Below, piece after piece: positions 1 through 64,000 of a DNA stretch of 64,000 nt. Both the position numbers and the translations under genes were made by a program. Below the pieces are notes generated by a model. It had not been told where the DNA came from. It did no database searches and worked only from the letters and a program-made list of their open reading frames with translations. The stretch lies in NCBI GenBank assembly GCA_028698215.1, contig JAQVDY010000007.1, positions 6,579-70,578 of the forward strand, in the 5' to 3' direction. Within the stretch, counting starts at the first letter, position 1, and each line of letters begins with the position of its first letter. This DNA is from Actinomycetota bacterium (GTDB lineage: Bacteria > Actinomycetota > Humimicrobiia > Humimicrobiales > Humimicrobiaceae).

Positions 1-44
1 CACCGCTATTATTGACTCGGTAGATTTGGGAGGCGGGGACTGAA

Positions 45-329
45 ATGATGCTGGGTAAAGTAATAGGGAATGTGGTTTCTGTCATCAAGGATGAAAACTA
101 TAAGGGGTTAAAACTTATGGTAATCCAGGAAATGGATATGGATGGCGGCTATAAGCCTAATTTCGTAGTAGCGGCTGACCTTATCGGTGTGGGTATAGAC
201 GAAACGGTTATGGTGGCTAACGGTACTCCGGCCAGAGCTACTGAGGAAACCAAAAGCGTAGGCCTGGATTCCATTATAGTGGCTAAAATAGAAAAATTAA
301 TTTTTGAAGATAGGGAATTGAATTTATAA
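45..329 (+). CDS. Bacterial microcompartment vertex protein (BMC-P; EutN/CcmL/PduN family)
   Basis: 94 aa, typical size and composition (GxVxG..., hydrophobic beta-barrel core) of EutN/CcmL pentamer proteins; GGAGGCGGGG RBS upstream; directly followed by a BMC-H gene. Confidence 0.75.
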   Translation: MMLGKVIGNVVSVIKDENYKGLKLMVIQEMDMDGGYKPNFVVAADLIGVGIDETVMVANGTPARATEETKSVGLDSIIVAKIEKLIFEDRELNL

Positions 330-345
330 CAAGGGGTGATTTAGT

Positions 346-615
346 ATGGACGGCTTTGCCATTGGTTTAATTGAAACAAAAGGGCTGGTGGGGTCTATAG
401 AAGCAGCCGATGCCATGATAAAGGCAGCCAGTGTAGAACTTATGGGCCAGGTAAGGATTGGCGGCGGTTATGTTACAGTATTTATAAAAGGCGATGTGGG
501 TGCGGTTAAAGCCGCTATAGAAGCCGGAGCTGAAGCTGCTAAAAGGGTAGGAGAGCTTCTGTCTTCTCATGTGATACCCCGGCCTAACCAGGATTTGGAT
601 ATGATTTATCCATAA
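346..615 (+). CDS. BMC-H hexameric shell protein (PduA/EutM/CcmK family)
   Basis: 89 aa; canonical BMC-domain sequence [32 protein letters not shown]...[33 protein letters not shown]. Confidence 0.85.
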
Positions 616-619
616 AATC

Positions 620-3118
620 TTAGGGATTTACCCAAACTTTTATCTTCTGGCTAAGATTAGCTTTTTGCCCTCCAGAAGGTTGCTGGTCGTAGGTATAATT
701 TTGGGGCACCTGATCATTTTTTTCATAAATATACTCAATATTATTATACCCAGAATGTACTAATATATGGTTTGCCTGATCCCAAGGTAGATTTATGATA
801 TTTGGTACAGTAGGAAGGTTTTCTTGTAACTGCTTTATTGTTTCCCCAGGGTCTCCAGCTGGCACTTCTCCTGGGTTTACCCAAACCTTGATTAGTCTTA
901 TGGGTTCAATTTCCTCATCCCATAAAGGTTCTTGCCTGTGAACATAACCTGGAGGTACACCTCCAAAAACTTCTTCAATAAATTCTATATGAGTGTATCC
1001 GGCATCTCTCAAAATATTATTCGCCTGGTCCTTAGGCATTAGTGTTATATTAGGAAGTTTTAAACCCTCTGTAGTATCCAATGACCTGGGTTCCTGCCCG
1101 TAATGAAACTGCCTTAATTCGATTTTCTCGAAAGGGGTAAACCTGTTTGGCAGCACAATTGCACCGGTTTCAGGATTGTGGACTACCTGTACCTCTATTA
1201 AATCGTCTTCCGGTCTTACAAATTCCTCTGCAGGTAGTTTCTTGGTAGCTTCTTCCATAAACAAGTTCCAGATCATGGCCGGCAGGGTTCCACCCTGAAC
1301 CCTGGTGTCGTGTATTATTCCCATTTTTATATTTTCTTCAGGGTAGCCTATCCATACACAGGCTGCCAGGTTAGTAGTGAATCCGGTAAACCAGGCATTT
1401 TCCGCTTCCTGGGTGGTACCTGTTTTTCCTGCCACCGGCCTGTCTTCCAGGCGGGCCCGGGTACCGGTACCTCTCTGCACTGCCTGCTGCATGATTTCGA
1501 TAGCCCTGTAGGCATTGATAGCAGATATGGCTTGAACCGGTTGAGGCTGGTGCTCCTCTAGCACATTGCCCTCATTATCGGTAACCTTGGTTATGGCTAC
1601 CGGATCATTTCTAGCCCCATAATTGGCGATGGTGGCAAAGGAGCTGCATACCTCTAGTGGGGATACCCCGATGGTAAGGCCTCCCAGGCCAATAGCAGGA
1701 TAGGGCTCCAGGTCGGTAACGATACCCATCCTTTTAGCAACATCAACCATGCTGTAGGCACCAACCTTCATTATTAGCTGGGCATAAACCACGTTTACTG
1801 AGCTTATGGTGGCATCTATAATATTCATTTCATCGGTTTCGTATTTGGTTCCCATATAGTTGGAAACCTCCCAGGGCTCACTTCCTTCTATACCAAATAT
1901 TACCGGACCATTGGGGTTGAAAGTCATCAGCGGGCTTATGCCCTGTTCCAGCGCAGCCATCAGGGCAAAAACCTTGAAAGTGGATCCCGGCTGCCTTTTA
2001 GCCTGGGTGGCCAGGTTAAATTTCATTACTGAAAAGTCCTTGCCTCCCACCATGGCTTTGATATAACCGGTAGAGGGATCTATGGCTACCAATGCTGCTG
2101 CAGGGTCTTCGGGATCATACAATATTTCCTCTATGGCATCTTCAGCAGCTATCTGCATATCCGGCTCCAGGGTGGTGTAGATATCAAAACCCCCCTTAAA
2201 TACCCGGTTTACCCCATACTTTTCTATTAGCTGCTGTTTTACATATTCAACAAAATACATGGCAAAACCCTTTTTTGATTCCTCGGTAGGCCTATTCAGC
2301 ACTATGGGGGTATTGATAGCCTCCTGGTATTGCTGAGAGTCAATATAGCCCAACTCCATCATTTTGGATAAAACCACATTTCTCCTATCCAATACCCAGG
2401 CCTCTTCAATATAGGGGCTCTTGTTGGGATAGCGGAGCATGCCTGCTAATAGTGCTGCTTCAGGCAAGCTGAGATAATTTACATTTTTATTAAAATAAAC
2501 CTTGGAAGCAGCCTGTACCCCGTAAGCACCTTCACCGAAATAAACGGTGTTAAGATACATTTCCAGTACTTCTTCCTTGGAATAAATTTTTTCCAGCTGA
2601 TAGGCCAGTAACGCCTCTTTTATCTTACGGTCATAGGTTATTTCGTATTTTTCTTCCGGTATATAAAGGTTCCTGATAACCTGTTGGGTGATAGTGCTGG
2701 CTCCCTGGGCTATATCACCGGTTTGAAGGTTAATGATAAAAGCCCTGATTATGCCCTCAGGATCTACTCCCTTATGCTGATAATATCTTTCATCCTCTAT
2801 GGCTACTACCGCATTGATTAGGTTTTGGGGCATGCGTTCCAAATTAACTTCTTCCCTATTTTCTATCCCATGGAAAGTGGCAATAAGGGTTCCGTCCGCC
2901 GCATATATCTGGGAGGTCAAGGCAGCCTCTGCAGGGTTGTATTCTCCCAGGTCAGGCAAATCAGCCATGAAGCTTCCTATGATACCGGTCACTGCTACTG
3001 AAAGGCCGCTGAAAGCGGTTAAAAATAGGATGGTGGAAAGCAAAAACAAGGCAACCAGTACTATTAGTACTTTAACGCCAGCCCTGTTTTTCTTATGTTT
3101 TTTCCTTAATTTAGACAT
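620..3118 (-). CDS. Class A penicillin-binding protein (PBP1A-type bifunctional transglycosylase/transpeptidase) with C-terminal tandem PASTA-like repeats
   Basis: 832 aa; N-terminal KK-rich cytoplasmic tail plus TM anchor; GT51 motifs (EDxRYYxHxG, QQ..RNLY); transpeptidase SxxK (STFK), SSN (SSVN), KTGT motifs; two approx 70-aa C-terminal repeats ending KVWVNP. Confidence 0.9.
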   Translation of the reverse strand: MSKLRKKHKKNRAGVKVLIVLVALFLLSTILFLTAFSGLSVAVTGIIGSFMADLPDLGEYNPAEAALTSQIYAADGTLIATFHGIENREEVNLERMPQNLINAVVAIEDERYYQHKGVDPEGIIRAFIINLQTGDIAQGASTITQQVIRNLYIPEEKYEITYDRKIKEALLAYQLEKIYSKEEVLEMYLNTVYFGEGAYGVQAASKVYFNKNVNYLSLPEAALLAGMLRYPNKSPYIEEAWVLDRRNVVLSKMMELGYIDSQQYQEAINTPIVLNRPTEESKKGFAMYFVEYVKQQLIEKYGVNRVFKGGFDIYTTLEPDMQIAAEDAIEEILYDPEDPAAALVAIDPSTGYIKAMVGGKDFSVMKFNLATQAKRQPGSTFKVFALMAALEQGISPLMTFNPNGPVIFGIEGSEPWEVSNYMGTKYETDEMNIIDATISSVNVVYAQLIMKVGAYSMVDVAKRMGIVTDLEPYPAIGLGGLTIGVSPLEVCSSFATIANYGARNDPVAITKVTDNEGNVLEEHQPQPVQAISAINAYRAIEIMQQAVQRGTGTRARLEDRPVAGKTGTTQEAENAWFTGFTTNLAACVWIGYPEENIKMGIIHDTRVQGGTLPAMIWNLFMEEATKKLPAEEFVRPEDDLIEVQVVHNPETGAIVLPNRFTPFEKIELRQFHYGQEPRSLDTTEGLKLPNITLMPKDQANNILRDAGYTHIEFIEEVFGGVPPGYVHRQEPLWDEEIEPIRLIKVWVNPGEVPAGDPGETIKQLQENLPTVPNIINLPWDQANHILVHSGYNNIEYIYEKNDQVPQNYTYDQQPSGGQKANLSQKIKVWVNP

Positions 3119-3216
3119 AGTTTTATTTAGCCATTCTATTATTAGCCCCCCATAAAATCAACCTTCAATTATATTAGACATGGCACTACCTGCAGGGGGC
3201 AAAACTCTTATTTTTA

Positions 3217-3245
3217 TTATTGCATAATTGCAAGTTATTGCATAA
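3217..3245. promoter_or_regulatory. Candidate operator: direct repeat TTATTGCATAA x2 (18-bp period) containing the palindrome TTGCATAATTGCAA, upstream of the aldolase gene
   Basis: Read directly in the 165-bp divergent intergenic region between the PBP1A and aldolase genes. Confidence 0.3.
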
Positions 3246-3284
3246 AATAAATTATAAATACCAATTAATAAGAGGTGAGCAGTA

Positions 3285-4139
3285 ATGGTTTACATAAATA
3301 CTAAGGATATGCTGATTAAAGCCAGGAAAGAAAAATTTGTGGTGGGGGCTTTCAATATTGTCAACCACACCTCTATGGTGTCAGTAGCAGAAGCAGCCAT
3401 TGAAGAAAGGTCACCGGTAATTATTCAGACTTCCCAAAAAACAGTGGAAGCCTTGGGCTATAAGATGCTGGTGGATATGGCCAAAGACCTGGCCCAGGGA
3501 ACAGACGTTCCCATTTCCATGAACCTGGATCATGGGACCGATATGGATATTATTGAAAACTGTATTGAGCATGGCTGGAGCTCAATTATGGTAGACGGAT
3601 CCAGCCTGCCCTACCAGGAGAATATAGAAATGACTAAAAAGGTAGTGGAAATGGCCCACCAGAAAGGTATTACCGTGGAAGGTGAGCTGGGCCATATAGG
3701 GGGAACCGAGGAACAGGTTTCAGTAGACCAGGAGCATGTAATGTTAACTGATCCCCAAATGGCGGTAGATTTTCAGCAGAAGACCGGCATTGACAGCTTG
3801 GCCGTAGCCATTGGCACTGCCCACGGCCTGTACTCAGGAGAGCCCAGGCTGGATTATCAGCGCCTGGCCAAAATAATGGAGGTTACTGATTTTCCCATAG
3901 TAATTCACGGCTGCTCCGGTTTAAGCCAAGAAGTGCTGGCTAAAATCAGGACTTTCGGAGTATCTAAAATGAACATCTCCACCGAAATCAAGCATAAATA
4001 CATCGACTCCTGCGATTTATACATAAAAGAGCATCCCCATGAGTATGAGCCGGTGAAAAAAATAAACTTTGTAAAGGAAGAAGTAAAAAAACTGGTTAAG
4101 AAATATATTGGTATTTTTGGAAGCGCCGGTAAGGCCTAA
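3285..4139 (+). CDS. Class II ketose-bisphosphate aldolase (Fba/GatY/KbaY family)
   Basis: 284 aa; FVVGAFNI, NLDHG, GELGHIGG and IVIHGxSG motifs of class II FBP/tagatose-BP aldolases; AGGTGAG RBS. Confidence 0.85.
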   Translation: MVYINTKDMLIKARKEKFVVGAFNIVNHTSMVSVAEAAIEERSPVIIQTSQKTVEALGYKMLVDMAKDLAQGTDVPISMNLDHGTDMDIIENCIEHGWSSIMVDGSSLPYQENIEMTKKVVEMAHQKGITVEGELGHIGGTEEQVSVDQEHVMLTDPQMAVDFQQKTGIDSLAVAIGTAHGLYSGEPRLDYQRLAKIMEVTDFPIVIHGCSGLSQEVLAKIRTFGVSKMNISTEIKHKYIDSCDLYIKEHPHEYEPVKKINFVKEEVKKLVKKYIGIFGSAGKA

Positions 4140-4154
4140 CAGGGAGGGATAAAA

Positions 4155-5105
4155 ATTAACAGCTATAAACCAACTTATGAATGTGACCTTCACTGCCATA
4201 CCAACCGGTCAGATGGCAATGATACCCCCAGGCAGCTAATTGTCCTGGCAGCCGGCCTGGGCATGAGAGCCATAGGCATGGTGGATCATGATACCGGGCC
4301 TGTCCTTACCGTAGAAGAAGGGGGCAGCAAATTGGGTATTAAGGAGTTTGCTGCCAGCCGGGGCCTGGAGCTGGTGCTGGGTGATGAATTTTCCTGTGAC
4401 AGCCAGGTGGATGACGTTCACATTATCGGCTATGAGCTGGACTGGGATAGCCCAGCTTTCCTTAAGGAGGTAGAGCGTGCCAAGCAGAGCAAGGCTGATG
4501 CCTACCGGCAGCTATGTGAGGTGCTGACCGAAGAAGGCATGCCCTTAGACTACGGCCAGGACATATTAATATATACAGACCTGCAAGGGATTCAAAGGCA
4601 TAGAACGCCAGAGGAAGTGCAAAGAAAACATATATTTGAAGCTATGGCCAGAAAAGGCTATGCCGCTTCCTGGAGTGAAGCCAAACTTATGGTCAGGGAT
4701 AACCCCCGGCTGAATGTGCCCCGGAAAAAGGTCAGCCCCCTGGAGGCTATAAATATTATTAAAGGCGGCGGCGGCCTGGCGGTATTGGCCCACCCCTACC
4801 TTATAGACGAGCAGGTAGATTCTGAAATACTGGGCAGAGTAACCCGGCTAGAATACATTGATAAACTGATAGAAGCCGGCCTGGACGGCATGGAATCCTG
4901 CTATACTTATGACAAAACTACCTATAAGGGCACGCTCAGCCGCCAGCAGGTTCAGCAGGAGGTAGAAAGCAGGTATAAGGGTAAGGTAAGGTTTTTTACC
5001 GGAGGTTCAGATTACCACAATGATGCTAAAAAAGGGGCGGCTAACCCCAGGCTGATAGGAGAAGCAGGCATCAGCTACCGGCAGTTTAAATCTATTTTTG
5101 CCTAA
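4155..5105 (+). CDS. PHP-domain (polymerase/histidinol-phosphatase-like) phosphoesterase; apparent non-canonical ATT start
   Basis: In-frame DLHCHTNRSDG PHP motif lies upstream of the first ATG (4263). The frame is open from 4140 with no ATG/GTG/TTG. AGGGAGGG RBS at 4141-4148 is followed by ATT at 4155. Later motifs HII, LAHP, GGSDYH. Confidence 0.55.
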   Translation: MNSYKPTYECDLHCHTNRSDGNDTPRQLIVLAAGLGMRAIGMVDHDTGPVLTVEEGGSKLGIKEFAASRGLELVLGDEFSCDSQVDDVHIIGYELDWDSPAFLKEVERAKQSKADAYRQLCEVLTEEGMPLDYGQDILIYTDLQGIQRHRTPEEVQRKHIFEAMARKGYAASWSEAKLMVRDNPRLNVPRKKVSPLEAINIIKGGGGLAVLAHPYLIDEQVDSEILGRVTRLEYIDKLIEAGLDGMESCYTYDKTTYKGTLSRQQVQQEVESRYKGKVRFFTGGSDYHNDAKKGAANPRLIGEAGISYRQFKSIFA

Positions 5106-5386
5106 CCCTTATTAAGGTGTAGCGGCAGGGCATGTATTGGCCTTAACTTTAGCCGGCCAGGATTAAGCAAGGAAGGTTTAATAAAAATATGGCAGGTGCC
5201 GGAACTGTATTTTAATTTGATATAAACATTATTAAATAGTTAAAGCCCGGGTACAAATAGGACAAAACATAGTTGGCTATTAAGTTAAATAATGGTATTT
5301 TTATGTGAAGGGCTTTTAGGGTCCAGAGGCTAGGGGCCGCAGAAGTTTAAATAGAATGGACAAAATTAACGGAGCAAGGAAAAAAG

Positions 5387-6244
5387 ATGGTAAATTTAAC
5401 TAAACTCCAACTAATGGAGCTGCATGAAAAATCTTATCAGGCCAGAATCAATATACTGAAAATGATGAGATTTGGGGAAGGCCATATAGGAGGGGCCTTT
5501 TCCAGCCTGGACATCATGACCGTACTTTATAACCAGATATTAAGGCACAAACCGTCTAATCCCAAATGGGAAGACCGGGACCGGTTCATATTATCTGCCG
5601 GCCATAAATGCCTGGCCTTGTATGCCTGTTTGGCTGACCAGGGTTATTTTGATACTGATGTTTTATGGACCTATAATACTTTGGATACCAGGGTACCCAT
5701 GCATCCGGATGAAAAGGTTTTACCGGGAGTGGAGTTTCCCACCGGCTCTTTGGGGCACGGGCTTCCAGTGGCCAATGGAATGGCTTTAGCCGGCAGGCTG
5801 GATAAAAAGGATTACCGGGTGTTTGTAATTTTAGGCGATGGAGAATGTGCCGAGGGGAGCGTATGGGAGGCAGTTATGGCCGCAGGCCACCATCATCTGG
5901 ACAATGTAGTGGCCATAGTAGACCGTAACCGGCTGCAGGTAAACGGGAGAACCGAAGATATTATGGATACCTCTCCCTTTGAGGATAAGTTTAAGGCTTT
6001 TGGCTGGGAGGTAAAGACAATAAACGGGCATGATTTTCAGTCCATATACCAGGTCTTGTCCCAGGTGCCTTTCTGCAAAGGCAAGCCATCGGCCATTATT
6101 GCCGATACGGTAAAATGCAGGGGGCTGGACTTTGGAGAGGATAAATTTGAGTTTCACCACTGGCATTGCGAGCTGGATAAAATTGATGAAGCCATAGATG
6201 TGGTGGCCAAGAGAAAAAGAGAGGAGCAGGCTAAAATTGGATAA
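5387..6244 (+). CDS. Transketolase, N-terminal (TPP-binding) subunit of a split transketolase
   Basis: 285 aa; GHxG..S, GSLGHGLPVANGMALA, ILGDGECAEGSVWEA motifs. Confidence 0.85.
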   Translation: MVNLTKLQLMELHEKSYQARINILKMMRFGEGHIGGAFSSLDIMTVLYNQILRHKPSNPKWEDRDRFILSAGHKCLALYACLADQGYFDTDVLWTYNTLDTRVPMHPDEKVLPGVEFPTGSLGHGLPVANGMALAGRLDKKDYRVFVILGDGECAEGSVWEAVMAAGHHHLDNVVAIVDRNRLQVNGRTEDIMDTSPFEDKFKAFGWEVKTINGHDFQSIYQVLSQVPFCKGKPSAIIADTVKCRGLDFGEDKFEFHHWHCELDKIDEAIDVVAKRKREEQAKIG

Positions 6245-7187
6245 CAAGGAAACTATATATGAAAATCCCAGAAAGATAATTGCAGATGCCCTGGTGGAGC
6301 TGGGCCAGCAAAACAGTAGGGTTGTTTATGTGTCCTGCGACTCTTCTTTAGGGGCCTCGGGGGGTCCATTTAACCAGAATTTTCCGGAAAGGCATTTTGA
6401 GTTTGGAATACAGGAACAAAACGGCATGGGGGAAGCGGCAGGGTTGGCCATAAGCGGAAAGATCCCCTTTATAGCTGCTTATGTGCCTTTTGTGGCTTTC
6501 CGCTGTTTTGAACAAATCAGGGATGATGTATGCAAGACCAGATTAAACGTAAACATCATGGGCAATAACTGCGGTTTTTCCGTAGGGCCTTTGGGTCCCA
6601 CCCATGTGGTGCTGGAAGATATAGCGGTAATTGGCTCTTTGCCTAATATTACCATTATCTCTCCTGCTGACGGGCCCCAGTACAGGGAAGCTATCTTTAA
6701 GGCCGCACAACTGGAGGGACCGGTTTATTTGCGTGTTCACCGTGAAAAGGCCAGGCGTATCTATGGAGAGAATTACCAGATGCAGATAGGCAAGGGAGAA
6801 ATTTTGAAGCAGGGCAGTGATATTACGGTAGTAGCTACCTCCACCATGGTGGCCAATTGCCTGGATGCAGCGGAAGCCCTGAAGTCTTCAGGCATTGATG
6901 CTGAAGTGATAAACATATCCACCTTAAAGCCTATAGACAGGGAAATAATATTGGGGTCCAGCGCTAAAACCAAAAAGGTGGTTACGGTAGAAGAGCACAG
7001 TACCATAAACGGGTTGGGCAGCATAGTAGCCAACGTGCTGGCTGAATCCGGGCCTGCACCCATTAAAAAAATAGGTATAGAAGATGTTTTTGCGGTAGTA
7101 GGCCAATATCAGGAGCTGATAGAGTATTATGGCCTTACCGGGCCCAGCATTGCCCAGAAGATAGAAGAATTTTTAAATCCAAGATAG
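6237..7187 (+). CDS. Transketolase, C-terminal (pyrimidine-binding/C-terminal domain) subunit
   Basis: Track ORF begins at ATG 6198 (47-nt overlap with upstream gene). TTG at 6237 preceded by GAGGAGCAGG gives MDNKETIYENP..., a typical N-terminus, with an 8-nt overlap. Motifs FGIQEQN, GPTH, transketolase C-terminal domain. Confidence 0.8.
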   Translation: MDNKETIYENPRKIIADALVELGQQNSRVVYVSCDSSLGASGGPFNQNFPERHFEFGIQEQNGMGEAAGLAISGKIPFIAAYVPFVAFRCFEQIRDDVCKTRLNVNIMGNNCGFSVGPLGPTHVVLEDIAVIGSLPNITIISPADGPQYREAIFKAAQLEGPVYLRVHREKARRIYGENYQMQIGKGEILKQGSDITVVATSTMVANCLDAAEALKSSGIDAEVINISTLKPIDREIILGSSAKTKKVVTVEEHSTINGLGSIVANVLAESGPAPIKKIGIEDVFAVVGQYQELIEYYGLTGPSIAQKIEEFLNPR

Positions 7188-7196
7188 GAGGACCCA

Positions 7197-7619
7197 ATGA
7201 AAATTGCAATCGGTTGCGATATTAATGCCAATGACAGGATGCAGGACCTTGTCCAAATATTGGACCAGCAGCAGGTAGATTACAAGGTGTTTGAAGTAGA
7301 CGGGGATTACCCTGATGTAGCGGCGGAAGTAACCAAAGCGGTCCAGAACGGTAGCTATGACCGGGGCATATTGGTTTGCGGAACCGGTATAGGCATGGCC
7401 ATTTGCGCCAATAAATTTAAGGGAATCAGGGCTGCGGTCTGCCACGATATTTATTCTGCCCAGAGATCCATATTATCCAATGACTGCCAAATACTTACTA
7501 TGGGTTCTTTTATAGTGGGCACCAAGCTGGCCCAGGAGATACTTAAAGTTTGGCTGGCCATTGAAAGAACCGGGGGAACCGTGGATAAAGTTAAAAAAAT
7601 TGAACAGTTAGAGCAATAA
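7197..7619 (+). CDS. rpiB: Ribose-5-phosphate isomerase B / galactose-6-P isomerase family (RpiB/LacAB)
   Basis: 140 aa; MKIAIGCD..., CGTGIGMAI.ANK, GIRAA motifs. Confidence 0.85.
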   Translation: MKIAIGCDINANDRMQDLVQILDQQQVDYKVFEVDGDYPDVAAEVTKAVQNGSYDRGILVCGTGIGMAICANKFKGIRAAVCHDIYSAQRSILSNDCQILTMGSFIVGTKLAQEILKVWLAIERTGGTVDKVKKIEQLEQ

Positions 7620-7623
7620 GGAT

Positions 7624-8571
7624 ATGACTTACGATATCAAACTTATGGTAAAGGTAGCCAGCCTTTACTACCGGGAAGGTTTAACCCAGGAAGATATATC
7701 CAATAAACTGAAGATTTCCAAATACCAGGTTAACCGTATCCTAAAAAGAGCGGTAAACATAGGGGTAGTACAGATTAATATTATAGACCCTACCCGGGGG
7801 CTTTCCAGCCTGGAAGAAAAGCTGGAGAAAAAATTCGGCCTCAAACGGGCCATAGTGGTGGAAAATAATGGCTTGTCCGACATTGAGCTTAAAAACAAGA
7901 TGGGCCAGGCAGCAGCAAACTACCTGTTAGAAATCATAAAGGACGGGGATGTAATAGGGGTATCATGGGGCACCACCATCAATGAAGTAATTAACCATTT
8001 ACCTTCCAAGATAAATAAGGAGGTGGAAGTGGTGCAGATAACCGGCGGTATCCACCAGCTGTCGGTTGATTTAAACTGCCATGATATTGCCAGGAGGTTT
8101 GCGGCCAGGTTCGGGGTAAATCCCCACCTGCTGTACGCCCCGGCCATAGTGGATTCCCAGGAAAGCCATGATCTTTTCATAAACGAATCATCAATCAAGA
8201 AGACCACAGATTTCTTTGATAAAATAACCATAGCCCTGGTGGGTATAGGAGCCTTGTTCCCTAAAATGATATCCACACTGATAAAAACCGGGCATATACC
8301 GGCCGGGGATTTGGAGATGCTTAGGGAAGAAGGGGCCATAGGGGATGTTTTTTCACACTTTTTTGATATAGAGGGCCATATTTGTGACAGCAGCCTTTCC
8401 GGAAGGCTGATAGCCATGCCTGCCCATATGCTTCACCAGGTTCCCTATTCCATAGGAGTGGCAGGGGATAAACTAAAGGCCGATGCCATATATGGAGCGG
8501 TTAAGGGCAAGCTTATCAATATATTGATTACAGACAGTAAAGCTGCAGAGCTGGTGCTGAAGAAAAAGTAA
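7624..8571 (+). CDS. SorC/DeoR-family sugar(-phosphate)-binding transcriptional regulator
   Basis: 315 aa; N-terminal HTH (EDISNKLKISKYQVNRILKRA) plus C-terminal SorC sugar-binding domain (GVSWGTT, ITGGI). Confidence 0.8.
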   Translation: MTYDIKLMVKVASLYYREGLTQEDISNKLKISKYQVNRILKRAVNIGVVQINIIDPTRGLSSLEEKLEKKFGLKRAIVVENNGLSDIELKNKMGQAAANYLLEIIKDGDVIGVSWGTTINEVINHLPSKINKEVEVVQITGGIHQLSVDLNCHDIARRFAARFGVNPHLLYAPAIVDSQESHDLFINESSIKKTTDFFDKITIALVGIGALFPKMISTLIKTGHIPAGDLEMLREEGAIGDVFSHFFDIEGHICDSSLSGRLIAMPAHMLHQVPYSIGVAGDKLKADAIYGAVKGKLINILITDSKAAELVLKKK

Positions 8572-8613
8572 TATATGCCAAACAATTTAAATTTATATAG
8601 TTAGGGAGAAAGT

Positions 8614-9582
8614 ATGGCCAAGTTGTCCAAACAAGATAAACTCAATATGCTTAAAACCCTGCTCACTATCAGGAGGTTTGAAGAAAAGACCATCCAGCTT
8701 TACCAAACTGCCAAGATATGGGGCTACTTGCACCCTTATCTGGGCCAGGAAGCGGTAGCAGTGGGAGCCTGCCAGGCCTTGGACCAGGATGATTATATAG
8801 TGTCTACCCACCGGGGTCACGGCCACTGCATAGCCAAGGGAGGAGACCTAAACAAGATGATGGCGGAGCTGCTGGGAAAGAGTACGGGTTATTGCAAGGG
8901 ACGCGGTGGTTCCATGCATATAGCGGATACCGATTTGGGAATACTGGGAGCCAATGGTATCGTGGGGGGAGGTATACCTATTTCGGTAGGGGCAGGTTTC
9001 AGCTGCAAACTGGAGGGCCGGGCCAGGGTAGCGGTTTGCTTTTTTGGGGACGGGGCTGCCAATAACGGGGTATTCCATGAATCCTTGAATATGGCCTCTA
9101 TATTCAAATTACCGGTTATATACATTTGTGAAAACAATCTTTATGCCATTTCCATGTGTTCCCAGTTTTCAGTAGCCTGCGGGGATGTAGCTAACCGTGC
9201 TGCCTCTTATTCCATACCGGGAAAGGTAGTAGAAGGGGATGACCCGGAGCAGGTATTTGATTCAGTAAAGGAGGCGGTACAGGCAGCCAGGAAAGGCAAG
9301 GGACCCAGCCTGATCGAGGCTAAGACTTACCGGTTTACCGGGCATCATCCCAATGACCCGGCAGAATACAGGGAAAAAGAGGAAGCAGACTATTACAAGC
9401 TAAACAAGGATCCATTAAAGAATTATTCGAATCAATTAATTAAGGAAAAAGTTATAAGCAAAACCGCTTATGAAAACATGAACAGGCAAGTCCTTTCAGC
9501 GGTGGAAGAATCAGTAAAGTTTGCAGAAAGCAGCCCGGAGCCTGACCTGGATACTTTTTTGGAGGAAGTAAAGAATATCTAA
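8614..9582 (+). CDS. TPP-dependent 2-oxoacid/acetoin dehydrogenase E1 component, alpha subunit (AcoA/PdhA-like)
   Basis: 322 aa; HRGHGH, TPP-binding GDGA(x)NNG, FICENNLYAIS motifs. Confidence 0.8.
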   Translation: MAKLSKQDKLNMLKTLLTIRRFEEKTIQLYQTAKIWGYLHPYLGQEAVAVGACQALDQDDYIVSTHRGHGHCIAKGGDLNKMMAELLGKSTGYCKGRGGSMHIADTDLGILGANGIVGGGIPISVGAGFSCKLEGRARVAVCFFGDGAANNGVFHESLNMASIFKLPVIYICENNLYAISMCSQFSVACGDVANRAASYSIPGKVVEGDDPEQVFDSVKEAVQAARKGKGPSLIEAKTYRFTGHHPNDPAEYREKEEADYYKLNKDPLKNYSNQLIKEKVISKTAYENMNRQVLSAVEESVKFAESSPEPDLDTFLEEVKNI

Positions 9583-9616
9583 GGGTATTTGCAGTAAGAG
9601 ACGGGAAAGGAAAGTT

Positions 9617-10588
9617 ATGGCAAAAATTGAATACAGGGAAGCCTTAAGGCAAGCAATAATAGAAGAGATGGACCGGGACAGCAGGGTATTTCTAATAGGG
9701 GAAGACATAGGGGTGTATGGCGGTGCTTTCCGGGTATACAAGGGCCTTCTGGAAAAATATGGCCCGGACAGGGTAATAAATACCCCTATATCAGAAGCTG
9801 CAATCCTGGGTGCAGGCGTGGGGGCCGCCCTTACCGGCTACCGCCCTGTTTCAGAAATAATGTTTATAGATTTTACTACCCTGGCCATGGACCAGATCGT
9901 AAACCAGGCAGCAAAAATCAGGTATATGACCGGCGACTGCCTTAATGTCCCTTTGGTAATAAGGACCCAGGGAGGTGCGGGCAGGGGGGTTGCCGCCCAG
10001 CATTCCCAGAGCCTGGAGGCATGGTTTTACCATGTACCTGGACTAAAGGTGGTAATGCCTGCCACTCCTTATGATGCCAAGGGCTTGCTTAAAGCATCTA
10101 TCCGGGACAATAATCCGGTTATGTTTATAGAGCAGAAAATGATCTATTTAAACCAGGGAGAGGTTCCGGAGGAAGAGTACTTGATAGACCTGGGTAAGGC
10201 AGATATTAAAAGAGAGGGAAAAGATGTTACTATCTTTGCCTATTCGGCCATGGTGTTTGAAGCTTTGGCGGCTGCAAAAGAATTAGAAGAAGAGGGTATA
10301 AGCTGTGAGGTTTTTGACCCCCGGACCCTGGTGCCTTTGGATTTACAGGCTTTAGTGGACTCAGTTAAAAAAACCCATAGGCTGGTAGTGGTAAGTGAAG
10401 CCTGCCAGAGGGGAAGCATTGCTTCCGATGTCTGTGCCCGTGTAGTAGACCAGGCTTTTGACTGGTTGGATGCTCCAGTAAGGGTGGTAGCCGGGCTTAA
10501 TACCCCCATCCCCTATAATTCTGCCTTGGAGCAAGCTTCTATCCCCCATAAGGAAGACATAGCCAGGGCAGTAAGGCAATTGATTTAA
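9617..10588 (+). CDS. Dehydrogenase E1 component, beta subunit (AcoB/PdhB-like)
   Basis: 323 aa; transketolase-like pyrimidine-binding and C-terminal domains (GEDIGVYGGAF, NTPISEA, MVF...EEGISCEVFDPRTL). Confidence 0.85.
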   Translation: MAKIEYREALRQAIIEEMDRDSRVFLIGEDIGVYGGAFRVYKGLLEKYGPDRVINTPISEAAILGAGVGAALTGYRPVSEIMFIDFTTLAMDQIVNQAAKIRYMTGDCLNVPLVIRTQGGAGRGVAAQHSQSLEAWFYHVPGLKVVMPATPYDAKGLLKASIRDNNPVMFIEQKMIYLNQGEVPEEEYLIDLGKADIKREGKDVTIFAYSAMVFEALAAAKELEEEGISCEVFDPRTLVPLDLQALVDSVKKTHRLVVVSEACQRGSIASDVCARVVDQAFDWLDAPVRVVAGLNTPIPYNSALEQASIPHKEDIARAVRQLI

Positions 10589-10606
10589 ATTTTTTATTTA
10601 GGTATG

Positions 10607-10621
10607 ATTACAAATTGTAAT
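10607..10621. promoter_or_regulatory. Perfect 15-bp palindrome ATTACAAATTGTAAT between the E1-beta and transaldolase genes (candidate operator)
   Basis: Read directly; lies in a 58-bp intergenic gap immediately upstream of the GGAGG RBS of the transaldolase gene. Confidence 0.25.
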
Positions 10622-10646
10622 TTTTTAACAATTGGAGGTTTTAAAC

Positions 10647-11843
10647 ATGACAACATATGAAAAATCTGCTATGCAGCGACTGTCCGAGACCTCGGAGGAT
10701 ATGGAACTTTGGTGGGATTCTTCTCCGCTGGTATTTGCAAAATGGGCTGCGGGCGAGCTGGAAAATGCGCCTGCAGATAAAAAAGATCTGGCTGCAGCCA
10801 GGTTAAAGAAACTTTATGATAAAGATAATCCCCAGGATACCCTGTTTGACGGAGTTACCACCAACCCCAGGCTTACCAGAACTGTCCTGGACCTTATTCC
10901 CGAACAGGTTGACCCCATAGTGGATAAAATAATTGAGGAAAACCCGGCTAAATCAAATTATGAGCTGGCCTGGGAAGTATATAAAGCTATTACTGCAGAG
11001 GGCACCAAACTGTTCATGCCCTTATTTGAAAAATCAGGATTTAAAAAAGGTTATGTAAGCGCCCAGGTTGACCCCAGGCTGGTTACCGATGTACGGGAGA
11101 TGCTAAGGCAGGCTTTGGTTCTTAAAAAGATATCCCCCAATATCATGGTTAAATGCCCCGGATCCAAAGAGGGCATTTACGTGATAGAGATTTTAAGCTC
11201 GCTGGGAATACCTACCAATGCTACCCTTGTATTTGATGTTCCCCAGGTGGTACAGGTAGCTGAAGCAGTAAAAAGAGGTTACCAGAGAGGACAAGAATGG
11301 GGTGTTGACTATAGCCAGTGGAGGTCAGTTATAACTATCATGATAGGCAGGTTTGAAGCCAGGGAAGCCTATACTGAAAGCGCCAGGAAAGCAGGTATTG
11401 AGCTTACTGAAGAACTGCAGAGATGGAGCGGCGTAGCTATTGCCAAGAAAGCTCACCAGATATTAAATGATCCGGCCAGGGGATACTACAGCAAGCTTCT
11501 GCTTTGCTCTTCCAGGGTGGGGCCCAAGCCTGATGAAGTTATACATATCGAAAAGGTAGCCGGCGGCAATATGGTTTATACCATCAACCCGGAAATGGTT
11601 AGTGACTTTATGAGGATATGCGACCAGAAAGAGCTGACTTGCCAGATGGATGATCCGGTACCAGAAGAAATAATGAGTAAATTACTCCAAGTACCATATT
11701 TTGTAGCAGGCTATGAGGAAGACGGAATAGCAATGGAAGACTTCATCGATCAAGCTGCTTTCCAGTATACCGCGAAGGAATTTGCAGGCTCTATGCAGGA
11801 AATAGAGGAATATGTGCAAAAAAGAAAAGACGCTTTAAAGTAA
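10647..11843 (+). CDS. Transaldolase-family protein (long form)
   Basis: Start set at ATG 10647, 8 nt after GGAGG; the track TTG at 10632 overlaps the RBS. GVTTNPRL and VKCPGSKEG....NATLVF correspond to transaldolase TTNPSL and Schiff-base Lys motifs. Confidence 0.75.
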   Translation: MTTYEKSAMQRLSETSEDMELWWDSSPLVFAKWAAGELENAPADKKDLAAARLKKLYDKDNPQDTLFDGVTTNPRLTRTVLDLIPEQVDPIVDKIIEENPAKSNYELAWEVYKAITAEGTKLFMPLFEKSGFKKGYVSAQVDPRLVTDVREMLRQALVLKKISPNIMVKCPGSKEGIYVIEILSSLGIPTNATLVFDVPQVVQVAEAVKRGYQRGQEWGVDYSQWRSVITIMIGRFEAREAYTESARKAGIELTEELQRWSGVAIAKKAHQILNDPARGYYSKLLLCSSRVGPKPDEVIHIEKVAGGNMVYTINPEMVSDFMRICDQKELTCQMDDPVPEEIMSKLLQVPYFVAGYEEDGIAMEDFIDQAAFQYTAKEFAGSMQEIEEYVQKRKDALK

Positions 11844-11860
11844 AGTCTTAAAAAAGCAAT

Positions 11861-11900
11861 AAGGCCATGCTAATTAGATAAGCATGGCCTTATTTTTTTC
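11861..11900 (+). terminator. Rho-independent terminator after the transaldolase gene
   Basis: AAGGCCATGCT-(9-nt loop)-AGCATGGCCTT followed by ATTTTTTTC. Confidence 0.7.
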
Positions 11901-12011
11901 CTGCCCTAGCCTTAGCTGCCTCTAGCCCCTTTTAAATTATTGGAAACTGTATTAATCTTTAATAATACTTATGCTATTAATTTTTATTATAATACTATCT
12001 TAGGGGTATTT

Positions 12012-13484
12012 ATGAGCGGTAATAATTATTTGGTTTTTGATTTCGGGGCCAGTAATGGAAGGGCTGCAGTATTTGATTATGACGGCAGGAAATTTGAAAT
12101 GGAAGTCACTCACCGTTTTGATAACCGCCCCGTATTTGCTGCCGGTACCATGTACTGGGACATACTGAGCCTTTATGAAGAGCTAAAGGCAGGAATACAG
12201 AAATCAGCATCCAGATATAATAATATAAAATCCATGGGCCTGGATGCCTGGGGAGCCGATTTTGGATTTTTGGATAAAAACGGAAAACTGGTATCTAATC
12301 CAGTGCATTACCGGGACCAGCAGAGGAATCAAGACAGCAGCAAATTGCTTAAGCTAATTGACGCCTTTCATCTCTTTGAATTAGCAGGGTCAGAAGTCAG
12401 CCCCATCTTTGACCTGTTCCAGCTCTTTTCCTTTAGCTTAAACCAGTCACCCGAAATTGAGTGCGGCCGGGTGTATTTAACCATTCCTGATATTTTTAAT
12501 TATTTTCTAACCGGCAAAACTTGCAATGAATGGACCAGGATTACCACTACTATCATGTACAATCAGGTAGAAAAAAAATGGGAAAACAAAATATTGGAGG
12601 CAGTAGGGCTGCCTGCGGACCGGTTTGCCCCCATCATTAAGCCGGGACAAAAGATTGGTAAAATTTCTGGCTCAGTCAGCAGCCTGTTAGGGATAAAGCC
12701 TATTGAAGTAGTGGCCCCGGTTACCCACGATACCCCGTCTGCCGTAGCAGGAATTCCGGTGGACAGTAACCAGGAATGGGCTTTCTTAAGCCTGGGAACC
12801 TGGGCTATTCTAGGTAAGGAAACCTCTCAGCCCATTATAAGCAGGGAAGTCTTTGAGTCAGGATATTCCAATGAAGGAGGGGCTGAAGACAGTAACCTGT
12901 TTATCAAGAATATTACCGGTTTGTGGATTATACAGCAGTGCAGGGAAAAGTGGAACCAGGATGCAGGGCAGAAGATTGCCTGGGACAGCATTATGGAAAT
13001 GGCCCAGCAAAGTGAAGCTTTTGCCGGGTTTATAGATGTGGAAAATCCTGTCTTTGACCAGATTACTTCAGATATGCCCCAGGTGGTAAGGGATCATTGC
13101 CAGGGCTGCCAGCCGGAAAGCATTGGCCAGGTTGCCAGGCTGTTTTATGAAGGGCTGGTCTTAAAGTTTAAGTATGAGGTGTCTGCTTTGGAAAAACTGG
13201 GCGGTAAAAAACTGCAATTGCTTCATTTGATAGGAGGGGGCACCAAGGACCGCCTGCTTTGCCAGTGGACTGCTGATGCCACCGGGATTCCGGTAATAGC
13301 AGGGCCTACGGAAACCACTTCCGTGGGCAATTTTTTAATGCAGCTTAAAGCAGCAGGAGAAATATCCAGCCTTAAGCAGGGGAGGGAAATATCCAGAAAT
13401 TCTTCCCAGATTGTAAATTATTATCCCCAGGACACCGATATCTGGGATCAAGCATATCAAAAATATTTACACATATTTGGCTGA
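12012..13484 (+). CDS. FGGY-family carbohydrate kinase (rhamnulokinase/fuculokinase-like)
   Basis: Start placed at ATG 12012 (MSGNNYLVFDFGASNGRAAVF, as in RhaB N-termini). FGGY N and C domain motifs (DFGASNGR, GGGTKD). Upstream 24 codons of the track ORF lie in an AT-rich promoter region. Confidence 0.75.
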   Translation: MSGNNYLVFDFGASNGRAAVFDYDGRKFEMEVTHRFDNRPVFAAGTMYWDILSLYEELKAGIQKSASRYNNIKSMGLDAWGADFGFLDKNGKLVSNPVHYRDQQRNQDSSKLLKLIDAFHLFELAGSEVSPIFDLFQLFSFSLNQSPEIECGRVYLTIPDIFNYFLTGKTCNEWTRITTTIMYNQVEKKWENKILEAVGLPADRFAPIIKPGQKIGKISGSVSSLLGIKPIEVVAPVTHDTPSAVAGIPVDSNQEWAFLSLGTWAILGKETSQPIISREVFESGYSNEGGAEDSNLFIKNITGLWIIQQCREKWNQDAGQKIAWDSIMEMAQQSEAFAGFIDVENPVFDQITSDMPQVVRDHCQGCQPESIGQVARLFYEGLVLKFKYEVSALEKLGGKKLQLLHLIGGGTKDRLLCQWTADATGIPVIAGPTETTSVGNFLMQLKAAGEISSLKQGREISRNSSQIVNYYPQDTDIWDQAYQKYLHIFG

Positions 13485-13596
13485 TATGTTTTGGTTATGC
13501 TGCTGACCCAAAGGTTAAAATTTGGGGTACTGCAAAACAGTGCCTGCCAACTGGTAATATCAGTATTGCATTTTGCTGCATTATTGAAAATCAATT

Positions 13597-13624
13597 TTGC
13601 CTAAACTGCTTATTTTGTTACAAT
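13597..13624 (+). promoter_or_regulatory. Sigma-70-like promoter upstream of surE (TTGCCT-16 nt-TACAAT)
   Basis: -35/-10 hexamers with a 16-nt spacer, about 28 nt upstream of the surE start. Confidence 0.4.
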
Positions 13625-13651
13625 TAGGAAATTAAATTGAGGCCTAAAAAT

Positions 13652-14428
13652 ATGGATAAAAAAACTCTATTGTTAACCAATGATGACGGGATAGAAGCTG
13701 AAGGCCTATACCGTCTATACCAGGAATTTTGCCGGGATAAGCGGTTTGAAGTGGTGGTTATTGCTCCTGATAAGGAAAGGAGTGCAGTGGGCCACGCCAT
13801 TACCGTATTTAATCCCATACCAGTATGGGAAGAAACAAGGGACGGTAAATTTTTTGGCTATGCCGTGGATGGGACTCCGGCCGATTGTGTAAAATTAGCA
13901 GTAAAAGCAATATTGGACCGCAAGCCGGACCTGGTGATATCGGGCATAAACAAGGGATCCAACATGGGGGAAAACGTAATATATTCAGGCACGGTATCTG
14001 CGGCGACGGAAGGAACGGTTTATGACATACCTTCCCTGGCTATATCAGTGGATAACCTTAAAAACCCCAGCTATGATTTTGCTGCCAGGTTTGCCAGGAA
14101 GATGGCTAATTTGATAATGGACAAAGGTGGCCTTCCCCCCAAGGTTCTTTTAAACATAAATTTACCCGACCTGCCAGAACATCAGATCAAGGGGGTAAAA
14201 GTTACCTGCCAGAGCACGGCCAAGTTCAATGACTACTTTATAAAGAGGGTTGACCCCCGGGGAAGGGATTACTACTGGATGGATGGAGAGTTTGTAGAAG
14301 TATGCAAAAATGAAAGCGATGACTATAATGCGGTAAAAAATGGATATATCTCTATTACTCCGGTACACTATGACATGACCGATTACGGGCGGATAGATTA
14401 TTTTAAAAAATGGAACATAGATAAATAA
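13652..14428 (+). CDS. surE: 5'/3'-nucleotidase SurE
   Basis: Start at ATG 13652 (GAGG RBS); LLTNDDGI, GINKGSN, SGTVSAA motifs. Confidence 0.85.
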   Translation: MDKKTLLLTNDDGIEAEGLYRLYQEFCRDKRFEVVVIAPDKERSAVGHAITVFNPIPVWEETRDGKFFGYAVDGTPADCVKLAVKAILDRKPDLVISGINKGSNMGENVIYSGTVSAATEGTVYDIPSLAISVDNLKNPSYDFAARFARKMANLIMDKGGLPPKVLLNINLPDLPEHQIKGVKVTCQSTAKFNDYFIKRVDPRGRDYYWMDGEFVEVCKNESDDYNAVKNGYISITPVHYDMTDYGRIDYFKKWNIDK

Positions 14429-14429
14429 A

Positions 14430-15458
14430 ATGGATAATAGAAAAAATGAATTTATAGGCGACCTCAAGGCAGGCCATCATATAGAGTCTGTTTTTGCGGT
14501 AAGCAAAAAAGCAGTAAAACAGAAAAAAAATAATGAAGAATACTGCCTGCTGACCCTTCAGGATAAACAGGGTGAAATACAGTCGGTCATGTGGACCGAA
14601 GCTTTTATGGCTGCACCTTCCTTTGGAGAGGGGGACCTGGTAGCAGTTAGGGGAATGGTAACAGATTACCGGGGCAGCAATCAACTGACCATAGATAAAC
14701 TGGACAAAATTAAAAAAAGTAAGGACATAGACTATGCTGACTATATTAAATCCACCCAGAAAGATATTGGCCAGATGTGGGCAGAGTTAAAATCAAAGGT
14801 GGAGGAAGTTAAAAATCCTTATCTCAGGAAGCTATTGGATTTATTTTTTCAAGATAAACAGTTTGAGCAGGATTTCTGCCATGGAACAGCTGCGGTACAA
14901 TACCATCACGCCTACCTGGGAGGCCTTCTGGAGCATACCCTGTATGTTTGCCGGGGATGCGCCCTGATAGCTGAGACTTATCCCAATATAAACCGTGACC
15001 TGCTTATAGCGGGGGCCCTGCTGCACGATGTTGGTAAAATCAAGGAATATGAAGTAGGGCTTATTATCAAGTTTACCGACCAGGGTAAGCTGCTGGGACA
15101 CATTGCTATCGGTTACAGCTGGGTGCTGGAAAAAATTAATTTAATCCAAGGCTTTCCCCCTGATCTTAAAGACAGGATTCTCCATATTATCCTTTCCCAC
15201 CATGGCTACAAGGAATACGGTTCCCCCAAAAGACCCAAAATACTGGAGGCGCTGGTGGTTCACCACGTTGATTATATGGATGCAGAGATTGCAGCTTTTA
15301 ATGAACTGCTTAGTGACCAAAACCAAGACGGTGACTGGTCTCCCTTTTTAAAAAATTTGGACCGGTCGGTGCTGTTAAGAAAACTTGACGAATCCAGCTG
15401 CAACCCCAGCCTGGACCCTGACAGCAATAACGGCACATCACAGGAAGGCCTGTTTTAA
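14430..15458 (+). CDS. yhaM: YhaM-like 3'-5' exoribonuclease (N-terminal OB-fold plus HD domain)
   Basis: 342 aa; OB-fold N-terminus (LVAVRGMVTDYRGSNQLTI) followed by an HD domain (HHAYLGGLLEHT....LLHDVGK, LSHHG). Confidence 0.65.
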   Translation: MDNRKNEFIGDLKAGHHIESVFAVSKKAVKQKKNNEEYCLLTLQDKQGEIQSVMWTEAFMAAPSFGEGDLVAVRGMVTDYRGSNQLTIDKLDKIKKSKDIDYADYIKSTQKDIGQMWAELKSKVEEVKNPYLRKLLDLFFQDKQFEQDFCHGTAAVQYHHAYLGGLLEHTLYVCRGCALIAETYPNINRDLLIAGALLHDVGKIKEYEVGLIIKFTDQGKLLGHIAIGYSWVLEKINLIQGFPPDLKDRILHIILSHHGYKEYGSPKRPKILEALVVHHVDYMDAEIAAFNELLSDQNQDGDWSPFLKNLDRSVLLRKLDESSCNPSLDPDSNNGTSQEGLF

Positions 15459-16831
15459 GACCGGTCTAAAGTAAGTACTGCTTTGGCACAGATCTTGTTT
15501 ACCGGATCCCATACCGTAGACACTTTAGGAGCATAGGAAAGATCAAGCATATACACCTCATCAGCGGTCATCTCTGCAGTGATGGCGGTTGCAAACACAT
15601 CTATTCTTTTGCTGACTTCCTTTTTGCCTGCCATCTGGGCCCCCAATACTCTCCTGCCCCCGCGGTCCACTATAAGGGCAATGGTTATGGGTTCGGCTCC
15701 AGGCAGGGCTTTAACATGGGATGGATAAATTCCAGTAACCTTAACTGCATCATAACCTAAAGATAAGGCTTCCTGCAGCCCTATGCCGGTTTTAGCAATT
15801 TCTATTCCAAAAATTTTATCTATCTTGGTGTTTACTGAACCATTAAAAGATGAATCTGCCCCGGCTGCATTGGCTCCTGCTATCCTGCCGGTTTTAGCAG
15901 CATTATTGGCAGTGGGGATATAGTCATCCTTCCCGGTAACTATGTTTTTTACCGTAGCGCAGTCGCCGGCGGCAAATATATTTAAATGTGACGACTGCAG
16001 CTTGGAGTTTACTTTTATAGCCTTTGCGGGCCCCAGTTCAACTGAAGTATTTTCCAAGAAGCTGGTATTGGGCTTAACCCCTACTGACACAAGAGCCATA
16101 TCCATAGGCAGGTTTACCATTTGCTGATCCTGAAGGACTGCAGCTTCCACAGCGCCGGCACCTCCCTTGCCTTTAAAACTGGTTAACCGGGAGGAAAGAA
16201 AAACCTGTATGTGGTTCTGGTCTAGCAGCTGGGACATTATGTCTGTAATTTCCGGCTCATATTCTCCCAGTATCCTGTCAGCCATCTCTATAATGGTTAC
16301 CCCTATTCCCAGGGAATGGAAAGTTTCTGCCATAAGCAGGCCTATGGACCCTGCCCCCACTATCAATGCTTTACGGGGGTGGTTCTGTTGGATAAAGGTC
16401 TTTACGTTAACCGTATCGGTAACGTTCCAAAAAGAGAAAACATTGCCTGAATTGGACCCAGGCAAATCAATGCTTGCCGGGGAAGCTCCAGTGCATATGA
16501 TAAGGCGGTCGTAACCAATAGCCTGTTTTTGGTTTACCATTACCTGTTTTTGGGCAGTATCCAATGTGGTCACCTTATGCTCCAGCAGTATCCTTATGTC
16601 TCTTTTTTGTTCAAAAAACTGGGGTGTATAAACAAATATCTGGTCAAAATCCTTGATTTCTCCGGTGACATAATAAGGGAGCCCGCAGGAACCGTAGGAA
16701 ATATAGGGGCCTGCCTCCAATACAGTAACTTTAGCTTCGGGGTAAACCCTCTTAGCCTGGCTGGCAGCAGCCAGTCCAGCCACATTACCCCCAATTACCA
16801 CAATATTTTTATATAGTTCTTTTTTATACAT
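15455..16831 (-). CDS. FAD-dependent pyridine nucleotide-disulfide oxidoreductase (NADH oxidase / CoA-disulfide reductase family)
   Basis: 458 aa; N-terminal GGNVAGLAAA FAD fold, redox Cys in SYGSCGLPYY, second Rossmann fold GAGSIGLLMAE, C-terminal dimerisation domain. Confidence 0.8.
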   Translation of the reverse strand: MYKKELYKNIVVIGGNVAGLAAASQAKRVYPEAKVTVLEAGPYISYGSCGLPYYVTGEIKDFDQIFVYTPQFFEQKRDIRILLEHKVTTLDTAQKQVMVNQKQAIGYDRLIICTGASPASIDLPGSNSGNVFSFWNVTDTVNVKTFIQQNHPRKALIVGAGSIGLLMAETFHSLGIGVTIIEMADRILGEYEPEITDIMSQLLDQNHIQVFLSSRLTSFKGKGGAGAVEAAVLQDQQMVNLPMDMALVSVGVKPNTSFLENTSVELGPAKAIKVNSKLQSSHLNIFAAGDCATVKNIVTGKDDYIPTANNAAKTGRIAGANAAGADSSFNGSVNTKIDKIFGIEIAKTGIGLQEALSLGYDAVKVTGIYPSHVKALPGAEPITIALIVDRGGRRVLGAQMAGKKEVSKRIDVFATAITAEMTADEVYMLDLSYAPKVSTVWDPVNKICAKAVLTLDRS

Positions 16832-16956
16832 AATTTTCCTTTGCCCATTTTTTATATATTCTACTAATGCTAATATATTATTACAAACTTTTTAAAACCG
16901 GTTATTTTTACTATAATTATACAATTGTTTTTAGGTAAATAAAGAAAGGAATCCGG

Positions 16957-17781
16957 ATGGAAGAAGATATTAAGAAAAAATTGCAGCAGGCGGCCAAAGC
17001 CATACGAATCAATATCATAGATATGCTCTGCCAGGCTGGCTCCGGCCATCCCGGGGGAGCATTGTCCATGTCTGATGTATTTGCTTATCTTTATTTTAGC
17101 GGAGTATTAAACATCGATCCGGCCCAGCCCCGCAAAAAAGACAGGGACCGGGTAGTGCTATCCAAGGGGCATGCCTGCCCAGTACTTTATTCCACCCTGG
17201 CTGAAAAGGGCTATTTTGATAAGTCTCACCTGGGGACACTGCGAAAATTTGGCAGCATACTCCAAGGCCATCCTGACATGAATAAAACTCCCGGGGTTGA
17301 TATGAGTACCGGCTCGCTGGGTCAGGGCCTGTCCTGTGCGGTGGGCATGGCTTTAGGGGCTAAGCTGGACCAGCAGAATTTAAGGGTATTTGCCATAGTG
17401 GGCGACGGTGAATGCGAAGAAGGCCAGATTTGGGAAGCAGCCATGGCGGCAGCCCATTACCGGCTGGATAACCTTACAGTGGTAGTGGATAAAAATGGCC
17501 TGCAGATTGATGGTTTTACCAAGGACATAATGAGCAGCGAGCCTTTGGCAGAAAAGTGGAGGGCTTTTGGCTGGGAGACATTAGAAATAGATGGACATGA
17601 TTTTGACCAAATCGATATGGCGGTCAAAAAGGCGCAAAATACAAAGGGCAGGCCAACTGTTTTAGTGGCTACCACTGTAAAGGGCAAGGGAGTGGATTTT
17701 ATGGAAGGTATCTGTGACTGGCACGGCCAAGCTCCCACACCAGAGCAAAAAGAGAAAGCAATAGAATGTTTGAACCAATAA
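16957..17781 (+). CDS. Transketolase N-terminal subunit (second copy)
   Basis: 274 aa; same motifs as the 5387 gene (GHPGG, GSLGQGL, VGDGECEEGQIWEA). Confidence 0.85.
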   Translation: MEEDIKKKLQQAAKAIRINIIDMLCQAGSGHPGGALSMSDVFAYLYFSGVLNIDPAQPRKKDRDRVVLSKGHACPVLYSTLAEKGYFDKSHLGTLRKFGSILQGHPDMNKTPGVDMSTGSLGQGLSCAVGMALGAKLDQQNLRVFAIVGDGECEEGQIWEAAMAAAHYRLDNLTVVVDKNGLQIDGFTKDIMSSEPLAEKWRAFGWETLEIDGHDFDQIDMAVKKAQNTKGRPTVLVATTVKGKGVDFMEGICDWHGQAPTPEQKEKAIECLNQ

Positions 17782-17815
17782 TAAATATATTAAACTTAAA
17801 TTTTAAGGAGTGGGC

Positions 17816-18784
17816 ATGATTCCAGATAAAATAAAAAAGATACTGGCCACTGAAGATAAAAAGGTGGCTACCAGGGCGGCATATGGTAAGAAGCTGGCTG
17901 AATTAGGACAGGTAAATGAGGATATAGTAGTTCTGGATTGTGATTTATCTAAATCTACCAAAACCAATATTTTTGCTTCCAAGTTTCCGAAAAGATTCTT
18001 TAATTTCGGTATAGCAGAGTCTAATATGATGAGTGCAGCTGCCGGCCTGGCCACCATGGGTAAAATACCTTTTGCTTCCACCTTTGGGGTTTTTGCATCC
18101 AAAAGGGCAGCAGACCAAGTAAGCATATCTGTAGCTTATCCCCGGCTTAATGTAAAGATTTGTGCTACCCATACCGGTATAACTGTAGGTGAGGATGGGG
18201 CTACCCACCAGGCCATAGAAGATGTGGCTATTATGAGGTCCATACCTAATATAGCAGTTATCTCTCCGGCCGATGCTACGGAAACCGAAAAAGCCCTGGA
18301 AGCTGTACTGAAAATAGACGGGCCTTGTTATGTGAGGCTGTGCCGGGGTTCTGCTCCTGTAATATTCAATGATTCCTACCAGTTTGAGCTGGGAAAGGGA
18401 GTAAAAATTTATGAAGGCGATGCTGCTACCATTATTGCTTCCGGGTACACTACCCATATAGCGCTGGAAGCAGCTAAAGAGCTGGAAGGGCAGGCAATAG
18501 AGGTGGAAGTTATAAATATGGGCTCCATTAAACCCATTGACCAAGAACTGATAATAGAAAGCGCTAAAAAAACCGGTTTGGTAATAACAGTAGAAGACCA
18601 TAATGTGATTGGCGGCCTGGGCAGTGCAGTATGTGAAGTTTTAGCACAGAGTCAGCCTACCAAGGTAATAAGGCTGGGGGTACAGGACAAATTCGGAGCT
18701 TCGGGCACTCCCCAGGAACTGATCCAGGCTTATGGGTTTGACAAGGAAAGCATTATAAAGACAGTAAAGGACAATATTGGCTAA
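17816..18784 (+). CDS. Transketolase C-terminal subunit (second copy)
   Basis: Start ATG 17816, 5 nt after AAGGAG; the track GTG 17810 sits inside the RBS. FGIAESNM, GATHQ, C-terminal domain. Confidence 0.85.
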   Translation: MIPDKIKKILATEDKKVATRAAYGKKLAELGQVNEDIVVLDCDLSKSTKTNIFASKFPKRFFNFGIAESNMMSAAAGLATMGKIPFASTFGVFASKRAADQVSISVAYPRLNVKICATHTGITVGEDGATHQAIEDVAIMRSIPNIAVISPADATETEKALEAVLKIDGPCYVRLCRGSAPVIFNDSYQFELGKGVKIYEGDAATIIASGYTTHIALEAAKELEGQAIEVEVINMGSIKPIDQELIIESAKKTGLVITVEDHNVIGGLGSAVCEVLAQSQPTKVIRLGVQDKFGASGTPQELIQAYGFDKESIIKTVKDNIG

Positions 18785-20291
18785 TTTGGATATCCAAAAA
18801 TTCAGGGCAGATGCCCAGGCTTTTCTTTCCAGAAGTGATAAAGAATATTATCTGCATTTTTCCGGCAGGAAAGATAGCCTGGAGACCGCTTCTATATTCG
18901 ATAAGTACAGCTGGCTGTTTACGGTTTCCAATATGCAGTATCTGCAGCAAAAAAAACAGCAGGAAGCAGGGCAGAGCCGAAAGAAGTATTCCTATCTTTT
19001 AAAATTTTGTACTGAATACCTTTTGGAGAAATCACTGCAGCAGCTTAGACAGCAGATTGCCCTGGATGAGGCTGCGGCCAGGGTAAACATTGATGGCAAA
19101 GATATGCCTTTCAGGTTCCTGGAGGTAATGCTGGCCAATGAGCCTGATAAAGCCAGGCGGGATCACATAGAAAAACTAAGGAATGACAAAATAGAAGAAG
19201 CTTTAAACCCTAATCTGTACCAGTACTGGGAGGAGGTTCATCAGCAAGCCAGGCAGTTTGGTTTTGACAGCTATAGCCATCTTTTTTCTTATCTGCTGGA
19301 GCAAGATTTTGACCTGCTTCAGGCGGGTATGAAAAAACTGCTGTCAGAAACCCACCAGTTATACCAGAACCATTTCGGCCAGTTGCTGTATCAGGAATTG
19401 GGTATAAACCTGGGCCAATCTGCCAGGAGTGATTTTATATACCTGAAACGGGGCCAGAAATATGACCCCTATTTTAGCACCCATAAAATGATAGGTTTGT
19501 TTTCAGAAACCCTTAAACAGCTGGGTATAGATATATATAGCCAAAAAAATATTATATTTGATATAGAAAAAAGAAAAAATAAGTCCCCCCGTGCTTTTTG
19601 CTGTACAGTAAGAATCCCTGATGAAATCTACCTGGTAGTTATGCCCAGTGGAGGCCAGGATGATTATGAAGCCATGTTTCATGAGGGAGGCCATGCCCAG
19701 CATTTTGCCCATACATCAGAAAACCTGGATTTTGAGTACAAATTTTTAGGGGATAATGCAGTTACTGAAGGTTATGCCTTTTTACTTGAGTCTTTGCTGC
19801 AGAACAGGTATTGGCTGGCAGACTTTGCCGGCATGGGTGACCAAACCGCTAAGCAGTTCTCCTATTACAGCAATCTGTTAAAATTATGGTACTGCCGGAG
19901 ATATGCCGGAAAGCTGGAGTATGAGCTTCTGCTTCATGATGGCAGCCCTATCCAGGGACGGCAGCAACAATATAGCCATATACTGGGGGAGGCCTGCGGG
20001 ATGGATTATCACCCATCAAGCTATTTGACCGATGTGGATACGGGTTTCTACTGTACCAACTATATTAGGGCCTGGGCGTTTCAGGCACAGCTGGGCCATT
20101 ACTTGGTTACCAAATTTGGAAATAAATGGTTTAAAAGCAATAAAGCGGGTAACTTTTTAAAGGAGGTATGGGGTTCAGGGCAGAAGTATGATGCAGACCA
20201 GGTGCTTGGCCAGCTGGGGTTGGGCCGGCTTGATTTGGACTACCTTATAGGTTCCCTGGTAGACAGTATCAATCAATATGAAGAATTATAA
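18777..20291 (+). CDS. HExxH zinc metallopeptidase, M3 (oligoendopeptidase F)-like
   Basis: 504 aa; FHEGGHAQH followed about 25 residues later by a Glu (TEGYAF), the gluzincin pattern. TTG start overlaps the tktC stop, AAGGA RBS. Confidence 0.5.
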   Translation: MANLDIQKFRADAQAFLSRSDKEYYLHFSGRKDSLETASIFDKYSWLFTVSNMQYLQQKKQQEAGQSRKKYSYLLKFCTEYLLEKSLQQLRQQIALDEAAARVNIDGKDMPFRFLEVMLANEPDKARRDHIEKLRNDKIEEALNPNLYQYWEEVHQQARQFGFDSYSHLFSYLLEQDFDLLQAGMKKLLSETHQLYQNHFGQLLYQELGINLGQSARSDFIYLKRGQKYDPYFSTHKMIGLFSETLKQLGIDIYSQKNIIFDIEKRKNKSPRAFCCTVRIPDEIYLVVMPSGGQDDYEAMFHEGGHAQHFAHTSENLDFEYKFLGDNAVTEGYAFLLESLLQNRYWLADFAGMGDQTAKQFSYYSNLLKLWYCRRYAGKLEYELLLHDGSPIQGRQQQYSHILGEACGMDYHPSSYLTDVDTGFYCTNYIRAWAFQAQLGHYLVTKFGNKWFKSNKAGNFLKEVWGSGQKYDADQVLGQLGLGRLDLDYLIGSLVDSINQYEEL

Positions 20292-20312
20292 TTATCTGAG
20301 GAAGGTAGCAGT

Positions 20313-20834
20313 ATGGATTTAAAAAAAATAATAAGAAGTATTCCTGATTTTCCTAAAAAGGGGGTAGTATTCAGAGATATAACTCCCTTGCTAAGGGACG
20401 GCCAGGCCTTCAGGCATTCAGTGGATTTGATGGCAGACCACTACAGTGGAGTTAAGATAGATGCTATTCTGGGGGCGGAAGCCCGGGGTTTTGTTTTTGG
20501 AGCAGCTATGGCCTATAAACTGGGGGTAGGCTTTATTCCTATTAGAAAACCGGGTAAGCTTCCTTATAACACCTGCCAGGTGTCCTATTCTTTAGAATAC
20601 GGTGAAAACATCCTGGAGATGCATACTGATGCCATTAAGCCGGGAGACCATGTACTGATTGTAGATGACCTGGTAGCCACTGGGGGAACAGCCAAGGCCA
20701 AGGCAGAGCTGGTGGAGAGGATGAAGGGTGTAGTGATAGGTTTTTGCTTTTTAATTGAGCTTAAATTTTTAAACCCAAGAAAAATGCTTGGGGGTTATGA
20801 TATATTTTCAATAATCGAATATGAATCTGAATAG
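20313..20834 (+). CDS. apt: Adenine phosphoribosyltransferase
   Basis: 173 aa; FPKKGVVFRDITPL, VDDLVATGGT PRPP-binding motif. Confidence 0.9.
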   Translation: MDLKKIIRSIPDFPKKGVVFRDITPLLRDGQAFRHSVDLMADHYSGVKIDAILGAEARGFVFGAAMAYKLGVGFIPIRKPGKLPYNTCQVSYSLEYGENILEMHTDAIKPGDHVLIVDDLVATGGTAKAKAELVERMKGVVIGFCFLIELKFLNPRKMLGGYDIFSIIEYESE

Positions 20835-20842
20835 TCAGGGGG

Positions 20843-21235
20843 GTGAGTTTTTTGGCTAAGCAAGACCAAAAAAAGAATAGTGGTAATGGCGAAGACACTG
20901 AAGCAAAGAAAGAGTTTAAAGATACCGCACAGAAGGATGAGCAGCAGGAACAGGAAGAAGTTTTAAGGCAGCTGCAGGAAGAGATAGACAAGCTGGGTAC
21001 CAAAGACATACTGGTGCAGATGATGATGTCTGTTTCCAGCTTGGCTTATAAGAAAATGGGTTTGCCTCAAGGCACCAATGACCGTTTTAAAGACCAGGGT
21101 GATGCCAAACTGGCTGTGGATGCTTTCAGTTCCCTGTTAAAAGTCCTGGATGATGAGCTATCGGCTGAGGAAAGGGAGAACCTAAACTCATCTCTTTCCA
21201 ACCTGCAGCTCAATTTTGTTAAAATATTCAAATAA
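20843..21235 (+). CDS. Hypothetical acidic Glu/Gln-rich protein
   Basis: 130 aa, GTG start after a GGGGGG RBS; low-complexity E/Q-rich N-terminus; no recognisable motif. Confidence 0.4.
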   Translation: MSFLAKQDQKKNSGNGEDTEAKKEFKDTAQKDEQQEQEEVLRQLQEEIDKLGTKDILVQMMMSVSSLAYKKMGLPQGTNDRFKDQGDAKLAVDAFSSLLKVLDDELSAEERENLNSSLSNLQLNFVKIFK

Positions 21236-21247
21236 GGCCAGCTGCAT

Positions 21248-21742
21248 TTATGTGATGAGTTCCAAGGCCAGCTTTACTGCTTCTTGGGGAGAAGCAGTAG
21301 TATACAGGTTAGGCTTTTGATGATTAAAAGGCTCAATTTTCCAGGTGTTTAACCCTACCAGGGGCTTTTTAAAGGTAATGGCGTAACCTATTTCAGATAA
21401 AGTCCCCTCAGTCCCATCAATGGCTATTACTGCATCTCCGGATAATACTACCAGGGAATTCCTGGCATAACCCAATCCGGTGGGTATGGCCAGGTCTACC
21501 CAGGGATTGGCCGTTTCCTTATCAGTGGAAGGGAGAATGCCCATAGTTATGCCTCCTGCATCTTTGGCACCCCGGCAGGCCGCTTCCATTACTCCGCCCA
21601 GCCCTCCGCATACCAGCAGGGCGCCGCTGCGGGCAATCAGTTGTCCCACTTGGTAGGCTGTTTGGTAGACTGGGCCGTCCTTTTCAATTTTATTTCCGCC
21701 GATAACCGATATCTTTTTTAGATTTCTTAATGTTTCAGGCAT
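21248..21742 (-). CDS. LOG-family / TIGR00725-type Rossmann-fold nucleotide-binding protein
   Basis: 164 aa; CGGLGGVMEAACRGA (LOG GGGxGxMEA motif) and GTLSE motif. Confidence 0.65.
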   Translation of the reverse strand: MPETLRNLKKISVIGGNKIEKDGPVYQTAYQVGQLIARSGALLVCGGLGGVMEAACRGAKDAGGITMGILPSTDKETANPWVDLAIPTGLGYARNSLVVLSGDAVIAIDGTEGTLSEIGYAITFKKPLVGLNTWKIEPFNHQKPNLYTTASPQEAVKLALELIT

Positions 21743-21906
21743 AATCAGGCACCTTTAAGTAGATTTTTAATCAGTTTAAACCCAATAGAGAAATATGTCA
21801 GCATAATTTTTGGGTTATTTTATATTTGTGGGGGATTGATTAAATTTGGTTTTTATTATTGCCATATATTGGATAAAATAATTATTAAAATATAAAGGGG
21901 GATATC

Positions 21907-22398
21907 ATGGAAGCTTTGATACTTTATGCGACCAGGTATGGGTGTACACAGAAATGTGCCAATCAACTGGCCCAAAAACTGGGGGAGGGGGCAGAAGTAA
22001 TAAATTTGGCTGCAAAGAAAGTGATAGATTTAAGCCCCTACCCACTGGTAATTTTGGGCGGCTCTATTACTGCCGGTAAGATTAATAAAGAAATAACTGG
22101 TTTTGTAAATAAAAACCTGGACCAGCTGCTTGCAAAAAAAATTGGATTATTCTTATGCTGCCTGGAGCAGGGCGAGAAGGCAGAAAAGCAGATGGAAGAA
22201 GGTTTTGGCGCCCCTCTTACCCAGCATGCGGAGGCCAAGGGATTTTTGGGGGGAGAGATAGATTTAAACAAACTCAATTTTGTATTCAGGGGCATAATAA
22301 AAAAGATGCTAAAAACTGATCAAAATGTCTCCAGCCTTTCCCCCGAGAAACTGGATAATTTTGCTGTATCCATAAGGGAATCAATAGACAATAAGTAG
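21907..22398 (+). CDS. Flavodoxin-like protein
   Basis: 163 aa; N-terminal ILYATRYGCTQK FMN phosphate-binding loop; strong AAAGGGGG RBS. Confidence 0.55.
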   Translation: MEALILYATRYGCTQKCANQLAQKLGEGAEVINLAAKKVIDLSPYPLVILGGSITAGKINKEITGFVNKNLDQLLAKKIGLFLCCLEQGEKAEKQMEEGFGAPLTQHAEAKGFLGGEIDLNKLNFVFRGIIKKMLKTDQNVSSLSPEKLDNFAVSIRESIDNK

Positions 22399-22776
22399 AT
22401 GGCTAAAGAAAAGAAGTGGGTTAAATATGTGGTACTGTCTTCAGGTACTTTTTGCTTAGGCTTGGGAATAGCAGGAATTTTTTTACCCATACTGCCTACC
22501 ACCCCTTTTTTGCTGGTAGCAGCTGCCTGTTATGCCAAGGGGTCGCGTAAGTTCTATGTCTGGCTGATGGGAAACCGCCTATTAGGCGGGTATATAAAAA
22601 ATTACCGGGAAAAAAAGGGCATGGAAGCTAAGGCCAAAGTAATTATCCTGTTGCTGTTGTGGGCCACCATACTCAGCTCAGCATTTTTAGCTGTTGGCAA
22701 CTGGTGGGTAAGGGCAATACTGCTGGCTGTAGCTGTAGCAGTTACGGTTCACCTGCTAATGCTTAAGACACTTTAA
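22399..22776 (+). CDS. YbaN/DUF454-family inner-membrane protein
   Basis: 125 aa; GIAGIFLPILPTTPFLLVAAACYAKGS signature, 3-4 TM helices. Confidence 0.7.
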   Translation: MAKEKKWVKYVVLSSGTFCLGLGIAGIFLPILPTTPFLLVAAACYAKGSRKFYVWLMGNRLLGGYIKNYREKKGMEAKAKVIILLLLWATILSSAFLAVGNWWVRAILLAVAVAVTVHLLMLKTL

Positions 22777-22805
22777 AAAAGTAAGGAATGTAATAAGGAG
22801 AAAAA

Positions 22806-23306
22806 ATGGATGCCGAAAAATTTGAGCGAAAAGTAACCAGGCAAATGGAAGATTATTTCAGCCAATATCCCCAGCATATTGAACATACAAAGAGAGTGCT
22901 GGGTTATGCTAAACAAATAATGAATGCTGAAGGCGGAGACAGCACCGTAATAACGGCTGCTGCCCTACTGCATGATATAGGGCTGCTGGAAAGTAAACGA
23001 AAATATGGTTCTTATGCCGGCAAATATCAACAGATAGAAGGACCTCCTATTGCCCGTAAATTTTTAGAAGAGGCGGATGCCTCGCCAGAATTAATTGATG
23101 AAGTTTGTGCTATAGTGGGCAGCCACCATACCAGGGGGGTAATCAATACTACAAACTTCCATGTTATCTGGGATGCTGACTGGCTAGTAAATTTTGCTAC
23201 CCTGCATGGTAAGGAAAGCCAACAAAAGAAGGCCGAACTCATAGATAAGCTGCTTATTACCGAAACCGGTAAAAAAATGGCCAGGAATATATACCTGTCC
23301 AGCTAA
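22806..23306 (+). CDS. HD-domain phosphohydrolase
   Basis: 166 aa; H...HDIG...HH pattern; no GYP motif, so not HD-GYP. Confidence 0.65.
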   Translation: MDAEKFERKVTRQMEDYFSQYPQHIEHTKRVLGYAKQIMNAEGGDSTVITAAALLHDIGLLESKRKYGSYAGKYQQIEGPPIARKFLEEADASPELIDEVCAIVGSHHTRGVINTTNFHVIWDADWLVNFATLHGKESQQKKAELIDKLLITETGKKMARNIYLSS

Positions 23307-23342
23307 TCATTTTTAGCTGTTAATAGTATTGGGGGGGATGGT

Positions 23343-25031
23343 ATGAATGAATATATCCAGTGTAAAAATATAAATATTGATGCAGACAAACTGGCGGAAA
23401 AAATTTTGGATTACCAGTACCAAATACAGAAGGATCTGGGTGGGCGCTATTCTGCAAGGGACCGGCAGCTCTGTCTCAGGGATATCAAATACCACCTTAA
23501 TTACCTATGCAGCTCTGTTGCTTTTGACAGCATAACCTTATTTGAGGATTATATAGATTGGGCAAGGGTGTTGCTGGGGGGATACGGTCTTCCCCCCAGG
23601 GACCTGGCAAATAACCTGGAAAGCATGAAAAAGGTGCTTTCTGAAGAGCTGCCTGCTGATATCAGGGACAAGGTTGCCTATTTTCTGCAGCAGGGCCAAA
23701 AAAGGATAAAAACCAATACCGGTAAGGTAGATTCTTTTTTAAGCACCAAGCAGCAGCACAGCCGGATTTTAAACCAGTATTTCCAAGCCCTTTTAGCCTG
23801 GAAAAAAGAGGAAGCGCTATTTGTGGTTATGGAAGCCTTAAAAAAGCAAGTTAGCATAAAGGATCTTTACTTGAAAGTATTCCAGCCAGCCCAATATGAG
23901 CTGGGAAGGCTGTGGCAGAGGGGGGAAATAGATGTAGCGGGGGAGCATTATGGTACTGCCCTTACCCAATTTATAATGTCACAGCTCTATCCCCGCATAC
24001 TTTCTACTGCTAAAACAGGAAGGGTGTTTATAGGCACCTGTATTAACGGTGAGCAGCATGAAATAGGCATGAGGATGGTTACTGATTTACTGGAATATGA
24101 AGGCTGGGACACTTACTATCTGGGTGCAAATACCCCTGCCGGCAGTATTTTAGGGAAAATTAAAACCCTTAAACCTGATTTGGTAGGGATATCAGCTACC
24201 ATGCTGTTTAATGTGGGAAGCGTATATGAACTGATTGTCCAGATAAGGGATAGTAACCGTAATGTAAAGATAATAGTGGGTGGTTATCCCTTCCGGCAGG
24301 ACAAGGATTTGTGGAAATCCATTGGGGCTGATGGCTGTGCTGCGGATCTAGATAAAGTGGTAGAGATATGCAGCCGACTGGTCAAAGGGCCCCGCCTGGC
24401 ATCTTTTACCGCTCCTAAAATGGAATTTAGTTCAAACCAGACTAAAATTGAAGATTACCCCAGCCCCCACAGCAAGTTGTTTGCCCTCAACAATGAACTT
24501 ATAAACATGCAGAGACAGCTAAGCAAGAAAAACATACAGCTGGATCAGCTAAACCAAAAACTTGAATTGATTTCCATGCAGGATTCCCTGACCCAACTCT
24601 ATAACCGCCGTTATTTTTACCAATCCATAAAGCAGGAAATAAACAGGGCTGACCGGATAGGATACAGGCTGGTTCTGGTATTGGCAGATTTGAATAATTT
24701 CAAACAAATAAATGATGTTCTGGGACATAAGGCAGGGGATAACCTGTTGATAGGGCTGGCCCATATTTTGCAGCAAAATTTAAGAAAAGGGCTGGATACT
24801 GCCTATCGCTGGGGAGGGGACGAATTTTTGCTTACCATGTCTAATACAAGCAAAAGCCAAGCCTGGCAGGTTATGGCCAGGATTGATGAAAAATTAAGAA
24901 AAAAGAATAGTACCGTGTCCCTAGCCTGGGGGATAATAGAGATTAATAGCAAAAACTTGGATAAAATAGATGAGTTTATCAAAAAAGCTGATGGAATGAT
25001 GTATGAGCATAAGAAAAAGGTTAAGGGCTAG
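23343..25031 (+). CDS. CarH-like cobalamin-binding (B12-binding_2 plus B12-binding) sensor fused to a GGDEF diguanylate cyclase
   Basis: 562 aa; W-x9-EH (WQRGEIDVAGEHY) and DxHxxG-type (GEQHEIGMRMV) cobalamin motifs, coiled-coil linker, intact RWGGDEF active site. Confidence 0.8.
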   Translation: MNEYIQCKNINIDADKLAEKILDYQYQIQKDLGGRYSARDRQLCLRDIKYHLNYLCSSVAFDSITLFEDYIDWARVLLGGYGLPPRDLANNLESMKKVLSEELPADIRDKVAYFLQQGQKRIKTNTGKVDSFLSTKQQHSRILNQYFQALLAWKKEEALFVVMEALKKQVSIKDLYLKVFQPAQYELGRLWQRGEIDVAGEHYGTALTQFIMSQLYPRILSTAKTGRVFIGTCINGEQHEIGMRMVTDLLEYEGWDTYYLGANTPAGSILGKIKTLKPDLVGISATMLFNVGSVYELIVQIRDSNRNVKIIVGGYPFRQDKDLWKSIGADGCAADLDKVVEICSRLVKGPRLASFTAPKMEFSSNQTKIEDYPSPHSKLFALNNELINMQRQLSKKNIQLDQLNQKLELISMQDSLTQLYNRRYFYQSIKQEINRADRIGYRLVLVLADLNNFKQINDVLGHKAGDNLLIGLAHILQQNLRKGLDTAYRWGGDEFLLTMSNTSKSQAWQVMARIDEKLRKKNSTVSLAWGIIEINSKNLDKIDEFIKKADGMMYEHKKKVKG

Positions 25032-25893
25032 TATAGCTTTAGGCCTGTTAATGCTGCTGGCCAGCATTCTCATAGGGGGAAATGCCTGCAGCCAGGCTAA
25101 GCTTGCCCCAAAGTTAAAAGTAGTAACCACTATTTATCCTATCTATGATATAACTAAAAATTTGGCAGGGGATAACCTGGAAGTGGTTTGTATAATACTG
25201 CCTGGTGAAAGCCCCCACACCTTTGAGATAACCCCGGAAAGGGTTAAGCAGCTACAGGGGGCAAAATTAGCATTTAAGGTAGGCCTGGGCCTGGATGACT
25301 GGCTGGATGATACTATTAGCAGCCTGGGCCTGGGCATCCAGGTGCATAATTTACATCAGGGCATAGACCTGATAGAAGACAAGGGTGCTGCCAATCCCCA
25401 TATATGGCTGTCATTGGTAAATGCCCAAACCATAGTGGAAAATATAAGTGAAAGGCTGACTGGTAGTTTTCCGCAGTTTAAAGATGAATTTGAGCAAAAC
25501 CAACAGATTTATATGGAAAACCTGCAAGAAATGGATGCTGGATTTAAAGATGAAGCCGCAAATTTTAGCCAAAGTCAGTTTATAGCTTTTCATGATGCAT
25601 GGAGCTATATGGCCAGGGACCTGGACTTGGAGCAGGTAATGTCGGTAGAGCCTTTCCCCGGCAAAGAGCCTGCCCCCCAGTATATTATAGAACTGTATGA
25701 AACCATACAGCAGTACCAGCTGGACACTATATTCATTGAGCCCCAACTGTCAACTGATGTGGTGAACTATTTGTCTGAAGACCTGGGGCTGGAAGTAAAA
25801 GTATTGGACCCCTTAGGGGGAACCGGGGGCAGGGATTCCTACCTGGAGCTCATGGATTATAATTTCCAACAGCTAAAATATGCTTTAAAGTGA
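25003..25893 (+). CDS. Metal (Zn/Mn) ABC-transporter substrate-binding lipoprotein, ZnuA/TroA family
   Basis: 296 aa; signal peptide with Cys; cluster-9 SBP layout with His-rich region (ESPHTFE, HIW); no permease or ATPase genes adjacent. Confidence 0.75.
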   Translation: MSIRKRLRASIALGLLMLLASILIGGNACSQAKLAPKLKVVTTIYPIYDITKNLAGDNLEVVCIILPGESPHTFEITPERVKQLQGAKLAFKVGLGLDDWLDDTISSLGLGIQVHNLHQGIDLIEDKGAANPHIWLSLVNAQTIVENISERLTGSFPQFKDEFEQNQQIYMENLQEMDAGFKDEAANFSQSQFIAFHDAWSYMARDLDLEQVMSVEPFPGKEPAPQYIIELYETIQQYQLDTIFIEPQLSTDVVNYLSEDLGLEVKVLDPLGGTGGRDSYLELMDYNFQQLKYALK

Positions 25894-25998
25894 GCAAAAA
25901 GCATTGCTTGACAATTATACTACCCATTATATTATTAAGTTGTATAATATTATTGATATAATATTATATTATTTACTTATAATAATTATAAAAATAAG

Positions 25999-27150
25999 AT
26001 GAGAAAAATCTCCATTATTTTAGTAATATCCATTATGGCATCCTTGCTGGTTATGGCTCCCTCTAACCTATGGGGGGAAAACCTGGAGGATAAGCTGGAG
26101 CAGGTACAAAAAGAAAAAGAAAGCACCAGCAAGCAGCTGGAACAGGAAAAGATAAAGGAGCAGCAGTACCTGGAACAGATTGATTCTATAGAAGATGAGA
26201 TGCTGGCGGTTCTGGATGAGATTGAGCATTTAAACCACCAGTTGGATGAATTGGAAATAGAGATAAACAAAAGCAATTTGGAGCTGGAAATTAAAGAAAA
26301 GGAACTGGTTCAGACCGAGCAGGAGCTTCAGGAAAAGGTAGCCCTTTTAAATGGAAGGGTATCCAATATTTATAAAAATAAGAATTTAACCTTTATACAA
26401 GCCATCATAAATTCAGAAAGCTTCCTTGATTTTCTGTCCAAATTAAAAATGATGACATTGATTGCCGAACAGGATGCCCAGGTGGTGCAGGAAATAAAAA
26501 TAAAGAGGCAGGCTATTATAAATATTAAAAACGCTATTTTACAGTTAAGCCAGGTTTTAGAAGTACAAAAGCAGGACCTGGAAAACCTGATACAAGTAAA
26601 AGAGGGTAAAAAGGTAGATTTAGAGGAAATCTATGAGCAAAAGAAGAGCTTGCTGTCTGAAACTATTGCCCATAAGAGTACCCTGCTGGCCATGGAAAAA
26701 CAGCTGGCAGCTAAAGAGGCTGAAATCAAGAAGACCCTGGAAAGCTATCGTTACGGAAACGCTCCCAGCGGAAGGTTCGCCTGGCCCACCAACGGCATAC
26801 TTACTTCCGGGTTCGGATATAGAAGCAGCCCGGTATTTGGGGCCACCCGGTTCCATTCAGGCATTGATATTGGCTGCGATACGGGAACCCCGGTGATTGC
26901 TGCTGAGGGGGGACAAGTGGTACAGACCGCCCATATAGGTGGTTATGGTTTATCGGTGCTCATATACCATGGGGGAGGAGTGGCTACCTTTTATGCCCAC
27001 TTGTCAGGGTTTGCAGTGTCCGGAGGCCAGACAGTAAAAAGAGGCCAGGTGATTGGCTATGTAGGCACCACCGGTTGGACCACCGGCCCCCATCTTCATT
27101 TTGAGGTCAGGGTAAACGGAGTCCCCCAGGACCCCCGTAAATACTTATAA
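25999..27150 (+). CDS. M23-family peptidase with N-terminal coiled coil (EnvC-like murein hydrolase activator / DD-metalloendopeptidase)
   Basis: 383 aa; signal peptide, long coiled coil, C-terminal M23 domain (HSGIDIG, HLHFEV). Confidence 0.8.
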   Translation: MRKISIILVISIMASLLVMAPSNLWGENLEDKLEQVQKEKESTSKQLEQEKIKEQQYLEQIDSIEDEMLAVLDEIEHLNHQLDELEIEINKSNLELEIKEKELVQTEQELQEKVALLNGRVSNIYKNKNLTFIQAIINSESFLDFLSKLKMMTLIAEQDAQVVQEIKIKRQAIINIKNAILQLSQVLEVQKQDLENLIQVKEGKKVDLEEIYEQKKSLLSETIAHKSTLLAMEKQLAAKEAEIKKTLESYRYGNAPSGRFAWPTNGILTSGFGYRSSPVFGATRFHSGIDIGCDTGTPVIAAEGGQVVQTAHIGGYGLSVLIYHGGGVATFYAHLSGFAVSGGQTVKRGQVIGYVGTTGWTTGPHLHFEVRVNGVPQDPRKYL

Positions 27151-27205
27151 TTTTGCCATTAGTAAGGTTTGTTATAAAATAGTCTAAAAAGTCAGGAGTA
27201 TAATT

Positions 27206-28297
27206 ATGAAAAAATCAGTAGTTAAATTTGCCTCCATGGAGTATGACCGGCTGGACGCCCAGGCTACTCTGCCTGCAAAACTGGAAAGGCTGCTTCTTTC
27301 AATAAATTTAAAAGATATGGTAGAAGATAAATCAGTTGCCCTGAAGATGCATCTGGGCACCAACCTGGGCTATACCACCATCCATCCCTTATTTGTAAAA
27401 ATTATAGTAGACCAGTTAAAAAAAGCAGGAGGCAGGGTTTTTATAACTGACCTGGATTCCTCAGTGGCCAGCGCCAAGGACAGGGGATATGGGGAAGCGG
27501 TCCTGGGTATCCCGCTTATATCTACCACCGGGCTTTTTGACAAGTATTATTACGACCATCCGGTTGATTTTAAAACCCTGGACAAGGTACAGGTAGCCGG
27601 ACACATCCAGGATGCAGATGTTTTAATTGATTTTTCCCATGTAAAAGGCCACGGAGTCTGTGCCTATGGCGGGGCCTGCAAAAATATTGCTATGGGATGC
27701 GTTACCAGGAAAACCAGGAGGGATCTCCATGCATTGGAAGGCGGAATAAACTGGAACCGGGACCTTTGCAGCCATTGCTATACCTGTGTGGATTCATGCC
27801 GATACAATGCGAATAAATTTGATGATGATGGCAACTATGAAATTTTTTACCATGACTGTACTTACTGCCAGCATTGCATAGATGTTTGCCCCAATGAAGC
27901 CCTTACCCTGGTGGGGAAAAAATATGAGGATTTTCAGGAAGGCATGGCCATAGCTACCCAGAAGGTGCTGGAAACATTTGATAAGGGCAGTGTTTACTAT
28001 ATAAACTTTTTGCTTAACATAACTATACTTTGTGACTGCTGGGGTTTTTCTACTCCTTCCCTGGTACCGGACATCGGTATACTGGCTTCTGATGACATGG
28101 TAGCCATTGAACAGGCTTCGCTGGATTTAATTGATGATGCTAAACTCCTTGCCGGGTCCCTGCCTAAAGGAAGGGAGCTGGCCCCGGGAGATCATTTATT
28201 TGAAAAAATTCATGGCAAGGATCCTTATCTACAGATACAAAAGCTGAAAAACAGGGGGCTGGGAAATGATAATTACAATTTGGAAGAAATCAAATAG
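27206..28297 (+). CDS. DUF362-domain protein with 4Fe-4S ferredoxin motifs
   Basis: 363 aa; DUF362 N-terminal region (KMHLGTNLGYTTIHP, HVKGHG) followed by two CxxCxxCxxxCP clusters. Confidence 0.6.
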   Translation: MKKSVVKFASMEYDRLDAQATLPAKLERLLLSINLKDMVEDKSVALKMHLGTNLGYTTIHPLFVKIIVDQLKKAGGRVFITDLDSSVASAKDRGYGEAVLGIPLISTTGLFDKYYYDHPVDFKTLDKVQVAGHIQDADVLIDFSHVKGHGVCAYGGACKNIAMGCVTRKTRRDLHALEGGINWNRDLCSHCYTCVDSCRYNANKFDDDGNYEIFYHDCTYCQHCIDVCPNEALTLVGKKYEDFQEGMAIATQKVLETFDKGSVYYINFLLNITILCDCWGFSTPSLVPDIGILASDDMVAIEQASLDLIDDAKLLAGSLPKGRELAPGDHLFEKIHGKDPYLQIQKLKNRGLGNDNYNLEEIK

Positions 28298-29482
28298 ATG
28301 GGCCTAAAAAACATGGCAGGTTCTTTTTTATGGATATTATTATGCCTGTATGGCGTATTGATGCTTAGTATAGTTATATTCGGAATAGGGGTAAAACCGG
28401 CTTACAGCAATGAAGCGGTTAGCCTGTTTGGAATACCATTTTTACAGAAAGCTGCCGGCTATAGCGCTATAAAGTGGCTACCGTATGTCCTGGATAAAAT
28501 AATTTGGGCCGGATTCGTTTTTATTTTTTTACGGATAGCCAGGTCAGGCAGCTACACATCCATAAAAGCTATTATTTTTCTGGCATTATTTCTGATAATA
28601 ATGTATGCAGTTACTTTCCCCCTGAGCTGGTGGCGGGGATTTCTGATTGAAAAAAGTTTCGGCTTATCCAGCCAATCCCTGGGGGGCTGGCTTCTGGATT
28701 ACGGCAAGTCAGTTATGGTATCCTTTCTACTCTCCTTTGCCGGTTACTGCGGCCTGTATTTTTTAATAGGCCATTTTCCCCGCAACTGGTGGCTGCTGGC
28801 CTGGGCAGCTTTACTGTTGTTTTCACTAATATCAACCATACTATATCCACTGGTAATAGATCCCCTCTTTTATAATTTTGAGCCTCTCCAAGACCAGGAA
28901 ATGGTAGCCAGCATAAAAGAGATGGGACATAAGGCGGGAATAAATATAGACCAGGTGCTGGTAGCTGATGCCAGCAGGCGGACGGTAAAAGCCAATGCTT
29001 ACTTTACAGGACTGGGCAGGACCAGGAGAATTGTTATTTATGACAATTTGCTTAACCGGTTTAGCTCTGACCAGGCATTGGCGGTGGTAGCCCATGAGAT
29101 AGGGCACTGGAAGTCGGGACACCTGCTTAAATGGTTACTTATTTCTGTGCCCGCCTTCTTTTTGTTTATGGCGGCGGCCTTTGGGATTACCAGGAGCCTG
29201 GGCGGAAAGGTATTGACCCAGGTAATGATAGTGATTGTACTATATGTTTTACTGTCTACAGTAGCCCTGCCGGTTCAGAACCTAATTTCCAGGAACTTTG
29301 AAAGGCAGGCTGACCAGGTAGCGCTGGAGCTTACCGGCAACCCCCAGGCCCTAGTGGACCTGTATGTAAATTTAGCCCAAACCAATTACTCTAATGTAGA
29401 GCCCCACCCCTTAACCAGGAGCTTGTGGTATAGCCATCCTCCCATCATGGAGAGGATAAGAGTGGCCAGAAACTATTATTGA
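28298..29482 (+). CDS. M48-family (Ste24/HtpX-like) zinc metalloprotease, membrane-bound
   Basis: 394 aa; multiple TM helices, HEIGHW(x)SGH zinc motif. Confidence 0.8.
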   Translation: MGLKNMAGSFLWILLCLYGVLMLSIVIFGIGVKPAYSNEAVSLFGIPFLQKAAGYSAIKWLPYVLDKIIWAGFVFIFLRIARSGSYTSIKAIIFLALFLIIMYAVTFPLSWWRGFLIEKSFGLSSQSLGGWLLDYGKSVMVSFLLSFAGYCGLYFLIGHFPRNWWLLAWAALLLFSLISTILYPLVIDPLFYNFEPLQDQEMVASIKEMGHKAGINIDQVLVADASRRTVKANAYFTGLGRTRRIVIYDNLLNRFSSDQALAVVAHEIGHWKSGHLLKWLLISVPAFFLFMAAAFGITRSLGGKVLTQVMIVIVLYVLLSTVALPVQNLISRNFERQADQVALELTGNPQALVDLYVNLAQTNYSNVEPHPLTRSLWYSHPPIMERIRVARNYY

Positions 29483-30126
29483 TTATGCCGGTTATGGTGT
29501 TTCTGGCCGTATCGGTTTTGGTACCCGCTGTTAATGTTTTCAATATCTTGCAGGATCTGGTCCTGATTTTCAGCCGACAGGCATCCGTATTGCTTGCACT
29601 GGCCGTATTGTTGTTCAATATTTTCCATAACCTGGTCAGCCAGCTGCTGGGGAGTATCTTCGGAGGCCATAACCTGCCTGGCTTCTTCTATTCTCTTGTT
29701 CAGCATATTAAGATGAAGTTTTGGCTTCTGGGAAGAAGGATAAATAAATAGCTGTACCTCTTCCACCGTTCTTTTAACCGGATAAAGCGCCTGGCCCGGT
29801 ATGCTGCCCTGGGATGCATAGGCGGTACCGGCAAAAGAGAAAGAGACAACTATGAAGGCAGTAAGAAAAGCAATGGCCGGTTTTAGCCATCCTGCCCTTA
29901 TCCTTTTTGGCGGAACCTGGCTTAGTGCTTGCTGCAGGGCGGATTTTAGAAAATTTTCATCAGGCTGCAATGATTTTAAGCCTTGAACCTGCATGGCGCT
30001 TTTAAGGTATGGTTCCAGCTCTTCCCGGCAGCAGCTGTATTTTTCCAGGCAATAAGAAATACTGTATCCTTTCTTTAAAAGGACCAGGCATTTTTCCGTT
30101 ATATTTTGTATTTGTTTTTTATTCAT
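29476..30126 (-). CDS. Anti-sigma factor (single TM, Cys-containing N-terminal domain)
   Basis: 216 aa; 8-nt overlap with the upstream ECF sigma gene; N-terminal Cys cluster (C..C...CC), central TM helix, extracytoplasmic C-terminus. Confidence 0.55.
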   Translation of the reverse strand: MNKKQIQNITEKCLVLLKKGYSISYCLEKYSCCREELEPYLKSAMQVQGLKSLQPDENFLKSALQQALSQVPPKRIRAGWLKPAIAFLTAFIVVSFSFAGTAYASQGSIPGQALYPVKRTVEEVQLFIYPSSQKPKLHLNMLNKRIEEARQVMASEDTPQQLADQVMENIEQQYGQCKQYGCLSAENQDQILQDIENINSGYQNRYGQKHHNRHNQ

Positions 30127-30679
30127 TTTCCTGTATATATTTCCTTAAAGCATCCAGGGCCCTGAATACTATGCCCCTTAATGTATTCTGCCTTTTACCG
30201 GTTATCCTGGATATCAGCTTATAGTCAAAGTCTTCTACCAGCTTTAGTACCACTACTTCCCTCTGCAGGTCGGTGAGCCTGGACAAAGCTTTAAATAATT
30301 TTTCATTTTTTATGCCCAGTTCCAGGAAAAGGTAAGTGCTGTTATCAATTAAACCATTGTGTTTACCAGGTTCCTGTCCTTTATCCGGAGAGGGATTTCT
30401 GGTTTCTCTATCCTGTTTACGGTAGTAATCGATAAGAAGATTCCTGGCTACCTTGTAAAGCCAGGCAAAAAATTGCCGGCTGTTAAATTTTTTGCTGTTC
30501 AGGTTGCTGTAAGCCCTTAAGGCCAGCTGGCTGCATATATCTTCTGCCTCCTGCCTGTTTCCGGTACGATAATAACAATACCGGAACAGCGGTGGCATAA
30601 ACTGGCGGTAAATCTTTTCAAACCAGATCCGGTCCCCGCTTTTTTTATACTGTCTAAGGTATAAGTCTAAATTTTCCAA
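30119..30679 (-). CDS. ECF-subfamily sigma-70 factor
   Basis: 186 aa; region 2 (FRYCYYRTGNRQEAEDI) and region 4 HTH (LTDLQREVVVLKLVEDFDYKLISRITG). Confidence 0.8.
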   Translation of the reverse strand: MENLDLYLRQYKKSGDRIWFEKIYRQFMPPLFRYCYYRTGNRQEAEDICSQLALRAYSNLNSKKFNSRQFFAWLYKVARNLLIDYYRKQDRETRNPSPDKGQEPGKHNGLIDNSTYLFLELGIKNEKLFKALSRLTDLQREVVVLKLVEDFDYKLISRITGKRQNTLRGIVFRALDALRKYIQENE

Positions 30680-30724
30680 TTATTGTTTCCAGTTGGTTTT
30701 TACCAGATATTATACCTTATTTGC

Positions 30725-31033
30725 TCATATCTTTTCACAGCCATTATTCTTTAACGTCTTAAAGGACCGTTTAAAGTAACAAACTATGGTACTTCCATTT
30801 AACATCAGGTGAAAAACGACCATAGCTATAAGCAATATGGAGCTCCAGTCATGGAACAATTTCAAGGAACTTCTAGAGGCCAGATCCAGTATACTGGCTC
30901 CAGCCCCCTGTCCGGCCCGGGTACCGGGACCGGATGGGGTAACCATCAATACTATTCCGGTTAGGGCGCTGATCAGCATAAAGAACAGCAAAAAAATATC
31001 TATGATTATTTTTAACTTAATTTTTAGTCTCAA
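30725..31033 (-). CDS. Small membrane protein with bis-His TM helix (DUF4405-like)
   Basis: 102 aa; TTG start overlapping the upstream stop; two TM helices, H-x13-H in helix 2; VLMVT motif shared with the 33478 ORF. Confidence 0.45.
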   Translation of the reverse strand: MRLKIKLKIIIDIFLLFFMLISALTGIVLMVTPSGPGTRAGQGAGASILDLASRSSLKLFHDWSSILLIAMVVFHLMLNGSTIVCYFKRSFKTLKNNGCEKI

Positions 31034-31365
31034 TTATTTCTGCCTCGTCTGCCCTGGCCTAACTGGTTAGTCCTTAATTGCTGGCACTGCTGCTGCAGCT
31101 GCGGGCATTGCCCATCTTCTGACAATCTTTCCTGGTTTCTAAGCTGCTGGCACTCTCCATCGCAATCCTGGTTATCCTGATTGTATTGATACCTGTACTC
31201 ATGGCGTTCCTGCTGGCATAAAGCCTTATCCTGGCCACAAATACAATCGGAATAAGCGGCCTGGTTTTGTCCTTGTTTCTCATTATTGTAGGCATATATA
31301 AAGCCTGCGGAACTGAGAAGCACCACTGCCGCTATAGCCACTGCTATTACTGCTTTCTTAATCAT
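31030..31365 (-). CDS. Small secreted Cys- and Gln-rich protein
   Basis: 111 aa; signal peptide MIKKAVIAVAIAAVVLLSSAGFIYA, 8 Cys and many Gln, C-terminal GRRGRNN; AAGGAA RBS. Confidence 0.5.
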   Translation of the reverse strand: MIKKAVIAVAIAAVVLLSSAGFIYAYNNEKQGQNQAAYSDCICGQDKALCQQERHEYRYQYNQDNQDCDGECQQLRNQERLSEDGQCPQLQQQCQQLRTNQLGQGRRGRNN

Positions 31366-31518
31366 CCTGTATTCCTTTCGTTCCTGTTTATTATATATAA
31401 ACGCAGGAGAAGCTAATTTTGTTAGGGCAAGTTTATTTATTTAAAATTTGATTGCTTTAGACTTTTACTTTTATGGTTATAATATAATTAATGTAACAAG
31501 TCTTATAAGGGGCAGTAA

Positions 31519-32811
31519 TTGATAAAAAAATTAATGGTGGGAATATGCACTATACTTTTTTTAGCTGTAGTTAGCTGCAGCCCCCAGGCAGCGGAACCAG
31601 TAACCACGCCAATAGAAGAGGATTCTCCATCTTTGCCGGAAACTGAAGTGGAAAACAGGGTAATATATATGGAGATTGGTACCGATGTCCAATCCAATCA
31701 TTTTGAACACAGGGTGGCCAACATTTACAGCATAAGGGTAGATGGCTCGGGCCAGGAATTGATATTTTCGGATATGGATTATCCCTGGGACTTGGGTAGG
31801 GTATATAGTGTTTCCCCCGACGGCAATAAGATAGCAGTATCCTTCTTTGAGGGTGGGAGGGGAGCTTATAGCAGTTTATCCATTATTGATATGAACACGG
31901 GCCAGGTGGAGACAGCGGCAGAATTTGATTATACCCAGTCTGAAAATGTTGATCTTATTAAGCAGCTGTATGGAGAGCCGGTATGGTCTTTAGACAGTAC
32001 TACGCTGGCGTATGAGGTAATAAATGTGCCTACAGAACCTGAACCAGGAAGATATTATACCGACTGGGTACAGCTGTATGTTTTGGGCTCGGGCCAGGCA
32101 GAGCAGGTTATTCCAAGGATAGGGGGAATGTGCGCCACTAAACTGACTTTTATGCAGCCGGTACTTTTTCTGCCGGATGGGCAACTGGCAGTGGTCTACC
32201 ATGCTTACTACAGTAATGAGAAAGACCCTTATGACATCTATTCTATAAATGAGGAAGTGTATCTGATGGATTTGGAAACGGCGGATATAAGCATGATTAT
32301 AAATGCAAAAGATTTTGAGCAGGTAGAAGCAGTGCAAAGTTTTTCCAATTTTAAATGGTGGGATGGCAAAATAGTATTTGAACTTCTGGGAGACTTTGAA
32401 GAAGATGGCGATGTATATGCCTATCTTCCTGCTGACCGCAAGATAGAAGCGGTTACTTCGGATCCTGATTTAAGGGAGCAGCAGCCGGACAGCAGCAAAG
32501 ATTTGCTGTGCTATGTAGGGGTTCCCAGGTATGGAACCATTTCCTATCAAAACCCAGCCGGCGATATTTATATCAGGCAGGGCAGTGATTTGAGCAAGGT
32601 AAGTGAAAACAGCAAATCAAGCCAGCCCCTATTTTCACCAGATGGAAATTTCATAGCTTATGTTGAATATGAATATGATCAAAATTATGAATACATTAAA
32701 GGCAGGACAATCAAATCCTATAATGTAGGAACAGGCCAAACCGAAGAAGCAGTATTTTCCGAACAGATAATAGAACTGGCAGGCTGGGCTGTTCTGGAAC
32801 AGGAGAAATAA
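31519..32811 (+). CDS. Lipoprotein with PD40/TolB-like beta-propeller repeats
   Basis: 430 aa; lipobox AVVSC; recurring SPDGN(K/F)IA motifs typical of PD40 repeats. Confidence 0.5.
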   Translation: MIKKLMVGICTILFLAVVSCSPQAAEPVTTPIEEDSPSLPETEVENRVIYMEIGTDVQSNHFEHRVANIYSIRVDGSGQELIFSDMDYPWDLGRVYSVSPDGNKIAVSFFEGGRGAYSSLSIIDMNTGQVETAAEFDYTQSENVDLIKQLYGEPVWSLDSTTLAYEVINVPTEPEPGRYYTDWVQLYVLGSGQAEQVIPRIGGMCATKLTFMQPVLFLPDGQLAVVYHAYYSNEKDPYDIYSINEEVYLMDLETADISMIINAKDFEQVEAVQSFSNFKWWDGKIVFELLGDFEEDGDVYAYLPADRKIEAVTSDPDLREQQPDSSKDLLCYVGVPRYGTISYQNPAGDIYIRQGSDLSKVSENSKSSQPLFSPDGNFIAYVEYEYDQNYEYIKGRTIKSYNVGTGQTEEAVFSEQIIELAGWAVLEQEK

Positions 32812-33485
32812 TGAAATTGATTCTTAAAGAGAAGACCCAAAACGCAAAAGATGTATTTTCCTTTAAATTTAACCCCCAGCAGCATTTCGACTGGGTGCCG
32901 GGGCAATATGTGCAGGTAGTGCTCCCCCATAAAAATCCTGATAACAGGGGAATAAAAAGGTTTTTTTCCATTGCGTCTGCTCCGCAGGAGAAAATCATTA
33001 TGATAACCACCAGGATAATGGAGGAAGGGGGCAGTACTTTTAAGGCCAGGCTGATGGAACTAAAACCAGGCGCTTTTATGGAAGCTTCGAAACCCCGGGG
33101 TGATTTTAAGGTAGCTGATGCTGATAAAAGGCAGGTAATGATTGCAGGAGGAATAGGTATTACTCCCTTCAGGTCAATTTTACTGGATTTGGACTACAGG
33201 CATAAATTAAAAGATATAATCTTGCTTTATGCCTCCAGGGATAATCCCCCCATATTTTATGAAGAATTAGAAAAACTTGATAAAAAAAATAAGGGTTTTA
33301 AACTCATAATACCGGAAGTTACCATAGATTCCGGGGTAATAGCCCGGGAGATAGGAGACTTAAAAGATACCCTCTATATGGTGTCAGGCCCTGCAGGAAT
33401 GGTAAAAGCGCTAGGGCAGCAGCTGGAAGGGCTGGGGGTAGAACCCCAAAACATCAAAAAAGATTTCTTCCCCGGTTATGATTAA
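32811..33485 (+). CDS. Fre-like NAD(P)H:flavin reductase (FNR fold)
   Basis: 224 aa; RFFSIASAP (compare E. coli Fre RPFSMASTP), MIAGGIGITPFRSIL NAD-binding motif. Confidence 0.7.
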   Translation: MKLILKEKTQNAKDVFSFKFNPQQHFDWVPGQYVQVVLPHKNPDNRGIKRFFSIASAPQEKIIMITTRIMEEGGSTFKARLMELKPGAFMEASKPRGDFKVADADKRQVMIAGGIGITPFRSILLDLDYRHKLKDIILLYASRDNPPIFYEELEKLDKKNKGFKLIIPEVTIDSGVIAREIGDLKDTLYMVSGPAGMVKALGQQLEGLGVEPQNIKKDFFPGYD

Positions 33486-33792
33486 AAAGGAAAGATTTTT
33501 AAAAAAACTGAACCGTATACTGGGATATTTGCTAATACCGGCATTTGTGGTGCTTATGGTTACCGGCTACCGTCAGCTGGGTTATTTTACTTTTTTTACC
33601 CGGGGCACGGCTAACCTTTTACACCAGGTTTATATCAATATAGTGTTTTTAATATTGTTTACCATGCATGCAGGCCTCAGCCTAAGGGCTTCTTTGGCCC
33701 GGAATAAGGTTAAGGGGAAAGCAGTAGACCTGTTGCTATTAGTCTGCGGCCTGCTGTTTATATTGGCTTTTTCTTATTTTGCCTTATCATGA
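33478..33792 (+). CDS. Small membrane protein with bis-His TM helix (DUF4405-like)
   Basis: 104 aa; 3 TM helices, H-x14-H within a helix. Confidence 0.45.
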   Translation: MIKKERFLKKLNRILGYLLIPAFVVLMVTGYRQLGYFTFFTRGTANLLHQVYINIVFLILFTMHAGLSLRASLARNKVKGKAVDLLLLVCGLLFILAFSYFALS

Positions 33793-34967
33793 ATAAAAAA
33801 ATTTTCTACATTTTAGCGGTAGTGGCAGCGGCAGGATTGTTAGCCCTGCTCATATATTCCATAGCACAGGACAGGCAGGAACAGGCCAGCCTGGATCAAG
33901 GCTTTAATTTTGAGGATATAGATATAAGCCAGATAGGAAATGACAGCGAGTTTGCCTCAGCATTACCGGAGTACCGAATTCTTTTTAACGGTTTGGTAAA
34001 AGAAGAAGTGGAACTGAATTTGGTACAGATCATTGAAAAATATTTGCATCTGGCAGAAACCAGGATAGTTCATGGAGTGCGTTCCGATGGGGAGCAAGTG
34101 GATATAGAATACACCGGCTTGGACCTGCGGTATTTGCTTGAAGATATAGAAATCCTGGATCAGGCCCAAAATATTATTGTTTATGGTACCGACCTTTATG
34201 CTGCCAATTTTACCTTAGAAGAGCTTAAGCAGGATATGATGCTGGTTTGGAAAAAGGAAGGCCAGTATATGGTTCCCAGCCAGGATGGTGTATTAAAAAT
34301 AGTTCAGCATAACGGGCCTACTTTTAAATGGGTCAAGAACCCGGTACTATTTAATATTATCCCAGAGCTGCAGGAAATGGCGGATGAAAGCGGGCAGCTG
34401 GATCCAGGGATTTTAGAGTTTGCGTCTGAGCAGACCATGTTTGTGCTTACCATAGGAATGGTGCCCCAGATAGACAGTAATGATTGGTCCCTAGCTATTG
34501 AAGGTTTGGTGGAAAAAGAGATGAGCCTAGATTACGGTCAACTTAAAAATATGCCCCAAGAGTCGGTATATGCTACCCTGGAGACCATCTCCAACCCCCA
34601 GGGAGGGCCCTTAATTGGAAATGCAGTTTGGTCGGGAGTCCCCCTGGCCTATATAATGGATATGGTTCAATACAGCCCCCAGACACAGGAAGTAGTATTT
34701 TACTGCACCGATGGTTATTCTACCAGCATAACCCTAGAGGAAGCCCTGCAGCCTGGAGTAATGCTGGCTTATGCCATGAATGGCCGGGATTTAAGTGCTG
34801 AACATGGTTTTCCGGTAAGGGCTGTAGTTCCATCCAAATACGGAATGAAATGGGCAAAATGGATTGAGAGGATAGAATTTGTAGATTATGATTATAAAGG
34901 GTATTGGGAAAGCAGGGGGTGGTCTGACTATGCAGGCAGGGATACCCCTGAGCAAAGATTTGAGTAA
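33789..34967 (+). CDS. Molybdopterin oxidoreductase of the sulfite-oxidase/MsrP(YedY) fold, membrane-anchored, with a degenerate internal domain duplication
   Basis: 392 aa; N-terminal TM anchor with no twin-Arg signal. C-terminal HGFPVRAVVPSKYGMKWAKWIERIEF matches the sulfite-oxidase-family signature. Residues about 60-195 align to residues about 225-390. Confidence 0.6.
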   Translation: MNKKIFYILAVVAAAGLLALLIYSIAQDRQEQASLDQGFNFEDIDISQIGNDSEFASALPEYRILFNGLVKEEVELNLVQIIEKYLHLAETRIVHGVRSDGEQVDIEYTGLDLRYLLEDIEILDQAQNIIVYGTDLYAANFTLEELKQDMMLVWKKEGQYMVPSQDGVLKIVQHNGPTFKWVKNPVLFNIIPELQEMADESGQLDPGILEFASEQTMFVLTIGMVPQIDSNDWSLAIEGLVEKEMSLDYGQLKNMPQESVYATLETISNPQGGPLIGNAVWSGVPLAYIMDMVQYSPQTQEVVFYCTDGYSTSITLEEALQPGVMLAYAMNGRDLSAEHGFPVRAVVPSKYGMKWAKWIERIEFVDYDYKGYWESRGWSDYAGRDTPEQRFE

Positions 34968-34976
34968 GGAGAAAGC

Positions 34977-35168
34977 GTGATTTATACCTACATACTGCCT
35001 TTGGGCATAACCGCCTACCTGTCTGTGCTGGTGGCTTTAGCCGGCTTGATTGGTTTTCGGTTAAAAAAAAGGAAAATCTATTACAAGATACACCGTATAG
35101 CAGGCATAGTAGCCATTGCAGCAGCTACCATACATGGAATTTTAGCCTTAATCTTTTACCTGGGTTAA
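34977..35168 (+). CDS. Small membrane protein with bis-His TM helix (DUF4405-like)
   Basis: 63 aa; GTG start 6 nt after AAGGAGAAAGC; two TM helices, H-x13-H (KIHRIAGIVAIAAATIHG). Confidence 0.45.
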   Translation: MIYTYILPLGITAYLSVLVALAGLIGFRLKKRKIYYKIHRIAGIVAIAAATIHGILALIFYLG

Positions 35169-35752
35169 TTTAAGCTGACAGAAACCGAAGATCTTTTGGA
35201 ATGCTTACTGTCAAAATCCGGGCTGTCGCTAACGGCTAAGATCATCTTGTAGGTTTGTCCCGGGATAAGCTCCTGGTCATATTCATCGCCTGAATCAAGT
35301 AAAATAACGAATTCAAAAGCATCGGGGCTGCCTGCATGTTCCTCTATGTCGCTGGTGCCGCCCAGTTCTGTATCCGGCTGATGGTCAAAGTTGGAAACAC
35401 CAAAATCATCCCTGATTAAGGCCTGGTCCTCTGAAAATGCCATCATGATTATGTTAGCGTCTTTCATGGCAAAACTGGGATTAAAACCAACTGCCGCCCA
35501 TCCAGGTCCTAAGCCGGTTATCCCCATGTATAGCAGGGTATTGTCCTGAGACCAGTAGACAGCAAGCCCGGTGGCGCTGTCCTCTACCAAAAACTGGTAT
35601 TCATTTTCCTCCACAACCCCGTTGGTATTTATGTTTTGTACCGTATATCCATCAGTGCCTGAGGATTGGACCTGGATCTCAGGCTGGCTGCAAGCAGATA
35701 ATACCAGCACAGAGGTTATTACCAGTATAGTTAAAGCAATATTTTTTTTCAC
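35165..35752 (-). CDS. Lipoprotein, DOMON-like (putative heme-binding extracytoplasmic domain)
   Basis: 195 aa; GTG start after GGAGG; lipobox LSAC; GPGWAAVGFNPSFAMKDANIIMMAF resembles the DOMON core. Confidence 0.4.
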   Translation of the reverse strand: MKKNIALTILVITSVLVLSACSQPEIQVQSSGTDGYTVQNINTNGVVEENEYQFLVEDSATGLAVYWSQDNTLLYMGITGLGPGWAAVGFNPSFAMKDANIIMMAFSEDQALIRDDFGVSNFDHQPDTELGGTSDIEEHAGSPDAFEFVILLDSGDEYDQELIPGQTYKMILAVSDSPDFDSKHSKRSSVSVSLN

Positions 35753-35825
35753 CTATCCTCCTATTATTGTTTAGTTCTAAATTAGCATAATTTTAATTTA
35801 GTTGAAATTAACTGATTATCAGAAA

Positions 35826-35838
35826 TATAATGATTATA
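35826..35838. promoter_or_regulatory. PerR/Fur-type operator-like palindrome TATAATGATTATA
   Basis: 6-1-6 perfect inverted repeat matching the Firmicutes PerR box TTATAATNATTATAA; lies in the divergent region between the DOMON lipoprotein and the prx-dfx-ftn-fprA genes. Confidence 0.4.
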
Positions 35839-35914
35839 ATTGACACAATGAAGGTCCTCCTATATTATTAGTATTAATTACTAATTAAGATAAATTATTA
35901 ACAAAGGAGGAGTA

Positions 35915-36556
35915 ATGGAAGACAGGATGCCCTTATTAGGAGAAATATTTCCCGAAATGGAAGTAGTAACCACCCATGGAAAGCTTAAGCTGCCTATTGA
36001 TTATGCTGGAAAATGGTTTATTTTGTTTAGCCATCCCGCTGATTTTACACCGGTATGCACTACTGAATTCGTTGCTTTCCAGAAAAGGTATGACCAGTTC
36101 AGGAAATTTAATTGCGAATTAATCGGATTAAGCATAGACCAGGTTTTTTCCCATATTAAATGGGTGCAGTGGATAAAAGAAAATCTTGATGTTGAAATCA
36201 AGTTTCCAATAATTGCTGATGATGCCGGTGCGGTGTCTCAAAAACTGGGTTTTATCCATCCGGGTAAAGGGACCAATACAGTTAGGGCGGTAATGATAGT
36301 AGACCCTAATGCCAGGATAAGGGCAATGCTCTATTACCCCCAGGAGTTAGGCAGAAATATGGATGAAATTTTAAGGATGATAGAAGCATTCCAGGTAGCA
36401 GAGAAAAACGGAGTGGCCATGCCTGCCAACTGGCCTAATAATGAAATAATAAAAGATGAAGTTATAATACCGCCCCCTACCGATGAAAGGGCAATAGCAG
36501 ATAGGATGAAAAAATATGATTGCTTTGACTGGTGGTTCTGTCATAAAAAATTATAG
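35915..36556 (+). CDS. Peroxiredoxin (Prx6/1-Cys type)
   Basis: 213 aa; FTPVCTTE peroxidatic Cys motif; AAAGGAGGAG RBS. Confidence 0.85.
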
Positions 36557-36565
36557 GAGGTAAAT

Positions 36566-36940
36566 ATGGCTGAAAAAATGCAAATTTATAAATGTGAAGT
36601 ATGCGGCAACATAGTAGAAGTGCTTCATGGGGGAAAGGGAGAGCTGGTATGCTGTAATGAGCCCATGAAACTGTTTAAGGAAAATACGGTAGATGCAGCT
36701 AAGGAAAAACATGTTCCCGTTATAAAAAGAGATGGTGATATGGTAAAAGTCAAGGTAGGGAGCGTGGACCATCCCATGGAAGAAAAACATTATATTGAAT
36801 GGATTCAGATAGTGGATGGAGATGTGGCGTACCGTAAGTTTCTTAAGCCGGGTGATGCGCCGGAGGCAGAATTTTCCGTAAGCAGTAAAGATATTTACGC
36901 AAGGGAGTATTGTAATATTCATGGATTGTGGAAAGGATAA
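36566..36940 (+). CDS. dfx: Desulfoferrodoxin (2Fe superoxide reductase)
   Basis: 124 aa; N-terminal desulforedoxin CxxC...CC (YKCEVCGN....CCNEPM) and C-terminal SOR domain (KHVPV, H..WI). Confidence 0.85.
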
Positions 36941-36943
36941 AAA

Positions 36944-37456
36944 ATGATAAGCAAAAAAATGCAAACAGCTATAAATGAACAGATAAATGCGGAGATGTAT
37001 TCCTCTTACCTTTATCTGGCCATGAGTGCCTATTTTGAAAATACAGACCTTACCGGTTTTGCTAACTGGATGAGGATACAGGCCCAGGAAGAACTGGATC
37101 ATGCTATGAAGTTTTTTGATTTTGTAAACGAAAGGGGAGGCCAGGTGGTACTGAAGGACATAAAGGCTTCTGCTACTGCCTGGAAGTCACCGGTAGAGGT
37201 AATGGAAGCAGTATATGCCCACGAGCAAAAGGTTACCGGGCTTATAAATGACCTGGTTGATTTGGCCATAAAGGAAAAAGACCATGCTTCTAATAATTTT
37301 TTACAGTGGTTTGTGGCAGAGCAGGTGGAAGAAGAGGCTTCAGCTGAAGCTATCATAAAAAAGCTTAAGCTGGTAAGCGGTACCGGTAATGGATTGTTTA
37401 TGATAGACCAGGAGTTGGCCAAGAGGGTTTATACTCCCCCGGCTGCTGCTGAATAA
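36944..37456 (+). CDS. Non-heme ferritin
   Basis: 170 aa; [22 protein letters not shown] and EELDHAMKF ferroxidase-centre motifs. Confidence 0.8.
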
Positions 37457-37492
37457 TAATGGTTTTAAAAAAAATATAAAAAGTTATATATT

Positions 37493-37526
37493 ATAATCGC
37501 ACCTTTAAAGGTGCGATTATATTTTG
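37493..37526 (+). terminator. Hairpin (10-bp perfect stem AATCGCACC/GGTGCGATT, loop TTTAAA) plus a T-rich tail between the ferritin and fprA genes: partial terminator or attenuator
   Basis: Read directly; located in the 90-bp intergenic gap. Confidence 0.35.
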
Positions 37527-37546
37527 CAAGCTAACAGGAGGCAATA

Positions 37547-38722
37547 ATGGCAGAACAAATAAAGAATAATGTATTCTATGTGGGAGCCAAGGACCCTGAC
37601 CGGGAGTTGTTTGATGAGCTCATTCCTTTACCGGATGGTACTACCTATAATTCCTACTTGGTAAAGGGCAGCGAAAAAGTGGCCTTAATTGATACCGTAG
37701 ACCCTTCTAAGGTGGATGAGCTATGGGCGCATTTGGAGCAATTGAATGTTAATAATATAGATTATATTATTGCCAATCATGCCGAGCAGGACCATTCGGG
37801 ATCCATACCCCAGGTGTTAGAAAAGTTCCCCCGGGCCGTAGTGGTAACTAATGAAAAGTGCAAGGGCATGCTGATAGATTTGCTGCATATAGCAGATGAT
37901 AAGTTTCTGGTAGTAGAGGATGGCTCATCTCTATACCTGGGCGATAAGAACCTGGAATTTATAATAGCTCCCTGGGTCCACTGGCCTGAAACCATGTTCA
38001 CTTACCTTAAAGAGGACAAGATACTGTTTACCTGTGATTATCTGGGCTCACATTTTTCCTTTGAAAATCTTTATGTAGAGGACCAGGAAGCTACCTATAG
38101 GAATGCCAAAAGATATTATGCTGAAATTATGATGCCTTTTGCCAATCTGGCTAAAAAACATCTGGATAAAGTCCAGGGGCTGGATATTGAAATTATAGCT
38201 CCCAGCCATGGCCAGGTGTATAAGGATTATGGCTTTATATTGGATGCCTATAAAGACTGGACTTCGGATGGGGTCAAAAATGAGGTAGTTTTAGCCTATG
38301 TTTCCATGCATGGGAGTACCAAGGAAATGGTTGATTATTTTAAATCAGCACTGGAAGCTAAAAAGGTAAAGGTAAAAACTTTTAACCTTACTCATACAGA
38401 TACTGGTGAACTGGCCATGGCTTTGGTGGATGCGGCTACTGTGGTTTTAGCTACTCCTACCGTGCTCTCAGGGCCCCACCCGGCAGCGGTGTATGCTGCT
38501 TACCTGGTCAAAGCCTTAAGGCCCAAGACCAGGTATTTAGGCCTTATTGGTTCCTATGGCTGGGGAGGAAAGACGGTAGAAGTAATTTCTGACCTGGTTT
38601 CCACCCTAAAAGCAGAGATACTGGAGCCGGTAATAGTGAAAGGCCTGCCGGACCAACAGGCCTTGGCTGGGTTGGATAAACTGGCTGCCGGCATAGCGGA
38701 AAAACACTCTCAGCTAGATTAA
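37547..38722 (+). CDS. Flavodiiron protein (FprA / rubredoxin:oxygen oxidoreductase type)
   Basis: 391 aa; metallo-beta-lactamase-like diiron domain (HxExDH: NHAEQDHSG) plus C-terminal flavodoxin domain. Confidence 0.85.
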   Translation: MAEQIKNNVFYVGAKDPDRELFDELIPLPDGTTYNSYLVKGSEKVALIDTVDPSKVDELWAHLEQLNVNNIDYIIANHAEQDHSGSIPQVLEKFPRAVVVTNEKCKGMLIDLLHIADDKFLVVEDGSSLYLGDKNLEFIIAPWVHWPETMFTYLKEDKILFTCDYLGSHFSFENLYVEDQEATYRNAKRYYAEIMMPFANLAKKHLDKVQGLDIEIIAPSHGQVYKDYGFILDAYKDWTSDGVKNEVVLAYVSMHGSTKEMVDYFKSALEAKKVKVKTFNLTHTDTGELAMALVDAATVVLATPTVLSGPHPAAVYAAYLVKALRPKTRYLGLIGSYGWGGKTVEVISDLVSTLKAEILEPVIVKGLPDQQALAGLDKLAAGIAEKHSQLD

Positions 38723-38729
38723 ACAGGAT

Positions 38730-39494
38730 ATGGTGGAAAAGCAGAAGCTGGAAAAACTATATGAAAAATATAATGACCGGAGCCATGTCAGCCCAGACCC
38801 GCTTCAGTTTTTGTACCATTACCAGGAAGTGGGGGACAGGGAAGTAGCAGGTATCATAGCTTCTGCTTTGGCCTATGGCCGGGTGGCTCAGATTATAAAA
38901 AGTGTAGGATTTGTGCTGGATAAGCTTGGCCCCCACCCCCGCAGTTTCCTGCTTAACTCTAGCTGCCCTGATTTAAATGAATTAATGAAGGGGTTCAAGC
39001 ACCGGTTTACTACTGGGCAGGATATAGTGTTCATGCTGGATTGCATAAGGGCAGCTATAGAAGAGTACGGCTCTTTAAACCAATGTTTTTTGGCAGGCTA
39101 TAATCGCAGTCAGCGTTCTATATCTGAATCTTTGGCTTCGTTTATCGGACGCCTTACCTGCCGTCCGGATGGATTTTGCAGCAGCCTGTTCCCCCTGGCC
39201 AAAGGAAACAGCGCTTTAAAACGCTTTAACCTTTATTTAAGGTGGATGGTTAGGGAGGACAAGGTTGATCCTGGAGGCTGGAAGGGTATTGATAAATCCC
39301 AGCTTATAGTGCCCTTAGATATTCATATGCACCGCATATCTCAAAAGCTGGGATTTACCTGCCGCAAGCAGGCCGACATGAAAACCGCTATAGAGATAAC
39401 TGATGCCTTCAGGCAGTTTAGTCCCCGGGATCCAGTCAAATATGATTTTGCCTTAACCCGTTTGGGGATAAACAAAATAGGTTATATTTTTTAA
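38730..39494 (+). CDS. Conserved hypothetical protein (TIGR02757/DUF2400-like)
   Basis: 254 aa; family assignment from memory only; no catalytic motif recognised. Confidence 0.35.
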   Translation: MVEKQKLEKLYEKYNDRSHVSPDPLQFLYHYQEVGDREVAGIIASALAYGRVAQIIKSVGFVLDKLGPHPRSFLLNSSCPDLNELMKGFKHRFTTGQDIVFMLDCIRAAIEEYGSLNQCFLAGYNRSQRSISESLASFIGRLTCRPDGFCSSLFPLAKGNSALKRFNLYLRWMVREDKVDPGGWKGIDKSQLIVPLDIHMHRISQKLGFTCRKQADMKTAIEITDAFRQFSPRDPVKYDFALTRLGINKIGYIF

Positions 39495-39557
39495 TTTTAT
39501 CCTTTTGGATTTGCATGTATAATAATTTATATTATTTTTAACAAGACGGGGGCTTAA

Positions 39558-40829
39558 ATGAAAAGTAGGTGGAAAAAGATTTGGGGATATGCGGGAATAT
39601 TCTTGTCTATAATACTTATAGTGGGTATGCTTACCCCTATTACCCTTAATGCCGGTACTTCTGAACAGGTGCAGGCATTTGTGTCCAGGTTCTATACCAA
39701 CTGCCTGGGCAGGCAGCCCGACCAAGGTGGTTTAAATGAATGGGTAAACAGGTTGATGACCGGGGTAAAAACCGGTGAAGATGTGGCTAAGGGTTTCATA
39801 TTAAGCCAGGAATTTATAGCCAAGAACCATAGCGATTCCGAATTTGTGACTATCTTATACAGATCTTTTTTCAACCGCCAGCCTGATTCATTTGGGATGA
39901 ATGCATGGCTGGGCAGGATGAAATCTGGACAGACCAGGGCCCAGGTACTGGATGGTTTTCTCCATTCAAATGAATTTGCCCAACTTTGCTCTTCTTACGG
40001 CATAAGCCCCTACGCAGGAGCTGTTTCGGCACCGGCAACCAACAGCACCCTGGGTACCAATACCGGATTTGTCCAGGGGAATAAGGTCAACTTCATTATA
40101 TGGGGTGATGACAGCGCTTCCGACAGGCCTGGTGGGAGAGTAAGCGGAAGGACTGATATAAATATTTTTGTACATCTTAACCTGGATACGGGTAAGGCGG
40201 TAGTAGTAACTATTCCCAGGGACACCTGGGCACCCATTCCCGGCCATAGCACTCAGAAAATAAATGCTGCCCATGCCATAGGAGGAACTGATCTGGCAGT
40301 CAGGACATTCGAGCAGTTTACCGGTATGCCTATTGACTTCTATATCATAACCGATTTTGACGGGTTTAAGCCATTGATAGATTATTTTGGGGGAGTCACT
40401 ACTACTGTGGAAGAGAATATAGCAGACAGTTTTTCCGGATGTTATCTTAACACCGGAACCCACACCATTAATGGAACCCAGGCGCTGGCTCTGTCCCGGG
40501 CCAGGAAAGGAAGATCTCTTTATGGGGGAGGAGCCTATGCCAGGGAAAAACAGTCGGCTATGCTGATGGCAGACCTTTTGGTACAGAAGCGTTCCATGGT
40601 TAATGCTGGTAATTTGGCCAGTTTTCTAAACACAATGAGACAATATGTTTGGACCAATATTTCGGTGGCACAGGCCTCTAAAATACTGCCAACACTTATG
40701 ACCATTAACCGGGGTGATATTAACATCACTACTTTTAAGTCCTGGCCCCAATATTTTGGCAATGCCAGTGCGGTAGGCTATAACGAGGCAGAAAAAAATC
40801 AATTCTTCCAGTGGGTTGCAAATCAATAA
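39558..40829 (+). CDS. LytR-CpsA-Psr (LCP) family phosphotransferase with N-terminal DUF4214 repeats
   Basis: 423 aa; TM anchor, two DUF4214-like repeats (R.PD..G...W...L..G), then an LCP domain (TDINIFVHLNLDTGKAVVVTIPRDTW..). Confidence 0.7.
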   Translation: MKSRWKKIWGYAGIFLSIILIVGMLTPITLNAGTSEQVQAFVSRFYTNCLGRQPDQGGLNEWVNRLMTGVKTGEDVAKGFILSQEFIAKNHSDSEFVTILYRSFFNRQPDSFGMNAWLGRMKSGQTRAQVLDGFLHSNEFAQLCSSYGISPYAGAVSAPATNSTLGTNTGFVQGNKVNFIIWGDDSASDRPGGRVSGRTDINIFVHLNLDTGKAVVVTIPRDTWAPIPGHSTQKINAAHAIGGTDLAVRTFEQFTGMPIDFYIITDFDGFKPLIDYFGGVTTTVEENIADSFSGCYLNTGTHTINGTQALALSRARKGRSLYGGGAYAREKQSAMLMADLLVQKRSMVNAGNLASFLNTMRQYVWTNISVAQASKILPTLMTINRGDINITTFKSWPQYFGNASAVGYNEAEKNQFFQWVANQ

Positions 40830-40851
40830 AAATTTTGTATAGTTACTGGTT

Positions 40852-42216
40852 ATGGATCCTAAGAGGGATAATATATTAAAAGGTAAAATAACCAGCTTGC
40901 TGCTAAGCTTTTCGGCACCTGCTGTCATAGGTATGATAGTAGGTGCCCTGTATAATATAGCGGATACCATATTTGTAGGAAAAAGCTCCGGTGCCCTAGC
41001 TATAGCCGCCCTGTCTATAGTATTCCCTATTCAGCTAATAATGATGTCAGTGGGAACCATGATTGGGGTAGGCGGTGCCAGCGTAATATCCAGGGCATTA
41101 GGAAAAAATAATCCAAAGCGGGCTGCTAATGCTTTCGGCAGCGGTTTGATTTTAAACCTATTGTTCTCTGCTATTTTTGTATTTTTTTCCTTTATTTTTA
41201 TGGATAAGTTGCTGGTTTTTTTTGGGGCTTCGGCACAGGTAATGGAATATGCCCGCCAGTATATGGGCATTATACTTATCGGCCTCTTTTTCTTTTCTTT
41301 TTCTATTACTGGAAATAATTTCCTAAGGGCGGAAGGTAATCCCCGGGCTTCCATGTATGTAATGATTATGGGGGCAGCGGCCAATATAGTATTGGACCCC
41401 CTGTTTATTTTTGGTTTTGGCATGGGGGTAAGAGGGGCAGCCATTGCTACCGTTATCAGCCAGGGACTAAGCTGCCTATATATACTTTTCTACTATATTA
41501 GGGGCAAGAACTTAATCAAGATTAAGCTCAGCTGTTTTAAATTCCGGCTGCCTTTAATGAAAGAGATCATGGGTGTAGGTTTCCCTTCTTTTATAAGGTC
41601 CTCTATGTCCAGTGTTATAATATTGGTTTTCAACCGGGCCTTGGGCTATTATGGCAATGACCTGTATATTGCCATAATGGGCATAGGATTCAGGATGCTG
41701 AGCCTAATCCAGATGCCTATCATAGGTATAAACCAGGGTTTTTCCACTATAGCCAGTTTCAATTACGGGGCCCAGCTTCATAACCGGGTGAGAAGGGTGT
41801 TGGCTGTTTCTGCTATATGGGTAACCGCTATAGGGGTAGCGGGATCTTTAGTCATTATGCTGTTTACCCGGCAGATTCTAGGATTTTTTAGCAGCAGTCC
41901 CCTTTTGATTAATATGGGCATTGAACCGTTAAGGATAATTATGATGTTTCTGCCCTTTTTGGGGGTACAGATTTTAGGGGGAGGGCTGTTTCAAGCCATT
42001 GGCAAACCTGCCCCTGCCCTAATTATTACCATGCTGAAGCAAATAATATTTTTAGTACCGGCCATAATTTTATTGCCGATGGTGCTAGGGCTAAAGGGAG
42101 TGTGGTTCTCCATACCGGTAGCAGACTTTTTATCGGTAATAGTGACCGTAGTATGGATTTATAAAGAAATGGGGTCATTTGGCCGCAAGATAAATTATGA
42201 AAGAGTTAAAACTTAA
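40852..42216 (+). CDS. MATE-family efflux transporter
   Basis: 454 aa; 12 predicted TM helices and typical MATE N-terminal region. Confidence 0.85.
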   Translation: MDPKRDNILKGKITSLLLSFSAPAVIGMIVGALYNIADTIFVGKSSGALAIAALSIVFPIQLIMMSVGTMIGVGGASVISRALGKNNPKRAANAFGSGLILNLLFSAIFVFFSFIFMDKLLVFFGASAQVMEYARQYMGIILIGLFFFSFSITGNNFLRAEGNPRASMYVMIMGAAANIVLDPLFIFGFGMGVRGAAIATVISQGLSCLYILFYYIRGKNLIKIKLSCFKFRLPLMKEIMGVGFPSFIRSSMSSVIILVFNRALGYYGNDLYIAIMGIGFRMLSLIQMPIIGINQGFSTIASFNYGAQLHNRVRRVLAVSAIWVTAIGVAGSLVIMLFTRQILGFFSSSPLLINMGIEPLRIIMMFLPFLGVQILGGGLFQAIGKPAPALIITMLKQIIFLVPAIILLPMVLGLKGVWFSIPVADFLSVIVTVVWIYKEMGSFGRKINYERVKT

Positions 42217-42227
42217 AAGGGGTGCTA

Positions 42228-42575
42228 ATGATAATTAAGAGAAGATCAGAGTTCAAGCCGGAAATTATGAATGATAACCAGATAAGAGGGGTAAAATTTT
42301 ATCCTTTGATTACTGCCCAGGACGGGGCCCCTAATTTTGCCATGAGGGTATTTGAAGTAGAGCCCGGCGGCTATAGTCCCCGTCACTCCCATAAATGGGA
42401 ACATGAAATCTATGTAATAGAAGGCAGCGGCTATGCCGTCAAAGAAAATGGGGTTATACCTATTGGTAAAGATGACTGCATTTTGGTAGAGCCTTCAGAG
42501 CTTCACCAAATAAAAGCGGGGGAAGAGGGCATAACTTTTATATGTGTAGTTCCCCACGAAGGCCAGCCTTCCTAA
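42228..42575 (+). CDS. Cupin-domain protein
   Basis: Start ATG 42228 after AAAAGGGG; two-motif cupin (PRHSHKWEHEIYVIEG ... VEP.ELHQI). Confidence 0.6.
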   Translation: MIIKRRSEFKPEIMNDNQIRGVKFYPLITAQDGAPNFAMRVFEVEPGGYSPRHSHKWEHEIYVIEGSGYAVKENGVIPIGKDDCILVEPSELHQIKAGEEGITFICVVPHEGQPS

Positions 42576-42586
42576 AAACAATAAAT

Positions 42587-43801
42587 ATGAATAGAAAATA
42601 TTTAACTATAGCGGTAATGCTGCTGGCTATAGTGCTTACAGCTTGTGCTCCTGCTAAAGAGTTTGGGCCACTTACCGTATGCAGCAGCATAGACAGCCAG
42701 ACTTACCAGCCTTTGGATAAAAAAGATGAGTTTGAAATAGAGACCAGGCAGGTGTATGCAGCAATAGAAGTGGCAAATGTACCTTCTGACAGTATTTGGA
42801 CCTTTAAATGGATAAATCAACAGGATGGCCAAATACTATCTACCAGCTCAGGCCAGTATATGGAAGATTCCAATTTAAGGGTAAGCGGTTATTTTGCCAG
42901 CGTGTTTAGCGCGGCTGAAGAAAGCCAGGCTATAGCTTTACCTGGAACCTACCGGGTGGAGTATTATCATGACCAAAAACTAATCGACAGTAAAATCTTC
43001 ACCGTCATGCAGCCGGAAATTAAGGTGGAGCGGTTAATTTTGGGCAGTCAGATAGGCGTTGACGGGCTTCCCATGGAAAACAGGGGCAAGTTTTATAATA
43101 ATGAAGATATGTATTTGTACTTAAAGCTTAACTATTTGGCGGACGGAACCGTTATGGAAGTTACCTGGTTAAGGCAGCAGGAAGTTATAGCGGAAACAGG
43201 GCAAATATCCAGGGAGAATAATTTAGCCCCTGCCGGCAGCCTGTTTGAATTAAAGGCAGATTCAGGTCTGGTTCCTGGTGGGTACAGGGTGGATATTGCC
43301 CTGGATGGCCTCCGGGTACAAAGCCTGGAGTTTGAAGTGGTAAATAATCTGGAAAGCCTGCAGGATTACTTCAATGACCACTATGATTTTTCATTCAGCT
43401 ACCCCCAGTGGATGATGCCTAAAGAAAAAGAAGGTGAAAATTTTTACCTTATAAACTTATATCCCAGGGATCAAATCCAGGATATGGTAATGGGTGTATG
43501 GATTATTCCAGGCCGTATTGCTCCCCCAGAAGAAAATCTGGGCCAATTTGCGGATAACTTGGCCACCGGCAATATTGAAGAAGAATATAAAATAGAGCTG
43601 GCATCAGAACAGGATTCAAACCTGGGTTATGCCTATGTCTATAAGGATAATGAAGGTCAAAAGTGGGAGCTTAGGTTGGACTTTAAACCAAGCGGCCAAC
43701 ACATCTTTATGGTAACCGGCTTAGCCCGGGAGAATTATGTCCAGGATATGGAGGCTATATTTAAAGGCATGATGGATTCCTTAAAATTTCCCATTGAGTA
43801 A
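42587..43801 (+). CDS. Hypothetical lipoprotein with two internal repeats
   Basis: Start ATG 42587 (MNRKYLTIAVMLLAIVLTAC lipobox); the track start 42542 would overlap the cupin gene by 34 nt; two approx 110-aa repeats (W..QQ....G.YRV). Confidence 0.5.
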   Translation: MNRKYLTIAVMLLAIVLTACAPAKEFGPLTVCSSIDSQTYQPLDKKDEFEIETRQVYAAIEVANVPSDSIWTFKWINQQDGQILSTSSGQYMEDSNLRVSGYFASVFSAAEESQAIALPGTYRVEYYHDQKLIDSKIFTVMQPEIKVERLILGSQIGVDGLPMENRGKFYNNEDMYLYLKLNYLADGTVMEVTWLRQQEVIAETGQISRENNLAPAGSLFELKADSGLVPGGYRVDIALDGLRVQSLEFEVVNNLESLQDYFNDHYDFSFSYPQWMMPKEKEGENFYLINLYPRDQIQDMVMGVWIIPGRIAPPEENLGQFADNLATGNIEEEYKIELASEQDSNLGYAYVYKDNEGQKWELRLDFKPSGQHIFMVTGLARENYVQDMEAIFKGMMDSLKFPIE

Positions 43802-43901
43802 TAAATTATTTGTATTATAATTGTTAGGATTGTAATTTAAGCAGGCATGGCCCCTGGTTTAGGGGAGCCTGGCAGGGAAATAGAAAATAGCTGGGAGCTG
43901 A

Positions 43902-44909
43902 TTGTTTTTGGGGTTTAAAAAGCTGAAAGTTCTAATATTGGTTATAGCAGCTCTGTTGGTTTTACCCACTTTTAGCTGTAATCTTAAAACCTATCAGAAA
44001 TTTGAACAGACCCGCGAATTAATGGGTACACTGGTAAGCATAACTGTTTACTCTTACGACCAGCAGGCAGCTGAAGGAGCTATGGAGGCTGCTTTTGAAC
44101 GGATGGTAGAAATAGAAAGCATTGCCAACACCTATGATCCCAACAGCCAAATTTCAATACTTAACCAAGACGGTCATATCAAAAACCCTTCTCCTGTTCT
44201 ATCTGAACTGGTTACTGAATCTAAGAATTACTATCAGATTAGCCAGGGGGCTTTTGATATTACGGTGCAGCCTTTGCTGAATTTATGGGCATCTGGTTTG
44301 TGGCAGGAAACAGAACAGGTACAGCAACAGAAAATAAACCAGGCCATGGAAATGGTAGGTGCTAATTATATTATAGTGGAGCCGGACCGGATATATTTTG
44401 AAAAAGAGGGAATGGAAATTACTCTGGGAGGAATTGCCAAGGGTTATGCAGTAGATAAGGCAATGGAAGTGCTTAAATCAAAAGGCATCAGCTATGCTTT
44501 GGTAAATGCTGGCGGTGATATAATGACCAGCGGCAAAAAACCAGACGGCAGCTTCTGGACCATAGCCCTGGAAAATCCTGACAATAAGGAAGAGAGCATA
44601 GAGGTATTAAATGTGGCAGGGAAGGCAGTTACCACTTCCGGAAATTATGAAAGGTATTTTGACCCAGATAAGGAAGCCCACCACTTGATAGACCCCAGGA
44701 GTGGCTTTTCCGCCAACCAGTGCATAAGTGCCACTATTATTTCTACCAGCTGCATGGATGCTGATGCACTTTCTACTTCCATTTTTGTATTGGGTCCCCA
44801 GCAGGGCATTGATTTGGTTAATAGCCTAAATGGAGTTGAAGCCCTGATTATTGATAATGATAGAAATATATTCAGGTCTCAGGGCTTATCTAAATATGTT
44901 AATAATTAA
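43902..44909 (+). CDS. apbE: FAD:protein FMN transferase ApbE (lipoprotein)
   Basis: 335 aa; signal/lipobox FSC; ApbE motifs (FDITVQPL, GGIAKGYAVD, ALSTS); immediately upstream of rnfC. Confidence 0.8.
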   Translation: MFLGFKKLKVLILVIAALLVLPTFSCNLKTYQKFEQTRELMGTLVSITVYSYDQQAAEGAMEAAFERMVEIESIANTYDPNSQISILNQDGHIKNPSPVLSELVTESKNYYQISQGAFDITVQPLLNLWASGLWQETEQVQQQKINQAMEMVGANYIIVEPDRIYFEKEGMEITLGGIAKGYAVDKAMEVLKSKGISYALVNAGGDIMTSGKKPDGSFWTIALENPDNKEESIEVLNVAGKAVTTSGNYERYFDPDKEAHHLIDPRSGFSANQCISATIISTSCMDADALSTSIFVLGPQQGIDLVNSLNGVEALIIDNDRNIFRSQGLSKYVNN

Positions 44910-44912
44910 AGA

Positions 44913-46280
44913 TTGGATAAAACTATGAGCATAATAAAAAAAAGAAGCGCCTTTGGAGGGGTCAAGCTGCCTGAGAACAAGATGACTGAAGAAGAGTCGA
45001 TAGAAGTATTACCGCTGCCGCAGCAGGTAGTGATACCCATACAGCAGAATATTGGAGCTCCCGGGGAGTTTTTGGTCAAGAGGGGGGATACTGTACTGGC
45101 AGGACAGAAAATTGCTGATACAGATAAGTTTGTATCAGCCCCTATCCATGCCCCCATATCGGGAAAGGTATCTAAGTCTACTCAGGTATTAAACCCGGCC
45201 AGCGGGGCAGTGGTAGATGCTTTAATTATTGAATCTGATGGCCAGGACCAGTGGGTAGAGATGCAAGTTTTACATAAGATTGATGATATTAAAGACTGGA
45301 AGCAGGCCTTATCCTCTATGGACAACATACCGGCAAAGGATGCTTTGGATAAAATAAGGGAAGCAGGAATAGTAGGTTTGGGCGGTGCTGCTTTTCCTAC
45401 CCATGTCAAACTGGCTCCCCCGCCTGATAAAAAAATTGACACTTTTATATTAAACGGCTGTGAATGTGAACCCTTTATTACCAGTGACCACCGTGTAATG
45501 CTGGAATATGGCAAACATGTATTGGCAGGCATGTACCTTATTAGCAATATATTAAAACCTGAAAAAATATATATAGCGATTGAAGATAATAAGCCTGATG
45601 CCATCCGCCATATGCATAATCTGCTGGTGGAAATGGGGCTTGAGGATAAAGCGGATGTAGTTTCCCTTCCTTCCCGTTACCCTATGGGGGCTGAAAAAAC
45701 ATTGATAAAATCCCTATTGGGAAGGGAAGTGCCCATGGGGGGCTTGCCTATGGACGTGGGAGTGGTAGTAAATAATGTAGCTACCTGTAAAGCGGTAGCA
45801 GAAGCGGTGCTGGAAGGTAAGCCTCTAACAGATAAGGTAATAACCGTTACCGGAGCCTTCCAAAAACCAAAGAATTTGCTGGCCAGGATAGGTACCCCTA
45901 TTTCTATGCTGGTAGATTACTGCCACCTGCAGGATAGGGATCAGTACCATATTATCATGGGGGGACCCATGATGGGGGTGGCTATCAATGATATAGAATA
46001 CCCGGTTACCAAGGGCCTTAACTGTGTTTTAATCAAGCAGGGGGTGGCGGGGCAGGAACAGAATTGTATTAAATGCGCCAGGTGCGTAGCAGCATGCCCT
46101 ATGGGGCTGATGCCACTGATGTACCCAAAATTGGTAAAAAAGGGAAGGTTTGAAGACTGCCAGGAATATTATATTTCCAATTGTATTGAATGCGGTTCCT
46201 GTGCTTTTGTATGCCCTGCAAACATACCTATTGTGGGCTATATTAAAACCGGTAAAAAGAAGATTTCAGATAAAAAATAA
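44913..46280 (+). CDS. rnfC: Rnf electron-transport complex subunit C
   Basis: 455 aa; NADH/FMN-binding fold plus two C-terminal CxxCxxCxxxCP clusters. Confidence 0.85.
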   Translation: MDKTMSIIKKRSAFGGVKLPENKMTEEESIEVLPLPQQVVIPIQQNIGAPGEFLVKRGDTVLAGQKIADTDKFVSAPIHAPISGKVSKSTQVLNPASGAVVDALIIESDGQDQWVEMQVLHKIDDIKDWKQALSSMDNIPAKDALDKIREAGIVGLGGAAFPTHVKLAPPPDKKIDTFILNGCECEPFITSDHRVMLEYGKHVLAGMYLISNILKPEKIYIAIEDNKPDAIRHMHNLLVEMGLEDKADVVSLPSRYPMGAEKTLIKSLLGREVPMGGLPMDVGVVVNNVATCKAVAEAVLEGKPLTDKVITVTGAFQKPKNLLARIGTPISMLVDYCHLQDRDQYHIIMGGPMMGVAINDIEYPVTKGLNCVLIKQGVAGQEQNCIKCARCVAACPMGLMPLMYPKLVKKGRFEDCQEYYISNCIECGSCAFVCPANIPIVGYIKTGKKKISDKK

Positions 46281-46334
46281 GGTTTGAACTAAAAAAAAGT
46301 TTAATTTATACTTATAAAATCTAGGGACAAGAAG

Positions 46335-47285
46335 ATGAATATGGACAAAAACAAAATACTGATATCACATTCACCCCACCTGTGGAAAGGCTTCTCCACC
46401 ACCAAACTCATGTATCTGGTGGTGGTTGCGCTGCTTTTGCCTACCGGGGCTGGAATTTACTTTTTCGGCTGGTCGGCAGTGTACTTGATTTTAGCCAGTG
46501 TAATTACCTGTTTTATTACTGAATTGGTAATTAAAAAGTTGCGCAAAAAACCATTTATAAATGATGGCAGCGCAGTGATTACCGGCCTGCTGTTTGCCCT
46601 GGTTCTCCCCCCCAGAATGCCTATCTGGATGGTAGTGGTGGGAGCCTTTTTCTCCATTGCAGTAGTAAAAGAGGCTTTTGGGGGATTGGGATATAATATA
46701 TTTAATCCTGCTCTGGGAGGAAGGGCTTTTTTAGCGGTTTGCTTTCCCCAACAGATGACTACCTGGGTGGCGCCCAGCGGATTTAGCCCGGATGCAGTTA
46801 CCACTGCAACCCCCCTGGCCCAGAATTTTGCCCATGAAGGAAGCAGGGCCAGCCTTTATGGGGATATGTTCTTCGGCAATACTGCCGGCTCTATGGGAGA
46901 AACTTCTGCCCTGCTTATAATTCTGGGAGGTATACTATTACTGGCCTTAAGGATAATTGACTGGAGGATTCCGGTCTTCTATATCGGTACCGTGGCCCTG
47001 TTTAGCTATGCCCTGGGAATAGATCCCTTATTTGCCATATTGGCGGGAGGTCTTATGATTGGGGCCTTTTTTATGGCTACCGATTATGTGACTTCTCCTA
47101 CTACCTCCAACGGAAAAATAATATTTGGAGTGGGCTTAGGCTTATTGACCGTACTTATAAGGAGATTTGGCTCTTTGCCGGAAGGTGTGGCTTTTTCTAT
47201 CTTGATTATGAATGCCTTCACCCCTCTGATTGATAAATATACAAAAAGGAAACCATTTGGTTTCCAGAAGAAGGAAGCTGCGTAG
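46335..47285 (+). CDS. rnfD: Rnf complex subunit D
   Basis: 316 aa polytopic membrane protein; conserved SGAT flavinylation-region-like motif (ISGAT). Confidence 0.85.
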   Translation: MNMDKNKILISHSPHLWKGFSTTKLMYLVVVALLLPTGAGIYFFGWSAVYLILASVITCFITELVIKKLRKKPFINDGSAVITGLLFALVLPPRMPIWMVVVGAFFSIAVVKEAFGGLGYNIFNPALGGRAFLAVCFPQQMTTWVAPSGFSPDAVTTATPLAQNFAHEGSRASLYGDMFFGNTAGSMGETSALLIILGGILLLALRIIDWRIPVFYIGTVALFSYALGIDPLFAILAGGLMIGAFFMATDYVTSPTTSNGKIIFGVGLGLLTVLIRRFGSLPEGVAFSILIMNAFTPLIDKYTKRKPFGFQKKEAA

Positions 47286-47289
47286 AGAG

Positions 47290-47820
47290 ATGTTTGATAA
47301 ATTTAAAAAAACAAAAATATATCCCATAATTTTACTGACAGTAGTGGTTTTGGTTTCAGTTACCTTATTGATGTTTTTAGGCAATATTACATCGGCAGTG
47401 GTGGAAGAAAGAAAAAAAGCGGAAATTGTAGAAATGTTGAAGCAGATTTACCCTGAAATGTCTGATTTCAGCCTGGAAAATGATATATATACGGTACTGG
47501 AAGGCCAGGAGGAAATAGGACATGCTTTTTTAGCTGAGGGCAATGGTTACGGAGGAGTAATCAGCATAATTGTAGGCCTGGATAAGGATTTGGCAGTTAA
47601 GGATATAAGCATAGTGAGCCAGACAGAAACGCCTGGATTGGGCAGCATGATAACTGAAGATTCTTTTACACAACAGTTTATCGGACTGTCTGCACAGGAA
47701 ATAGAGCTGTCTTCTTCGGGCGGCAAGATTGACTCCATTTCCGGAGCCACTATAAGCTCAGAAGCAGTTACTTCTGCTGTCAGGCAGGCAATGGAAGAAA
47801 AGATAAAGTCTATTAAGTAA
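47290..47820 (+). CDS. rnfG: Rnf complex subunit G
   Basis: Start placed at the internal ATG (MFDKFKK...) just after the rnfD stop; single TM plus FMN-binding domain with SGAT(I/Y)SS. Confidence 0.8.
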   Translation: MFDKFKKTKIYPIILLTVVVLVSVTLLMFLGNITSAVVEERKKAEIVEMLKQIYPEMSDFSLENDIYTVLEGQEEIGHAFLAEGNGYGGVISIIVGLDKDLAVKDISIVSQTETPGLGSMITEDSFTQQFIGLSAQEIELSSSGGKIDSISGATISSEAVTSAVRQAMEEKIKSIK

Positions 47821-47832
47821 GGATAAACGGTA

Positions 47833-48507
47833 ATGAATGATGAATTAAACGGCTGCAGCAGCTGCGGAAAATGTATTCCTGTAAGCAGGGGAGGGTCCAA
47901 GTTCTGGAAAGAGCTGGTAAAAGGCATAATACTCTCCAACCCTGTGTTTGTGCTGGCTTTGGGCTTGTGCCCTACGCTGGCGGTAACCGGTTCCATTGAT
48001 AATGCCCTGGGTATGGGGGCTGGCGTCATATTTGTATTACTGGGGGCCAATATCATAATATCTTTGCTTAGAAATGCTATCCCGGATTTGGTCAGGATAC
48101 CGGTATTTATTGTTATTATTGCTACCTTTGTTACAATTTTAAGCTTATTGTTTGAGGCTTATATCCCTCCACTTTATGAATCACTGGGCATTTACCTATC
48201 CCTTATTGTGGTAAACTGCATAATTTTAGGAAGAGCTGAGGTTTTTGCCTCCAAAAACGGTATAGTGCTATCGATAGCTGATGCTATTGGTATAGGTTTG
48301 GGTTTTACCCTGGCCTTGGTCCTTATAGCCTTGTTCAGGGAGATACTGGGGACGGGTTCACTTTCCGTATTTGGTTTCCAGTTGCCCAGGATACCGGTAC
48401 TTTACACCAATCCTTTAGGATTTTTTGTTTCAGCTCCGGGGGCTTTTTTAGTAATCGGGGTACTGTTGGCAGTGTTTAGATGGATAGGAGTGTTGGACAA
48501 TGAATAA
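47833..48507 (+). CDS. rnfE: Rnf complex subunit E
   Basis: 224 aa membrane protein of the RnfA/E family. Confidence 0.85.
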   Translation: MNDELNGCSSCGKCIPVSRGGSKFWKELVKGIILSNPVFVLALGLCPTLAVTGSIDNALGMGAGVIFVLLGANIIISLLRNAIPDLVRIPVFIVIIATFVTILSLLFEAYIPPLYESLGIYLSLIVVNCIILGRAEVFASKNGIVLSIADAIGIGLGFTLALVLIALFREILGTGSLSVFGFQLPRIPVLYTNPLGFFVSAPGAFLVIGVLLAVFRWIGVLDNE

Positions 48508-49075
48508 TTTATTTTCCATATTTATAGCGATGGCCATAGTAAACAATATGGTATTGGCCAAGTTTCTGGGACTGTGCCCTTTTTTTGGAGTATCCAAAAA
48601 GCTGTCTAATGCAGTAAGTATGGGTATAGCAGTTACCTTTGTAATGCTGCTGGCTTCTGTTTCCACTACCATCATATATAACTACCTGCTGGTTCCTTTT
48701 GGGGTAGAATTTATGAAGATAGTGCTCTATATTCTGGTTATAGCTTCATTAGTGCAAATAGTGGAGCTCACTATCAGGAGAACCAATATAGCCCTATATA
48801 ATGCATTGGGCATATATCTGCCCTTGATAACCACCAACTGCGCTGTACTGGGCATAGCCTTGATTAATTCCCAGGAAGGCTATAATATCCTGCAGAGCAC
48901 CATAAGTTCATTAGGGGCAGGAGTGGGTTTCAGCCTGGTACTGATTATAATGTCCGGCATAAGGGAAAAACTGGATCTGGGAGATAGCCCTGAGGCCATG
49001 AGGGGTTTGCCTATTGCTTTTATAACTGCTGCTCTTCTGGCTATGGCCTTTATGGGCTTTGGCGGTATGGTATAA
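48500..49075 (+). CDS. rnfA: Rnf complex subunit A
   Basis: 191 aa membrane protein of the RnfA/E family. Confidence 0.85.
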   Translation: MNNLFSIFIAMAIVNNMVLAKFLGLCPFFGVSKKLSNAVSMGIAVTFVMLLASVSTTIIYNYLLVPFGVEFMKIVLYILVIASLVQIVELTIRRTNIALYNALGIYLPLITTNCAVLGIALINSQEGYNILQSTISSLGAGVGFSLVLIIMSGIREKLDLGDSPEAMRGLPIAFITAALLAMAFMGFGGMV

Positions 49076-49103
49076 ATTTTTTTATAAGGAGTTTTAATTA
49101 GAA

Positions 49104-49952
49104 ATGAATGTAATTTGGATAGTAATAATATTAAGTGCAATAGGGCTGGTAAGCGGCATACTTATTTTCGTAGTGAATAAAGTGCTTCCCAGGGAGCCTG
49201 AATCCTTAAAGAAAGCGGAGCAGGTATCTCAGTATTTGCCCGGCTATAACTGCGGGGCTTGCGGGTATCCCGGATGCTTTGCCTATGCCCAGGCGGCAGC
49301 TGAGGATAAAGATATAATAACTAAAAACCCCTGTGCTACAGTGATGCAGGATGAAAAAATGCTGGCAGGCATTGAAAAAGCACTGGGTTTAAAGATAGAT
49401 ACATCCCAAATGAATAAGAAAGCTGTGGTAAAATGCTATGGGGTTACCGTTCCTATAGGTAAATATGAAGGCATTAACACCTGTGAAGCGGCCAACAGCT
49501 TGGTTGGGGGATACAAGGTATGCCCCTTTGGGTGCCTGGGTTTTGGCGACTGTGCGGTAGTTTGCCCCCAGGATGCCATCACTATAGATAAAAAAAGAAA
49601 TGTGGCAGTAATTGATCCTGAAAAATGTACAGGCTGCGGGCTATGTGTGGATCAATGCCCGAAAGGCATAATAGAACTGGTTCCTGCAGATTCCAATATA
49701 GTCTTCAGGTGTAATTACGAATCCCTGAAAGACATACCGGGAAGGGAAAAATGTGATGAAGGCTGCCTACACTGCCGTAAATGTTTGAAAGCCTGTGAGC
49801 ATGACGCCATTATTTGGAACAAGGAAAAGGGAATTCCTGAATTTGATTTTTCCAATTGCATTATGTGCGGGGCCTGCATTGAGGCTTGTCCCCACCAGCG
49901 CTTAGTAGAATTAAAAGATGTGGCAGGTAAAAAACCAGCCTTGAAAAAATAG
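49104..49952 (+). CDS. rnfB: Rnf complex subunit B (polyferredoxin)
   Basis: 282 aa; N-terminal TM helix plus multiple 4Fe-4S Cys motifs. Confidence 0.85.
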   Translation: MNVIWIVIILSAIGLVSGILIFVVNKVLPREPESLKKAEQVSQYLPGYNCGACGYPGCFAYAQAAAEDKDIITKNPCATVMQDEKMLAGIEKALGLKIDTSQMNKKAVVKCYGVTVPIGKYEGINTCEAANSLVGGYKVCPFGCLGFGDCAVVCPQDAITIDKKRNVAVIDPEKCTGCGLCVDQCPKGIIELVPADSNIVFRCNYESLKDIPGREKCDEGCLHCRKCLKACEHDAIIWNKEKGIPEFDFSNCIMCGACIEACPHQRLVELKDVAGKKPALKK

Positions 49953-50636
49953 TTATGTTCTTCGGGAAATGCAATCATGACGGGGGCATAACTGGCAGGC
50001 GACCCTGGTTTTATCTATTTCATGTTCGGGGCCAAACCCATATACCCCTGATATGGATTTAAACGGCATCATTAGGTAGCTGGGATTTAAGTTTACCCCT
50101 ATTTGGGATCCATCAACCATCTTAAATATTTCTTTTTGTTCTTCTATGGTCCATTTATACTGCCCGGGGGAGTAGCTGCAGGTGGCTTGCCATCCCGGTT
50201 GTTGTAACCCTTGCTGTCTGGCTATGGTGGCGAATTGTTCGCCCAGCAGGGTAAGAAAGCTGGTGGTTACTGCATCCATAACAATAGTAGACAAGGTATC
50301 TCCACTTTCACTATTCTGTTTAATTAGCTGGTCTACCTGGTGTCCCAGGGTACAAATGTAGATAAGGGCAAGTTTGGAGCCCAGCAGAATCTTTGAAATA
50401 TTGGGGCCGTTAAACCGGTGTCCGGAACTGAACCATACTGATTCCCCCTTAATTTTTTCTATTTCGAACAGGTCATAGATGGCTTGGGGTTGTATGGCTT
50501 GCAGGCATTGATATTTTTTTTCTGCCAGCAGGTCTTCCAGTTGCTGGTTTAGCCTTCCCCCCATAAGTTTAGTTAAAAAGTCCCTGCCGGTGTCCGGGGG
50601 AACATCAAGACTTATCTTATGTAAAACTTTTGCCAT
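49953..50636 (-). CDS. Stand-alone vitamin-B12-dependent methionine-synthase activation-domain-like protein
   Basis: 227 aa; YSPGQYKW resembles the (R)xSPGYGxW motif of the MetH reactivation domain; C-terminal CxxCPxxxC; assignment tentative. Confidence 0.35.
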   Translation of the reverse strand: MAKVLHKISLDVPPDTGRDFLTKLMGGRLNQQLEDLLAEKKYQCLQAIQPQAIYDLFEIEKIKGESVWFSSGHRFNGPNISKILLGSKLALIYICTLGHQVDQLIKQNSESGDTLSTIVMDAVTTSFLTLLGEQFATIARQQGLQQPGWQATCSYSPGQYKWTIEEQKEIFKMVDGSQIGVNLNPSYLMMPFKSISGVYGFGPEHEIDKTRVACQLCPRHDCISRRT

Positions 50637-50708
50637 ATTACCCTATTTTTCCTTGGCATTTTTACCTAATATAATATAACATTAATACAACTAAAAAAAG
50701 GTTAATAA

Positions 50709-51152
50709 ATGCCAGACTCCCAGATAGAAAAGATAAGGAAGTATTTTGAAAAAGAGCCTTATGCCGGTTACTTGGGAATGAAGCTGGAAGAACTGGCTTT
50801 AGGACGCAGTGTAGTCAGCATGAAGGCCTTACCCCAGTTTAACAATGCTTTTTCCATTACCCACGGCGGGGCAATTTTCTCTCTGGTCGATACGGCTTTT
50901 GGCCTGGCGGCAAATTCTTACGGGCAATTGGCAGTAGCCCTTTCCATGTCCATAAACTATATCTCTCCTGCCCGGCCGGGAGACAGGCTGACCGCAGAGG
51001 CGCAGGAGGTAAGCAGAGGGACACGAACCGCTAATTACAGGATAACAGTAACCAATAAACCCGGCCAAACCGTAGCTATTTGCCAGGCGATAGCCTATTT
51101 AAAAAGAAAAAAATTACCACTGCCCTTAAAAAAAAATGAAGATAATACATAG
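50709..51152 (+). CDS. PaaI-family hotdog-fold thioesterase
   Basis: 147 aa; HGGAIFSLVDTAFGLA hotdog signature. Confidence 0.7.
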   Translation: MPDSQIEKIRKYFEKEPYAGYLGMKLEELALGRSVVSMKALPQFNNAFSITHGGAIFSLVDTAFGLAANSYGQLAVALSMSINYISPARPGDRLTAEAQEVSRGTRTANYRITVTNKPGQTVAICQAIAYLKRKKLPLPLKKNEDNT

Positions 51153-52197
51153 CTCAGATCTACATTTAAACCAGAAATTTCCAGAGAGGATGGAAGCTTT
51201 AGACCGGATATTGGAATTAGGGCACCACCAGCAAGCGGATATAATTTGCATAGCCGGTGACCTTTTTGACAGCAGGGCAGATTGCGATTTTTATCGGCCC
51301 ATGCTGCGCCAGAAATTTTCACAGCTTCCATTTAAAGTCCTGGTTATTCCCGGAAATCATGATTATGGTTCTTATGGAGGCGATAATTTTTTTGGCAATG
51401 ATATTACCATTATTGATAAAAAGCCTTTTGAAGTAATAAACCTAAATCAAGCCAGGCTGATAGCAGTACCCTATTATAACCAGGATTTAAGCCAGCATAT
51501 TTACCAGATAATCGAAAACAAAGACCCTGAAGGAATAAATATTTTGATGCTGCACTGTTCCCTGGATGCACCTTTTATAGAGAAAGATGATCTGGGGGAG
51601 GAGCAAGGGGAAAAATACCTGCCGGTAAGCTCCAAAGTTCTGGCAGAGTTAGGTTTTGACTATATTCTTGCCGGCCATTACCACAGCCGTTTCACGGTTC
51701 AGAAAATCTCTGAGGCCAGTACTTTTATTTATCCCGGCAGCCCGGTATCGGTTACCAAAAAAGAGCTGGGAAAAAGAGCAGTGGCAGTGCTGGATACCAA
51801 AGAGGATCCGCCGGTTAGCCAGGCTTATGTAGACAGCAAATATTTTGATGTCTTGAATTTTTCCTTTTTGCCCCAAAAAGAGGATGAAGTCCTGTCACAG
51901 CTGCAGCAGGCCTTGGACCAGAATGATTCCCGCTACGGCTGGATAGCGGTGTGCCTGGATGGATTTACATCCCGGGGAGAAAAAACACTTAAAGCGGAAA
52001 TTGAAAATATTGCTGACAGGTATGATAGGGATAAAATAGAGTTGAATTTGACCTACAGGGATGTAGCGGCAGTATTGGCAGATCCCCTTTATGCTGATTT
52101 TAAAGGGAAGCTGGAGAAGTCAGAGTTAAGCGAAGAATTGAAAAAGGATATTGACCAGCAGTGCAAGCTCTATTTTTCTAAACTGAGGATGGATTAA
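51136..52197 (+). CDS. SbcD/Mre11-family metallophosphoesterase (YhaO-like)
   Basis: 353 aa; DLHL, GDLFD, GNHD phosphoesterase motifs; overlaps the upstream gene by 17 nt. Confidence 0.75.
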   Translation: MKIIHSSDLHLNQKFPERMEALDRILELGHHQQADIICIAGDLFDSRADCDFYRPMLRQKFSQLPFKVLVIPGNHDYGSYGGDNFFGNDITIIDKKPFEVINLNQARLIAVPYYNQDLSQHIYQIIENKDPEGINILMLHCSLDAPFIEKDDLGEEQGEKYLPVSSKVLAELGFDYILAGHYHSRFTVQKISEASTFIYPGSPVSVTKKELGKRAVAVLDTKEDPPVSQAYVDSKYFDVLNFSFLPQKEDEVLSQLQQALDQNDSRYGWIAVCLDGFTSRGEKTLKAEIENIADRYDRDKIELNLTYRDVAAVLADPLYADFKGKLEKSELSEELKKDIDQQCKLYFSKLRMD

Positions 52198-52199
52198 TT

Positions 52200-54503
52200 T
52201 TGTTTTTAAAAAAAATAGCATTAAATCATTATGGACCTATATCCAGCCAGCAGCTGGATATAGGTAAGGGCATACAAATTATCTGGGGTCCTAATGAGGC
52301 CGGCAAAACCCTTACCATAGATGCTGTATTAAAATTAATGCTGGGTAAATCAGCCCGTGATTTTAATGATATTGACCGGGTTAATCAGCTGCCTGACGGT
52401 TACCTGCTCCTGGAAGAGGACCAGGGGCAGCAGTTAAAAATAGATTCTGCCAACAGTTTGAGCAAATTTATAGGTATAAGTCCCCGGGATGTCCGGAATA
52501 TCATGGTGATTAGGAACAGTGATCTCAGCCTGGATCTGGAAGCGGACTATTATCGTACCGTTACTGACCGGTTAACCGGCCTGCAGACAGAAAGAATTGA
52601 AAAGCTGGCGGGGATGTTCAGGCAGTATGGCCGGTTGACCGAACAGGGCAGCCTATCTAACAGCCGGGAACACGGCTATATTAAGAATAAAAGGGAAGAG
52701 GCCAAACAATTAAAAAAAGAAATCGACAGCTATCTCTCTGAAGCACAAAAAAACCACCTGGATGAACTGGAAGTTACTAGTTTGAGGTTATCCAAAAAGT
52801 TGGGAGAGACCAAACAGCAGCTGGCAGAATATGACCGGTTAGCGGCATTTAATGATTTTAAACAGTTGGAAGATAATATAGCCCAGCTTAAAATATTAAC
52901 AGGTCAATTCCAGCAGTACCAAAAATATACCCAGGAAAGTTATAACCATCTTTTAAAATTAAAGTCAGATATAAGTACTGATGACGACAATATCAAAGTC
53001 GCTGCTGCTGAAAGCAGTAACCTGGATAAAACCATAGACGGCCTGGCTGTAAAAAAGGGGGAAGTAGAAAGCAAGCTCAAACCCTTAGATGATAAAGCCA
53101 AAAACCTGGTTGAGCTAAAAGAAGAGCTTGCCTTTTGGCAGCATCAAAACATGGAGGCTGAGAACAAGGTATTTCTGTGGGTGTCCCTGGCTTTGCTGGC
53201 TATGGGTTTCATAAGCCTGGTTCCCCTCATAATGTATCAGGTTTTAGCCTATTTATGGCTTCCCTTGATACTGGTTTTTCTGTTCCTGGCTTTTTTTGGC
53301 TTCTACTGGTATCAAAAGCAAAAATATAGATCCTATCTTTTAGGCCTGTCCAAGCTGCTGGATAAATTTAGCAGATGGGGCATTAAAGCCCAGAGCCTAA
53401 GGGAAGCAGCAGTAGAAGTCAGCCGTTTTGAAGAGCAGAAGCAAATTTTGGAAGAAGAGAAACTGGGTCTGGAAAAGGAATTAGACATAAAAAGGGGACA
53501 TAGGCAGAGCCTGGCGGCAGATACCAAGAGGCATAGCCAAAACCTATCCGATAGCCGGGAACAGGTGTCAGATATCTTAAATCAGCTGGGGGTAGAAAGT
53601 GAACAGGCACTAGCTAAAAAGTTGGAAGAAAAAAGAGACATTCAGTACAGGGCAGGGCAAGTATTTCAATGGCTGAACCAAAAATTTGAGCTAAGCTATG
53701 AGAATGAAAATGATATGGATTATATTGGAAAAAAATTAATTGAGATAGACAGCCTGGCCCAGGAGAAAAAACCCCAAGGATACTCATCAAACCAGGTTTT
53801 GCGCCGTATTGACCAAAAATACTATCAACAGCTAAAGCAAGAGTTAACAGAGCTGGAAGTAGAGCTGGGGGAAAATAATAAAAAGCTGGAAGACCACCAG
53901 TTCGCTTTAAGGGATATGCAGAAAAAATTAGATAATCTGGAAATAGAATGTTCTAATATAGAGATAGATAACTTGGCTAAGCTGCCCAAAGCAGCGGTTT
54001 TGCTGGAGGATTTTGCAGCAGAGATTGACCGAAGGGCAGAGGCAGCAGAAGAGGCCATTGCCATATTGGGCCAGATCAGCCAGGAAGAGCAGCTTAAGGT
54101 ATCAGATATATTTGAAACCCTTTCTGCTTCAGATTATTTTCACCAGGTAACAGGGGGTAGATACAGCCGCATATATTATGAGCCCGAGCAAAAAAAAGTA
54201 AAAGTGGTTAACCGTAAAGGAGAAAGCCTGGAGGCAACCCAGTTAAGCCGGGGTACTTATGACCAGTTATACCTGGCTATAAGGGTGGCTTTGGCACAAA
54301 AGGTTTTTACTGAACCTTCCTTTTTCATATTAGACGATGCTTTTATCTATTCTGACACCGACAGGCTCAAACAGCAGTTTGAGCTACTGGCCAGCTTGGC
54401 CCAAGAAGGATGGTCTTTTATTTATTTTACAGTGAAGGATGAAATAAAGCAGATGGCAGGAAGTATTTCTTCCCACCATATAATTTCTATGGAAGGTAAC
54501 TGA
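52200..54503 (+). CDS. SbcC/Rad50-like ATPase with central transmembrane segment (YhaN-like)
   Basis: 767 aa; N-terminal Walker A (GPNEAGKT), long coiled coils, hydrophobic segment at about residues 320-370, C-terminal signature/Walker B region (FFILDDAF). Confidence 0.7.
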   Translation: MFLKKIALNHYGPISSQQLDIGKGIQIIWGPNEAGKTLTIDAVLKLMLGKSARDFNDIDRVNQLPDGYLLLEEDQGQQLKIDSANSLSKFIGISPRDVRNIMVIRNSDLSLDLEADYYRTVTDRLTGLQTERIEKLAGMFRQYGRLTEQGSLSNSREHGYIKNKREEAKQLKKEIDSYLSEAQKNHLDELEVTSLRLSKKLGETKQQLAEYDRLAAFNDFKQLEDNIAQLKILTGQFQQYQKYTQESYNHLLKLKSDISTDDDNIKVAAAESSNLDKTIDGLAVKKGEVESKLKPLDDKAKNLVELKEELAFWQHQNMEAENKVFLWVSLALLAMGFISLVPLIMYQVLAYLWLPLILVFLFLAFFGFYWYQKQKYRSYLLGLSKLLDKFSRWGIKAQSLREAAVEVSRFEEQKQILEEEKLGLEKELDIKRGHRQSLAADTKRHSQNLSDSREQVSDILNQLGVESEQALAKKLEEKRDIQYRAGQVFQWLNQKFELSYENENDMDYIGKKLIEIDSLAQEKKPQGYSSNQVLRRIDQKYYQQLKQELTELEVELGENNKKLEDHQFALRDMQKKLDNLEIECSNIEIDNLAKLPKAAVLLEDFAAEIDRRAEAAEEAIAILGQISQEEQLKVSDIFETLSASDYFHQVTGGRYSRIYYEPEQKKVKVVNRKGESLEATQLSRGTYDQLYLAIRVALAQKVFTEPSFFILDDAFIYSDTDRLKQQFELLASLAQEGWSFIYFTVKDEIKQMAGSISSHHIISMEGN

Positions 54504-54504
54504 T

Positions 54505-55260
54505 ATGAATAATTTTAAATACAATGCGCAGCTTTATGACCTTCAGATTGACTGGGAGGCCAGGCTGGCCAGGGAGATGGAGCTGCTTCTTCATATAATT
54601 AACAAATACAGGGTTAACAGTATTTTGGATATAGGATGCGGAACCGGCCATCACCTCCAGGCCTTATCCGGTTATGTGGATAAACTGGTAGGGCTAGATC
54701 CTTTAAAAGATACTATAGAATATGCCCAAAATAAGGTGGTTACCGCTAAAAATGTAACTTTGAAAGTGGGAGGCTTTGAAGATTTGGGTCATATGGATCT
54801 GCCTGAATTTGACCTGGTGATGAGCCTGGGTAATACCTTGACCTTGCCGGGTACCCGCAGAAAGGTTAAACAGGCCTTAAAACATTGCCGCAAGAAACTT
54901 AGTAAAGAAGGCGCAGCATTGTTTCAGTTCCTTAACTTTAACCGCAGCATTATAGAAAAGAACAGTTATTACCGTCCCAAAGTGGTCCGGTGGGAAGGTA
55001 AACAATACTTGTTTTTAAAGCATTTTAACTACGGGCGGATAAAAACCAAAGCGGATTTTATAATCGCTGGAATTGGTGACGGGGACAAGGTTGAACATTT
55101 TGAAATAAACAGTTCATTGATGTGCACCTTAAAGCGGAGCCTGTTTATAAGTATGGCCAAGAATGCTGGTTATTCTGATATTGAATTGAGGGGTCCTTCG
55201 GGAAAAGAGGGTTTTAATTATCAAAAAGATATTAGCTTATATGCTTTATTGAACAAGTAG
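54505..55260 (+). CDS. Class I SAM-dependent methyltransferase
   Basis: 251 aa; ILDIGCGTGHH motif I; start immediately after the sbcC-like stop. Confidence 0.7.
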   Translation: MNNFKYNAQLYDLQIDWEARLAREMELLLHIINKYRVNSILDIGCGTGHHLQALSGYVDKLVGLDPLKDTIEYAQNKVVTAKNVTLKVGGFEDLGHMDLPEFDLVMSLGNTLTLPGTRRKVKQALKHCRKKLSKEGAALFQFLNFNRSIIEKNSYYRPKVVRWEGKQYLFLKHFNYGRIKTKADFIIAGIGDGDKVEHFEINSSLMCTLKRSLFISMAKNAGYSDIELRGPSGKEGFNYQKDISLYALLNK

Positions 55261-55280
55261 AATGGTTTAAAGGAAAAAGT

Positions 55281-55697
55281 ATGGAAAAATTAAAGAGGTT
55301 TGGGGTATCAATTGAAGAAGGCCTGCTGGAAAAGTTTGATCAGTACTTAAAACATAGCAGCTACCGTAACAGATCGGAAGCCATAAGGGATTTATTGAGA
55401 AAAGAGCTGGTAGAAGCTCAATGGTTAAAAAGTGATGAAGTAGTGGCCGGGGCCATAATTATGGTATATGACCACCATCAGAAAGAGCTGATGGATAACT
55501 TAATACATATTCAACATCATCACCAGGATATTATTATATCCAGCCAGCATATACATATGGACCAGAGGATGTGTATGGAAATAATAGTGGTTAAGGGTAA
55601 GATGGGCAAGGTGTATCAGCTGGAATCCAAGCTCAAGGCAGTAAAGGGTGTAAAGCATGCTTCCCTGGCTAAATCTACTCTGGGAAAGGGAATGTAG
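55281..55697 (+). CDS. nikR: Nickel-responsive regulator NikR
   Basis: 138 aa; ribbon-helix-helix N-terminus (RFGVSIEEGLLEKFD....RNRSEAIRDL) and His/Cys-rich C-terminal metal-binding domain (HxHHH...C). Confidence 0.8.
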   Translation: MEKLKRFGVSIEEGLLEKFDQYLKHSSYRNRSEAIRDLLRKELVEAQWLKSDEVVAGAIIMVYDHHQKELMDNLIHIQHHHQDIIISSQHIHMDQRMCMEIIVVKGKMGKVYQLESKLKAVKGVKHASLAKSTLGKGM

Positions 55698-55699
55698 GT

Positions 55700-56356
55700 T
55701 CAGGCATTCTCCTGCCCGTACCTGCACCAGGCCAGTATGCTGCATTGTCTGCATTTTGGGTTTCTACCCAGGCAAATTGTTCTCCCAAAGGCAATGATTT
55801 TATGTGAAAAATCGGTCCATCCGTCTTCAGGTATTATATTCCTTAAATCAAATTCTATTTTATCAGGATTGGTATTAGTAGTAAGTCCCAGCCGGGTGGC
55901 AATCCTTTTCATGTGGGTATCTACAATAATGGCCTGCTGCCCATAAGCATTAGCCAGTACCACATTGGCTGTTTTCCTGCCTACTCCGGACAGGGAAGTA
56001 AGCTGGTCAATATTGGAAGGCACCTGGCCTCCAAATCTATCCACCAGGTCTTGGGCACAATTTTTGATATTTTTAGCCTTGTTCCTAAAAAAGCCGGTAG
56101 ATTTAACTGCCTGCTCCAGCTGGTACAGGTCTGCCTGGGCCAGGATCCGGGGGGTTGGATAGGTTTTGAACAGCTGGGGAGTGATTTTATTGACCTGCTT
56201 ATCGGTGCTTTGGGCGGCCAGTATGGTAGCAATCAATAGCTGGAACGGATTTTTAAAATGTAGGGAGGTGTCATCTGCTTGGGGATAATGCTTTTTTAAG
56301 TTAGCAATTATTTTGTCAATATTTTCTACTGCTGGAGGATAGAGTCCTGGTTTCAT
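55700..56356 (-). CDS. nth: Endonuclease III (Nth; DNA glycosylase/AP lyase with 4Fe-4S cluster)
   Basis: 218 aa; HhH-GPD motif (LTSLSGVGRKTANVV), catalytic Lys/Asp, CxxxxxxCxxCxxxxxC cluster. Confidence 0.85.
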   Translation of the reverse strand: MKPGLYPPAVENIDKIIANLKKHYPQADDTSLHFKNPFQLLIATILAAQSTDKQVNKITPQLFKTYPTPRILAQADLYQLEQAVKSTGFFRNKAKNIKNCAQDLVDRFGGQVPSNIDQLTSLSGVGRKTANVVLANAYGQQAIIVDTHMKRIATRLGLTTNTNPDKIEFDLRNIIPEDGWTDFSHKIIAFGRTICLGRNPKCRQCSILAWCRYGQENA

Positions 56357-58077
56357 TTCTTTTTGCCTTTCTTTTTATTTAGGTATTGCTCCATTTGTTT
56401 TTTGTCCATGGTATTAGCCACGTCTTGAGCTCTCAGCCATCCCTTACGGGCTATGTTTATGCCGTATCTATAATCCTTTAGGTTTTCCAGGTGATGGGCA
56501 TCAGGATTTATGAATATCATTACCTTTTTATCCCGGGCATATTTTAACATTCTCCAGTCCAGGTCCAGCCTGTAGGGGCTAGCGTTGATTTCTATGTCTA
56601 CCCCATTCTCTGCTGCAGCATTGATTACCCTTATAATATCTACCTGGTACGGTTCACGGGCCAGAAGTATCCTTCCGGTAGGGTGGGCAATCATAGTGGT
56701 ATACCTGTTTTCAATAGCTTTTATAATCCTGTTGGTCATTGATTCCTGGGACAGGTTAAAACTGGAATGAATAGCGGCAATTACAAAATCAAACCTGGCC
56801 AGAGCCTGATTGCTGTAATCAAGGCTTCCATCGGGTAGGATATCGGCTTCTATGCCCTTAAAAACAGTAAAGCCGTTAAGTGTTTGGTTTACCTCTGCCA
56901 TATGGGAAAGGTATTCCGATAGGTCTTTTTCCCTTACACCATGGGCATAGGCGGCAGTCTGGCTGTGGTCACTTATTCCTGCATACTGCATTCCCATACT
57001 TTGCAGGAATTTACAGGCCTGCAGCACATCGATGTTTCCATCACTGAAATTAGTATGGATATGGAAGATGCCTTTTATATCGGTTTCCTCTACCAGCTGT
57101 GGCAAATTCCTGTTTCTGGCAGCCTCAATCTCCCCCATATTTTCCCTTAGTTCAGGAGGGATATAATCCATGGAAAAGACATCGAACAATTCCTCCTCGT
57201 TTGCACAAGGTATAAGTTTATCCTGGTTAAAAAGCCCATACTCATTCATCTTTATTCCCATTTTTTTTGACATGGATCTCATAGCGGTGTTATGCTCCTT
57301 GCTTCCGGTGAAATGGTGGAGGGCATAAGGATACTGAAAATCCTCCACCACCCTAAGGTCTACATTTATTCCTGATTGGAGGGTTATACTGGATTTGGTG
57401 TCTCCCTTGGCTATCACTTGCTGTACTGGAAAAAGAGATACAAAGTAATCCATAACCGGACCGGGCTGGCCAGTACTGGCCAAAAGATCTATATCCTTTA
57501 CTGTTTCCTTTTTTCTTCTAAGGCTCCCGGCTATGCTGGCCCTTGCTATAAGGGGATACTTATTTAGCCGGTCCAGCAGCTGCAGACCTTCTTCTATCAC
57601 CTCTGCATAAAGGAAGCTGCTGCTGTATTTTTTTACCATGGATATTCCTCTCAAGATATTTTCCTGGGTTTTAAGGCCAAAACCGGGAAGCTGGGCAATG
57701 GTATTATGATTGCAGGCAAGTTCCAGTTCAGGAATGCTTTCTATGCCCAGGTGTTGGTACAGGTACCTTATTTTCTTGGGACCCAGGGTTGGTATTTTAA
57801 GCATTTCTAAAAGTCCTGGCGGTATTTGCTGTTGGAGCTGCTGATGTAGCTCAAAATTGTCGCCGGAAGCCATTTCTATTATTTGCTGGGCTATTTTGGC
57901 CCCGATGCCTTTTATTTGTGTTATTTCTTGGGCAGTAGCTTTTGAAAGGTCTATAGAAGACGTTTCCAATGACCTGGCTGCATTTTGGTAAGCCCTGATC
58001 TTAAAGGGATTTTCGTCTTTTAGTTCCAGTAGTACTGCTGTTTCCGCCAGCAGATTGCTGATTTGTTGTTTATCCAT
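56353..58077 (-). CDS. DNA polymerase X family protein with C-terminal PHP domain (PolX paralog 1)
   Basis: 574 aa; HhH N-terminus, IAGSLRRKKETVKDIDLL catalytic motif, PHP domain (HIHTNFSDG). Confidence 0.85.
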   Translation of the reverse strand: MDKQQISNLLAETAVLLELKDENPFKIRAYQNAARSLETSSIDLSKATAQEITQIKGIGAKIAQQIIEMASGDNFELHQQLQQQIPPGLLEMLKIPTLGPKKIRYLYQHLGIESIPELELACNHNTIAQLPGFGLKTQENILRGISMVKKYSSSFLYAEVIEEGLQLLDRLNKYPLIARASIAGSLRRKKETVKDIDLLASTGQPGPVMDYFVSLFPVQQVIAKGDTKSSITLQSGINVDLRVVEDFQYPYALHHFTGSKEHNTAMRSMSKKMGIKMNEYGLFNQDKLIPCANEEELFDVFSMDYIPPELRENMGEIEAARNRNLPQLVEETDIKGIFHIHTNFSDGNIDVLQACKFLQSMGMQYAGISDHSQTAAYAHGVREKDLSEYLSHMAEVNQTLNGFTVFKGIEADILPDGSLDYSNQALARFDFVIAAIHSSFNLSQESMTNRIIKAIENRYTTMIAHPTGRILLAREPYQVDIIRVINAAAENGVDIEINASPYRLDLDWRMLKYARDKKVMIFINPDAHHLENLKDYRYGINIARKGWLRAQDVANTMDKKQMEQYLNKKKGKKK

Positions 58078-59158
58078 AGAAAGTGGCCAATCTTTTTATT
58101 GCTTCTGTTTTTTGGCTAATGCCTATCTTGCTTTCTTTTACCGCCCGGTGAAGCAGGTCTATGGACCGGTTATAATTTTCCCGGTCCACAGGATAAGGGA
58201 TACCGTCCTTGCCCCCATGGGCAAAACTGAACCTGGCCGGGTCTTGTATGCTGTATCTTGCTCCATAAATCAATTCTGATATCAAAGCTAAAGCCCTTAC
58301 TGTTTTAGGGCCTACTCCCTGTACTGACAGCAGTGCTTCAAAATCAGGGGGCTTGTGCTCATAAGTATAAGTAAAAATCTTGGAAAGCCGGTGGTAATCC
58401 ATATCAGTAATTTTAATCTGATGCCTCGCCGGCAGGCTGTATTTTTTTTCCTGGTAATTTTGCAGCAGTTTAAGGTCTTTTAGGATTTCAGCCGGTTTTT
58501 GTAATGATAGCTGAGCTATTACCTCTTTGGTTTTTTGGCTGGTTGGATCCACAAGATTTAAGGTAGGTGCCCTTTGGTCACAGCAGATGGCAGAATGGGG
58601 CTCTGTGGTAAAATCAGTGACTTTATCTGAAAGCCAGTGATAACGGCGGGCCATGCGGTTAGTTTGATTTAACCCCTGTTGTACCACGGACCATTGCCTG
58701 CCGTCTGAAGTAAAAAAGAAACAATGGTGGTATAGCTGGTATCCGTCCTGGAGGGCAGAGCTGTCTACTTTGGCCACAATCTTGCTGTTATATACTAAAC
58801 AGGAAAGATCCAGGCCCAATAAATTCCCGGCAGTTTCTATCTCTGTTGGTGTTTTTCTGGATGTAGCGCCCTTGCCTCCTGCAATAAAAAGGCCCAGGTC
58901 TTTTTCCAGGCCTTTAATACCTTCTTTTAAAGCGCCGCATACAGTAGTGGTTACGCCACTGGAATGCCAGTCAAAGCCCAATACGCAGCCTAAAGCCTGG
59001 AACCATAAAGGATCAGAAAGCCTTTTTAGCACCTCTCCGCTACCATATTCTGAAACCATAAGGCAAACAATTTCCCTGGCCAGTTTTTTCATCCGGCTGA
59101 ATAGCCAATAAGGAGCTTTGCCCCCATGCAGGGGCAGTTTCATGGAACCTGTCTTCAT
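58070..59158 (-). CDS. DUF763-like protein of unknown function
   Basis: 362 aa; N-terminal LPLHGGKAPYWL recalled as DUF763-like; a C-terminal HhH-like GVGPKTVRAL; overlaps the downstream PolX gene by 8 nt. Confidence 0.4.
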   Translation of the reverse strand: MKTGSMKLPLHGGKAPYWLFSRMKKLAREIVCLMVSEYGSGEVLKRLSDPLWFQALGCVLGFDWHSSGVTTTVCGALKEGIKGLEKDLGLFIAGGKGATSRKTPTEIETAGNLLGLDLSCLVYNSKIVAKVDSSALQDGYQLYHHCFFFTSDGRQWSVVQQGLNQTNRMARRYHWLSDKVTDFTTEPHSAICCDQRAPTLNLVDPTSQKTKEVIAQLSLQKPAEILKDLKLLQNYQEKKYSLPARHQIKITDMDYHRLSKIFTYTYEHKPPDFEALLSVQGVGPKTVRALALISELIYGARYSIQDPARFSFAHGGKDGIPYPVDRENYNRSIDLLHRAVKESKIGISQKTEAIKRLATFYG

Positions 59159-59266
59159 AAAATACCTCCAGCTATTTATGCTACTATTTTAGCATTGATT
59201 AATCCAGAGAATAAATATCTCTTGCAATAATGATACTAAAAATGTATCATTAGATTGAGGTTTAAC

Positions 59267-59671
59267 ATGAAATTATTGACTAAAGATACTGATTATGCGG
59301 TAAGGGCTTTATTGCACATGGCTAAGCAGGGAAACGGGGCTTACCAGGTCCGGAAGCTGGCTGATGATTTGGGTATACCTATGCCTTTTTTAAGGAAAAT
59401 ACTGCAGCAGCTGGCATCAGCAGGCGTGCTCGATTCTGTGAGGGGCAAGGGCGGCGGTTTTAGTTTGGCCCGGAGGCCAGAGGATATATTCCTGCTGGAT
59501 ATTATGGAAATATTTCAGGGAAAATTTGAGATTATGGAATGTATATTCAACCGTAATATATGTCCCAACCTAAAACAATGCACTTTAAGGAAGAAGCTTA
59601 TATCCATTAAGGATTATGTGCAGGAGCAGCTGGAAAGCATTACTTTAAAAGAGTTACTGGAGGAAAAATAA
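59267..59671 (+). CDS. Rrf2-family transcriptional regulator
   Basis: Start ATG 59267 after GAGG (MKLLTKDTDYAVRALLHMA); wHTH; no obvious three-Cys cluster. Confidence 0.8.
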   Translation: MKLLTKDTDYAVRALLHMAKQGNGAYQVRKLADDLGIPMPFLRKILQQLASAGVLDSVRGKGGGFSLARRPEDIFLLDIMEIFQGKFEIMECIFNRNICPNLKQCTLRKKLISIKDYVQEQLESITLKELLEEK

Positions 59672-60444
59672 TGGCTAAAAGGGAAATAATTAAGATAGAT
59701 GAGCAAAAATGTGATGGATGCGGGGCATGTGTTCCCAACTGTCCGGAAGGAGCTATACAGGTAATAGATAAAAAAGCCAGGCTGGTAAGTGATCTTTATT
59801 GCGACGGCCTGGGGGCCTGCATAGGGGATTGCCCCCAAGGAGCTATTACTACTGAAATAAGGGAAGCAGAACCTTATGATGAGAAAAAGGTTATAAAAAA
59901 TATAGTAAGACAGGGAGAACATGTAGTTTCTGCCCATCTTAAGCATTTAAAAAACCACGGCCAAACCCAATTCTTGAACCAGGCCTTGGATTACCTGGCC
60001 AGCCAGGGCATAGAGGTTGAAGATGTAAGGGCAACTGAAGATAATCCCCGGCAGGAAGCGGAACCAAAGACCTACAGCGATAATTTTGAATTAAAAAACT
60101 GGCCGGTTCAGATAAACCTGGTGCACCCTTCTGTATCTTTTCTCCAGGATTCAGAATTGGTTATATCGGCAGACTGTGTACCTTTTGCCTACCCCGGTTT
60201 CCATAAGTTTATAGAAGGAAAAGTGGTGTTGGTTGGCTGTCCCAAGTTTGATGATGTCCAGGCGTACATGGAAAAGCTACAACAGATATTTATCCAAAAC
60301 CGTATAAAATCGGTTACCGTAGTGTATATGGAAGTGCCATGCTGCCGCGGCATGGTCAGGCTGGTGCAGGAATCCATCAAGGCTTCCGGTAAAGTTATCC
60401 CTTTTGCCCACCTAAAGATAGGGGTTAAGGGAGAGATAAAGTAA
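59671..60444 (+). CDS. 4Fe-4S dicluster ferredoxin-domain protein with Cys-containing C-terminal domain
   Basis: 257 aa; CDGCGACVPNCP and CDGLGACIGDCP, then a C-terminal domain with GCPKFDD and PCCRG. Confidence 0.5.
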   Translation: MAKREIIKIDEQKCDGCGACVPNCPEGAIQVIDKKARLVSDLYCDGLGACIGDCPQGAITTEIREAEPYDEKKVIKNIVRQGEHVVSAHLKHLKNHGQTQFLNQALDYLASQGIEVEDVRATEDNPRQEAEPKTYSDNFELKNWPVQINLVHPSVSFLQDSELVISADCVPFAYPGFHKFIEGKVVLVGCPKFDDVQAYMEKLQQIFIQNRIKSVTVVYMEVPCCRGMVRLVQESIKASGKVIPFAHLKIGVKGEIK

Positions 60445-60445
60445 G

Positions 60446-61042
60446 TTAAACCTCATCCCTTAAAGGGACAAAAGCTACCGGGCTTACTGCCTTTTGGTGG
60501 ATCTTACCTCCCTTTTTGGTGATCACGTAAAGACTTTGGCCAAAAGGGGATCCTGCGGGAATAACCATTATTCCATCATCTTTAAGTTGGGAGACCAAAG
60601 GTGGCGGTATGTTTTTGGGGGCTGCGGTAACTATGATACGGTCATAGGGGGCATGCTGTTTCCAACCGTAATAACCATTGCCGTTAAGCAGCCATATATT
60701 TTTATACCCGGCCAGCAGATGCTTAGCCTGGTAATAGAATTGCGGGATGGATTCTACCGAATAAACCTGGCCGGCAAGCTCTGCTAAAACAGCGGTCTGG
60801 TATCCTGATCCAGTACCTATCTCCAAGACTTTTTCTTTGCCTTTCAACTGTAGAAGCTGGGTCATCAGTGCTACTATATAAGGTTGGGAAATGGTTTGGC
60901 CGTTTCCTATAGGAAGGGGCTCATCGACATAGGCCTGTTCTCTATGCTCAGGGCCGACAAAGTTCTCCCTGGGTATTTTACCCATAGCCTCAATAACCCG
61001 CTTATCCCTGATATCCCTGGAAATTAGCTGTTTTTCTACCAT
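60446..61042 (-). CDS. pcm: Protein-L-isoaspartate O-methyltransferase
   Basis: Start moved to the internal ATG (MVEKQLISRDIRDKRVIEAM...); the track ORF has a 70-codon N-terminal extension through AT-rich sequence. VLEIGTGSGYQTAVLA SAM motif. Confidence 0.85.
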   Translation of the reverse strand: MVEKQLISRDIRDKRVIEAMGKIPRENFVGPEHREQAYVDEPLPIGNGQTISQPYIVALMTQLLQLKGKEKVLEIGTGSGYQTAVLAELAGQVYSVESIPQFYYQAKHLLAGYKNIWLLNGNGYYGWKQHAPYDRIIVTAAPKNIPPPLVSQLKDDGIMVIPAGSPFGQSLYVITKKGGKIHQKAVSPVAFVPLRDEV

Positions 61043-61142
61043 TAAATTTCTTTGTTTTAGATAGTTAAACATAATGAAAAAATTATAAATTTTAGGTATA
61101 ATATCAACTCTTATACTATCATAACCGGAGATTAAATAGGAG

Positions 61143-62888
61143 ATGCTAAATCTAGAGCTTTCCCATATTTTAACTAATATAGCGGAAATGAATAAGGTGG
61201 GTATCCACCAAAAAGAGAAAGTTTTCCCCTTAATGAGGGCCTCCAGGACCATAAGGGATTACGCTGGTGATATCGGTGAGGCTTACCGGAATAAAAAGCT
61301 AAAGGATCTTCCGGGAATAACCCCTGAAGTTTTTGCCTATATAGACCAATATGTAAAAACAGGAAAAGTAGAAGAGTATCAGAAACTGAAGCAGAAATAT
61401 TCAGAAGATTTAGTCAAGCTTATCAGGATATGCGGGTTGGGGTTTGGCAGGATGATAAAAGTATACCAAATTCTAAAAACAGATAGCTTGGCAAGCCTGC
61501 AGGAAAAGATGTCTGATCCCAGGCAAATAGAAAAGCTGACCGGAGCAAAAAAAGATTCAGTCCTGGATGGAGTGATGGTAGAAAGAATCAAAAGCAGTAT
61601 AGATTTTTATCATAGTATGAAAGGTAAAATGCCCCGTGGTTATGTGGAACACTTCCTGAAAGGTTTAATGGAACAGATTAAAGCCCTGGGCCATGTATCC
61701 CGTTTGGAAATAGTGGGGTCTACCCGCAGAAAGAAGCCGCTAATAGGTGATATTGATATATTAGTAGATGCTGATTTTAACCAGGACGGATTCAAGTTGG
61801 ACCCCAGTATAAAGTTTTTAAGCCAAGTCTTAAAAATTTCCCATATAAGGTCTAAAAAAAGCCAGAATATAGGGCAGGCCAACGCCAGCTTTGTCTACAG
61901 GTCTGATTTAGGTATTGATATAGAGGTCATTATTACCGGATCCCATAGGTATTATGCTGACCTGTTTACCACTACTGGAAGCAAAACACATGTAAATTCT
62001 ATTCTAGATATATTAGAGGACAATGATATTGATATATTTAACTACAACCTGGCCAGCGAAGAACATATTTACCAGCTGGCGGGGCTTCAGTTTGTACCCT
62101 GTGAGCTTAGGGAAGGCCTAAAAGAAATTGAATGGGCGCAACAGTATAAAATCCCCAGGCTGGTGGCCTTACCAGATATTAAAGGGGACCTGCATGTGCA
62201 TTCGCCTTTCAGTGATGGGCTAATAAGTGAGAAGGACCTGTTGGATACCATCAAGAAATATAATTATCAATATCTGGCTTTAACCGATCATTCGCCTTCT
62301 AATATTTTCGGTAATGGTTTAGACCAAAAGCGTTTGGCAGAAAAGTTAAAATGGTTCCAAAATTTAAAGCTGGATATAGGGGATAGCAGGATACTGTTTG
62401 GTGCAGAAGTGGATATAAAAGAGCAAGGCAGGCTTGATTACCAGGACCAGGTACTGAAAAGTTTGGAAGTAGTGGTGGCATCAATGCATTCCAGCTTTAG
62501 GCAGGGTCCCGCCCAAAATACCCAAAAGGCAACCGCAGCTTTAGCTCATCCCAGCGTAGATTTTTTGGGGCATCCTACCGGCATTGTTTTTGGAAGCAGG
62601 GCCCCTTATTCGCTGGATATGGAGCAAATTATCCAGCAGGCCGGAAAATTTAACAAAGCACTGGAAATAAACTCCTATTTTCTAAGACTGGATTTAAATG
62701 AACATTATGCCCGTAAGGCCAAGGAGGCAGGGGTGCTGCTGGTTATAAATACGGACTCCCACCGGCCTAATAACCTGGATCATATGAGGCTGGGAGTGGA
62801 TATTGCCAGGAGGGCAGGACTCAGTAAGCAGGATGTATTAAATACCAGGGATTACGAAGGCTTTAAGCAGTGGAAAAAAGAAAGGTAA
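61143..62888 (+). CDS. DNA polymerase X family protein with PHP domain (PolX paralog 2, divergent N-terminus)
   Basis: 581 aa; IVGSTRRKKPLIGDIDILV catalytic motif, PHP domain (DLHVHSPFSDG). Confidence 0.8.
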   Translation: MLNLELSHILTNIAEMNKVGIHQKEKVFPLMRASRTIRDYAGDIGEAYRNKKLKDLPGITPEVFAYIDQYVKTGKVEEYQKLKQKYSEDLVKLIRICGLGFGRMIKVYQILKTDSLASLQEKMSDPRQIEKLTGAKKDSVLDGVMVERIKSSIDFYHSMKGKMPRGYVEHFLKGLMEQIKALGHVSRLEIVGSTRRKKPLIGDIDILVDADFNQDGFKLDPSIKFLSQVLKISHIRSKKSQNIGQANASFVYRSDLGIDIEVIITGSHRYYADLFTTTGSKTHVNSILDILEDNDIDIFNYNLASEEHIYQLAGLQFVPCELREGLKEIEWAQQYKIPRLVALPDIKGDLHVHSPFSDGLISEKDLLDTIKKYNYQYLALTDHSPSNIFGNGLDQKRLAEKLKWFQNLKLDIGDSRILFGAEVDIKEQGRLDYQDQVLKSLEVVVASMHSSFRQGPAQNTQKATAALAHPSVDFLGHPTGIVFGSRAPYSLDMEQIIQQAGKFNKALEINSYFLRLDLNEHYARKAKEAGVLLVINTDSHRPNNLDHMRLGVDIARRAGLSKQDVLNTRDYEGFKQWKKER

Positions 62889-63842
62889 TTACTTTTTGCT
62901 GCACCCAAATACTTCTTTTTGGTTGAAGTCAGGCAAGAAGGGGTCGTTATCGGTGTTAAGGCCAGTATAATCCTGAATGTAGCCATGTTTAAAGCCCAGT
63001 TTCTGGGCATAATCCACTACGCTGTTGTATTCAGAGGCAGTAATTCCACGGGACAGCTGGGAGAAGTTTCTTGCCTTATATACCGGATGGTACTGGGACA
63101 TAATGCTTAGAGGTATATGGGGAGACAACTCATTTTTTATAAAATTAATGGTTTCTGTTAGGCCTCCAATATTATTAGGTAATACCAGCAGCCTTATTAT
63201 CAGTCCTTTTACCGCGATTCCCTGGCTGTCCACTTTTAGTTCTTTTACTTGGTCATACATCTCTTTTACCGACTGGCGGTTATACTGGACATATTTTTTT
63301 ACTCCTGAATACCTGTAGGCATAGTCATCATGGCTGTAGCGCATATCGGGCATATATATGTCCACCAGCCCCTTGAGCATATTTATAATTTCAGGCTTAT
63401 CATAGCCCCCTGTATTGTAAACGATAGGTATGTTCAATCCTTTATTTCTGGCCAGTGACAATGCTTCTACTATTTGCGGCACCCATATGGTGGGTGAAAC
63501 CAAATTTATATTGTGGCAACCCTGATGCTGTAATTTAATCATAGCCTCTGCCAGTTTGGGTATGGGAACTTCCTTACCCTGATGCTGCTGGCTTATCTGA
63601 TAGTTCTGGCAATAAATACAGCCCATATTGCAATAAGAGAAGAAAATAGTGCCTGAGCCATTGTTGCCGGATATGGGGGGTTCTTCCCCAAAATGGGCCA
63701 TGGCTGCTGATATTACCGGTACATGGGGTGCTTGGCAGTAGCCAGTTTTTTTAGAAGTTCTGTCTATCCTGCATTCATGGGGGCATAGCCGGCAATGTCT
63801 AAGCATTTTATTTAGATTTAATTCTGTTTTATTCCTGTCCAT
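62889..63842 (-). CDS. Radical SAM protein (PflX/YjjW / AmmeMemoRadiSam-type activase-like)
   Basis: 317 aa; N-terminal CRLCPHEC....GYC plus radical SAM CNMGCIYC (Cx3Cx2C). Confidence 0.6.
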   Translation of the reverse strand: MDRNKTELNLNKMLRHCRLCPHECRIDRTSKKTGYCQAPHVPVISAAMAHFGEEPPISGNNGSGTIFFSYCNMGCIYCQNYQISQQHQGKEVPIPKLAEAMIKLQHQGCHNINLVSPTIWVPQIVEALSLARNKGLNIPIVYNTGGYDKPEIINMLKGLVDIYMPDMRYSHDDYAYRYSGVKKYVQYNRQSVKEMYDQVKELKVDSQGIAVKGLIIRLLVLPNNIGGLTETINFIKNELSPHIPLSIMSQYHPVYKARNFSQLSRGITASEYNSVVDYAQKLGFKHGYIQDYTGLNTDNDPFLPDFNQKEVFGCSKK

Positions 63843-63856
63843 GGAATAAAAATATA

Positions 63857-64000
63857 TTATTTTTGGTGTTTTGTGAATGTCTGGTTTTGCTCGGCTACCT
63901 TTATTTTATTCTGGGGGGCCAGTCGGCGGGCATAAGCAATTACTTTGTCAGTAATGGCAGGGTAGGTACCTAGCAATGCTTTTAATTTGTAGAGCCGGTA
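63857..64000 (-). CDS. 3' end of a minus-strand CDS continuing beyond the window (hypothetical)
   Basis: Stop-free minus-strand frame of 47 codons running from the window edge (…YRLYKLKALLGTYPAITDKVIAYARRLAPQNKIKVAEQNQTFTKHQK) to TAA at 63857-63859; lies upstream of the radical SAM gene on the same strand. Confidence 0.3.
   Translation of the reverse strand, partial: YRLYKLKALLGTYPAITDKVIAYARRLAPQNKIKVAEQNQTFTKHQK

Follow-up and report, generated by a model that had tools for sequence, protein, structure and literature searches.

A conserved gene pair encoding a small bis-histidine membrane protein and a SUOX-fold protein with threonine or serine at the molybdenum-ligand position

Organization and Conservation of the Locus

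The window analyzed here is the whole stretch of 64,000 nucleotides taken from contig JAQVDY010000007.1 of an Actinomycetota bacterium of the family Humimicrobiaceae. Positions 31519–35168 of its forward strand are occupied by one tightly packed operon, which begins with the gene of a propeller lipoprotein and continues with four genes whose products are called A, B, C, and D. The gene of a DOMON lipoprotein, E, lies on the reverse strand and converges on this operon (Table 1). The TAA that ends the propeller gene shares 1 nt with the ATG of A, which is preceded by a GGAG. The overlap is 8 nt between A and B and 4 nt (ATGA) between B and C; D begins 9 nt past C, behind AGGAG, and its stop codon overlaps that of E in the convergent orientation. 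An earlier note on this DNA, made from the sequence alone, had described five ORFs here, including a reductase encoded in cis, a second small membrane protein with its own ribosome-binding site and a convergent DOMON-like lipoprotein, as well as an oxidative-stress operon immediately downstream. All five ORFs were found, A being translationally coupled to B through their overlap and D having its AGGAG before a GTG start, and the stress operon proved to be a recurrent neighbor.

Table 1. Features of the locus (positions are those of the window).
Feature	Position	Strand	Basis or remark
Divergent upstream operon: Q-rich 111-aa protein, DUF4405, ECF sigma, DUF5667	29476–31365	−	Pfam/NCBIfam
ECF sigma factor (upstream operon)	30119–30679	−	Pfam/NCBIfam
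Bona fide DUF4405 protein (upstream operon)	30725–31033	−	PF14358, 47.3 bits
Propeller lipoprotein-like gene, 430 aa	31519–32811	+	ORF; weak PD40 match; PD40/TolB-type beta-propeller repeat
A, FNR-superfamily NAD(P)H oxidoreductase, soluble, 224 aa	32811–33485	+	PF00175 and PF00970 above cut-offs
B, orphan 3-TM membrane protein, 104 aa	33478–33792	+	Putative heme-b carrier; constant partner of C
C, membrane-anchored two-domain SUOX-fold protein, 392 aa	33789–34967	+	PF00174, AF2, Foldseek
Codon ACC, Thr266 of C	34584–34586	+	Position of the Mo-coordinating Cys; codon checked
D, 2-TM protein, 63 aa, GTG start, own AGGAG RBS	34977–35168	+	Accessory putative heme-binding subunit
E, DOMON-domain lipoprotein, 195 aa	35165–35752	−	PF03351 above cut-off; accessory component
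Oxidative-stress operon: 1-Cys peroxiredoxin, desulfoferrodoxin, ferritin, flavodiiron protein	35915–38722	+	Pfam
DUF2400 gene, after the stress operon	to 39494		

The locus was compared with about 25 related loci (26 with this one) from Humimicrobiia-like Actinomycetota and a few Spirochaetota. The earlier note had proposed an analysis of the co-occurrence of the gene set, and the five genes turned out not to be co-conserved: the B-C pair was the only constant element, with B directly upstream of C in 24 of the 25 related loci, including one member with about 40% identity. The gene of A was present in 5 of the 26 loci, and in the four others, as here, it was directly upstream of B. D was found in about 10 loci, always directly downstream of C (about nine other genomes), and E in 7 (six others), always convergent on the B-C module. 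Since each of A, D, and E is missing from most of the loci, and their combinations differ, the full chain of proteins is not obligatory. Conservation of the genes at the protein level in over 20 independent assemblies places them beyond chance. The family of C was found in metagenome-assembled genomes of both Actinomycetota and Spirochaetota, and the homologues of B (n = 130), which are all about 100 aa long and match no Pfam domain, have the same distribution.

The prx-dfx-ftn-fprA operon was adjacent in 11 of the 26 loci, lying downstream of B-C in the 10 others as well, and in three of the 11 a gene of a Fur-family regulator was located between E and prx. Inheritance of the gene order could account for this synteny, which was limited to related Actinomycetota. 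The host belongs to an anaerobic lineage with an Rnf-ApbE cluster nearby; the [S/T]GA[S/T] motif of ApbE flavinylation substrates was absent from all of the cluster proteins.

Features of the Encoded Proteins

Protein C, which contains HGFPVRAVVPSKYGMKWAKWIERIEF, matched PF00174 in two stretches with 190.2 bits (cut-off 24; E 2.8e-56). It is composed of a signal anchor (aa 5–23), a degenerate SUOX-like domain (aa ~60–196) and a full Moco-type SUOX domain (aa 223–373), without the dimerization domain; the additional N-terminal domain had been missed by the earlier note. The AF2 model of C (pLDDT 84, with the loop of Thr266 below 50) matched SorA, YedY, SoxC, and sulfite oxidase in Foldseek with E values from 1e-13 to 1e-9, and also PruR (E ~5e-7), with which only the SUOX core is shared.

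In alignments with SorA and MsrP, as well as with the relatives carrying the motif LEC[IA][SG]N, the Mo-ligand Cys falls on Thr266 of C, in the motif LETISNPxGG. This position was Thr in 105, Ser in 14, and Cys in none of the 119 scorable homologues, whereas Cys was present in all 143 of the nearest relatives outside the family. The rest of the scaffold is retained: 41 of the 43 positions conserved in at least 80% of the Cys-containing relatives are kept in the family of C, among them those of HGxPxR, P348, YGxKxxKW, GNAxWxG, and DxY. The constant presence of a hydroxyl residue at the ligand position of a preserved scaffold argues for a ligand site retained under selection. To our knowledge, all characterized SUOX enzymes need the Mo-ligand Cys, and its loss leaves the label of molybdoenzyme unproven for C.

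No twin-arginine motif was found in C, whose N-terminus consists of MNKK and one hydrophobic helix, and RR, which is not conserved, was present in just 6 of the 120 homologues. The mean charge flanking the helix in these homologues was +2.85 before it and −1.85 after it, and a relative lineage has a canonical RR motif on its NarG. As far as we know, extracytoplasmic Moco enzymes are all exported folded via Tat; molybdenum is thus at most a putative cofactor of C, which has neither the ligand Cys nor a Tat signal. In the NCBIfam collection C remained below the threshold of every curated SUOX equivalog, with 68.5 bits for MsrP (NF003767, cut-off 207), 99.7 for SoxC (420), and 92.5 for SorA (600), even though JGI annotators have labeled its homologues as the 'YedYZ catalytic subunit'. 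The description of C as a SUOX/MsrP-fold molybdoenzyme with a transmembrane anchor in place of a Tat signal therefore stands for the fold and for the anchor, but not for the molybdenum site, where the Cys is replaced, nor for a specific relation to MsrP.

Both small membrane proteins carry conserved pairs of histidines, in agreement with the earlier note. In B these are H49 and H64 of TM2 (H-x14-H), the former invariant and the latter present in 30 of 31 sequences; in D they are H39 and H53 of TM2 (H-x13-H), found in every complete sequence. Such membrane-embedded His pairs are those expected of heme-b cytochromes, and B and D may thus be regarded as putative heme-binding proteins. The two histidines and the outer loop are the only strongly conserved features of B, which lacks any output domain. 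AF2 modeled it as a three-helix bundle (pLDDT 93) whose nearest folds, none of them significant, were the heme-b anchors SdhD, SdhC, and FrdD (TM-scores of 0.5–0.65 for SdhD and SdhC). The charge bias places the N-terminus (+2.7) and the TM2-TM3 loop (+4.5) of B and the loop of D (+6.6) inside, and the domains of C outside; in the topology so predicted, one His would be near each face of the membrane. The designation of B and D as DUF4405-like was an overstatement. B had no Pfam match, including PF01794 (Ferric_reduct) and PF14358 (DUF4405), and D reached 20 bits with PF01794 (cut-off 28; all eight members weak and sub-threshold) and 17.7 bits with PF14358 (cut-off 26.7), while a genuine DUF4405 gene is present upstream. 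Their hhalign comparison with MsrQ was not significant either (E 0.05 to 0.6).

Both FNR domains are present in A, with 24.7 bits for PF00970 (cut-off 21.1) and 35.4 bits for PF00175 (cut-off 22), and its motifs RFFSIAS (flavin), GGIGITP (NAD(P)H), and C-terminal FPGY are conserved in five orthologues. Its best NCBIfam and PDB relatives, all weak, were the flavohemoprotein reductase domain, NqrF, BenC, Fre, and the dehydrogenase domain of SpNOX. The close resemblance to Fre that had been claimed was exaggerated, as A scored 56.7 bits against the Fre model NF005963 (cut-off 230) and Fre (1qfj; E 1.5e-8) ranked about 11th among the PDB relatives, behind NqrF, BenC, and others. Judged by its sequence, A is a generic FNR-family reductase and not a Fre-specific one.

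The assignment of E as a DOMON lipoprotein was borne out by a score of 36.4 bits with PF03351 (cut-off 32.7) and by the lipobox LSAC with its Cys21. Met96 (in MKxAN), His124, and His184 were invariant in seven sequences; conserved Met and His residues are typical of heme-binding DOMON domains, and these three are candidate heme ligands.

Comparison with Known Systems

As in MsrPQ (YedYZ), the locus encodes an outer SUOX-fold protein without a dimerization domain beside a His-bearing membrane protein, has a plausible electron donor in an NAD(P)H flavoprotein of the FNR type in the cytoplasm, as MsrPQ has in Fre in Escherichia coli, and is tied to oxidative-stress functions. The proposal of a split MsrPQ-like system is thus sustained in its parts list of a relay from the cytoplasm to the outside, but not in its identification of the components, since the sequence of C is not that of an MsrP orthologue and the five genes do not form a set. 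C has Thr/Ser where MsrP has Cys102, lacks the Tat signal, carries the extra N-terminal SUOX-like domain, and scores below the cut-off of the MsrP model. MsrQ is a 6-TM protein of the ferric-reductase-domain (FRD) type. Unlike this single protein of 211 aa, B has three TM helices and D two, their similarity to it is not significant, and their predicted helix directions do not fit TM3 and TM5 of the FRD. The reductase A also differs from that of the MsrPQ/Fre system, being encoded in cis and not being an orthologue of Fre.

The best sequence matches to the Moco domain of C were the Cys-containing SUOX relatives with the LEC[IA][SG]N motif (E down to 1e-87; 833 representatives with E <1e-30), with which the conserved scaffold positions described above are shared. 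They comprise Tat-signal proteins of ~340–360 aa, fusions of ~500–540 aa with several N-terminal TM helices, and two-domain lipoproteins (P0128); P0128 and P0129 have the two-domain layout of C. In contrast to C, all of those scored have the Mo-ligand Cys and many have RR motifs, and P0128 has no B-type neighbor.

PruR (PDB 7kos, 7kou, 7rkb), a non-catalytic pterin binder, is the only characterized branch of the SUOX fold without the Cys. Like PruR, C is a SUOX-fold protein without the Mo-ligand Cys, with Sec-type export and a membrane partner encoded next door. For PruR a c-di-GMP enzyme or a kinase fills this role, for C a 3-TM bis-His protein. PruR is a protein of ~150 aa whose hairpin and cleft are truncated and which has a Trp (PW motif) where the Cys would be. 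By its sequence C does not belong among the PruR-type binders, as its Moco-type domain is full length, with LETISNPxGG and no PW motif.

B resembles FezC/DUF4405 proteins and SdhC/SdhD in being a short membrane protein with conserved His, and heme-b sites between subunits have been demonstrated for FezC/DUF4405; FezC, a small bis-His DUF4405-like protein, binds heme b via homodimerization (PMC11334425). B differs from them in having no significant sequence or profile similarity and in carrying its H-x14-H on one helix, and its binding of heme is putative.

The locus also resembles relays of the cytochrome b561-DOMON (CYBDOM) type and the cellobiose dehydrogenase cytochrome domain, in that a putative membrane carrier of b heme is found together with an outer DOMON domain bearing conserved Met/His. 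Unlike in CYBDOM, the DOMON domain is here a separate lipoprotein, confined to 7 of the 26 loci, and B and D are not members of the b561 family.

Possible Functions of the B-C Module

The reading preferred here, to which we give slightly less than an even chance, is that the locus encodes an MsrPQ-like relay from NAD(P)H through heme b to an extracytoplasmic SUOX-fold protein with an O-donor ligand or an altered cofactor, and that B and C are its core. Such a transmembrane electron relay would be modular, built around the constant two-gene B-C unit. In this genome, NAD(P)H would be oxidized by the cytoplasmic FNR-type flavoprotein A, and the electrons would pass to one or more b-type hemes held by the conserved His pairs of B, acting as a homodimer or, in genomes that encode D, as its partner, one His pair lying close to the inner membrane face and the other close to the outer one. 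The electrons would then leave on the outside and reduce the membrane-anchored C, with E, as a DOMON heme lipoprotein, serving as an extra outer relay where present, and C would in turn reduce an oxidized extracytoplasmic substrate. An S- or N-oxide would be the likeliest substrate, for instance oxidized methionine in the envelope proteins of this anaerobe, in view of the analogy with MsrPQ and of the recurrent prx-dfx-ftn-fprA neighbor. The replacement of Cys by Thr/Ser, the retention of the pterin-binding scaffold, and the lack of a Tat signal suggest that the redox center of C would be a pterin cofactor with an O-donor ligand, or an altered cofactor. The likeness of B and D to known cytochromes is statistically insignificant, and this was counted against the relay. 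So were the need of characterized SUOX enzymes for the Cys, the non-catalytic nature of the Cys-less PruR, the missing RR motif, the low pLDDT of the Thr266 loop, the absence of A, D, and E from most loci, and the possibility that the gene order next to the stress operon is inherited.

The properties of C are also those on which two other explanations turn. It may be a non-catalytic pseudo-enzyme of the SUOX fold, binding free pterin or another small molecule outside as PruR does, so that B and C would be a pair for binding, sensing, or scaffolding and the redox genes mere neighbors. The absence of the Cys from all 119 scorable homologues, the Sec-type anchor, the clear degeneration of the second SUOX-like domain, and the structural match with PruR, itself a Sec-exported, Cys-less pterin-binding SUOX fold, are in line with this explanation. 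It is nonetheless considered unlikely, because C is full length and keeps its scaffold where the hairpin and cleft of PruR are truncated, its Cys position is held to Thr/Ser without drift whereas PruR has Trp, B conserves two membrane histidines and an outer loop and has no output domain, and five genomes show translational coupling of a reductase gene to that of B. At the opposite end, the strong PF00174 match, the intact HGFPVR...KW motif, and the JGI label would suit a conventional MsrP- or sulfite-oxidase-type molybdoenzyme with Cys-ligated Mo, the cluster then being a split MsrPQ with Fre, as the earlier note had it in its literal sense. This explanation is contradicted at its defining residue, the canonical Cys being Thr or Ser in every family member, and the scores of C below the MsrP, SoxC, and SorA cut-offs, the missing Tat motif, the sub-threshold and non-significant relation of B and D to MsrQ, and the low score of A with the Fre model leave it very improbable.

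Other explanations concern the role and extent of the system. The same parts, comprising an FNR protein, membrane proteins with His pairs, and a DOMON domain on the outside, would serve an extracellular or respiratory electron outlet instead of repair or defense. In it a cytochrome b would pass electrons from quinol or NAD(P)H to the outer SUOX-fold or DOMON acceptor and on to an oxidant from the surroundings, for which metals, humic substances, S- or N-oxides, and O2 are examples. The lack of A in most loci is compatible with a quinol donor, and the anaerobic host lineage with an Rnf-ApbE cluster nearby fits as well. Against this, no quinone site or energy-coupling subunit was recognizable, the module is a small accessory one beside prx, dfx, and fprA and not beside respiratory genes, and MsrPQ, representing the SUOX relatives known to have membrane cytochrome b partners, acts in repair; this possibility is accordingly rated as improbable. 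B and C might also function alone, with A, D, E, and the propeller lipoprotein as unrelated neighbors placed on a shared transcript by chance. The varied combinations in which A, D, and E occur in a minority of loci agree with this, as does the presence of the propeller gene in a single other locus, the closest relative (L001). However, A, D, and E hold fixed positions relative to B and C, they all have redox-type features, and the start/stop overlaps indicate coupled translation, which makes a fortuitous assembly distinctly improbable.

If the relay is retained as the preferred reading, a bolder claim can be attached to it, which is itself rather unlikely: that the family of C is the first natural SUOX-fold redox enzyme with a Mo or W pterin-metal center on a Thr/Ser oxygen in place of a Cys sulfur, brought to the outer side of the membrane without Tat and driven by a minimal cytochrome b. 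Were it true, that cytochrome b would be of a previously unknown kind, with three helices and two His, dimerizing or paired with a two-helix subunit, and some genomes would add a dedicated cytoplasmic FNR reductase for it.

The propeller lipoprotein is a possible but doubtful member of the B-C system. The divergent upstream operon, which may regulate the cluster, is kept upstream in the closest relative and partly in two other loci (L005 and L025).

Gene order and conservation of the locus

All of the genes that the earlier note had assigned to a split MsrPQ-like reductase system were found in the ORF list of the window, where it had placed them. They encode an FNR-type reductase (A), two small bis-His membrane proteins (B and D), a SUOX-fold protein (C) and a DOMON lipoprotein (E). 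According to the junction sequences, A and B overlap by 8 nt and B and C by 4 nt (ATGA), and a gap of 9 nt separates C from D. Because the plus-strand junctions are overlapping or tight, the propeller lipoprotein gene and A to D form one five-gene operon. D and E converge, and their stop codons overlap (35165-35168) with no terminator in between; opposing transcription at this junction should therefore collide or yield antisense RNA. Scans for promoters and terminators gave counts at shuffle level. The oxidative-stress operon noted 3' of the cluster was confirmed, and comprises genes for a 1-Cys peroxiredoxin (prx), desulfoferrodoxin (dfx), ferritin (ftn) and a flavodiiron protein (fprA), followed by DUF2400.

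Coordinates of the genes of the locus and of the adjoining divergent operon
Feature	Position	Strand	Description
Divergent upstream operon	29476-31365	-	Gln/Cys-rich 111-aa anchored protein, DUF4405, ECF sigma factor, DUF5667
Propeller lipoprotein gene	31519-32811	+	430 aa; precedes A, 1-nt overlap with A
A	32811-33485	+	224 aa; RFFSIAS; PF00970 and PF00175
B	33478-33792	+	104 aa; without Pfam domain
C	33789-34967	+	392 aa; PF00174 (E 2.8e-56), two stretches
D	34977-35168	+	63 aa; GTG start after AGGAG
E	35165-35752	-	195 aa; DOMON above cut-off; LSAC lipobox

Hundreds of full-length C homologues were detected (44-68% identity), nearly all of them unannotated or generically named. A scan of one genome per species gave 26 loci, window included, nearly all from "Actinomycetota" MAGs (including Candidatus Humimicrobiaceae and UBA1414) and a few from Spirochaetota; these loci were searched with all window proteins and their neighbours were clustered. 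B was located directly upstream of C in 24 of the 25 other loci with a C gene, a distant member included. By contrast, A directly preceded B in 5/26 loci, E was convergent toward the module in 7/26 and the prx/dfx/ftn/fprA genes lay downstream in 11/26 (window counted in each case), and D was directly downstream of C in about 10 genomes. Among the 26 loci, A and the stress genes were restricted to Actinomycetota, and the Spirochaetota loci L018 and L020 held only B-C, in unrelated surroundings. Thus the five-gene set is not co-conserved, an outcome that the earlier note had named as grounds for refutation, but its core pair is, and this pairing, set against the patchy occurrence of A, D and E, indicates that B-C is the unit under selection, with A, D and E as add-ons whose position is constant whenever they are present. 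A is nevertheless tied to B, since the two genes overlap by several nucleotides and A holds a fixed position in four other genomes.

Two further observations were made in the related loci. A Fur-family (PerR-like) regulator gene lies between E and prx in three relatives (L005 9132-9518 and its equivalents in L006 and L007), and is missing from this position in the window. Additionally, an archaeal contig from a Candidatus Hydrothermarchaeaceae MAG (L027, 2777-3361) matched the C-terminal SUOX domain alone, at 47% identity.

Protein C and its molybdenum-ligand position

C belongs to the SUOX fold. Its AF2 model (pLDDT 84) shows two beta-rich domains, of which the C-terminal one (aa 223-373) is a full Moco-type domain with best matches to SorA, YedY/MsrP, SoxC and sulfite oxidase. 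The N-terminal domain (aa ~60-196) corresponds to a second, weak Oxidored_molyb stretch in Pfam and, when searched alone, had no significant sequence match in the PDB. The dimerisation domain is absent. Scores against the curated equivalog models were all below cut-off (SoxC 99.7/420, SorA 92.5/600 and MsrP 68.5/207 bits).

The Mo-binding cysteine is treated as invariant in the sulfite-oxidase family, and engineered Cys-to-Ser SUOX mutants are nearly dead; serine oxygen ligation is known from the DMSO reductases. In C, Thr266, within the motif ATLETISNPQGG, aligns with the Mo-ligand Cys104 of SorA, and when the profiles were aligned to E. coli MsrP a threonine again fell opposite Cys102. An exhaustive search covered 1.8 billion proteins, and its 150 best representatives were aligned to the C family profile. 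In this set, all 143 proteins from outside the family carried Cys at the ligand column (motif LEC[IA][SG]N), and Thr was found only in the four full-length C-family members. The 120 closest homologues of C read LETISN in 105 cases and LESISN in 14, with no Cys at all. The Thr266 codon in the window is ACC, which differs from a Cys codon by two substitutions.

The remainder of the pocket is maintained. The C family keeps 41 of the 43 domain positions that are at least 80% conserved in the Cys-containing relatives, including HGxPxR, P348, YGxKxxKW, GNAxWxG and DxY; its two departures are the Cys to Thr/Ser change and Leu286 to Phe. Family-specific positions number just seven (Q215, L220, Q257, T266, E318, K350 and Y381). 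This conservation suggests that the ligand pocket is under purifying selection, with the former Cys position confined to hydroxyl residues, and it does not look like the pattern of a decaying pseudo-enzyme. Two further ideas were considered and rejected. C306, a candidate replacement for the Mo ligand, is invariant in the C family, yet the Cys-containing relatives frequently carry Cys, Ala, Ser or Gly at this position too, so it would not be a specific compensation. The idea that ApbE, whose gene lies 8 kb downstream, flavinylates Thr266 or the DOMON "LGGT" was dismissed, as no cluster protein contains an [S/T]GA[S/T] motif.

A natural SUOX lineage with Thr or Ser in place of Cys was not found described in the open-access literature, and a search there for naturally Cys-less catalytic SUOX enzymes turned up PruR alone. 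The Mo-binding cysteine has been reported as conserved in all SUOX proteins (PMC11194511). The C family, natural and counting at least 119 sequences, keeps the whole pterin scaffold under selection, yet Thr/Ser is fixed at the Cys position. It may show either a working oxygen-ligated SUOX centre or, in addition to PruR, a second independent case of an enzyme turned into a non-Mo protein; C itself may hold Mo or W, a bare pterin, or none of these.

Regarding its placement, C begins with a single hydrophobic helix (aa 5-23) whose flanks carry a mean charge, over 120 homologues, of +2.85 before and -1.85 after the helix. This bias predicts an N-in signal anchor with the domains outside the membrane. 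A twin-arginine motif is not conserved in the family (RR in 6/120 homologues). A related UBA1414 genome set was reported to encode Fdh, AOR, Mod and NarG with the canonical twin-arginine motif (PMC7325909), so that Moco and Tat are plausible in this lineage and the absence of RR from C is meaningful. Among the scanned ORFs of at least 150 aa in the window, a set that omits the 317-aa ORF at 62889-63842, no Moco-biosynthesis or Tat genes were found, a result that applies to the window and not to the genome as a whole. The membrane-anchored Mo-enzyme without Tat that the earlier note had described thus stands as to fold, predicted anchor and absent RR, but the Mo-ligand Cys is Thr/Ser. The switch, the intact scaffold and the non-Tat placement together would surprise molybdoenzyme specialists, and such a placement prompts one to ask whether a pterin cofactor gets loaded outside the cytoplasm at all and, if so, by what means.

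Membrane partners and the proposed electron relay

A single-sequence search with B returned only 3 homologues, and a profile was needed to recover the remainder of the family (130 homologues, all of about 100 aa, with no Pfam domain or informative name). No description of this family was found in the open-access literature. H49 does not vary, and H64 was found in 30/31 sequences; the H-x14-H spacing is maintained in a member of 26% identity, and the TM1-TM2 loop TGYRQxGxFTFxxRGxA is conserved. The AF2 model of B is a three-helix bundle (pLDDT 93). Its charge bias (N-terminus +2.7, TM2-TM3 loop +4.5) places both segments inside, which would bring H49 close to the outer face of the membrane and H64 close to the inner one. 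Foldseek gave no significant match; the top entries, with TM-scores of 0.5-0.65, were mostly SdhD, SdhC and FrdD, the three-helix heme-b anchors of complex II, a resemblance in fold that is not significant. D has two helices, a loop charge of +6.6 and conserved H39 and H53 (H-x13-H), and Ferric_reduct matches were weak in 8/8 members (best E 6.5e-5, below the gathering score).

The histidine pairs of B and D, which the earlier note had described as DUF4405-like bis-His proteins, are indeed conserved, but the tests applied did not place the proteins in that family. Small DUF4405-related bis-His proteins, FezC among them, bind heme b via homodimerisation (PMC11334425). We infer that B, as a dimer or paired with D in genomes that have it, may hold one heme near each membrane face. 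B and D as a split MsrQ/NOX ferric-reductase domain were discarded: hhalign gave E-values of 0.05 to 0.6, with D H53 on MsrQ H91 and B H64 on MsrQ H164 in alignments that are not significant, and Pfam Ferric_reduct was sub-threshold. Moreover, the charge topology predicts antiparallel His helices, in contrast to the parallel TM3 and TM5 of that domain.

A contains both FNR-type domains and belongs to the FNR superfamily, with conserved RxFSIAS, GGIGITPF, SGPxGMVK and a C-terminal FPGY. The NCBIfam and PDB matches of A, none of them strong, scatter over the whole superfamily (flavohemoprotein reductase domain, NqrF, BenC, cytochrome b5 reductase, Fre, SpNOX dehydrogenase domain), and model scores rejected the proposed orthology to Fre; A is a generic NAD(P)H flavoprotein. 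E is a member of the DOMON family, and the Met of MKxAN and two His are invariant in seven sequences. Conserved Met and His are expected for the heme-binding type of this domain.

The best-supported reading of the locus, held tentatively and at somewhat less than an even chance, is a relay from NAD(P)H through A and B, with or without D, to C. NAD(P)H would reduce the flavin of A, which would pass electrons to the heme or hemes in B (with or without D); these would carry them across the membrane to C, and C would reduce an oxidised extracytoplasmic substrate, with E as an optional outer relay alongside it. The analysis establishes that the genes are coupled and co-conserved, which residues are conserved, the fold, the replacement of Cys by Thr/Ser and the lack of a Tat motif; the binding of heme, the topology, the direction in which electrons flow, the cofactor and the substrate are proposed. 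As a putative carrier, B would be among the smallest dedicated transmembrane electron carriers known. The defence or repair role suggested for the relay draws on the MsrPQ analogy and on the recurrent stress-gene neighbourhood, which may partly be inherited synteny. The module is a candidate for envelope protection in poorly known anaerobic subsurface Actinomycetota. What remains of the original claim is a proposed way of working like MsrPQ + Fre, but every criterion tested failed to assign the proteins to MsrP, MsrQ, Fre or DUF4405. A conventional, Cys-ligated MsrPQ is contradicted at the defining residue of C and is very improbable.

Alternatively, B-C could be a non-catalytic ligand-binding pair resembling PruR, the sole characterised Cys-less SUOX branch, which binds free pterins and regulates a partner protein; PruR is Sec-exported and measures about 150 aa; its hairpin and cleft are truncated, and Trp occupies the Cys position (PMC11194511). 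Its structures match the C model, but its truncations are absent from C, and this explanation seems rather unlikely. A respiratory or extracellular electron outlet is distinctly unlikely, and a functional unit of B-C only is a shade more doubtful still.

Other features of the window

A Fur/PerR 7-1-7 box with 1 mismatch (35825-35839) overlaps a strong -10 element in the divergent E/prx intergenic region. A shared PerR/Fur operator was rejected, as the window-wide box count was not above chance and the prx box was not conserved in relatives. A perfect match to the box (25977-25991) immediately precedes an M23 peptidase gene and follows a ZnuA-like gene.

The divergent upstream operon, kept only in the closest relatives, encodes a genuine DUF4405 protein with a bis-His H-x13-H arrangement. 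Its DUF5667 protein may be an anti-sigma factor, and the operon could regulate the neighbouring one. Some 8 kb downstream of the locus, the stretch 43902-49952 holds the ApbE flavin transferase gene and, after it, a complete Rnf-type cluster with RnfC, RnfD, an ORF in the RnfG position (47230-47820), a pair of Rnf-Nqr membrane subunits and an RnfB-like Fe-S protein. A 419-aa ORF without Pfam match (42542-43801) adjoins this stretch upstream.

ORFs 18777-20291 (504 aa) and 4263-5105 (280 aa) had no Pfam family at E <= 1e-5. A protein with two B12-binding domains and a GGDEF diguanylate cyclase domain (23343-25031) is possibly a cobalamin- or light-responsive c-di-GMP signalling protein. Finally, three split TPP-enzyme gene pairs, two transketolase N/C and one E1 alpha/beta, were located within 14 kb (5387-7187, 8614-10588 and 16957-18784), with class II aldolase, transaldolase, FGGY kinase and SurE as sugar-phosphate gene neighbours.

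Follow-up and report, generated by a model that had tools for sequence, protein, structure and literature searches.

A DUF763 gene translationally coupled to a family X DNA polymerase gene in an Actinomycetota operon: a possible link of an orphan protein family to DNA repair

Introduction

Short-patch repair by bacterial family X DNA polymerases (PolX) that carry a PHP domain has been studied in Bacillus subtilis and Thermus thermophilus. Jointly, PolX and endonuclease III (Nth) account for lesion removal, the cleaning of 3' ends and the filling of gaps. To our knowledge, no translationally coupled partner of the kind reported below has been described for the characterised PolX enzymes.

Here we present the analysis of a 64,000-nt stretch of DNA from an Actinomycetota bacterium (the window), in which a gene of the DUF763 family overlaps a PolX gene, which in turn overlaps the gene for Nth. 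DUF763 is a large and old family without a solved or structurally similar protein, and its gene context is uninformative in most genomes. A literature search under the identifiers of the family and of member loci returned no function; the sole mention was in a domain census from 2005 (PMC554113). The original prediction, made from the letters of the window, had proposed the DUF763 protein as a new component of base excision repair (BER).

Organization of the operon

The operon consists of three open reading frames on the minus strand. Its first gene, identified from the ORF and by Pfam, encodes the DUF763 protein (58070-59158; 362 aa); it is followed by the genes for PolX with a C-terminal PHP domain (56353-58077; 574 aa) and for Nth, an HhH-GPD protein with a 4Fe-4S cluster loop (55700-56356; 218 aa). 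As read from the sequence, the DUF763 stop and the PolX start overlap by 8 nt (58070-58077, minus strand), the PolX ATG lying 8 nt within the 3' end of the DUF763 gene at ATGGATAA, and the PolX stop and the Nth start overlap by 4 nt (ATGA; 56353-56356, minus strand). Frames and overlaps are those originally predicted. A GGAGG Shine-Dalgarno sequence (59165-59169, minus strand) is located 6 nt before the DUF763 ATG, and inspection of the sequence showed that the PolX ATG has no purine-rich site like it within a distance of about 15 nt. A terminator scan found no minus-strand terminator-like site between the genes of the operon. (Note that the number of sites returned by the promoter and terminator scans was not above that in shuffled sequence.) The arrangement goes beyond chance because related loci share the identical ATGGATAA junction, and the proposed DUF763-PolX-Nth operon is confirmed as a real three-gene unit. 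The three genes would share one transcript, with the translation of PolX coupled to termination on DUF763.

The identities proposed for the second and third genes hold at the profile level. PolX matches the NCBIfam equivalog NF006375 with 557.8 bits (cut-off 426) and the Pfam families HHH_8, HHH_5, thumb and PHP; its translation shows the DxD motif plus the third Asp and the His/Asp motifs of an intact PHP domain. Nth scores 254.5 bits against TIGR01083 (cut-off 211.7) and matches PF00730 with E = 1.8e-26, and its translation contains the cluster motif C-x6-C-x2-C-x5-C, GVGRKT with the lysine of the helix-hairpin-helix (HhH) and IVDTH with the aspartate.

Upstream of the operon, a divergent intergenic region (59159-59254) is followed by genes assigned by Pfam to an Rrf2-family regulator (59255-59671, plus strand) and a 4Fe-4S protein (59671-60444, plus strand). 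An inverted-repeat search located a perfect palindrome in this region, TAATGATAC-N7-GTATCATTA (59228-59252), which may have a regulatory role; its arms and a block containing TAAAAT are conserved in a related locus (L175). The Rrf2/4Fe-4S gene pair is a clade-variable insert, present in L175, absent from L003 and replaced by a glycosyltransferase gene in L176. Further upstream, Pfam and NCBIfam assign genes for PCMT (60446-61252, minus strand), a second PolX-like paralogue, PolX2 (61143-62888, plus strand; 326.3 bits against NF006375, under the cut-off of 426), and a radical-SAM protein (62889-63842, minus strand). This trio adjoins DUF763 in L001/L071, L003, L005, L084, L175 and L176.

The DUF763 family

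Assignment of the first gene to DUF763, as originally predicted, extends over the full length of the family profile: the protein matches PF05559 with 446.2 bits (E = 8.5e-134; cut-off 35.5) at profile positions 2-319 of 319. A protein of 100% identity is on record from an Actinomycetota MAG. The window protein has every one of the invariant PF05559 motifs (LPLHxGxxP, DWHSSGxTT, GGKG, QQG, ARRYHW, the GxG hairpin, DP and GGKDGxP), as alignments A2 and A3 show. Invariant Gly, Ser, Lys, Arg, Asp and His motifs persist in members that are 34-57% identical to it, and the invariant small and polar residues are H11, D63, S66, S67, K96, D132, Q160/Q161, R171/R172, D306, K317 and D318.

The family comprises at least 2,867 clusters at 50% identity and is found across the Archaea, many anaerobic bacterial phyla and rhizobial megaplasmids, and it is kept in the reduced genomes of DPANN and CPR. 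The median pI of the family is basic (9.1). No relatives were found among 2.9 million viral contigs, and neither DUF763 nor PolX2 matched the defence families of PADLOC; on these two null results, a defence-system or viral origin of DUF763 was rejected. Domain fusions were not found, the 10 longer or N-terminally extended members carrying DUF763 alone. The family is ancient and cellular and has only one architecture.

Predicted structure and conserved loops

The AF2 model of the window DUF763 protein was computed from an MSA of 125 sequences and has a pLDDT of 87.4; a run with a shallow MSA (pLDDT 68.6) was discarded. The structural comparison suggested with the original prediction yielded this model and no match to it, as Foldseek found none in the PDB (best E = 0.46, TM about 0.1) or among predicted viral structures (BFVD). 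PDB sequence searches with the single sequence and with the A2 profile found no solved relative, the best match being the HhH of RuvA (E = 0.87). Neither an activity nor a cofactor nor a fold relative of DUF763 was returned by the search.

Three glycine-rich polar loops are invariant: LPLHxGxxP (aa 8-16), GFDWHSSGxTT (aa 61-71) and D306-P...AHGGKDGxPYPV (aa 306-324). GGKG (aa 94-97) and ARRYHW (aa 170-175) are further conserved motifs. Model confidence is lowest in the N-terminal motif (aa 1-14) and in the HGGKDG loop and dips in the DWHSSG loop too, which would fit loops that are ordered by a substrate.

The C-terminal HhH that had been noticed at GVGPKTVRAL is real. The segment of aa 273-296 (...LLSVQGVGPKTVRALALISEL; 58271-58342, minus strand) is modelled by AF2 as a helix (273-277), a hairpin and a second helix (284-296), and its match to PF00633 (E = 7.8e-4, 19.6 bits) lies under the gathering cut-off of 24. 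Among 66 diverse members of the family, HHH was matched in 20 and HHH_5 in 10. Residues G283, R288 and L290 are conserved at 90% or more in the family alignment, as is D306, 21 residues past K285; the latter, the HhH lysine, is not conserved family-wide. HhH motifs are sometimes found in RNA-binding proteins as well. DUF763 is probably a DNA-binding protein.

Gene context in other genomes

Regarding the clade of the window, seven Actinomycetota loci with DUF763 proteins 59-76% identical to that of the window keep the junction: ATGGATAA is identical in five of them (L003, L083, L085, L086, L088), and gene coordinates give the same 8-nt DUF763/PolX overlap in the other two (L175, L176). The interval between PCMT and DUF763 varies among these relatives, containing nothing, the Rrf2 and Fe-S protein genes or a glycosyltransferase gene, while the junction is constant. 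Nth is located 60-110 nt downstream of PolX in L003, L083, L085 and L088 and follows PolX with almost no gap in L175 and L176; the L086 contig ends inside PolX, with the Nth region beyond it. In a sister subclade of the Actinomycetota, DUF763 adjoins PCMT and PolX2 and not PolX1-Nth.

Four loci of a Gemmatimonadota clade have the reverse order, PolX followed by DUF763, with an ATGA overlap in two (L063, L173) and a 20-nt gap in two (L171, L172). No Nth was found near these loci, and their flanking genes are unrelated. The DUF763-PolX pairing arose independently in two bacterial phyla, the Actinomycetota and the Gemmatimonadota. Linkage had been predicted with both repair genes, of which one stands: because Nth is missing in the Gemmatimonadota and is separated or off-contig in five of the seven Actinomycetota relatives, the association is of DUF763 with PolX and not with Nth. 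At three loci of the Dehalococcoidia, a PD-(D/E)XK (Cas4-like) nuclease gene is located directly downstream of DUF763, which is a third lineage-specific link of DUF763 to a DNA enzyme.

Of the 160 loci sampled for this distance, 8 had PolX within 1 kb of DUF763, and of the 129 that lie outside the window's clade, only 1 did. In total, linkage was seen in the window, the seven Actinomycetota loci and the four Gemmatimonadota loci and was absent from the other approximately 150 sampled loci; it is not a property of the DUF763 family overall. A Pfam census of 139 immediate neighbours (238 families) and of 90 operon-like partners (162 families) found none that was recurrent, and neither tblastn of all window neighbours against the 160 loci nor all-vs-all clustering of 1,210 neighbour ORFs revealed a recurrent family-wide partner. 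An operon partner common to the whole family was rejected, since the recurrent families were only generic ones (ABC, sigma-54, methyltransferase) and the clade-specific PCMT. None of the genes around DUF763 on plasmids of Rhizobium, Sinorhizobium and Legionella, or in Bathyarchaeia, Micrarchaeota, Woesearchaeota and a further archaeal contig, is related to DNA repair. By a rough estimate, a few cross-lineage recurrences would be expected by chance among that many neighbour families.

The original prediction had been staked on a linkage kept in other genomes and on a family assignment that survives an HMM search. Both were found, the linkage being borne out within the Actinomycetota clade and by the independent Gemmatimonadota pairing and failing as a general expectation outside the window's clade.

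Proposed role of DUF763

The best explanation as a whole is that the three genes form one transcription unit in which PolX translation is coupled, and that DUF763 is a putative DNA-bound enzyme or factor of novel fold that works with PolX; we consider it about equally balanced between being right and being wrong. The single HhH would anchor the DNA backbone beside a pocket built from the three invariant glycine-rich polar loops, to which GGKG and ARRYHW may contribute. The likely reason for the two independent pairings with PolX is that DUF763 would create or prepare a nicked or gapped intermediate, which PolX would trim with its PHP domain and fill; in an alternative form of this step, DUF763 may hand the intermediate to PolX as a stoichiometric partner. 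In the clade of the window, Nth would add an upstream step of lesion removal, and in most organisms DUF763 would act as a stand-alone gene. DNA binding, catalysis, the position in the pathway and physical contact with PolX are what we infer from motifs, model and gene context. The more specific proposal, that DUF763 is an unrecognised DNA-repair enzyme of new fold which makes or processes a nick or gap for filling by a polymerase, is tentative and on balance doubtful.

PolX, a low-copy gene, has come to adjoin DUF763 directly on two occasions, in opposite orders and with a stop/start overlap both times; the junction has stayed the same through rearrangements of the upstream flank, a third lineage ties DUF763 to a nuclease, and the protein is basic with a conserved HhH hairpin. 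All of this argues against a linkage by historical accident, in which DUF763 would act in an unrelated process (e.g., RNA metabolism or housekeeping) and the operon would reflect convenient co-expression or drift in two small clades. Such an accident, which we regard as somewhat unlikely, would nevertheless agree with the approximately 95% of sampled loci that have no DNA-repair neighbour, with the mostly monocistronic position of DUF763 or its place among unrelated genes in Archaea, Proteobacteria and many other phyla, with the sub-threshold HhH match in the window and with the few chance recurrences roughly estimated for hundreds of neighbour families.

Translational coupling frequently accompanies stoichiometric complexes. 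Its occurrence here, together with the HhH, the basic pI and the lack of a recognisable catalytic fold, would suit DUF763 as a non-catalytic DNA-binding accessory or scaffold that directs PolX, or a different polymerase where there is no PolX, to nicks or gaps or stabilises it there; this is unlikely, however, as the invariant small and polar residues in glycine-rich loops are what one would expect of an active site or a ligand-binding site and not of a scaffold, and DUF763 is common in organisms and loci that lack PolX. That DUF763 is a divergent HhH-GPD-type DNA glycosylase or lyase, as its layout GVGPKT...YG......D306-P with the highly conserved (at least 90%) aspartate about 21 residues past the HhH might suggest by its resemblance to GVGRKT...YG......D in Nth, is very improbable, since PF00730 matched 0 of 66 members even at E <= 1, hhalign against the window Nth aligned the hairpin only (probability 3.8%), Foldseek against the PDB gave no glycosylase, the HhH lysine varies across the family, the N-terminal alpha/beta half has no HhH-GPD counterpart and DUF763 does not show the two-domain all-alpha fold of the solved Nth, MutY, OGG or AlkA structures.

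Returning to DUF763 as a putative DNA-bound partner of PolX, the two independent coupled pairings are the only functional clue in a survey of more than 170 loci, and they give this orphan family a first testable, unproven link to DNA repair. Nothing in the analyses points to a particular activity among those originally suggested (end-processing, ligase recruitment or damage recognition). The role in BER is plausible for a partner of PolX and falls short of a demonstrated one; it is one plausible reading only, because the linkage is not family-wide, is with PolX and not Nth and indicates no particular activity. If the link is true, DUF763 is a new component of PolX-dependent repair, with a possible role for a protein that most Archaea carry, and the repair-enzyme reading could hint at a so far unassigned step in the DNA repair of Archaea; if it is false, the operon is a lineage-specific arrangement of ordinary genes.

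Comparison with known systems

Among the proteins of PF05559, that of the window is unexceptional and structurally in no way different; what is unusual is its PolX-coupled context. Generic HhH modules that contact the DNA backbone (RuvA domain II, the 8-kDa and fingers domains of Pol beta/PolX, ComEA) have the hairpin consensus h-x-x-h-x-G-h-G-x-x-x-h in common with DUF763, and the likeness is limited to about 30 residues; unlike these modules, DUF763 has no (HhH)2 unit for duplex binding, its single HhH being part of a larger conserved domain. The HhH-GPD glycosylases (Nth, MutY, OGG1, AlkA) likewise have one hairpin followed by a conserved Asp at a spacing similar to that in DUF763, and their logic of an HhH that anchors DNA beside a pocket could match that of DUF763, whereas profile and fold matches, the conserved HhH lysine and a related N-terminal half are lacking, and DUF763 is placed outside this superfamily. 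With PolX-centred short-patch repair in bacteria, the window shares intact polymerase and PHP motifs and a canonical Nth; in contrast to the characterised PolX systems, it has an extra, uncharacterised gene that is translationally coupled 5' of PolX.

Operon organization

The three minus-strand ORFs lie exactly where the original prediction had placed them, namely the DUF763 gene (58070-59158, 362 aa), the polymerase gene here called PolX1 (56353-58077, 574 aa) and Nth, encoding endonuclease III (55700-56356, 218 aa), and the two overlaps it had claimed, of 8 nt and 4 nt, were read directly in the window DNA. The DUF763/PolX1 junction is ATGGATAA, with the PolX start located 8 nt within the 3' end of DUF763, and the PolX1/Nth junction is ATGA. 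A GGAGG Shine-Dalgarno sequence is present 6 nt 5' of the DUF763 ATG. No comparable Shine-Dalgarno was seen for PolX1 in the window DNA, which fits a putative coupling of PolX1 to DUF763 by termination-reinitiation. A scan of the region yielded no minus-strand terminator-like sites between the operon genes; matches to promoters and terminators there were no more numerous than in shuffled controls.

The family assignments were borne out by unambiguous HMM matches: DUF763 matches PF05559 over its full length (446 bits vs a cut-off of 35.5), PolX1 matches the NCBIfam PolX equivalog (557.8 vs 426) and contains HHH_8, thumb and PHP domains, and Nth matches TIGR01083 (254.5 vs 211.7) and carries the 4Fe-4S Cys motif. 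A protein from an uncultured Actinomycetota MAG (P0001) is 100% identical to the window DUF763 protein.

DUF763 family features

An exhaustive HMMER search placed 2,867 clusters at 50% identity in the DUF763 family (E<=1e-3), of which 473 reached E<=1e-30; word-indexed searches gave at least 8,000 clusters. Carriers include many bacterial phyla, CPR bacteria and Archaea (Thermoplasmata, Bathyarchaeia, Altiarchaeales and DPANN lineages). A 2005 census recorded DUF763 in 14 archaeal species, rhizobia and Xanthomonas (PMC554113), and nothing beyond it was found in the literature under the family identifiers. The family was not found in 2.9 million viral contigs, has no match in PADLOC or among NCBIfam models, and no extra domains were found in its longer members.

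Alignment with members just 34-57% identical to the window protein revealed a retained set of motifs: LPLHxGxxP (aa 8-16), GFDWHSSGxTT (aa 61-71), GGKG (aa 94-97), AKVD (aa 129-132), QQG (aa 160-162), ARRYHW (aa 170-175), a G-x-G hairpin with R288 and L290, D306-P, and AHGGKDGxPYPV (aa 313-324). A structure model from a shallow MSA was poor (pLDDT 68.6), and the model used was built from a 125-sequence MSA of bacterial and archaeal members (pLDDT 87.4, pTM 0.84). Its N-terminal half is alpha/beta, with four helices leading to a strand that ends in GGKG, then two further helices and a three-stranded meander bearing YHH, QQG and RRYHW; its C-terminal half is helical, with a helix (273-277), a hairpin, a second helix (284-296) and then a long loop. 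Confidence is lowest at aa 1-14, which hold the N-terminal motif, and in the HGGKDG loop (aa 310-323), and falls to a pLDDT of about 76 in the DWHSSG loop (aa 59-68); judging from the model, these loops may become ordered upon substrate or cofactor binding. No match came back from Foldseek searches of the PDB (solved structures) or of BFVD (predicted viral structures). The C-terminal helix-hairpin-helix (HhH)-like segment noted in the original prediction is recovered in the model and by matches to HHH (20/66) and HHH_5 (10/66) among diverse members, the sole secondary Pfam signal. The family is basic (median pI 9.1).

Conservation of gene order

In the window clade the order DUF763, PolX1, Nth was found at six sampled loci (L003, L083, L085, L088, L175 and L176; DUF763 identity 59-76%), and at L086 the contig ends within PolX. 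The 8-nt stop/start overlap is present in all seven; ATGGATAA was read in L003, L083, L085, L086 and L088, and the overlap in L175 and L176 follows from gene coordinates. The DUF763-PolX junction is constant throughout, and the interval separating PCMT from DUF763 is a hot spot for insertions: nothing is inserted in L003 (6140-6199), where PCMT directly adjoins, an inverted Rrf2 and 4Fe-4S module occupies it in the window (59255-60444) and likewise in L175, and a glycosyltransferase in L176 (3960-5888). At L004 three genes are inserted between DUF763 and PolX1-Nth, and codon 279 of the DUF763 copy (3744-4832; 71% identity), just ahead of the HhH, is an in-frame stop, owing to pseudogenisation or to an error in assembly. 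In the sister subclade (L001/L071, L005, L084, L006) PCMT adjoins DUF763, PolX2 (a second PolX-like gene) and a radical-SAM gene are present except in L006, and PolX1-Nth is absent after DUF763 in the loci with downstream sequence (L001/L071, L005, L006).

Gemmatimonadota loci show the reversed order, PolX followed by DUF763, without Nth. The pair at L063 is a clean two-gene unit flanked by unrelated opposite-strand genes, and at L173 (81% identical) the two genes overlap at ATGA. In L171 and L172 (90% identical) a full-length, frameshifted PolX (approximately 2240-3981) lies 20 nt 5' of DUF763, covered end to end by tblastn and split across 2-4 reading frames, a sign of indels from long-read assembly or of recent pseudogenisation. 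The pairing is missing from relatives at 71-72% identity. The Gemmatimonadota pairing is an independent recurrence; its PolX is just 34% identical to PolX1. In three Dehalococcoidia loci a PD-(D/E)XK nuclease (PF12705, weakly Cas4-like, about 445 aa) lies directly 3' of DUF763 on the same strand (L008 8397-9722; L022 3470-4822; L028 7567-8904), a third lineage with a DUF763-adjacent DNA enzyme, which we count toward the reality of the PolX link.

Family-wide linkage was assessed in 160 loci, 80 of them retrieved from GTDB species representatives with a diverse profile and 80 from closer relatives in metagenomes, all searched with each protein of the window neighbourhood. PolX occurs within 1 kb of DUF763 in 8/160 loci, and in 1/129 with DUF763 less than 59% identical to that of the window. 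No recurrent partner emerged when 1,210 neighbour ORFs were clustered without supervision, in Pfam censuses of 139 immediate neighbours (238 families) and 90 operon-like partners (162 families), or in the annotated contexts on plasmids of rhizobia and Legionella and on archaeal contigs; DUF763 is therefore normally stand-alone, and a base-excision-repair context is not a family property. The DUF763-PolX linkage is conserved in the window clade, recurs in Gemmatimonadota and does not extend to the family at large.

The sample spans hundreds of neighbour families, so by rough estimate a few recurrences would arise by chance, and two pairing events fall short of statistical proof. The link still looks real, since PolX was named beforehand, is low-copy and shares a stop/start overlap with DUF763 in both events. 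Accidental linkage, with an unrelated function for DUF763, is rated as rather unlikely.

Neighbouring genes and sites

PolX2 (61143-62888, plus strand, 581 aa) shares about 27% identity with PolX1 (tblastn, related loci) and, at 326 bits, falls short of the PolX equivalog cut-off (426), with a weak palm match and an intact PHP domain. It is conserved beside PCMT and the radical-SAM gene in L001, L003, L005, L084, L175 and L176, so that two PolX genes lie within 6 kb in the window clade. The PCMT ORF (60446-61252, minus strand, 268 aa) overlaps the divergent PolX2 start by 110 nt and extends some 40-55 aa further at the N-terminus than related proteins, which measure 212-230 aa; translation probably begins in fact at an internal Met.

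Within the 96-nt intergenic region from which the Rrf2 gene and the DUF763 operon diverge, a perfect palindrome, TAATGATAC-N7-GTATCATTA (59228-59252), is located just 5' of Rrf2; its arms and a TAAAAT-containing block are kept in L175. The palindrome is a candidate operator for Rrf2 and as such would hint that the repair operon is under redox or Fe-S control.

An SbcD/Mre11-like phosphoesterase (353 aa) followed by a Rad50/SbcC-like ATPase (767 aa) is encoded at 51136-54503 (plus strand). The ATPase lacks a CxxC zinc hook, has two strongly hydrophobic, TM-like helices mid-protein (aa ~323-372) and resembles an SMC-like repair ATPase anchored in the membrane. In L176 the pair lies past NikR and a methyltransferase; L004 and L175 have the SbcC-like gene as well.

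Proposed function

It is about an even call that DUF763 is a DNA-bound enzyme of new fold that makes or prepares a nick or gap passed to PolX in two lineages. Its single HhH would grip the DNA backbone beside a pocket of invariant glycine-rich and polar loops; the co-translated PolX would receive the nick or gap intermediate for 3'-end trimming and filling, and in the window clade Nth would contribute the upstream lesion-removal step. DNA binding, catalysis, pathway order and any complex with PolX are our reading of the locus. That DUF763 is instead a non-catalytic accessory factor of PolX appears improbable. That DUF763 is a divergent HhH-GPD glycosylase, as its HhH and D306 might suggest, is most improbable, and homology to these enzymes is rejected: there is no PF00730 match in 66 members, hhalign against the window Nth aligned the hairpin alone at 3.8% probability, and the HhH lysine varies across the family.

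The pairing is a solid starting point, open to test, for assigning a function to a large and ancient family, but its phylogenetic base is narrow and it offers no hint of the chemistry. The window DUF763 is an ordinary member of this catalogued, functionally orphan family, and PolX1 and Nth are canonical. The locus is rated as a repair module that centres on PolX and whose partner gene is uncharacterised; its novelty lies in the translationally coupled pairing of DUF763 with PolX, and in the fact that this pairing recurs independently.
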